From assembly GCF_001598795.1 (NCBI RefSeq), contig NZ_BCZP01000040.1:1-32000 (forward strand): DNA of 32,000 nucleotides, written 5' to 3'. Positions within the stretch are counted from its first letter, which is position 1, and every line of letters begins with the position of its first letter. A program made the translations under genes and the position numbers. Positions 1 through 32,000 of the stretch are shown in pieces. A model generated the notes under the pieces. The model searched no databases, was not told where the DNA came from, and saw only the letters and a program-made list of their open reading frames with translations. This DNA comes from Delftia acidovorans NBRC 14950 (GTDB lineage Bacteria > Pseudomonadota > Gammaproteobacteria > Burkholderiales > Burkholderiaceae_C).

Positions 1-3000
1 CCGCCTCACGCACTTCAGGCTGGGCCAGCAGCTGCGACTGCACCTCGCCCAGCTCGATGCGGAAGCCCCGGATCTTGACCTGCTGGTCGGCACGGCCCAG
101 GTATTCAAGTTCGCCCTGAGCGTTCCAGCGCACCAGATCGCCCGTGCGGTACAGGCGATCGCCCGTCTCGCTGAACGGGTTGGCAATGAAACGCTCTGCC
201 GTCAGTCCTTGCCTGTTGAGATAGCCGCGTGCCAGGCCTTCACCCGCCACATACAACTCTCCCACCACGCCCTGCGGCAGCAGGTTCAGGCTGCCATCGA
301 GCACATACAGGCCCAGGTCCGGAATCGCCACGCCCACGGGACTGCGTCCGCCATCCAGATCCGTCTTGGTGATCTGCCGGTACGTCACATGCACCGTGGT
401 CTCGGTGATGCCGTACATGTTGCTGAGTTGGGGGCTCTGGTCACCGAAGCGATCAAACCAGGGCCGCAGGCTCTCGGGCTCCAGCGCCTCGCCGCCGAAG
501 ATCACCTGGCGCAGCGCCAGGCCAGCGCCGCCTTCTTCATCCTGCTCCACGGCATGAACCAGTTGCCCAAAGGCCGAAGGTGTTTGATTGAGAACCGTTA
601 CGCGCTCGGCACGCAGCAAAGCCAGGAAGTCCTGGGGCGAGCGGCTGACCCAGTACGGCACCACCACCAGCCGGCCGCCCGTGCACAGGGCGCCAAAGAT
701 CTCCCAGACCGAGAAGTCGAAGGCGTAGGAGTGGAACAGGGTCCAGACATCGTCAGGCCCGAAACCGAACCAGGCATCGGTGGCATCCAGCAGCCGTGCC
801 ACGTTGCGGTGGCTCAGTTGCGCGCCCTTGGGTTTGCCTGTCGAGCCCGAGGTGTAGATCACATAGGCCAGGCTGTCAGCCGAGACTTCAACCTGCGGAT
901 CGGTATCGGGTTCGCCCGACAGGTCCAGCGTGTCGATCTCCAGCACCTGCAGCACAGCAGCGCCGGGAATGCGCTCGCGCACCGCAGCCTGCGTCAGCAC
1001 CAGGGAGATCCCGCTGTCGGCCACCATGTGCGCCAGCCGGTCGGTCGGGTAGTCCGGGTCCAGCGGCACATAGGCGCCACCCGCCTTGAGGATGGCCAGC
1101 AGGCCGACCACCATCTCCACCGAGCGCTGCATGGCAATGCCCACGCGCGTCTCCGGGCGCACACCCAGAGTGATCAAGCGGTGGGCCAGGCGGTTGGCCT
1201 GGGCGTCGAGTTCTGCGTAGCCGAGACCGTGGTTCTCGAAGGACAGCGCCTGCGCCCCGCCTCGCGCCAATGCCTGGCTGGCGAAGCGGCCGTGCAGCGT
1301 CTGCGCTGCGGCCAGGCGGCAGGCAGGCAGGGCAGCGGCGCGGCCCCATGCCTGCTGCCTGTGCAGTTCGGCCGCGCCCAGCAAGGCGACCTCGCCCACC
1401 TTGCGGGCCGGATCATCGGCCAGCGCCTGCAGCATGGCTACATAGTGGCCGGCCTGCGCGCCGATGGTGGAAGCCTCGAACAATTCGCGGGCATAGGTCA
1501 GGCGCAGATGCAGGCGGCCCTGCGCATCCTCGGTGGTGTCCACGGTCAGCTCGAACTGGGCGCCCTGGCCCTGCAGCGCATATTCCTGCAGCTCCAGCCC
1601 AGGCAGTTGCTGCAGCGCGCTGCGGTCCTGGCGCTGGTGGTTGAACAGCACCTGGAACAGCGGCTGGGTGCCGGCGTTGCGTTCGGGCTGCAGCGCCTCG
1701 ACCAGTTGCTCGAAGGGCAGGTCCTGGTGGGCCTGCGCGCCCTGGGCGGCCTGCCGGGCCTGGTCCAGCAGTTGCGCCAGGCCCATGCGCCCGTCCAGCG
1801 TCGCGCGCAGAACCTGGGTGTTCACGAAAAAGCCTACCGTGCCCTGCGTTTCCACCCGGTGGCGGTTGGCAATGGGCACGCCCACGCGAATGTCTTCCTG
1901 GCCCGTGTAGCGGTGCAGCACGGCCTGCAGGCCGGCCAGCAGCAGCACAAACAGCGTTGCGTCCTGAGCCTGGGCGCGGCGGCGCAGGCTGCCGACCAGA
2001 TCGGCCGGCAGCTGCAGACCATGGCTGGCGGCCACATGGTCCGCGCCGGGCCGGCGCGGGTGGTCGGTGGGCAGTTGCAGCACGGGGTGCGTGTCGCCCA
2101 GCTGGGCGCGCCAGTAGGCCAGTTGCCGCTGCCGCTCGCCGGCCTCCAGCCACTGGCGCTGCCAGGCCGCGTAGTCGGCGTACTGCAGCGGCAGGGGTGC
2201 GGCCTGCGGCACCTGTCCCTGGCACCGTGCGCGGTACTGCTGCACGAATTCATCCACGATGATCTGCATGGACCAGCCGTCGGAGACGATGTGGTGCATG
2301 GCCACGACCAGCAGATGCGCCTCGGCCGACTCCCGGATCAGGCCCACGCGCAGCAGCGGCCCGGCCTGCAGGTCGAAGGGCTGACGGTGCACGGCAGCCG
2401 CCGCCTGTTCCAGTTGTTCCTGACGCTGCGCAGCGGGGAGTTCGGACAGATCCGTTTGCTCGACCCGCACACTGCCCTGTGCGGCGATCACCTGCACCAC
2501 CTGCCCGTCCCCGCCCATGCGGAACACCGTGCGCAGCGACTCGTGGCGCGCCACCAGCGCGTCGAAGCTTTGCTGCAGCGCCAGCACATCGAGCGTGCCC
2601 AGCAGACGCAGCGCCCCACTGATGTGATAGGCCGTACCGGCCGGCTCCAGCTGCCACAGGAACCACTGGCGCAATTGCGCAAAGGACAGCGGCAGCGGGC
2701 CACTGCGGTCGGCCCTGGGCAGGGGCGCCGTGCCTTCGGTCTGCTCGGCGCCGGCAACCGGTCCCTCCACCAGCCGTGCCACACCCGCTGGCGTCTTGCC
2801 CGTGAACAGCTGCTTGGGCGTGAGCTTGACGCCGCGCTTGCGGGCGCGCGCCACCAGCTTGAGCGCGAGGATGGAGTCCCCGCCCAGCGCGAAGAAGTCG
2901 TCATGCCGGCCCGCGCGCTCCAGGCCGAAGAGGTCGGCCCAGACGGCGGCCAGCGCCTGCTCGGCCTCGCCTTGGGGCGCCTCGAAAAGATCGGCGGCCG

Positions 3001-6000
3001 CCTGCTCCGGCACGGGCAGGGCCTTGCGGTCGATCTTGCCGTTGGCCGTCAGGGGCATGCCCTCCAGCACGGTGATGCTGGCGGGCACCATGTACTCGGG
3101 CAGCGCCTGTGCCAGCGCGGCGGCCCACCCCGGCCTGTCGGCGGGCACGCCGGCCTGGGGCACGGCATAGGCATGCAGCTGCATGCGCCCGTCCCCACCC
3201 CCACCCCCACCCCCACCCCCATCCCCATCCCCATCCCCATTCCCGTCCAGCCGCGCCACGACTTCGGCCTGGGCCACGCCGGGCACGGCCTGCAGCGCCA
3301 GCGCCACCTCGCGCAGCTCCACGCGGTAGCCGCGCACCTTCACCTGGTCGTCCATGCGGCCGAGGAACTGCAGGCTGCCATCGGCCAGCATGGTCACGCG
3401 GTCGCCCGTGCGGTACAGGCGCTTGCCCGGCTGGAACGGGCTGGCCACGAAGCGCTCTGCCGTCTGCCCGGGCCGGGCCCGGTAGCCGCGCGCCAGGCCC
3501 GGCCCGCCCAGGTACAGCTCGCCACTGGCGCCCAGGGGCACGGGCTGCAGGTCGGCATCAAGCACCAGGGCGCGGCTATTGGCCAGCGGCCTGCCCACGG
3601 GCAGGCTTTCGCCGCCACGCAGCGCCTCGCCCGCCTCCTGGGTGAGGATGCCCACCGTGGTTTCGGTGGGGCCGTAATGGTTGAGCACACGGCAGCCGGG
3701 CCTGAGCGCGGCGATGCGGTCGATCAGCGGCCAGCGCGTGGCCTCGCCGCCCAGCACCAGGCGGCTGGCAGGCAGCACGTCAGCGGGCATGCCGGCATTG
3801 AGCAGCCCCTGCAGATGGCTGGGCACGATCTTGAGCACGTCCACGCGGTGCTCTGCCATGTAGCGCGCGAAGCCGTCAGGGTCGAAGGCCAGTTCGGGCG
3901 CCATCAGATGCAGCGCGCGCCCCGAGCACAGCGCGCCGAACAGCACGGTGTGCCCCAGGTCCGCCGCCACGGTCGAGACCATGGCCATGCTGCGCGCCGC
4001 CTCGGGCAGGTCCAGCCGCTGCAGCACGGCCTGCACATAGTAGGCCAGCGCCCCGTGGCTGACGACCACGCCCTTGGGCTGCCCGGTCGAGCCCGAGGTG
4101 TAGATCACATAGGCGCCCTGTGCGGAATGCGGCGGCGCGGCCGGCGGCGCCTGCCCCGCAATGCACGGCTCCTGGCAGGCATTCAGGTCCAGGCTCAGCA
4201 GGGGAACGCCCGCGTCCCAGGCGGGCGCCTGCTGGCAGAGCATCAGCACCGCGCCGCTGTCGCGCAGCTGCCAGGCCAGCCGCTGCGCCGGCAGGCCGGG
4301 GTCCAGGGGCACATAGGTGCCACCGGCCTTGAGCACGGCGAGCAGGCCCAGCACAAAGGCGCAGCTGCGCTCGGCATGCAGGGCCACCCGCACATCGGCC
4401 CCCACGCCGCGCGCCACCAGGGCCCGGGCCAGCTGGTCGGACTGCCGGTCCAGCTGTGAATAGTCCAGTGCCGAGCCCGCGTCCCTGACCGCCGTGCCAT
4501 CGGGATGGGCCTGCACGGCGCGCGACCAGAGCTGCAGCACGCTGTCGGCGCCAAAGGCCTGCACCGGGCCTGCAGACTCCGACACGCGGCCTGGCAGCGA
4601 CAGCTCGCCGAGCCTAGGCTGCCTGTCGCTGATTGCGCCGGTGACCTGCAGCGCAAGGTCCTGGAATGCGGCGGCCATGTCGCGCACCACGGCCTCGTCG
4701 AACAGGGCATCGGCATAGATCAGCACGCAGTCGATGCCGTCCTGCCGGTCGGTGAAGTCCAGGCTCAGGTCGAAATGCGCCTGGCCGCTGGAGACGGCCT
4801 GCATGGCGATCTCCAGGCCTGCGATGTGGCGCGCGGCCGAGGCATCTTCCTGCTGGGTGCACTTGACCTGGAACAGCGGGTGAACGCCCGGCTGGCGGGC
4901 CGGCTGCAGCGCCTCGACCAGCAGGTGGAACGGCAGGTCCTGGTGGGCCTGCGCGCCCAGCACCGCCTCGCGCACCTGCGCCAGCAGCGCGCCGAAGTCC
5001 TGCGCGGGATCGATGTGCGTGCGCAGCACCAGCAGGTTCAGGAAGTAGCCGATCAGCCCATGCGTCTCGGCCTTCTGGCGGTTGGCCACGGGCGTGCCCA
5101 CGCGCAGCTCGCGCGTGCCGCTGAAGCGGTACAGCACCAGCTTGAGCAGGGCCAGCATCACCATGAACAGCGAGGCGCCATGCGCGCGGCCCAGGGCACG
5201 CACGCGGGTGGCCAGTGCGGCGGGCAGCGTGAACTCCAGGCGCTGCTCCTGTGCCTCCTGCGCGGCCGCCCTGGCCTGCTTCATCGGCAGGGCCAGGGCC
5301 TCGTGCTCGGTGCCCAGCCGGGCGCGCCAGTAGTCCAGCTGCCGCTCGCGCTCACCGGCATCGAACCAGCGGCGCTGCCAGACGGCGTAGTCGGCGAACT
5401 GCAGGGCCATGGCCGGCAGGCGCGATGGCTGCTGCGTGCGCAGGGCCTCGTACAGGTGGAACAGCTCCTGGATCACGATGCCGTTGGACCAGCCATCGCC
5501 CGCAATGTGGTGCAGCGACAGGCCCAGCACATGCTCCTGCGCGCCCAGCCGGCACAGGACGGCGCGCAATGGCGTTTCCGTGTCCAGCGCAAAGGGCTGG
5601 CGGGCCAGCAGCAGCACCTGGCGCTGCGCCTCGGCCTGCGGATCGCCGTCCGTCCATGCGCCCAGATCGACATGGCGCAGGGGCACGGGCGCGGCGGGCT
5701 GAATGGACTGCCGGGGCTCGCCGTCCTCGCCGGCCGGATAGCAGGTGCGCAGGATCTCGTGGCGCTCGGCCAGGGCCTGCAGCGCCTGCTCCAGCGCCAG
5801 CGCATCCAGCGGCCCCTTGAGCGACAGCGATCCCACCATGTTGTAGGCGGGGCTGGCGGGCTCCAGCCGCCAGGTGAGCCAGAGGCTGCGCTGCGCGGGG
5901 GACAGGGCAATGGCCAGCGTGCGGTCGCAGCGGGTGATGGTGTGGGCCGTCGTGTTGCAGGCGTCGCCGTCCGGCAGGCCACCTGCGCCACCTACGCCAG

Positions 6001-6103
6001 ATGCAGCGGGTGCACCAGATACACCCCGGAGCCTCAGGGCCAGTGCGGCACGCTGCGTATCGGACAGGCGGGACTTGCGGGAATCGAGATCGTTCAGGGA
6101 CAT
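1..6103 (-). CDS. Non-ribosomal peptide synthetase, N-terminal part of a multi-module protein (C-A-T-C-A...). The 3' end lies beyond the window start. DelG-like position in the cluster.
   Basis: This ORF is absent from the track because it has no stop inside the window. Hand translation of the minus strand from the ATG at 6103 gives [25 protein letters not shown]... The following motifs were found. C domain 1: [12 protein letters not shown] and [10 protein letters not shown] domain 1, motif A3: [15 protein letters not shown] (near 4100). Carrier motif: [19 protein letters not shown] (2848-2903). C domain 2: [13 protein letters not shown] (about 2262-2310). A domain 2: [14 protein letters not shown] (826-867), AFDFSVWE (about 700-725) and [14 protein letters not shown] (about 40-79). 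Frame arithmetic from 6103 is consistent at all five checkpoints. Confidence 0.9.
3193..3240. repeat. Perfect hexanucleotide microsatellite (CCCCAC)x4(CCCCAT)x4 inside the NRPS coding sequence.
   Basis: Read directly from the sequence. In the NRPS frame (minus strand) it encodes the Gly/Asp tract [24 protein letters not shown]. The tract sits between the A8 motif ([13 protein letters not shown]) and the A10 region ([12 protein letters not shown]) of the first A domain. Confidence 0.95.
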
Positions 6104-6113
6104 GGTGGTCTTC

Positions 6114-9100
6114 TCACGCAGATGCGAAGGCAGCAAGGGCATCGCCTTCATCGGTAACGGTGGCCTCGATCTCCTCGATCAGCCGGGTCTCCACCAGCAC
6201 GGCCAGCTCGCCGACGGTGGGGGCCTTGAAGAAGGCGGCAGGGTGCAGCTCGACACCAAAGCGCTTTTTCACGCGGCCCAGGATCTGCAGGGCCAGCAGC
6301 GAGTCGCCGCCCAGCTCGAACAGGTTGTCGTCCACGCCCACCGGGGCGATGCCCAGCATGTCGGTCCACAGCGCGGCCAGGGCCTGCTGCAGTTCGCCTT
6401 CGGCCGCAACGTAGGCGGTCTGCAGCGCCGGGCGCGGATGGCCGCCACGGGCCTGCGATCCGTTGGCAGGTTTGGCGAAGGCTTCGGTGGCAGGTTCTGC
6501 CAGCGCATCCACCAGCCCGGCATCGATCTCGCCCAGGCGCTGCTGCAGGTCGGTGGTGGAGATGACCACCTGGTGCGGCACATCGCCGTTGACGATGCGC
6601 TCGAACACCGCTGCCGCTTCTGCGCCGCTCCAGCCTATGCCCTCGGGAATGCGCATGCCGGCGGCCATGCCCAGGTCACGCCAGGCGTCCCAGTCCACGG
6701 AGATGACGGGCCAAGCGCGCTGGCGGCTGGCCAGTGCCGCCAGTGCATCCATGCAGGCATTGGCGGCGGCGTAGTCGCTCTTGCCCAGGCCTGCGGTGAG
6801 GCTGGAGATGGACGAGCACAGCAGTACGAAGTCCGGCGCCCGCATGTCCTGCATGTCCTGCGTGCCCAGCAGGTCCAGCAACAGCCGGGTGCCGCGCAGC
6901 TTGGGGGCGAATACGCGCTCCACGCTGTCCCGCGTGCGGGTGGACAGCATGCCGCTGTCGGCATGGCCTGCGGCATGGACCACGCCATGCAGCGCGCCAA
7001 AGCGCTGGTGCGCCTGCGCCAGCGCCGCCTGCATCTGCGCGGCGTCGGCCACATCGGCGGCCAGGGTCAGCACCTGGGCGCCCTCGGCCTCCAGGGCCAG
7101 CAACTGCAACAGTTGCTGGCGCAGGGTGCGCGGCTGCCCGTCATCGGCGGCCAGCGCCTCCCATTGGCTGCGCGCAGGCAGCGCCGTACGGCCCACCAGC
7201 ACCAGGCGGGCCTGCCAGTGCACGGCCAGATGCCGGGCCAGCGCCAGGCCCACGCCGCCCAGGCCGCCCGTGATCAGGTACACGCCCTGCCTGCGCAGGC
7301 GCGGCGCTGCGGCTTCCTGCCACTGCAGGGGCTCGTAGGTCTTGCGCCAGCGGTGGGCACCGCGCAGGGCGATGGCCGTGTCGGCCGCGCGCAGCCCATG
7401 CGGCGCGCGGGCTTCGTCCAGCAACTGGCGCGCCAGCCGGGCCTGCATTGCGGGCGAACCCGCCTGCACCACATCGACGAAACGGCAGTCGATGGACGGG
7501 CATTCCTGCGCTATCGCCTTGCACAGCGGAAAGACGGCGGCCATCTCGGGGTTCAGCGCTTCCAGCCCGGTCACATCTTCCGAACCGCCTGCGGCCACCA
7601 GCAGCAGCCGCCTTTCGCGCGGGCCTCCAGCACCGTGCGCACGGGCCTCCAGCGCCTGCGCCAGGGCCAGCACGCTGTGAAAGCCGCGCTCCAGCGGCGC
7701 AGGGGCGGCCGCGCCCATGGCCCACAGGTGGTAGATGGCGTCCACAGGGCCGAACCGCGCCTGCACCGCCTCGAGCAAGTCATCGCAATCGCGGCGCTCG
7801 CCGGGGCGCACGGCATGCCGGCCCGGGGCCGCGCAGGCGGGGGCGGCGCCCGCTTCCACGCAGACCACATCGGTGCCCTGCGCGCGCAATGCGTGCACCA
7901 GGGCCTCGGCCGTGGCACTGCCGTCGCCAAACACCAGGGCCACCTGGGCTGCGGCTGCGGCGGTGCCTGCCGCCAACTGCAAGGGACTGCGCTGCCAAGC
8001 GGCTGCGTAGAACGGACCGGCGGTCGCCGAGGGACCTGCCGTACCTGCCGCTTTCGGTGCATCGCCACCCTGCCCCGCCGCCTGCACCCAGAAGGAGCGG
8101 CGCTGGAAGGCATAGGTCGGCAGCGGCACGCGCCGCCCTGGCCGCCCGCCCCGGCAGGCAGTCCAGTCGATGTCCACGCCCGCGCACCACAGGCCGGCAA
8201 CGGCCTGCGCCAGCAGCTGCGCGCTGCGTGCGGTCTGCTGGGGATGGGCCTGGCTGGGCCAGATGCCGGCCGCCGTGGCGGCGCGCGCATGCTGGCGGGC
8301 CAGGGCGGTAAGGGCCTGGCCGGGGCCTACCTCCAGCAGCACACGGCCCGGCTCTCGCACAAGCTCGTCCAGCCCGTCCGCAAAGCGCACGGTATGGCGC
8401 AGGTGGCGGGCCCAGTAGGCGGGGCTCATGGCCTGCTCGGCCGTGATGGGCCTGCCGGTCACGCTGGAGATGAAGGCCAGGCGCGGCGCATGCCGGGGCA
8501 CGCTGGCCACCACCTGCTCCAGCTGCGCCAGCAGGGGCTCGGTCATGGCCGAGTGCGAGGCCACGGCAATGTGCAGCCGGCGGGCGGTGATGTCGCGCGA
8601 GCGCAGCGCCCCTTCGGCCGCCTCGATGGCGGCCAGCGGGCCGGACAGCACGCACAGGCGTTCGCCGTTGACGGCACCCAGGTCGCAGCCCGCGTCCAGC
8701 AGGGATTGCAGCTCGGCCTCGGCCAGGGGCACCGAGGTCATGGCGCCCTGCGGCAGCGACTGCAGCAGGCGGCCGCGCGCCGCGACGATGCGCAGGGCAT
8801 GCGGCAGCTCGAACACGCCGGCCAGGCAGGCCGCCACATACTCGCCCAGGCTGTGGCCCAGCATGGACACGGGCTGCACGCCGCGTGCCATCCACATCCG
8901 GGCCAGCGCATAGCCGATCACGAACAGGGCCGGCTGGGCCTTGTCCATGGCGGACAGCGCCGCGTCGGCCTCCACCTCTTCACCCGGGGCGTGGAACAGC
9001 CACTGGCGCAGGTCCCAGCCTGTTTCGGCCTGCAGCAGCTCGCAGCAGCGGTCCACCTCCTGCCGGAACACACCGCCGTCGCGGTACAGGTCCAGGCCCA

Positions 9101-10802
9101 TGTTGGCGTGCTGCACGCCCCCGCCCGGGAAAAGAAAGGCCACGCCGGGCGGCTGTGCCGGCACCTCGGTGGCCTGGCCTGCCGGCGCAGCAGCAGAAGC
9201 AGCAGCAGCAGTAGCAGAGAGGTGCAGGCCCTCCACCGCCATGCCCATACCGTCTGCCACCACGGCACGGCGATGGCCGAAGGCGCGGCGGCCCTGCTGC
9301 AGGGTGTGGGCCACATCGTCCAGCGACAGGCCACTGCCGGCCTGCTGCAGATGGGCGGCCAGGCGGCACGCCGCTTCGTCCAGCGCACGGGGGCTGCGAG
9401 CGGACAGCGGCAGCACCTGCCAGCCCCGGGCTGCATCCGCCGGTGCACTGGAAGGAGTGGCAGAGGTGGCAGGGGCGGCAGCAGCCTCCTGCAGCACCAC
9501 ATGGACATTGGTGCCGCCAATGCCGAAGGCGCTCACGCCCGCGCGGCGCGGCGTGGCCGCCTGGGGCCAGGGCTTGGCCACGGTGTTGACATGGAAGGGA
9601 CTGCGCTCGAAGTCGATCTGCGGGTGCGGCCGCTCGAAATGCAGGCTGGGCGGCAAGGTGGCATGCCGCAGCGAGAGCACCGTCTTGATCAGGCCCGTGA
9701 CACCGGCGGCCGCATCGAGATGGCCGATATTGGTCTTCACCGATCCGATGGCGCAGTAGCCCCTGCGCTGCGTGCTGGCGCGAAAGGCCTGGGTCAGCGC
9801 CGCGATCTCGATGGGGTCGCCCAGCGCCGTGCCCGTGCCATGGGCTTCCACATAGCCGATGGTGTCGGCCGGCACGCCCGCCAGGGCCTGCGCCGCGCGC
9901 ACCACGGCGGCCTGGCCGTTGACGCCGGGCGCCGTGAAGCCTACCTTGTCTGCGCCATCGTTGTTGGCGGCGCTGGCCAGGATGACGGCGTGGATGGTGT
10001 CGCCGTCGCGCAGCGCATCGTCCAGGCGCCTGAGCACCACAATGCCCGCGCCGCTGCCCTGCAGCGTGCCTGCGGCCTGGGCATCGAAGGCGCGGCAATG
10101 CCCGTCCGGCGAGAAGATGGCTCCGGCCTGGTAGCGGTAGCCGCCGTTTTGCAGCAGGTTGAGCGAGACGCCCCCGGCCAGCGCCATGGCGCATTCATGG
10201 CCCAGCAGTGCCTGGCAGGCGGTGTGGACGGCCATCAGCGAGGTCGAGCAGGCCGTCTGCACGGTGACGGCCGGGCCGCGCAGGTCCAGCTTGTAGGCCA
10301 CGCGCGTGGCCAGGGCATCGGCCATGTTGCCGCTCATCAGGCCCAGCAGGTCGGCGACCTGGGCGCCAGGGCCCGGCGCATGGCGGGGCAGCAGATGGCG
10401 CATCAGGTAGACGCTGGCGCCCGTGCCCGCATACACGCCGATGGCGCCGGGATGGCGCCGTCCCTCGTAGCCCGCGTGCTCCAGCGCCTGCCACGCGCAT
10501 TCCAGAAAAAGGCGGTGCTGCGGGTCCAGCTGCTCGGCATCGCGCGGGGTGTAGCCGAAGAAGTCGGCATCGAAGAGGTCCATGCCGGCCAGCGGCACGC
10601 CGGCCTTCACGTAGCCGGCATCGTCCAGCAGGGCCTGGGGCACGCCCAAGGCGCGCAGCTCATCGTCGCTGTAGCGCTTCACGGACTCGACGCCGTCACG
10701 GATGTTGGCCCAGAAGCGGTCGATGTCGTCGGCGCCCGGAAAGCGCCCGGCCATGCCGATGACGGCGATCTCCAGGCCGGTGGTTTCGGAGGAAGAAGGC
10801 AT
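6114..10802 (-). CDS. Type I polyketide synthase module, KS-AT-KR-ACP (DelF-like position).
   Basis: The track ORF 6114..12176(-) is 5'-extended. The real start is the ATG at 10802-10800 ([34 protein letters not shown]-terminus), which overlaps the upstream TGA in an ATGA arrangement. KS motifs: TACSTSL and HGTGT. AT motifs: [10 protein letters not shown], plus AVASHS at the specificity position. KR Rossmann motif: [21 protein letters not shown] motif: [12 protein letters not shown]. Confidence 0.9.
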
Positions 10803-13800
10803 CAGAGGGTCCTTTCGATGTGGCGCTTGCGCTGCAGCAGCGCCTCGCGGCGGCGCTGGGCCGCGTCCATGCCGTCCCGGGCGGCGGCCGCCTGCGCGGC
10901 GCCGTCGCCCTCGCCCTCGCCCTCGCCATCTGCGCCCTGCTCGATGCGCCGCGCCAGGGCCGACACCGTGGGGTGCTTGAAGAGATCGACCAGGGACAGC
11001 TCCCGGCCCAGCCGCGACTCCAGCAGGCCATGCACGCGGATGAGCTGAAGCGAATGCCCGCCCAGGTCGAAGAAGTTGTCGCTGGCGCCTATGCGCTCCA
11101 CGCCCAGCACCTGGGCCCAGAGGGCGGCAATGGTCGCGGCCACGCCGCCCTCGGGCGGCTCGTAGGCCTGGCGCTCCAGGGCCGGCAGGGTGGGCGCCTC
11201 GGGCAGCGCCTTGCGGTCCACCTTGCCGTTGGCGTTCAGGGGCAAGGCATCCAGCACGGTGATGGACGAGGGCAGCATGTAGTCGGGCAGGGCTGCGGCC
11301 AGCGCGCTGCGCAGCGCGGCCATGTCCAGGCACTGTCCCTGCTGCACCGAGACAAAGGCGGCCAGCCGCGCACCGTCGGCCGCCTGGCGGGCGACCACCA
11401 CGGCCTCGCGCACGGCGGGGTGGGCCAGCAGTTGGGCCTCCACCTCGGCCAACTCGATGCGAAAGCCGCGGATCTTCACCTGGTGGTCCACGCGGCCCAG
11501 GTAGTCGATCTGGCCGTCGCCGCGCCAGCGCACCAGGTCGCCCGTGCGGTACAGGCGCTCGCCCGTGCGGCTGGCGGGGTCGGCGACAAAGCGCTCGGCG
11601 CTCAGGCCCGGCCGCCGCCAGTAGCCGCGCGCCAGGCCCACACCGCCCAGGTACAGCTCGCCAGCCACGCCGCGCGGCACCTCGTTGAGCGCGGCATCCA
11701 GCACATGGGTGCGCAGCCCGGCCACGGGGCGGCCTATGGGCACGGACAACGCGCCCTCGTCCCGGCAGTCCCACCAGGTGACCTCGATGGCCGCCTCCGT
11801 GGGGCCGTAGAGATTGAGCAGGCGGGTGCCGGGGAAGGCCTGCAGCACGGCCGCCTGCAATTCGGCGGACAGGGCCTCGCCGCTGCAGATGATGCGCTGC
11901 AGCCCCTGGCAGGTGGCGGCCGCCGGGTGCGCCATGAAGGCCTGCAGCATGGACGGCACGAAGTGGATGGTGCTGACCTGGTGGCGCGCTATCAGCTCGG
12001 CCAGGCGCCGGGGATCGCGGTGGTCGCCGGGGGCGGCCAGCGCCAGGCGTGCGCCGGTGGTCAGCGGCCAGAAGAATTCCCAGAAGGAGATGTCGAAGCC
12101 GAAGGGCGTTTTCTGCAGCACCGTATCGCCCGGGCCCAGCGGCTGATGCATCTGCCCCCACGCCAGGCGGTTGCACAGCGAACGGTGGCGGTTGGCCGCG
12201 CCCTTGGGACGCCCGGTCGAACCCGACGTGTAGATCACATAGACCAGGCTGTCGCCATGCAGGGCAACGGCCGGGTTGTGGGCCGGCATGTCCTGCAGCC
12301 GGGACGCCAGGCCCGGCACATCGACCAGTTGGGCACTGCAGCTGGCCGGCAGGCGGTCACGCACCTGCGGCTGCACCAGCACCAGGGACACGCCGCTGTC
12401 CTCCAGCATGTAGGCGATGCGGTCGGCCGGGTGCTCGGGGTCGATGGGCACATAGGCCGCGCCGGCCTTCATGATGGCCAGCAGCCCCACGACCATCTCG
12501 ATGGAGCGCTCCATGGCAATGCCCACCGGCACGCCGGGCCGCACGCCCGATGCAATCAGGTGATGCGCCAGCCGGTTGGCGCGCGCATTGAGCTCGGCGT
12601 AGCCCAGCGTGGCCTCGCCCAGGCACAGGGCCGGGGCATCGGGGCTGCGCGCCACCTGCTGCTCGAAGCGGCGGTGCACGATGTCGCCGCCGTGCAGGAT
12701 CTGGTCATTGCAGCTCCAGGCCGCCAGTTGCTGGCGTTCGCCGGGACCCAGCAGCGGCACCTCGTCCACGGCACATTGGGGCTGGTGCGCCAGTGCGTCC
12801 AGCATGGCCGCATAGTGGGCGGCCAGGCGCTGCATGCTGCCCGGCGCGAACAGCTCGCGGGCATAGACCAGGCTGATGCCCAGGCTGCCATCGGAGCGCA
12901 CGCGCACTTCCACGGTCAGCTCGAACTGCGCATCTGCGGCCGCCAGCGGCTGGCCGGCCACGGTCCAGCCCGGCACCTGCTGCAGCGCGTGCCAGTCCTC
13001 CACCAGATGATTGAACAGCACCTGGAACAAGGGGCTGTGCGCCAGGCTGCGCTGCGGCTGCAGCGCCTCCACCAGTTGCTCGAACGGCAGATCGTGGTGG
13101 GCCTGCGCGCCCTGCGCCGCCTCGCGGGCCTGCTGCAGCACGTCGGCCAGGCGCATGCGCCCATCGATGCGGTTGCGCAGCACCAGGGTGTTGACGAAAA
13201 AGCCGACCACGCCCTGCAGGTCGGCATGCGCGCGGTTGGCCACGGGCACGCCGACGCGGATGTCCTCCTGCCCCGTGTAGCGGTACAGCAACGCCTGCCA
13301 TCCTGCCAGCAGCAGCGTGAAGAGCGTGTCTCCCTGCTGGCGGGCCTGCGCGCGCAGCGCCTGCAAGGTTGCGCCGGACAGCTCGAAGCTGTGCCGTCCC
13401 GCCCGATAGCGTGCCAGCGCCTGGCGCGGATGGTCGGTAGGCAGGGCCAGCACAGGCTGGGCCTCGCCTGGGGGCACCTGCAACCGTTCCAGCCAGTAGG
13501 CCAGCGAGGCCTGTTGGCCTTGCTGGGCCTGCTGAGCCTGCTCCCGCTGCCAGACGGCGTAGTCCACATACTGCAGCGCCGGGCCGCTGTCCGGGGCGCC
13601 GGCATACAGCGCCGCCAGATCGTCCAGCAGGATCTGCATGGAGGCGCCGTCGGAGACGATGTGGTGCATCACCAGCGCCAGGATGTGCTCATTGGCCTGC
13701 AGCTGCACCAGGGCAGCCCGGGCCAGCGGCCCCTGCTGCAGATCAAAGGGCTGGGCGCACAGCGCCTGCAGCCATTGGGCGGCGTGCTCCTCGCGCTGCG

Positions 13801-16162
13801 CGGGCTTGCCCTGCGCGGCCTGCGCGGCATCCAGCCACTGCAGCTCCAGCCTGCCCTGGGGGTCCAGGCGCTGCTCGACCTCCCCATCGGGCCGGGCGTT
13901 GAATACCGTGCGCAGCGAACCGTGCCGTTCGGCAAGGCCCTGCACGGCTGCACGCAGGGCGCCAGCATCCAGCGGCCCGGTGATGCGCAGGGCGCCCTGC
14001 ACGTGGTAGGCCGTGCTGCGCGTATCCATCTTCCAGAGAAACCATTGGCGCTGCTGGGCCGGCGTCAGCGGCAGGGGCATGGCGCGACGGGCCTCGGCCA
14101 GCGGGGCAATGCGCTGCAGCGCCGTGCCCGGCTGGCGCTGTTGGCACAGCCGGTCGATGTCCTGCGCCTGGTCGCGCAGCCGCGGGTGCTCGAAGACCCG
14201 CCCGGCTGGATACTCCAGGGACCATTGCCGGCAGATGCGCGCGGCCAGCCGCACGGCGGCCAGGGAGTTGCCGCCTTGCGCGAAGAAGTTGGTCTCGCCG
14301 GCCGGCTTGTGCAGGGCATCGCCACCGAGCACCTCGCACCACAGGCCGGCCAGCGTGCTTGTGGTGGGATCTGCCGCACCCGCCTCCTGCGGTGCCTGGC
14401 TGCCGCCGCCCGCGAAGCGGCCCGACTCGAACACGGCCCAGGCATCCAGCGTGCGCGCGGACCAGCCCTGGCGGCAGGCTGCGCGCTGCAGCTTGCCGCT
14501 GGAGGTGCGGGGCAAGGCGCCGGGGTTGAGCAGCACGATCACCCGGGGCGCCTCGCCGCACTGCGCACCCACGGCGGTGCTCAGTGCATCGACCAGGGCC
14601 TGGGCCGGCACCAGCTTTTGCATGCCGAACGAGACTTCGGCAGCAATGCCTATGCCTTCCCGGCCATCGATGTCCACCGCAAAAGCGGCCACGCGCCCCT
14701 TGCGCACGGCTTCGACCTCGGCCTCGACCACGCGCTCGATGTCCTGCGGGTAGAGGTTGTGCCCGCGCACGATGATCAGGTCCTTGATGCGGCCCGCCAC
14801 ATGGACCTGCCCGCCGTGCACGAAGCCCAGGTCGCCCGTGCGCAGCCAGCGCCGGCCTGCATGCTCGACAAAGGCCTGCTGCGTTTGCTGCGGCTTGCCC
14901 CAGTAGCCCTGGCTGATGCTGGGGCCGTGCGCCCAGATCTCGCCCACGCGGCCGGGCTCCAGCACCTGCAGGCTGTGCGGATCGACGATGTTCACCGAAT
15001 GGCCGGGAACGGCGGGGCCGCAGCCCACCAGCGGGGTGGTCTGCGAGGCGCCGGAGCTTTCCTCGGCCCGGCCCTGGCCCAGGGCCTCGGTATCGAAGGA
15101 CGTGATCGTGGCGCCTGCGCCGCAACTGCCGCCGGTGACGAACAGGGTGGCTTCGGCCAGGCCGTAGCAGGCATAGGCCGCGTCGGGCCGCAGGCCGCAG
15201 GCGGCAAAGCGCTGCGCGAAGGCCGTGACGGTGTCGGCACGCACGGGTTCGGCACCCGTGTAGGCCAGCCGCCAGCTCGACAGGTCCAGCTGCGCCAGTT
15301 GCGACGGCTTGATGCGCTCCAGGCACATGCGGTAGGCGAAGTCGGGGCCGCCGCTGATGGTGGCGCGGTGGCGCGAGATCAGCTCCAGCCAGCGCACCGG
15401 GCTTTCCAGAAAGAGGCGCGGCGAGGTCAGCACCAGCGGCAGCCCGCTGTACAGCGGCTGCAGCAGTCCGCCGATCAGGCCCATGTCGTGGTACAGCGGC
15501 GCCCAGGACATGAAGCGGTCGCCCGCGCCGATGTCCATGCGCTGCTGGATGGCGGCCTCGTTGGCGATGAGGTTGCCGTGGCTGACCATCACGCCCTTGG
15601 GCGCCGAGGTGGAGCCCGAGGTGTATTGCAGGAAGGCGATGTCGTCGGCAGCCGGGGCATGGGGCCGCCAGGCGTCGGCATCGGCCAGGTCCACCTGGTC
15701 GGCGGCCACGGCGGCAATGCTGGCAAAGCGCGCATCGGCACCGGGCAGGGCCTGCATCACTTCGGCCGTGCTGATCACGCAGGCCGCATCCGCGTCGCCC
15801 ACGATGCCCAGCAGCCGCTCCAGGTGCTGCACGCGCAGCGATTCCAGCGGCGGCACCGGCACGGCGATCACGCCCGCGTAGAAGCAGGCCAGCATGCTGG
15901 CGGCGTAGTGCTCGTCGTTGTCCATCATCACCAGGGCGCGCGCGCCCACGGGGCACAGCTGCTGCAGCCGGGCGGCCAGCGCGCGCACGCGGCGGTCGAA
16001 CTCGCCATAGCTGTGGCTGCGCTCGACCACGCGGCCGTCCTTCACGGCGGCCACGGTGAGCCAGATGTCGTCGGGCCGCTGCTGCGCCAGCCCCCTCAGG
16101 TGCTCGACCAGGCTGGCCGGCGCCTGGCCTGCTGCCGCGATTGCACTTTGTCCACTCAGCAT
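10802..16162 (-). CDS. NRPS loading/first extension protein: fatty acyl-AMP ligase (FAAL)-like starter, T, C, A, T, then a charged C-terminal tail (DelE-like position).
   Basis: The track ORF 10802..17248(-) is 5'-extended. The ATG at 16162 ([15 protein letters not shown]...) is preceded by a GGGAGG Shine-Dalgarno sequence. FAAL hallmarks: [43 protein letters not shown] and [11 protein letters not shown] domain: [15 protein letters not shown] domain: [12 protein letters not shown] and [15 protein letters not shown] domain: [41 protein letters not shown] and [14 protein letters not shown]. Second T domain: [14 protein letters not shown]. The C-terminal tail is [41 protein letters not shown]. 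Confidence 0.9.
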
Positions 16163-16182
16163 GTCAGCTGCCTCCCGGGTTC

Positions 16183-17172
16183 TCAGAAACGGTCCAGATT
16201 GCTGCGCGGCTCGGCCATGGCGACGATGACCTTGCGCGGCCCCTTGAAGGGCGAGCGGGCATGGGCCACGAGCATGTTGTCCAGCATCAGCACGTCGCCC
16301 TGCTCCCAGGGGAAGCTGACGGTCTCGGCGTCCAGCGCGGCGCGCACCTCGGCGAAGATGTCGTCGCCGATGGTGGAGCCGTCGGCGAAGAAGGTGTTGC
16401 GCGGCAGGTTCTCGATGCCGTAGACCTCCTCCAGCACCTCGCGCTCCTCGGGCTCGCGCGCCGAGATGTGGAACAGGTGGGCCTGGTTGAACCAGACCAT
16501 CTCGCCCGTGACGGGATGGCTTTCCATGGCCTGGCACAGCTGGCGTGTGCGCAGGCCGTCGTCCTCCTTCCACTCCCAGTCCATGCGCGCATGGCGGCAG
16601 AAGGCCTCGACCTCGGCGCGGCTTTCGGTGTTGAAGACCTTCTGCCAGGGCACGTCCATCTCGCCGAAGTTGCGCACGTAGAGGATGCCGGGCTCGAACA
16701 GCTCGCGGATGCGCGCCGGAATGCGGCGGTAGACCGCACGGCTGTCGGCAATCGGCGTCTCGCCGCCCTCGGGCGATGCGGTGACGCAGTGGAACCAGAT
16801 CTTCATGGGCCACTCGCGCGTGTAGGCCTGCTCGTTGTGCAGCGGAATGCTCTGGTGGGCCGGGTATTCGGTGGAGGTGTAGACGCCCGCGCCGCTGGAG
16901 GCCTCGACCGCGCTGCGCGGCGTGGAGGCAAACTCGTACTTGAGCAGCGGGTGGCCGAAGGCCGAGGCGAAGCGCTGGAAGGTCTCCACATCGGGCACGC
17001 CAAAGCCACGCAGCAGCACGCCGCCCGTGGTCAGCAGGGCCTCGTCGATGTCGCGGCGCAGCGGCGGCAGCGCGGCCAGCAGGTCCTGGCCCGGCTGGGC
17101 GGGCGTGATGAGCTGGGGAAGCAGCGAGCCCGCGGGGGCCTTGCGCTCGAAGCGCTGGAGGGTTTCGTTCAT
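16183..17172 (-). CDS. TauD/TfdA-family Fe(II)/2-oxoglutarate dioxygenase (SyrP-like amino-acid beta-hydroxylase).
   Basis: Track ORF 16183..17193(-). The preferred start is the ATG at 17172 ([11 protein letters not shown]), which has an AAGGAA Shine-Dalgarno sequence and an ATGA overlap with the PPTase stop. The sequence resembles TauD-type hydroxylases from NRPS clusters: [17 protein letters not shown] contains an H-x-E/D-like facial-triad segment, and [12 protein letters not shown] lies near the C-terminus. Confidence 0.8.
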
Positions 17173-17858
17173 GTCGATTCCTTGGTGCGCCACGCAAGAG
17201 CTGCCGCGTAGCCCGGCGGCGCTGGCAGCGCCATCGCTTGAAAACCATTCCAGTCGGGGACCGCGCAGGCGATGGCCAGCCGTCCGTCCCCTCCCGGGCT
17301 GATGCCTATGGAGCGCAGGTGGTCGGCCACGCCGATGCCGATGGCCTTGAGCACGGCTTCCTTGCCCACCCAGCGCTGGTAGAAGGCCGCCAGCCGATCA
17401 GGCGCACGGCGCACGCTGGCGCGTTCCTGGTCGGTGCAGACGGCGTCGAGCATGACCTCGGCATCGAGGTCGGGCTTGTGCTGCTCGATGTCCACGCCCA
17501 GATGCAGCACGCCACCGGGATCGGCCAGCGCGATCAGCGCATGCCCGCCCGAATGCGAGACATTGAAGAGCGGTGCCCGCAGCGGGTCCTCGTCGACAAA
17601 GGGCTTGCCGTGGACGCCGACCGCCAGCGGCACATCGGCCGGGCAGCAGCCCAGCCTGCGCCCCAGCAGCCGCCGCGTGGCAGCGCGCGTCTGTGCGAAG
17701 CGCAGCCGGTCGGCGGCCCGCACGAAGCGCGCGGCGCGACCGCGCTCTTCGGGGGTCAGGTGCGGCAGGCTGTCGCTCAGCTCGGCCGACAGGTCCAGGT
17801 CCAGCCTGAAGACCTCGATGCCCTGGCTCATGGCCTCACGCACGGACACGAGCTGCAT
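17169..17858 (-). CDS. Sfp-type 4'-phosphopantetheinyl transferase.
   Basis: The track ORF 17169..18197(-) is 5'-extended. The ATG at 17858 ([21 protein letters not shown]) has an AGGGGGA Shine-Dalgarno sequence. An alternative ATG lies at 17831. PPTase motifs: GKPF, FNVSHSG, LGVDIE and [12 protein letters not shown]. Confidence 0.8.
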
Positions 17859-18579
17859 GGATTTCCCCCTGGAGTGACTGGGACCCGGCCAGGCGCTGCG
17901 CCAGCACGGCCAGCACATCGCCTTCGCGCTGCTTGATGAAGAAATGCCCGCCCTCGAACCAGTCCAGCGTGAAGGCCCCGGCGGCCTCCTGCGACCAGGC
18001 CTGGACGCGGGGCGCCTCGATGTCGTCCTGCCGCCCCGCAAAGACGTGCACCGGCAGCGGCAGGCCCGCAGCGGGCACATGGCCGAAGCTCTCGCAGACG
18101 CGGTAGTCGGACCCCAGCACATCCAGCGTGATGCGCATGAGCTCGGGGCTGGCAAACACCTCTTCGGGCGTGCCGCCCTGCCTGCGCAGATCGGCAATCA
18201 GCGCCGCATCGTCGCCCTTGCCCGCAAAGCGCTCGGGATCGCGGCAGGCCGGTGCCGGGCTGCCCGAGGCAATCAGGGCCAGCGGCAACTCCCTGCCCTG
18301 CTCGCGCAACTGCCGCGCCATGCCGAAGGCCAGCAGCGCGCCCATGCTGTGGCCCAGCAGCGCAAAGCGGCCGCGCATGGCCTGGCGCTGCTCGGCGCAC
18401 AGCAGCGAGACCAGTTGCCCGAAGTCCTCGACCGCAGGCTCGCCCAGCCGGCTGCCCCGCCCCGGCAGCTCCACCGGCGCAATGCGGATCCAGTGGGGCA
18501 GCAGCCTGCGCCAGCGCAGGTACATGGTGGCGCTGGCGCCTGCGCATGGCAGGCACAGCAGGGTCAGCGGCGCGTGCAT
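17836..18579 (-). CDS. Type II (editing) thioesterase, alpha/beta hydrolase.
   Basis: The track ORF 17836..18918(-) is 5'-extended. The ATG at 18579 (MHAPLTLLCLPCAGASATMYLRW) lies 5 nt after the mbtH stop. Nucleophile elbow: GHSMGA. The C-terminal GGHFF motif is typical of TEII enzymes. Confidence 0.85.
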   Translation of the reverse strand: MHAPLTLLCLPCAGASATMYLRWRRLLPHWIRIAPVELPGRGSRLGEPAVEDFGQLVSLLCAEQRQAMRGRFALLGHSMGALLAFGMARQLREQGRELPLALIASGSPAPACRDPERFAGKGDDAALIADLRRQGGTPEEVFASPELMRITLDVLGSDYRVCESFGHVPAAGLPLPVHVFAGRQDDIEAPRVQAWSQEAAGAFTLDWFEGGHFFIKQREGDVLAVLAQRLAGSQSLQGEIHAARVRA

Positions 18580-18584
18580 GCGCG

Positions 18585-18869
18585 TCAGCCCGCTGCGGTT
18601 TCGATAACGGTATCGGTATCGCTTTGCAGCGCGGCGCCGGCTCCCGCCTGCTCCTGCTGCTGCATCCACACGCGCAGCGACTTGGGTCGCATGTCGGTCC
18701 AGGTGGCGTCCACGTAGTCGAGCACGGTTTTCTTGTCGCCCTTCACGCCCTCCACGGCGGTCCAGCCGCCGGGCACGGCCTTCCAGTGCGGCCAGATGGA
18801 ATACTGTTCCTCGTGGTTGACCAGAACGATGAAGGTTTCGTCTTCGCGGTCGAAGCAGCTTGTAGACAT
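18585..18869 (-). CDS. MbtH-like protein (A-domain chaperone).
   Basis: A 94-aa ORF with the canonical MbtH signature: [27 protein letters not shown]...[15 protein letters not shown]. An AAGGA Shine-Dalgarno sequence lies 7 nt upstream of the ATG at 18869. Confidence 0.9.
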
Positions 18870-18886
18870 GCAGGCGTCCTTGTGCA

Positions 18887-18947
18887 GTTGAACATCGGCG
18901 AAGCCAGTGCCGGATCACGGCGATCCGGTACTGCGCCTCTGTTCAAC
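18887..18947 (-). promoter_or_regulatory. Nested inverted repeats in the predicted 5' leader of the mbtH operon.
   Basis: The outer 8-bp arms are GTTGAACA (18887-18894) and TGTTCAAC (18940-18947). They enclose an inner hairpin, CCGGATC-acggc-GATCCGG (18910-18928). Confidence 0.4.
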
Positions 18948-18949
18948 AT

Positions 18950-18973
18950 GACGTTCGGCGCCTGAAACTGTTC
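18950..18973 (-). promoter_or_regulatory. Candidate ECF-sigma-type promoter (TGAAC-N16-CGTC) for the mbtH/NRPS operon.
   Basis: The minus strand reads GAACAGTTTCAGGCGCCGAACGTC, that is GAAC, exactly 16 nt, then CGTC. It lies about 80 nt upstream of the mbtH ATG. This is a motif match only. Confidence 0.35.
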
Positions 18974-19049
18974 ATGCCATGGCCAGGCATGAGATTGCGG
19001 CGGCAAGCAATTGCCCGCAATTTTCAGAGTACTCCTAGTCCAGATTGGG

Positions 19050-19096
19050 TTGCCCTATCGCCATTCATCTGTCTATGATTTTCATTTATCAGATGA
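19050..19096. promoter_or_regulatory. Candidate sigma70 promoter of vgrG overlapped by a palindromic Fur-box-like operator.
   Basis: The promoter is TTGCCC (19050-19055), 18 nt, then TATGAT (19074-19079). The 7-bp inverted arms are TCATCTG (19065-19071) and CAGATGA (19090-19096). They flank an AT-rich core at 19071-19090 whose reverse complement is GATAAATGAAAATCATAGAC. Against the Fur consensus GATAATGATAATCATTATC this scores 15/19 with a 1-nt gap or 12/19 ungapped, and the core AATGAAAATCAT matches AATGATAATCAT at 11/12. It is the only AT-rich patch in this GC-rich intergenic region. Confidence 0.45.
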
Positions 19097-19129
19097 CGGG
19101 AGGGTGTCCCCAGCGGGGCGCAAGCAGCA

Positions 19130-21472
19130 ATGACACGCAGAGTCACCATACACACGCCATTGGGCGAGCAGCTGCATTTCCGTGAATTGCGCGGCCAGGA
19201 AAACATCAGCCAGCTCTTCAGCCTCGATGTGGAAATGCTCAGCGAAAGCGAAAGCATCGATCCCAAGGCCCTATTGGGCAAAAACGCCACCATAGAAATA
19301 GAAACCCAGGGCGGTGGCAGGCGCTTCATCGACGGCATCGTCACCCGCTTCGGCATGCAGGGCCAGGACCACCGCCACTATGCCTACAAGGCGCGCCTGA
19401 GCCCCTGGCTGTGGCTGGCCACGCGCAAGAGCGACTTTCGCATCTTCCAGAACCAGACCGTGCCCGACATCATCGAGCAGGTATTGGGCGTCTATGGCCA
19501 TCCCCTGCAAAAGAAACTCACGCGCGCCTATCGCAGCTGGGACTACTGCGTTCAATACAACGAAAGCGATTGCGACTTTGTCTCGCGATTGATGGAGCAC
19601 GAAGGCATTTACTACTTCTTCGAGCATGCCTCGGGCCAGCACACCCTGGTTCTGTGCGACGACATCATTGCCTCGCATGGCGCATTGCCAGGTGGCGAAT
19701 CCATTCCCTTCTATCCCCCGGAAAAAGCCGCCGCAGGCGATCAGGAAAACATCCACGCCTGGCAGCTGGAGCAGGAAATCAAATCGGGCCGCCATTACAG
19801 CGACGACTACGACTTCAAGAAACCCCGGGCCGACCTCACCCACCTGCGGCGCGACCCACCGGGCCACGCCCATGACGGCCATGAAATCTACGAATGGCCG
19901 GGCGGCTACACCCAGCTGAGCGACGGTGAGGACTACATCCGCGTGCGCCTGAAGGAAAGCCTCACGGGCCAAAGCCGGGTGCGGGGCCAGTCCTGCCACC
20001 GGGCGCTGGCCACGGGCTACACCTTCAGCCTCTACAACTACCCGCGCGGCGACCAGAACCAGCAGTACCTGATCACGGGCCTGAGCTACCACCTCAAGGA
20101 GAACCCCCGCGTCAGCGCCATCAGTCCCATCAGTGCCGTGGCCCCTGGCGCCAAGGGCAGCGCCGCGGAGGACGGCTCCTTCCAGCGCTACGAGTTGCAG
20201 GCCCAGCCCACGAGTCTTGCCTACACGCCCGCACGCACCACGCCCAAGCCCCGCACCACGGGCCCGCAGACCGCCGTCGTCGTGGGCCCGGCCGGAGAAG
20301 AAATCTGGACCGACGAATACGGCCGCATCAAGGTGCAGTTCCACTGGGACCGGCTGGGCGGCATGAACGAGAACTCCAGCTGCTGGATCCGCGTGGCCAC
20401 GAACTGGGCGGGCCCGGGGTTCGGGGCCATCTCCATTCCGCGCATAGGGCATGAAGTCGTCGTCGACTTCCTCAACGGCGACCCGGACTCCCCGCTGGTC
20501 ACGGGCTGCGTCTACAACGCGGCCAACATGCCGCCCTGGGCGCTGCCGGCCAACGCCACGCAATCGGGCATCAAGACCAGATCGAGCAAGGGCGGCGCCG
20601 CAGGCGCGGGCATGAAGAACGGCCCGGGCGACGCCAACGCCATCCGCTTCGAGGACAAGGCAGGCGCCGAACAGCTGTGGCTGCACGCGCAAAAGGACCA
20701 GCTCACCGAGGTCGAGAACGACGAGGACAAATGGGTGGGCAACGACCGGCGCAAGACCGTGGACCGTGACGAGACCAACGTCATCCACCGGGACCGCACC
20801 GAGACCGTGGACCGCGACGAGACCATCACCGTGCACAACAACCGCACGGAGCGGGTGGACCACAACGAGAAGGTCAGCATCGGCGACAACCGCAATGAGG
20901 ATGTGGGCCTCAACGAACACATCGCCATCGGCAAGAACCAGCGCATGCGCATAGGCGCCAGCAAGTCCGAGACCGTGGCCCTGAGCTACACGCAGAGCAC
21001 GGGCATCGCCAAGATGATGAACGTCGGCATGGCCTACAGCCGCAATGTCGGCATGGCGATGAACTCCTTCGTCGGGCTCATGAAGGCCAGCCAGGTAGGC
21101 GGAACCCAGTCGCTGAAGGTAGGCCAGACCTATAGCGCAGACATCGGCAAGCGCATGGACCTCAGCGTGGGCGAGCGCCAATCGGTGACCGTGGGCCAGA
21201 TCAGCGTGCACTCCAGCGGAGAGCATCTGGAGCTGGCCTGCGGCAAGGCCAGGATCGTCCTCCAGAGCAATGGCGGCATCTACCTGCAGGGCGTGCACAT
21301 CCAATTGCAGGGCGAAGGCGCCATCAACGGCGACGCCGGCCGCATCCACTGGAACTGCGGCGCCAGCCAGTCCGCACCGTCCGCTCCGCCAGGCTCCTCC
21401 CCATCACCCGCCGCAGCCGACGCGCAGCCGCTGCCCGAGCTTGTGGGAATCAACGGAACCGTCGGGCGCTGA
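19130..21472 (+). CDS. vgrG: Type VI secretion system spike protein VgrG.
   Basis: A 780-aa ORF. The N-terminus MTRRVTIHTPLGEQLHFRELRGQENISQLFSLDVEMLSE is classic VgrG/gp27. The gp5-like beta-helix repeats are DRDETNVIHRDRTETVDRDETITVHNNRTERVDHNEKVSIGDN. The C-terminal tail is rich in Pro, Ser and Ala. Confidence 0.92.
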   Translation: MTRRVTIHTPLGEQLHFRELRGQENISQLFSLDVEMLSESESIDPKALLGKNATIEIETQGGGRRFIDGIVTRFGMQGQDHRHYAYKARLSPWLWLATRKSDFRIFQNQTVPDIIEQVLGVYGHPLQKKLTRAYRSWDYCVQYNESDCDFVSRLMEHEGIYYFFEHASGQHTLVLCDDIIASHGALPGGESIPFYPPEKAAAGDQENIHAWQLEQEIKSGRHYSDDYDFKKPRADLTHLRRDPPGHAHDGHEIYEWPGGYTQLSDGEDYIRVRLKESLTGQSRVRGQSCHRALATGYTFSLYNYPRGDQNQQYLITGLSYHLKENPRVSAISPISAVAPGAKGSAAEDGSFQRYELQAQPTSLAYTPARTTPKPRTTGPQTAVVVGPAGEEIWTDEYGRIKVQFHWDRLGGMNENSSCWIRVATNWAGPGFGAISIPRIGHEVVVDFLNGDPDSPLVTGCVYNAANMPPWALPANATQSGIKTRSSKGGAAGAGMKNGPGDANAIRFEDKAGAEQLWLHAQKDQLTEVENDEDKWVGNDRRKTVDRDETNVIHRDRTETVDRDETITVHNNRTERVDHNEKVSIGDNRNEDVGLNEHIAIGKNQRMRIGASKSETVALSYTQSTGIAKMMNVGMAYSRNVGMAMNSFVGLMKASQVGGTQSLKVGQTYSADIGKRMDLSVGERQSVTVGQISVHSSGEHLELACGKARIVLQSNGGIYLQGVHIQLQGEGAINGDAGRIHWNCGASQSAPSAPPGSSPSPAAADAQPLPELVGINGTVGR

Positions 21473-21496
21473 GCATCTTTCAAGGGAGGAACCGGC

Positions 21497-24400
21497 ATGA
21501 ACAAACCCGCAGCCCGCCAGGGCGACATGACCAAGAAGGGCGGCCCTGTCATCCAGGGCTCGTCCACCGTCTTCATCGGCTCCAGTGGCGGCGTCGCCTG
21601 CTCGGCATGCCCGGGCGGACGCGCCGAAGGCAACCCTGTCAACCCCGTGCTGGGCGCCAAGGTCCTGACCGCAGAAGTCGACCTGGCCCTGCCAGGACCG
21701 CTGCCGCTGCACCTCTCGCGCGACTACTCCAGCTACCAGACGCCCACGCCAGCCCCCGTGGGCCTGCTGGGTCCGGGCTGGTGGATGCCCGGCGAACTTG
21801 GCCTGCAGGCAAGCCGCGAGCAGCTCATCGTTCACGACGGCAAGGGCCGCAGCATCTGCTTCGACCCGCTGGCGCCCGGCGAAGTCGCCTACAGCGCCAG
21901 CGAGCACCTTTGGCTGGTACGCGGCGGCAGGGAGCGGCTGCTGGGCGAGGGCCATCCTCAGCGCGTGGCGCATTCCTACCTGGCCCTGCCTTTGGAACTG
22001 CGACAGGGCCGCGACTTCATCCTGGCCACCTCGTCTGCCCTGGGGCCGTGGTGGGTGCTGGGCCCCGAGCGCGGCATGGCGGCTGGCACCGAAGCCGCTG
22101 AATCCACCGATCCGGATACAGCCACCAGCGAAGACCCGCCCGGCCTGGACAAGCGCCATGTGCTGCTGGGCCTTGTTGACCGATTCGGCAACCAGCTGCG
22201 GCTGTTTCGCCACGCCAAGGGCGAGTTCAAGGGACTGGTGAACTTCATTGATGACGGCGCGGGCCGGCGCTATCAGCTGGAGCTGCAGCGCTGCAGTCCT
22301 GCGCAGGAGGCGGCGCACGGCTGGGGGGCGGACGCCGGCATCCGCCTGGTGGCCGTGCATCTGAAGCGCGACCCGGCTTTCGGCAGGCAACCGCCCCCGG
22401 AGCCCCTGGTGCGCTACGAGTACAGCCCGCACGGGGAACTGCAGGCCGTCCATGGGCGCGATGGCCGGATCATGCGGCGCTTTCTCTATGACCCGCGGCA
22501 CCCGGGCCGCATGGTGGGCCACAGCCATGCGGGCCGCCCCACCAGCCGCTACACCTACGACGACCAGGGCCGGGTCATCGAGCAGCACAACCCCGAGGGA
22601 CTGGACTACCGCTTTGACTACAGCGCCCACCAGGAGCCCGGCGCCGACCCTGCCAGCCCGCCCCAGGCCAGCACCCTGGTCACCGACGGCCTGGGACGCC
22701 AGCGCCTCTACCTCTTCACCGGCGAAGGCGGCCTGCGTCGCATTGCCTGCATCATCGAGGCCGATGGCAGCCGGCACAGCTATCGCCATGACAGCGCGGG
22801 CCGGCTGGTCGAGGCCACCGACCCGCTGGGACGGCAGACCACCTACCGGCTGGATACCGCCAGCGGCGACGTCACCCGCATCACCGACAGCGCCGGGCGC
22901 ACAACCGAGCTGCAGTACAACCTGCACGGACAGGTCACCCGCAGCAGCACCCCGGCCGCAGGCAACGAATCCGCTGTCCACCAATGGCGCTACGACCCGC
23001 TGGGACTGCTGCAGGAGCACATCGACCCTCTGGGCCACAGCACCCGCTATCACTACCCGGAGCCCGCCTCCGATGTCCGGCCTGCCGGCGCCGAGCCCTC
23101 CCCCCTGCGCCACTTGCCCATCGCCGTCACCGATGCCAAGGGCGGACGCCAGGAACTCCAATGGGACGCCCGTGGCCTGCTGCTGCGCCGCCAGGACTGC
23201 TCCGGCCGCAGCACACGCCAGGCCCACGACGCCTGGGGAAACCTGGTGGCCATCTACGGCGAGGAAGGCGGCAAGCTGTCGTTCACCTACGATGACGCCG
23301 CCCGGCTGACGGCCAGCATCAACGCGCTGGGCGAGGTTACGCGCTATGGCTACAACGCCAGCGGCGACCTCGAACGCATCGAACACCCTGACGGCCACCT
23401 GGAGCAATTTGCCCTCGATGCGTGGGGCCGCACCATCGGCTACCGCTACGGAGCCCAGGGCAGCTTCTTCCACCAACGCTACCTGCGGGACAAGGCCGGC
23501 CGCCTGGTCGAGCTGCACAACGAAAACGCCAGCATCCATCGCCTTCGCTACGACAGCCAGGACCGGGTGGTCGAAGAGACCGGGTTTGACGCCAGCCCCA
23601 GGCACTACCAATACAACGCGGCCGGCCAGGTCACCGCCAGCAGCGACGCCCTGCACCGGACCCTCCACCACTACGACGAGCGCAATGGCCGGCTGCTGGC
23701 GCGCAGCATCTCGGCCCTGGACACCGAAGGCCAGGATGCGGCCCCCATCGCCACGGAGCACTTCGACTACGACAGCGCGGGCACCCTGACCGGCGCCCAC
23801 CACGTGGTGCACGGCGGCTACCGGCTGGGCACCCTGTTCGAGCGCGACCTGCTGGGCCGCACGCTTGCGGAGACCCAGCAAATGCATGGCCCGCTGGGCG
23901 AGCTGCTGTGGCAGCACCGAAGCCAGCGGCAACTGGACGAGATGGGACAGGTCACGCAAAGCACCATCACCGGACTGCCTCCACTGCAATGGCTGCACTA
24001 CGGCCCGGGCCACCTGCACGGCCTTTTGCTGAGCGGGCGCAACGTGCTGGAGCTGGAACGCGATGCCCGCCACCGGGAGATACAACGGCGCTGCGGAGCC
24101 ACGACCGTGCAGCGCGCCTATGACAGCCTCTCGCGCCTGACCACCACCCGCCTGATCAGGGACACTACCCATCTGCGCGGCCCCGGCGCGGCCAACGCCC
24201 AGGCTGCCGGCGAAACCGCATCAGGCCCCGTGCTGAGCCAACTCAACCGCAGCCATCAATACAACGCACTGGGCCAGTTGTGCGGCACAGGCACGGCGCA
24301 AGGCCCCTGGGCCTACGCCTATGACCCCGCAGGCCGCCTGGTCCAGGCCAAAGGCCCGGGCATGGATCAGCGCTGGCAGTACGACAGCGCCGGCAACCGG

Positions 24401-25897
24401 CTGTTTGCGCACCAGCAGAGCCATCATGCCGCCCGCCAATGGAGCGACGAAGTCCGGCAGAACCTGCATGACCCGGACTTCAACCTCCTGCAGGCAGACC
24501 ACCGCGACCGGGACCGCAGCCACCCGCCCTGTTGGCCCGGCAACCGCATCCTGCAGGACGACCAGCACCAGTACCGCCATGACAGAGCGGGCAACCTGCT
24601 GGAAAAAAGAGGCCCGCAGCAAACCCATCGCTACCAATGGGACCATGCCAATCGCCTCATAGGCCATGCCGTGCAAACGAACGATGCGGGCCATGAGCAC
24701 GAAGGATCCGCCCGCACGGATGAAGCGCCCACCAGCCAATACTTCTACGACGTCTTCGGCCGCCGCATCGCCCGACGAATCCCCCAAAGCGCCACCCCTG
24801 CTGCCAGCCACCCCACCGGTGCCGGTGTGGCAAAGGGTGACGACAACGCAACCCTGGTCTTCTACGGCTGGGACGGCGACCGGCTCACCCTCACCCAATT
24901 GCCGGCCCAGAACCACCGGCCAATGCGGCGCATCCACACCCTGTACGAACCGGACAGCCACGTTCCCCTGCTGCGCGTGGAAACCGCAGGGCTGCCTCCG
25001 GAAGTCAACCTGGCCGACCTGTGGGAGCAAGACAGCGGCCACACCACCGATGCACAGCAGCGAAGCATGCTGGCCGAAGTGCAAAAGCAGATCCTGGCGG
25101 GCCCCAGCCCCCAGATGCGCCAGACCCTGGCCGAATTCGGCCTGGACGCCGACGCGCTGCGGGAGAAACTCCTGCCGCCCGCCGCCGCCATCACCCATAT
25201 CCACCTCTACCACTGCGATCACCTCGGAACGCCCCTTGCCCTGATCGACCCGCTGGGAAAAATCGACTGGCATATCGAACTCGATCCCTGGGGCAACTGC
25301 ATCAGGGAATACAACCCCAACCATCTCCACCAACCTATTCGGATGCAGGGACAGCATCTGGATGAGGAATCGGGGCTGTTCTACAACAGGCATCGGTATT
25401 ACGACCCGGCGTTGGGGAGGTATATCAGCCGTGATCCGATTGGGTTGATGGGGGGCATTAATTTTTATGAATATGCCAACACCAACCCTTGCAATGCATA
25501 TGATCCATTGGGACTGCAAGCCGTAGCTGCGCAGTCCTGTGTATATACCCAATCCACCGGCAATCTCACATGTACAAGAGATGGTATTGAAACAGTAAAT
25601 AATAACGGATATGCCGGAGCGGGGCAGGGGAGAAACAATCCCGACATGCAAGATGTTTTAAATACTGGCCCATTGCCACGTGGAAACTATACGATAGGAG
25701 AAGCATTTAGACACAGGACTGCCGGTATTGCTACAAGACGTCTGACGCCGGCACCCGAAAATGATATGCAAGGACGTGCAGGATTCCTTATTCATGGGGA
25801 CAATGCAACAGGCACAGCCTCTGAGGGATGTATTGTAATGCCTCGCACGATAAGAGATAGTCTTAATGATGGTGACTCTCTGGAGGTAATTAGATGA
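21497..25897 (+). CDS. PAAR-like/Rhs-family polymorphic T6SS toxin with a C-terminal L,D-transpeptidase-like (Tlde1/DUF2778-like) toxin domain.
   Basis: A 1466-aa ORF with a GGGAGGA Shine-Dalgarno sequence 6 nt upstream. The N-terminus is KPAARQGDM...GSSTVFIG...NPVNPVLGAKV...DLALPGPLPLHLSRDYSS. Many YD repeats follow. The Rhs core end is YYDPALGRYISRDPIGLMGGINFYEYANTNPCNAYDPLGL, which carries the PxxxxDPxGL cleavage motif. A 126-aa tip then runs from 25517 to 25894 and contains GPLPRGNYTIG...GRAGFLIHGDNATGTASEGCIVM. Confidence 0.9.
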   Translation: MNKPAARQGDMTKKGGPVIQGSSTVFIGSSGGVACSACPGGRAEGNPVNPVLGAKVLTAEVDLALPGPLPLHLSRDYSSYQTPTPAPVGLLGPGWWMPGELGLQASREQLIVHDGKGRSICFDPLAPGEVAYSASEHLWLVRGGRERLLGEGHPQRVAHSYLALPLELRQGRDFILATSSALGPWWVLGPERGMAAGTEAAESTDPDTATSEDPPGLDKRHVLLGLVDRFGNQLRLFRHAKGEFKGLVNFIDDGAGRRYQLELQRCSPAQEAAHGWGADAGIRLVAVHLKRDPAFGRQPPPEPLVRYEYSPHGELQAVHGRDGRIMRRFLYDPRHPGRMVGHSHAGRPTSRYTYDDQGRVIEQHNPEGLDYRFDYSAHQEPGADPASPPQASTLVTDGLGRQRLYLFTGEGGLRRIACIIEADGSRHSYRHDSAGRLVEATDPLGRQTTYRLDTASGDVTRITDSAGRTTELQYNLHGQVTRSSTPAAGNESAVHQWRYDPLGLLQEHIDPLGHSTRYHYPEPASDVRPAGAEPSPLRHLPIAVTDAKGGRQELQWDARGLLLRRQDCSGRSTRQAHDAWGNLVAIYGEEGGKLSFTYDDAARLTASINALGEVTRYGYNASGDLERIEHPDGHLEQFALDAWGRTIGYRYGAQGSFFHQRYLRDKAGRLVELHNENASIHRLRYDSQDRVVEETGFDASPRHYQYNAAGQVTASSDALHRTLHHYDERNGRLLARSISALDTEGQDAAPIATEHFDYDSAGTLTGAHHVVHGGYRLGTLFERDLLGRTLAETQQMHGPLGELLWQHRSQRQLDEMGQVTQSTITGLPPLQWLHYGPGHLHGLLLSGRNVLELERDARHREIQRRCGATTVQRAYDSLSRLTTTRLIRDTTHLRGPGAANAQAAGETASGPVLSQLNRSHQYNALGQLCGTGTAQGPWAYAYDPAGRLVQAKGPGMDQRWQYDSAGNRLFAHQQSHHAARQWSDEVRQNLHDPDFNLLQADHRDRDRSHPPCWPGNRILQDDQHQYRHDRAGNLLEKRGPQQTHRYQWDHANRLIGHAVQTNDAGHEHEGSARTDEAPTSQYFYDVFGRRIARRIPQSATPAASHPTGAGVAKGDDNATLVFYGWDGDRLTLTQLPAQNHRPMRRIHTLYEPDSHVPLLRVETAGLPPEVNLADLWEQDSGHTTDAQQRSMLAEVQKQILAGPSPQMRQTLAEFGLDADALREKLLPPAAAITHIHLYHCDHLGTPLALIDPLGKIDWHIELDPWGNCIREYNPNHLHQPIRMQGQHLDEESGLFYNRHRYYDPALGRYISRDPIGLMGGINFYEYANTNPCNAYDPLGLQAVAAQSCVYTQSTGNLTCTRDGIETVNNNGYAGAGQGRNNPDMQDVLNTGPLPRGNYTIGEAFRHRTAGIATRRLTPAPENDMQGRAGFLIHGDNATGTASEGCIVMPRTIRDSLNDGDSLEVIR

Positions 25898-26391
25898 GGT
25901 TTTCGAAAAATTTTCTGATTTTAACTACACTTGTCCTACCCTCCATAGCAATGAGTGATGTGGCATGCCTCAAGGAAATACAGACTTCAAAGAAGCAACC
26001 TTCTAACAACGAGGTGAGCACGGCTGCATGGAATTGTCTGGATTCGCTTACAGAAAATATAATATCTGGCGATATTAACGCAATTGATGATGGCGTTAAA
26101 TTATTGCACCACACAGATGCTGGATATACATCCACGATAAAAATATCGTTAGGACTTGCTTTAAAAAAGGAGCCCGAACATGTGATGATTAATCTAAAAG
26201 AAAATCATTCATTATTAATATATGTATGTAGTTTAAATTTTATTGAACCAGAAATTAATTTCGTTAAAGAATATTATCAATCAACGAGAGAAAAATTAGA
26301 AAATATAAAGAGCAGGTATTTAGTTAAAGAAAAGGATCTATGCATCAAAAATATGAACCGTTCTTACAAATTATTTTTCATGGAGAATTAA
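25894..26391 (+). CDS. Putative cognate immunity protein; secreted/periplasmic, no recognisable family.
   Basis: A 165-aa ORF. Its ATG overlaps the rhs TGA in an ATGA arrangement, and a GGAGG Shine-Dalgarno sequence lies 7 nt upstream. The N-terminal signal peptide is MRFSKNFLILTTLVLPSIAMS. G+C content is very low, matching the toxin tip. Its position is typical for Rhs immunity genes. Confidence 0.7.
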   Translation: MRFSKNFLILTTLVLPSIAMSDVACLKEIQTSKKQPSNNEVSTAAWNCLDSLTENIISGDINAIDDGVKLLHHTDAGYTSTIKISLGLALKKEPEHVMINLKENHSLLIYVCSLNFIEPEINFVKEYYQSTREKLENIKSRYLVKEKDLCIKNMNRSYKLFFMEN

Positions 26392-26691
26392 TTTTTATTG
26401 AATTGAGAATTTCAACCATTTGACATAAAATATTACACCCTATACCAAATCAATAGAACAACCTAACTTATCAAATAAAACGATATCTCAAATGAATATA
26501 GAAAAATTTCAGAAGATATAAACATATTCAATCTCGCCGCCAATATCCATTGACAAGTCAATATTGCATTTAGCGCGTGTTGTGCACTTTGAAGTACCCG
26601 CATTGGCTTTGTACGCTGGTTATCGCAAGGCACAGTGCGCAGCCAAGGCTGGTGCCTTGGCAGTCATTGCAACGCTGTGAGCGCCTACCGG

Positions 26692-27216
26692 TCAATTCAA
26701 GTCCAGCAGCGAGCGGTGGACATGGATGGCCTTGCAGGCGTCGGCAATCCTGGCGTTCACCAGGCCCAGCGCACACTCCATGTGCTCGGCGATCTGGCGC
26801 TGGGTGAGGCCCTTGATGCGGTACAGCTCGAAGGTCTCGCGGGTCTTGGGCGGCACCTCGTCCAGGGCCTGGTCGATCAGGCGTATGGCCTGGGACTCGA
26901 ACAAAAGGCGCTCGGGCGAGCGGCTGTCCGGTATCTCCAGCGTCTCCACATCCACGCCGTGGGTGCGGTAGCTGTTCTCGCGCTCCTGGCGGCGCAGGTA
27001 GTCCAGCGCCATGTTGCAGACGGCGCGCGTCCAGTAGGCGGCGGGCCTGGCGATCTCGGCATCGCTGCGCATCTCGGCAACGCGCAGATAGGTGTCCTGC
27101 ACGGCGTCGTCGGCCAGTTCGGGATTCCTGAGAATTCTTCGCGCGACCCTCACCAACTGTCCACGCGAAGCAATGAAAACCTCTTCCAGCGAAGAATGTG
27201 TGTGATTCAAGGACAC
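26692..27216 (-). CDS. ECF sigma-70 family factor, iron-starvation (PvdS/FecI-like) type.
   Basis: A 174-aa ORF with a GTG start preceded by a GAGGAA Shine-Dalgarno sequence. The region 2 motif is DDAVQDTYLRV...AYWTRAVCNMALDYLRRQ. The region 4 motif is LDEVPPKTRETFELYRIKGLTQRQIAEHMECALGLVNARI. The overall pattern resembles PvdS as recalled from memory. Confidence 0.85.
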   Translation of the reverse strand: MSLNHTHSSLEEVFIASRGQLVRVARRILRNPELADDAVQDTYLRVAEMRSDAEIARPAAYWTRAVCNMALDYLRRQERENSYRTHGVDVETLEIPDSRSPERLLFESQAIRLIDQALDEVPPKTRETFELYRIKGLTQRQIAEHMECALGLVNARIADACKAIHVHRSLLDLN

Positions 27217-27372
27217 GATGCAGTTCCTCTCGCAAGCTAGGCAAGAACGTCAAGGGGAAATGTCGACCGCAGGTCGATGGACTGCCGGCGCGCCGCCCGT
27301 TCAAAAAGACGGGAACGGGGCTCGGCACAGGCGGAAAGCGGCGGCACGACCGCTGACCGCAGGGCATCAGTG

Positions 27373-27394
27373 CACGCCGATGCGCATCGGCGTG
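27373..27394. repeat. Perfect 22-bp palindrome CACGCCGATGCGCATCGGCGTG.
   Basis: Read directly. The full length is self-complementary. It lies in the non-coding region upstream of the ECF sigma gene. Confidence 0.95.
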
Positions 27395-27418
27395 ACTTGG
27401 GGAATCGGGCCTTAGATC

Positions 27419-27462
27419 GGCCTCATACCGGCTTCATGGCGGCCTCATACCGGCTTCATGGC
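27419..27462. repeat. Perfect 22-bp tandem duplication (GGCCTCATACCGGCTTCATGGC)x2.
   Basis: Read directly. Copy 1 is 27419-27440 and copy 2 is 27441-27462. Confidence 0.95.
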
Positions 27463-27592
27463 GGCGGCCGACCTCGCCGGGCCCATGCGTCCTGGAACAG
27501 GATCGGCAAGGGCTGTGCGGCCTTGCAGACGTGCTGAAACTTGAACCGGGACCAAGGCATGTAGTGGTGCTCCTTTAACGTTTTCCAGAACA

Positions 27593-27611
27593 TGAAATGA
27601 GAAGCATTAAC
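27593..27611. promoter_or_regulatory. Second Fur-box-like site, upstream of the ECF sigma gene.
   Basis: TGAAATGAGAAGCATTAAC matches GATAATGATAATCATTATC at 13/19 ungapped. It lies in a local AT-rich patch about 380 nt upstream of the sigma start codon. Confidence 0.3.
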
Positions 27612-27884
27612 AGCTCCGGCGACAAAACCGGGTCTGGATCGGCATCTCGTACCTGTCTGGAAGACGTCCCGCCAAGGCAAACGAAGACACGGCTATCGGC
27701 ATTGGAAAATCGGCAGCCGATGCCTATGGATTCCCGTCTCCCATGGCTTTCCCTCGCCATGGATGATGGGCCTGGATCATGACGGACTGGTGATGCCCCA
27801 AGCGCAGCGCGGGGGCACCGAAGGGCTGGGTGCGCAGGCAGGAAAAGCGAACGGAGCGCGGCCTGCTGCTGCAACCTGCAGACG

Positions 27885-27937
27885 AAAAAAAGCCACCTTG
27901 CGGTGGCTTCTTGTCTGTGCAAACGCTGGGTTTGCAC
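27885..27937 (-). terminator. Rho-independent terminator of the tRNA operon, preceded by a second hairpin.
   Basis: The minus strand reads GTGCAAAC-ccagc-GTTTGCAC (27937-27917). It is followed by AAGCCACC-gcaa-GGTGGCTT and then TTTTTTT (27909-27885), immediately downstream of tRNA-Asp. Confidence 0.85.
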
Positions 27938-27945
27938 AAGGAATC

Positions 27946-28022
27946 TGGCGGAGTGGACGGGACTCGAACCCGCGACCCCCGGCGTGACAGGCCGGTATTC
28001 TAACCAACTGAACTACCACTCC
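27946..28022 (-). tRNA. tRNA-Asp (anticodon GTC).
   Basis: The reverse complement is GGAGTGGTAGTTCAGTTGGTTAGAATACCGGCCTGTCACGCCGGGGGTCGCGGGTTCGAGTCCCGTCCACTCCGCCA. It has a cloverleaf, the anticodon loop CTGTCAC and an encoded CCA end. It is near-identical in pattern to enterobacterial tRNA-Asp. Confidence 0.95.
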
Positions 28023-28066
28023 TGGCAGACAGCTTTTGCGCTCTTTCGAGCCAAGTGCTGCAAACT

Positions 28067-28142
28067 TGGCGACCCTACGGGGATTCGAACCCCGGTACTC
28101 ACCGTGAAAGGGTGATGTCCTAGGCCTCTAGACGATAGGGTC
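28067..28142 (-). tRNA. tRNA-Glu (anticodon TTC).
   Basis: The reverse complement is GACCCTATCGTCTAGAGGCCTAGGACATCACCCTTTCACGGTGAGTACCGGGGTTCGAATCCCCGTAGGGTCGCCA. The anticodon loop is CTTTCAC. Confidence 0.95.
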
Positions 28143-28180
28143 AATCCTAGAACTTGCGTAAATACTCAAGTCTCAATTTT

Positions 28181-28256
<76 letters not shown>

Positions 28257-28296
28257 TTGCTGCAACGTTGCACTGCTTCGTTGCTGCGATTCAAAA

Positions 28297-28305
28297 ATTG
28301 TAGCA
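28297..28305 (-). promoter_or_regulatory. Candidate extended -10 promoter (TGcTACAAT) of the tRNA-Ala/Glu/Asp operon.
   Basis: The minus strand reads TGTGCTACAAT about 40 nt upstream of the tRNA-Ala 5' end. There is no good -35 element; TTGCCC lies only 14 nt away. Confidence 0.4.
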
Positions 28306-28324
28306 CAGCGTTTTTGGGGCAATT

Positions 28325-28363
28325 CCGGAATGCATGACTTTTTTATGTCGCCCTGCATTCCGG
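28325..28363. repeat. Inverted repeat with 10-bp arms, CCGGAATGCA...TGCATTCCGG, between the PII-like gene and the tRNA promoter. It may act as a terminator or insulator.
   Basis: Arms read directly at 28325-28334 and 28354-28363. The 19-nt loop contains a T6 run. Confidence 0.4.
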
Positions 28364-28382
28364 CGCCCTGCTCAAGCCCGGG

Positions 28383-28718
28383 TCAGGCCAGGCTTTGCCC
28401 ATCGCGTATGCGGTGGATCTCGGCGATGTCCACCACCCAGACCAGGCCGTCGCCGACCTGGCCCGAATGGCAGGCCGTGGTGATGGCCGCACGGATAGGC
28501 TCGACCATGGAGGCCTCGGCCAGCACGCAGACCATGATCTTGTCGGAGAAGTCGGTCAACTCCTCCTTCACGCTGCGCTTGTCGATGGCGGCCGGGGCCG
28601 TGAAGCCCTCGGCGCGGAACAGCGTCACGCCGGGGAAGTTGGGAATGGCGCGCAGCGCGTCGCGCAGGCGCTCCAGGCGGCTGGGGCGCACGATGGCCCG
28701 GATTTCCTTCATGGTCAT
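28383..28718 (-). CDS. PII-like (GlnB-fold) signal protein genetically coupled to an RND pump.
   Basis: The track ORF 28383..28760(-) is 5'-extended. The ATG at 28718 (MTMKEIRAIVRPSRLERLRDAL...) has an AGGAGA Shine-Dalgarno sequence 7 nt upstream and lies 16 nt after the RND stop codon. The PII pattern is MKEIRAIVRP...GVT...G...GDGLVWVVDIAEIHRIRDG. The T-loop region is divergent, with no Tyr at the canonical uridylylation position. Confidence 0.8.
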   Translation of the reverse strand: MTMKEIRAIVRPSRLERLRDALRAIPNFPGVTLFRAEGFTAPAAIDKRSVKEELTDFSDKIMVCVLAEASMVEPIRAAITTACHSGQVGDGLVWVVDIAEIHRIRDGQSLA

Positions 28719-28734
28719 TGCAGTGTCTCCTTCA

Positions 28735-31700
28735 TCAGGCTTCCAGCGGTTTTTCGTCAAACCAGCGGTACAGGGTCGGCAACACCACCAGCGTGAGCAG
28801 GGTGGACGAGATCAGGCCACCGATCACGACGATGGCCAGCGGGCGTTGCACCTCCGAGCCGGGGCCGGTGGCGAACAGGAAGGGCACCAGGCCCAGCAGC
28901 GCGACGGTGGCCGTCATCATCACGGGGCGGAAGCGCTGCACGCAGCCTTCGCGCACGGCCTCGGCCACGTTCATTCCATCCTCGCGCAGCTTGCGGATGC
29001 AGCTGACCAGCACCACGCCGTTGAGCACCGCAATGCCCCACAGCGCGATGAAGCCCACCGATGCCGGCACGCTCACGTATTCGCCCGTGACGAACAGGCC
29101 TATCAGTCCCCCGATGGAGGCGAAAGGCAGCACCAGGATGATCAGCCCGGCCAGCTTGACCGAATTGAACAGCACGAACAGCAGGAAGAAGATGGCCACG
29201 ATGGTCAGCGGCACGATCACCTGCAGCGTGCCCATGGCGCGCTCCATGTTCTCGAACTGGCCGCCGTACTTGAAGTAGTAGCCGTCGGGCAGTTGCACTT
29301 CCTTGTCGATGCGCTGCTGCACTTCGGTCACGAAGCCGCCCAGGTCGCGCCCTTCCACGTTGGCGCCCACGACCACGCGCCGCTTGCCGCCTTCGCGGCT
29401 GATCTGCGCGGGTCCGTCCACCAGTTCGATGCGGGCCACGCTGTTGAGCGGAACCTGCGCGCCGGTGCTGGTGGTCAGCAAGGTGGCGCCGACAGCCTGG
29501 GGCGAGCCACGGAAGGGCTCGGGGAAGCGCACGACCACGTTGTAGCGGCGCTCGCCCTCGTAGACCGTGGTCACGTCCTTGCCGCCGATGGCCGACTCGA
29601 TCACGCCCTGCACGTCGGTGACGTTCAGGCCGTGGCGGGCAATGGCCTTGCGGTCGATATCCACCGTGAGCGCCTGCTGGCCCGACAGCCGCTCGACACG
29701 GATGTCGGTGCTGCCCGGCACGCTCTTGAGGATGCGGGCCACCTGTTCGGAGACATCGCGCAGATCGTCCAGCTCGTCGCCGAAGACCTTGATGGCCAGT
29801 TGCGAGCGCACGCCCGTGACCATTTCATCCACGCGCTCGGAAATCGGCTGGGACAGCACGATCTGCACGCCCGGAATCGAGGACAGGCGCTGGCGGATGT
29901 CTTCGTCGATCTCGTCCTGGGTGCGGTTGGACTCGGGGTCCAGCAGCACGATGGGATCGGACTCATTGGGGCCTGCGGGATCGGCCGGCGATTCACCGCG
30001 TCCGAGCTTGGAGACCACGCTGAGCACGCCGGGCACCTCGGCCACGGCCTTCATCGCCGCCATTTCCATGCGGATGGACTCGTCCAGCGAGATGCTGGGC
30101 ACGCGGTTGATCTGCGGCGTAAGCGCGCCCTCCTTCATGGTGGGCATGAAGGACTTGCCCAGCAGCGGGAACAGTCCCAGCGAGCCCAGCAGCAGCGCCA
30201 CGGCCACGGCCAGCGTGGCGCGGTTGCGCGCGGTGGCCAGGTCCAGCAGGCGCAGGTAGTGGCGCTTGAGGAAGGCGATCAGGCGCGTGTCATGGTCCGC
30301 GCCGCCCTTGAGGAAGTACGAGCACAGCACGGGCGACAGGAACAGCGACACGGCCAGCGAGACCGCCAGCGAGATCGCGATGGTCAGTGCCAGCGGGCCG
30401 AACATCTTGCCCTCGATGCCCTGCAGCGTCATCAGCGGCAGGAACACCAGGATGATGATGGCGATGCCGAAGATGGTGGGCGTGGCCACCTCGGTGGTGG
30501 CCGAGAGCACGGTGCGCACGCGTGCGCCCATGCTGTCGCCGGCCTGGCCGAGCTTGTGGAACACGTTCTCCACCACCACCACGGTGGCATCGACCATGAG
30601 GCCGATGGCGATCGCCAGCCCTCCCAGCGACATGAGGTTGGCCGAGATGCCCCAGCGGTTCATCATGATGAAGGTGGTCAGCGGCGTGATGATCAGCGTG
30701 GCCACCACGATCAGGCTGGAGCGCACGTCACCCAGGAAGATGAAGAGCACCACGACCACGAGCAGGATGCCCTCGATCAGCACCTTGCCCACGGTCCACA
30801 GCGCCGAGTCGACCAGGTCGGTACGGTCGTAGTAGGGAACGATCTGCAGGCCGCCGGGGAGCATGCCCTTGGAGTTGATCTCCTGCACGCGCTCCTTCAC
30901 GCGGGTGACGACTTCCTTGGCATTGCCGCCGCGCATCATCAGCACGATGCCGGAGACGCCTTCGGTATAGCCGCCCTTGATGATGGCGCCCTGGCGCACT
31001 TCCTGGCCCAGCTGGACCTCGGCCACATCGCGCACGAAGACCGGCACGCCGCCATCCTGCTTGAGGACGATGTTGCCGATGTCCTCCAGCGACTGGATCA
31101 GGCCCACGGCGCGGATCAGGTACTGCTCGGTCACCTGGGGCAGGATGCCGCCGCTGGCGTTGGCGTTGTTGTCGGCGATGGCCTGGACCACATGGCGCAC
31201 GGACAGGCCGTAGTGGCGCAGCCGGCCGGGGTCGACCTCCACCTGGTACTGCTTGACGTAGCCGCCCTGCGAGTTGATTTCGGCCACGCCGGGAATGGAG
31301 CGCAGCAGCGGGCGCGCCACCCAGTCCTGGATGGTGCGGCGCTCGGTCAGCTCCTCGGGCGTGAGGGCCCGCTTGCCGTCGTCGGGATGGTCCAGCGTGT
31401 ACTGGTAGACCTCGCCCAGGCCCGTGGACACCGGCCCCAGCACGGGGATGATGCCTTCGGGCATGCGCGGCGTGACCTCCATCAGCCGCTCGGTGACGAG
31501 CTGGCGCGCAAAGTACACGTCGGTGGTATCGGTGAAGACCAGGGTGATGATGGACAGGCCGCTCTTGTTGAGCGAGCGCATCTCCACCAGGCCCGGCATG
31601 CCGGTCATGGCGATTTCCAGCGGCACGGTCACGAAGCGCTCGATTTCCTCGGGCGAGCGGCCTGGCGCCTCGGTAGCCACCTGGACCTGGACGTTGGTCA

Positions 31701-31824
31701 CGTCAGGAAAGGCGTCCACCGACAGATTCATGGCGGCGCGCAGGCCAAAGCCGCACAGCACCAGCGAGAGCACGATCACGATGAGTCGCTGGCTCAGTGC
31801 GGCCCGGATCATGGAAGCGATCAT
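28735..31824 (-). CDS. RND efflux permease, CusA/CzcA (heavy-metal efflux) family.
   Basis: A 1029-aa ORF beginning MIASMIRAALSQRLIVIVLSLVL...FPDVTNVQVQV. The TM4 motif is LGGLAIAIGLMVDATVVVVEN. Length and overall pattern match 12-TM RND pumps of the HME type. Confidence 0.9.
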   Translation of the reverse strand: MIASMIRAALSQRLIVIVLSLVLCGFGLRAAMNLSVDAFPDVTNVQVQVATEAPGRSPEEIERFVTVPLEIAMTGMPGLVEMRSLNKSGLSIITLVFTDTTDVYFARQLVTERLMEVTPRMPEGIIPVLGPVSTGLGEVYQYTLDHPDDGKRALTPEELTERRTIQDWVARPLLRSIPGVAEINSQGGYVKQYQVEVDPGRLRHYGLSVRHVVQAIADNNANASGGILPQVTEQYLIRAVGLIQSLEDIGNIVLKQDGGVPVFVRDVAEVQLGQEVRQGAIIKGGYTEGVSGIVLMMRGGNAKEVVTRVKERVQEINSKGMLPGGLQIVPYYDRTDLVDSALWTVGKVLIEGILLVVVVLFIFLGDVRSSLIVVATLIITPLTTFIMMNRWGISANLMSLGGLAIAIGLMVDATVVVVENVFHKLGQAGDSMGARVRTVLSATTEVATPTIFGIAIIILVFLPLMTLQGIEGKMFGPLALTIAISLAVSLAVSLFLSPVLCSYFLKGGADHDTRLIAFLKRHYLRLLDLATARNRATLAVAVALLLGSLGLFPLLGKSFMPTMKEGALTPQINRVPSISLDESIRMEMAAMKAVAEVPGVLSVVSKLGRGESPADPAGPNESDPIVLLDPESNRTQDEIDEDIRQRLSSIPGVQIVLSQPISERVDEMVTGVRSQLAIKVFGDELDDLRDVSEQVARILKSVPGSTDIRVERLSGQQALTVDIDRKAIARHGLNVTDVQGVIESAIGGKDVTTVYEGERRYNVVVRFPEPFRGSPQAVGATLLTTSTGAQVPLNSVARIELVDGPAQISREGGKRRVVVGANVEGRDLGGFVTEVQQRIDKEVQLPDGYYFKYGGQFENMERAMGTLQVIVPLTIVAIFFLLFVLFNSVKLAGLIILVLPFASIGGLIGLFVTGEYVSVPASVGFIALWGIAVLNGVVLVSCIRKLREDGMNVAEAVREGCVQRFRPVMMTATVALLGLVPFLFATGPGSEVQRPLAIVVIGGLISSTLLTLVVLPTLYRWFDEKPLEA

Positions 31825-31828
31825 GGGC

Positions 31829-32000
31829 TTACTCCAGCTCTGCGCGCTTGCGCTCGTTGTTCAGGTGGAAGGCGCCCGTGGTGACGATGACCGTGCCATC
31901 GGCCACGCCCTTGTTCACGGGGCGCATGCCGCCGCTGGCAGTGCCCAGCTCGACGGGCGTGAGGCGGTAGTGGTTCTCGCCCTTCTTGACGAAGACATGG
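31829..32000 (-). CDS. RND membrane-fusion (periplasmic adaptor) protein, C-terminal fragment. The gene continues beyond the window end.
   Basis: Hand translation gives ...HVFVKKGENHYRLTPVELGTASGGMRPVNKGVADGTVIVTTGAFHLNNERKRAELE, then a TAA stop at 31831-31829, 4 nt before the RND ATG. This is a typical CzcB/CusB-type C-terminus. Confidence 0.75.
   Translation of the reverse strand, partial: HVFVKKGENHYRLTPVELGTASGGMRPVNKGVADGTVIVTTGAFHLNNERKRAELE

Follow-up and report, generated by a model that had tools for sequence, protein, structure and literature searches.

A Tlde1-family toxin tip and a candidate exported immunity protein in a low-G+C Rhs cassette of Delftia

Tlde1 toxins and exchangeable Rhs tips

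Tlde1a, encoded with its immunity protein Tldi1a (the Tae5/Tai5 pair) by the SPI-6 T6SS of Salmonella Typhimurium, is the only characterised member of the Tlde1 toxins (Sibinelli-Sousa et al. 2020; Lorente Cobo et al. 2022, PMC9638812), and L,D-carboxypeptidase and D-amino-acid exchange activities on tetrapeptide stems, together with periplasm-specific toxicity, are known only for this protein. Subfamilies of Tlde1 differ in a capping subdomain (JBC 2022, Lorente Cobo et al. 2022, PMC9638812). A 2020 preprint described fusions of the DUF2778 domain to Rhs proteins, present in 11% of the genomes with a Tae7-family gene (bioRxiv 10.1101/2020.02.18.954545); one of them is WP_052983304.1 of Shigella sonnei, from the Tae7/Tlde1c family. 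[quoted passage not shown] 2014, PMC3967940).

The locus described here lies within a 32,000-nt stretch of Delftia DNA, referred to as the window, and combines features of these systems. We consider it likely that the region is a replaceable C-terminal cassette of an Rhs effector delivered by a T6SS, which carries a Tlde1 tip and an exported immunity protein and is of foreign origin. The tip shares with Tlde1a the Pfam family PF10908, a predicted L,D-transpeptidase-like fold and a His...Ser-x-Gly-Cys centre, and both toxins are encoded bicistronically with a protein that carries a Sec export signal, judged by inspection in Delftia. Tlde1a is linked to a T6SS, and the adjacent vgrG gene may indicate such a link in Delftia. 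Tlde1a acts on its own as Hcp-type cargo and has a capping subdomain and an SHGC motif, whereas the Delftia tip is fused to Rhs, has SEGC, and shows no detectable sequence similarity to the Tlde1a chain in the PDB; Tldi1a is a DUF2195 protein, whereas the 165-aa Delftia partner is an unrelated, predicted all-alpha protein with no Pfam match. As in the Shigella fusion, the Tlde1 domain follows the DPxGL motif of Rhs. The orphan module of Delftia, like that of LT2, shares a short core stretch with the main gene, and in both species the orphan tip is also found fused, in place of the main tip; in LT2 this was seen in laboratory evolution, whereas in Delftia both states occur in natural, metagenome-derived lineages that are about 5% diverged. 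The preliminary description of this DNA had put the locus forward as a new polymorphic-toxin combination. The fusions published in 2020 leave that claim without support: the Delftia cassette clearly exemplifies a system already known, and hardly extends the range of toxin kinds.

The Rhs effector gene and its Tlde1 tip

The Rhs gene begins 24 nt after the end of the VgrG gene (Table 1). Its product matches the Pfam families RHS_repeat (6.7e-53, 12 stretches), DUF6531 (2.3e-16) and RHS (6.5e-12), while NCBIfam Rhs_assc_core (TIGR03696; 6.4e-25) covers residues 1263-1340 and has the NPCNAYDPLGL motif at its end. Pfam, NCBIfam and reading of the sequence together give the Rhs layout of YD/RHS repeats, RHS-associated core, PxxxxDPxGL motif, variable tip and immunity gene. 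At the N-terminus a PAAR_motif match over 21 residues scores 15.9 bits, below the Pfam cut-off of 27, and the window contains no T6SS core genes. Delivery would be by a T6SS, with VgrG followed by the Rhs protein and its PAAR-like N-terminus; the Rhs shell would then cleave itself after DPLGL, that is after Leu1340 as expected of the Rhs family, and free the 126-aa tip.

Table 1. Features of the Delftia locus, in window coordinates.
Feature	Position	Strand	Basis
VgrG spike protein gene	19130..21472	+	Pfam Phage_GPD (1.3e-109), Gp5_trimer_C, Phage_base_V
Rhs effector gene, 1466 aa	21497..25897	+	PAAR-like N-terminus, DUF6531, YD/RHS repeats, RHS core, Tlde1 tip
Low-GC handle, last ~65 core codons before tip-specific sequence	25258..25458	+	GC change point, identity across cassettes
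PxxxxDPxGL autoproteolysis motif, NPCNAYDPLGL	25484..25516	+	Read from sequence
126-aa toxin tip with stop codon (tip codons 25517-25894)	25517..25897	+	PF10908, AF2, Foldseek
165-aa exported immunity candidate	25894..26391	+	ATGA coupling, SD, family context
AT-rich spacer closing the cassette, 27% GC	26392..26572		G+C profile, locus comparison
ECF sigma-factor gene	26692..27216	-	Pfam Sigma70_r2/r4_2

The preliminary description had likened the motif of the tip to those of Tlde1/DUF2778 and YkuD and proposed a profile search of Rhs residues 1341-1466. In this search, tip residues 29-112 (25601-25852) match PF10908 (Tlde1_dom) with an E-value of 1.6e-14 and 54.8 bits against a cut-off of 30.1, the YkuD family follows at 21.1 bits, just under its cut-off of 23.4, and NCBIfam yields no match to the tip. 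We found 457 homologs, and among the matches listed all 120 carry PF10908. The AF2 model of the tip has a pLDDT of 94.7, and a Foldseek search of the PDB with this model returned 26 matches at E<=1e-3, all of them L,D-transpeptidases, including LdtMt2, LdtMt1 and YkuD (prob 1.0, TMq 0.51-0.65). By profile and predicted fold, the tip is a Tlde1/DUF2778 domain of the YkuD-like kind. At the sequence level its distance from structurally known relatives is large: phmmer with the tip against PDB sequences gave a chance match only, and a profile of 121 homologs did not recover Tlde1a from the same set, returning a weak ErfK/YbiS match (E=0.42).

The catalytic residues correspond to His1433 (tip H93; 25793-25795) and Cys1445 (tip C105; 25829-25831), the latter within the motif A-S-E-G-C, and H93, S102, G104 and C105 are invariant in the 121 homologs. 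A spacing of 12 residues separates the catalytic His and Cys, compared to 10 in Tlde1a (H121 and C131) and 14-17 or more in YkuD; the tip has the short spacing typical of DUF2778. The second His of the (S/T)-H-G-C motif, H129 in Tlde1a, is absent from the tip and replaced by Glu, which had at first been taken for a peculiarity of this protein. It is the norm of the subfamily: of 121 homologs, 98 have Glu, 16 have Gln or Asn and just 3 have His. In the published alignment of the Tlde1 family, the string 'SEGCI' is present 115 times. The second His does not, therefore, define the whole Tlde1 family.

By homology with Salmonella Tlde1a, the tip, a compact relative of the YkuD L,D-transpeptidases, would act in the periplasm of the target cell on the tetrapeptide stems of peptidoglycan, where L,D-carboxypeptidase activity, D-amino-acid exchange or both would weaken the wall. 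This expectation extrapolates from a distant relative. In Tlde1a, the H129A mutant retains D-amino-acid exchange, loses most crosslinking and part of its carboxypeptidase activity, and His129 has been proposed to bind the carboxylate of D-Ala4; since the equivalent residue in the tip is Glu, its handling of substrate may differ. A tip of the same fold and gene anatomy could thus have another chemistry or substrate than Tlde1a, acting on a different peptidoglycan bond or acceptor through the His-to-Glu change, a possibility to which we give a low weight. The prevalence of Glu among homologs, the H129A phenotype, the lack of detectable sequence similarity between this subfamily and Tlde1a in the PDB and the differing capping subdomains (JBC 2022) are consistent with it; the invariant catalytic His, Ser and Cys and the structural matches to L,D-transpeptidases argue for retained chemistry, and the exported partner still points to a periplasmic target, most simply peptidoglycan. 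For the Glu-containing branch we suggest, speculatively, that its peptidoglycan specificity may differ from that of Tlde1a and that its partner family may represent a new all-alpha inhibitor fold of the periplasm, unrelated to any solved structure.

The partner protein and its family

The start codon of the 165-aa ORF overlaps the stop codon of the tip as ATGA, and an SD-type GGAGG lies ahead of it at 25882-25886. By inspection, the N-terminal sequence MRFSKNFLILTTLVLPSIAMS shows the n/h/c arrangement typical of Sec signals; the putative signal peptide (~25894-25953) is followed by a predicted all-alpha domain with four Cys, and the AF2 model contains eight helices at a pLDDT of 86.4 (~51 for residues 1-20). 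Sequence and structure searches found no Pfam, NCBIfam or PDB match for this protein; a chance match to BBE aside, no Pfam family was reached at E<=1, and DUF2195 was found neither in the protein nor in any of the 36 members of its family.

A word-indexed search returned two near-identical proteins only, as if the protein were an orphan, but the full HMMER search revealed a sparse family: phmmer against 1.84 billion representatives gave 36 proteins (representative clusters) at E<1e-3. Their alignment defines a domain of ~150 aa with the motifs GD..W, TDAG, ALPxNPxxVL, VCxxPFIEP and a C-terminal Cys, in which G59 and C112 are invariant and D75, A76, G77, P94 and C150 are conserved in at least 90%, and every member has an N-terminal hydrophobic segment. 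In the Delftia protein the motifs have diverged to HHTDAG, ALKKEP and VCSLNFIEPE. Against PDB sequences, the family profile matched only de novo designed helical repeats. The protein had been described as unassignable, which holds for Pfam, NCBIfam and the PDB; it nevertheless belongs to a recognisable family of Tlde1 partners that databases have yet to name.

A metagenome scan seeded solely with the immunity motif identified 13 loci. They are not all independent, six of them being T6SS clusters of Burkholderiaceae that resemble each other. In 12 of the 12 that could be evaluated, the end of a Tlde1 homolog coincides with the beginning of the immunity gene; the remaining locus (L029) has too little upstream sequence. 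Three of the loci (L036-L038) are Enterobacterales-like Hcp-Tlde1-immunity islands. On plasmid pNK81 of Caballeronia sp. NK8 (NZ_AP024325.1) the order is TssB-TssC-Tlde1 (120 aa)-partner-family member (170 aa, ATGA-coupled)-Hcp-TssJ-TssK. In pNK81 and the metagenome loci (L026-L038), toxins of the same subfamily as the tip (42% identity) are followed, with ATGA-type coupling and the gene order of Delftia, by partners of the same family as the 165-aa protein (30% identity; 144 bits to the family HMM). Their toxins are free proteins of ~120-135 aa beside Hcp, whereas the Delftia toxin forms the tip of an Rhs cage beside VgrG, and the 165-aa protein is a divergent, AT-rich family member with two extra Cys. 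Because the family lies directly downstream of Tlde1 in all evaluable loci and in Caballeronia, the 165-aa protein is the regular partner of this Tlde1 subfamily, and the same position recurs in at least four unrelated contexts: an Rhs cassette, a T6SS core cluster, Hcp islands and a phage-like contig. The occurrence of the family in the T6SS and Hcp islands of other bacteria does not support the new immunity partner that had been supposed. Of the immunity proteins in the 2020 preprint (bioRxiv 10.1101/2020.02.18.954545), Tai7 proteins are transmembrane, whereas the 165-aa protein has a cleavable-looking signal peptide; Tai6/Tldi1b, compared here by its description only, has a Sec signal and no annotated domain and is found beside Hcp-linked DUF2778 of Enterobacterales, a description with which the present family is compatible.

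The family does not serve all Rhs-Tlde1 cassettes. Where Tlde1 relatives linked to Rhs are closest to the tip (L018, L019), the neighbouring immunity genes are of other families: the downstream proteins of 206 aa in L018 and 173 aa in L019 do not match the 165-aa family. The orphan tip of L019 (P0076, Cupriavidus sp. USMAA2-4), located behind a full Rhs gene, has ASEGC and is 52% identical to the Delftia tip. A single immunity family for these cassettes was rejected, as the neighbours in L018, L019 and L020 fail the family HMM.

With its n/h/c N-terminus, ATGA coupling and conserved adjacency to Tlde1, the 165-aa protein is very probably the exported immunity protein of the tip, as the preliminary description had proposed. 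The translationally coupled gene would give a Sec-exported all-alpha protein that binds and blocks the toxin in the periplasm of the producer; this blocking is predicted from the regularity with which the family follows this Tlde1 subfamily. The alternative, in which this periplasmic protein is an accessory factor or unrelated to the toxin and simply accompanies Tlde1 genes, is in our view improbable. The protein has no known immunity domain or fold, and distant members (L010-L012) stand alone among housekeeping genes without a toxin, so that not every member has to be an immunity protein; however, orphan immunity genes that lack a toxin are known from the literature. The position directly after Tlde1, often overlapping its stop codon, is strictly kept across the four or more unrelated types of context, the export signal fits a periplasmic toxin, the gene is kept with the orphan tip under purifying selection, and one locus (L037) retains the partner gene beside a toxin with a Cys-to-Gly change. 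This conserved and recognisable family, which has no Pfam, NCBIfam or structural annotation, could be defined as such, and would then serve to flag Tlde1 immunity genes, including orphan ones.

The low-G+C island and tip exchange

Positions 25259-26572 have a G+C content of 39.3%, compared to 67.8% for the whole window, and a sliding-window profile with a two-segment likelihood fit places the change points at ~25258 and ~26573. A profile of this kind had been proposed in the preliminary description, in which the quoted peptide strings, all present in the ORF translations, were accurate, and the drop itself placed at ~25300. The drop is real; it starts ~40 nt earlier and proceeds in steps, from 68.5% in the Rhs gene 5' of 25300 through 50.2% in 25300-25516, 47.2% in the tip and 32.1% in the 165-aa ORF to 26.8% in the spacer (26392-26570), while GC3 falls from 0.8-0.9 to 0.3-0.4. 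The 1.3-kb island comprises the final ~85 core codons of the Rhs gene, the tip, the 165-aa ORF and the spacer. Its repeats are short and unremarkable, and promoter and terminator scans of the island found no terminator-like sites in the spacer and promoter-like sites at no more than the shuffle expectation.

Comparison with related strains shows alternative arrangements at this site. The fused form of the window is also found in L001-L003. In L004-L006 and L008, the main Rhs gene (95% nt identity) has another tip, accompanied by an exported protein of 187 aa that in L004 does not match the partner-family HMM, and further 3' an orphan core fragment carries the Tlde1 tip and the 165-aa gene, followed by the same ECF sigma-factor gene. 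Orphan arrays also occur in D. acidovorans L021 and in Comamonas L022, and D. acidovorans MMO-42 retains no more than a core remnant at the cassette site. As sister strains hold the cassette as an orphan behind an Rhs gene with a different tip, the tip has been swapped at the Delftia locus. This provides a natural fused and orphan pair of one cassette.

The first part of the island (~25258 to ~25457) shares 96-98% identity with the main Rhs genes of L004 and L021, both of which have another tip; this handle is thus common to cassettes and not specific to Tlde1. The claim of a recombined tip, with a low-G+C cassette whose boundary lies inside the core, is supported, and is refined by this shared low-G+C part of the core. 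Comamonas orphan cassettes begin at the equivalent of 25262/25267, and at the other end a switch in the SNP pattern lies at 25457/25459: the window has the alleles of the main gene at 25371, 25404, 25418, 25424 and 25457, and Tlde1-specific cassette sequence from ~25459. The handle is probably a substrate for recombination, providing the homology for tip exchange, and its ~200 nt offer a clean case for the study of this process. The cassette would be foreign AT-rich DNA with a 5' ~200 nt of Rhs core common to other tip cassettes, and sister strains keep the Tlde1-immunity module as a promoterless orphan. The SNPs do not discriminate between loss and insertion of the other tip, because the orphan diverges by ~5% in the handle, similar to the ~8.6% elsewhere.

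Comparison of the fused with the orphan copies gives a dN/dS of 0.13 in the tip and 0.23 in the immunity gene; both are under purifying selection. That the tip is a decayed, inactive remnant in dead horizontally acquired DNA, as its departure from canonical (S/T)HGC and the non-expressed orphan copies of sister strains might suggest, is highly improbable given this dN/dS for the tip, an intact ORF in frame with the full Rhs, a highly confident model, and Glu as the norm in intact homologs and the published alignment. At the right end of the cassette, spacer positions 26415-26563 are missing from the sister-strain loci L004-L009, and the ECF sigma-factor gene borders the rhs tip array on its right, a position conserved in all Delftia loci (L001, L004, L007 and L021).

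The Tlde1 domain and its Rhs carrier

The 126-aa tip of the Rhs protein scores 54.8 bits on the Pfam Tlde1_dom profile (PF10908; E=1.6e-14; cut-off 30.1) and 21.1 bits on YkuD, slightly below the cut-off of that model. A search of a word-indexed database returned 457 homologs at E<=1e-3, with PF10908 found in all 120 of those listed. Most homologs are free proteins of around 120 aa, and some, including a Cupriavidus protein annotated by NCBI, retain the end of the Rhs core. The AlphaFold model of the tip, built from a 121-sequence alignment in which His93, Ser102, Gly104 and Cys105 are invariant, has a pLDDT of 94.7; its top Foldseek matches are all L,D-transpeptidases (LdtMt2, LdtMt1, M. abscessus Ldt2 and B. 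subtilis YkuD; probability 1.0, TMq 0.51-0.65). The profile search and the predicted model bear out the Tlde1/DUF2778 identification made in the preliminary description.

That description had also treated the glutamate in place of histidine before the Gly-Cys pair as an oddity of this tip. Glutamate is instead the majority residue, present in 98 of 121 homologs against Gln or Asn in 16 and His in only three, and the published alignment of the Tlde1 family contains SEGCI 115 times; judged from these alignments, it is therefore a trait of the Tlde1 subfamily to which the tip belongs and not a defect of the window copy. The corresponding residue of the Salmonella Typhimurium effector Tlde1a, His129, is not the catalytic base, and the H129A variant keeps D-amino-acid exchange while its other activities are partly lost. 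This phenotype makes a functional difference between the Glu branch and the Tlde1a branch possible, and the Glu branch is a point of modest interest.

The carrier contains DUF6531, 12 RHS-repeat matches and an RHS domain in Pfam, with the RHS-associated core TIGR03696 at residues 1263-1340; a PAAR match in its first 21 residues is sub-threshold (15.9 bits; cut-off 27). The VgrG gene ends 24 nt upstream of the Rhs gene, and no T6SS core genes were found in the window. Downstream of the cassette lie an ECF sigma gene, three tRNAs and a P-II-like/RND pair. The tRNA genes stand about 0.7 kb past the sigma gene, close to the variable array of rhs tips. The vgrG-rhs island is immediately preceded by a PKS module (KS-AT-KR-ACP) and an NRPS module (C-A-T), together with thioesterase and phosphopantetheinyl transferase genes.

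Features of the window and of comparison loci (L numbers, metagenome contigs or genomes in their own coordinates)
Locus	Feature	Coordinates	Length	G+C	Remarks
Window	PKS and NRPS modules	6114-18915			- strand
Window	Rhs gene	21497-25897	1466 aa
Window	Rhs gene 5' of 25300			68.5%
Window	Rhs gene, 25300 to motif end	25300-25516		50.2%
Window	NPCNAYDPLGL motif	end at 25516
Window	Tip	25517-25894	126 aa	47.2%
Window	165-aa ORF	25894-26391	165 aa	32.1%	ATGA overlap with tip stop codon; GGAGG seven nt upstream
Window	Spacer	26392-26570		26.8%
Window	Stretch in spacer	26415-26563	149 bp	28%	3' of immunity gene
Window	Whole island	25259-26572		39.3%
Window	tRNA-Asp, tRNA-Glu, tRNA-Ala	27946-28256			- strand
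L004	Other Rhs tip	3964-5032			tip and adjoining signal-peptide protein
L021	Other Rhs tip	6758-7852			tip and adjoining signal-peptide protein
L022	Other Rhs tip	5587-8351			tip and adjoining signal-peptide protein
L010	Immunity-family gene	6001-6531			no Tlde1 gene
L011	Immunity-family gene	6001-6495			no Tlde1 gene
L012	Immunity-family genes	5118-6591			no Tlde1 gene; tandem pair
L013	Tlde1 and immunity-family genes	6001-8017			phage-like contig
L016	Rhs tip and six small genes	3-4212
L017	Frameshifted cassette	1-1049			short contig
L037	Hcp-linked Tlde1 homolog	2456-3375			ASEGG; with immunity-family gene

The 165-aa protein and its family

The protein encoded directly downstream of the tip has no match in Pfam or NCBIfam, and the word-indexed search gave only two close copies (95% and 84% identical). 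A full HMMER search of 1.84 billion cluster representatives gave 36 relatives at E<1e-3, five of them below 1e-10. These 36 proteins align as one family, with an N-terminal signal or lipoprotein-like segment followed by around 150 residues and with conserved motifs (GD..W, TDAG, ALPxNPxxVL, VCxxPFIEP and a C-terminal Cys); the 165-aa protein carries the motifs in diverged form, with two extra cysteines that are also present in its nearest relatives. None of the 36 matches a relevant Pfam family, the family profile has no real match among PDB sequences, and the AF2 model of the 165-aa protein (an eight-helix bundle or solenoid; pLDDT 86.4) has no significant structural match in the PDB or BFVD. 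The statement that this protein cannot be assigned thus holds for Pfam and NCBIfam, but it belongs to a recognizable family of 36 cluster representatives; this unannotated immunity family is a point of modest interest.

The pairing was surveyed in metagenomes with a pattern derived from the immunity family alone (VC[SG]xPF[IF]E[PA][EDT]), which gave 13 confirmed loci. In 12 of these 13 loci an HMM of the tip family detects a Tlde1 gene that ends where the immunity gene begins; the loci are not all independent, six being like the Caballeronia T6SS cluster. The 13th, L029, was left out of the judgement, with only about 200 nt upstream of its immunity gene. Others are Enterobacterales-like Hcp-Tlde1-immunity islands or are without T6SS genes nearby. 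A tblastn search of plasmids matched pNK81 of Caballeronia sp. NK8, where the gene order is TssB, TssC, Tlde1 (120 aa), a family member (170 aa), Hcp, TssJ and TssK. The Tlde1 protein of pNK81 reaches 57 bits on PF10908, shares 42% identity with the tip and carries the motif ASHGC; its ATGA-coupled partner shares 30% identity with the 165-aa protein and reaches 144 bits against the family HMM. Directly following Tlde1 in 12 of 12 evaluable loci and on pNK81, the family upholds the likely immunity role proposed for the downstream protein, which on these comparisons is a diverged representative of the family that regularly accompanies the tip's Tlde1 subfamily.

The closer relatives of the 165-aa protein sit in polymorphic-toxin settings. 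One, in L015, lies upstream of an Ntox16 orphan. In L016 six small genes follow an Rhs tip above the Pfam YkuD cut-off (24.3 bits vs 23.4). Most of their products have signal-peptide-like N-termini, and the fourth is a family member; this locus may gather several immunity genes against L,D-transpeptidase-like toxins in one island. Another protein of the array is similar to the L018 and L020 immunity proteins. The immunity genes beside the nearest Rhs-linked Tlde1 relatives (L018, the Cupriavidus locus L019 and L020) were considered as members and fall outside the family. Distant members occur amid housekeeping genes without any Tlde1 gene, examples being two tandem copies in L012 and one gene in Oxalobacter vibrioformis; those of L010-L012 are probably orphan immunity genes.

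Some loci depart from the simple pair. The Hcp-linked Tlde1 homolog of L037 has Gly for the catalytic Cys and is followed by an intact immunity-family gene, so this toxin may have been inactivated with its immunity retained. In L017 the Tlde1 tip and the immunity gene (59% identity to that of the window) are both frameshifted and are followed by an rhs core fragment resembling window Rhs residues ~1190-1250; the Tlde1 cassette is thus also found upstream of another rhs fragment. In L013, which has Bbp16, GP7 and Bbp19 domains, one strand bears a Tlde1 gene plus an incomplete immunity-family gene, and a second, full-length immunity-family gene lies nearby.

The preliminary description had proposed a new toxin-immunity combination, and this does not stand. 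DUF2778 at the C-terminus of Rhs proteins, as in Shigella sonnei WP_052983304.1, was published in 2020, and C-terminal Rhs-DUF2778 proteins occur in 11% of the genomes that have a Tae7 member (bioRxiv 10.1101/2020.02.18.954545); Rhs-delivered Tlde1 is therefore already known and not new. In the same study, orphan Hcp genes adjoin many DUF2778 family members, and the toxins vary far less than their immunity proteins: Tai5 belongs to DUF2195, Tai6 and Tai7 are without an annotated domain, and Sec signals are found on Tai5 and Tai6 and transmembrane segments in Tai7 (bioRxiv 10.1101/2020.02.18.954545). The 165-aa protein fits Tai6, compared by description only. The window cassette combines an Rhs-Tlde1 effector with the immunity partner typical of its family.

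Our analysis gives the anatomy of the locus, family membership, a predicted fold, a conserved pairing and alternative locus states, and the steps of a mechanism are proposed from the named families. The Rhs protein would ride VgrG via its PAAR-like N-terminus and would cleave itself after DPLGL; the tip, delivered by a T6SS, would attack peptidoglycan stems in the periplasm through Cys1445 and His1433, and the exported 165-aa protein would neutralize it in the producer.

Composition of the island and exchange of tips

The abrupt G+C break described earlier is real and large, and the computed ORFs agree with the earlier map of a 1466-aa Rhs protein, its tip and an ATGA-coupled ORF. In a 200-nt sliding window G+C falls from 0.66-0.72 to 0.50 at 25300-25499, is down to 0.22 at 26200-26399 and is above 0.6 again by 26600; a two-segment likelihood fit places the boundaries at ~25258 and ~26573. 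The 149-bp stretch in the spacer is present in the window and in three metagenome contigs (L001-L003), and about 7 bp take its place in L004-L009. It contains no detected repeat or terminator and no significant promoter signal.

The fused arrangement of the window recurs in L001-L003 at 98% identity. In a lineage around 5% diverged (L004-L006 and L008), the tip of the main Rhs protein is a different one, of 152 aa and without a Pfam match, and the gene after it encodes a 187-aa exported protein. Behind these lie a 5'-truncated rhs fragment from the equivalent of 25363, then the Tlde1 tip with the 165-aa gene, and the window's ECF sigma gene. Among the species-representative genomes the nearest is Delftia acidovorans MMO-42, with 94.6% nucleotide identity over VgrG and Rhs as far as 25463. 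MMO-42 carries the other tip together with an additional orphan of it; only a core remnant, the equivalent of 25128-25428, abuts the sigma gene. Core pieces of orphan cassettes in a Comamonas MAG start at the equivalents of 25262 and 25267, the G+C change point. Because the other-tip loci share this stretch and the Comamonas pieces start at it, the low-GC block from ~25258 is, by sequence comparison, probably the 5' homology handle carried by tip cassettes.

Up to 25457 the handle of the window is 96-98% identical to main genes with the other tip and has the main-gene allele at all five sites that separate main genes from the orphan copy; Tlde1-type sequence starts at 25459. This arrangement fits main-orphan recombination of the type demonstrated experimentally for rhs in Salmonella (PMC3967940). 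An event in the opposite direction, with the Tlde1 tip displaced by an incoming cassette, would fit as well. The tip has a dN/dS of 0.13 and the immunity gene one of 0.23 when fused and orphan copies are compared, which argues that selection maintains both; the natural pair of fused and orphan states is a point of modest interest.

The other Rhs tip, of around 150 aa ('QKISSGRNRTG...PWQSAAQNFSPHDYTQYC...'), occurs in Delftia and Comamonas loci, among them L004, L021 and L022. Neither it nor the signal-peptide protein of 185-198 aa that follows it has a Pfam match. The two look like an unannotated, probably periplasm-acting Rhs toxin-immunity pair, of which several orphan copies occur.
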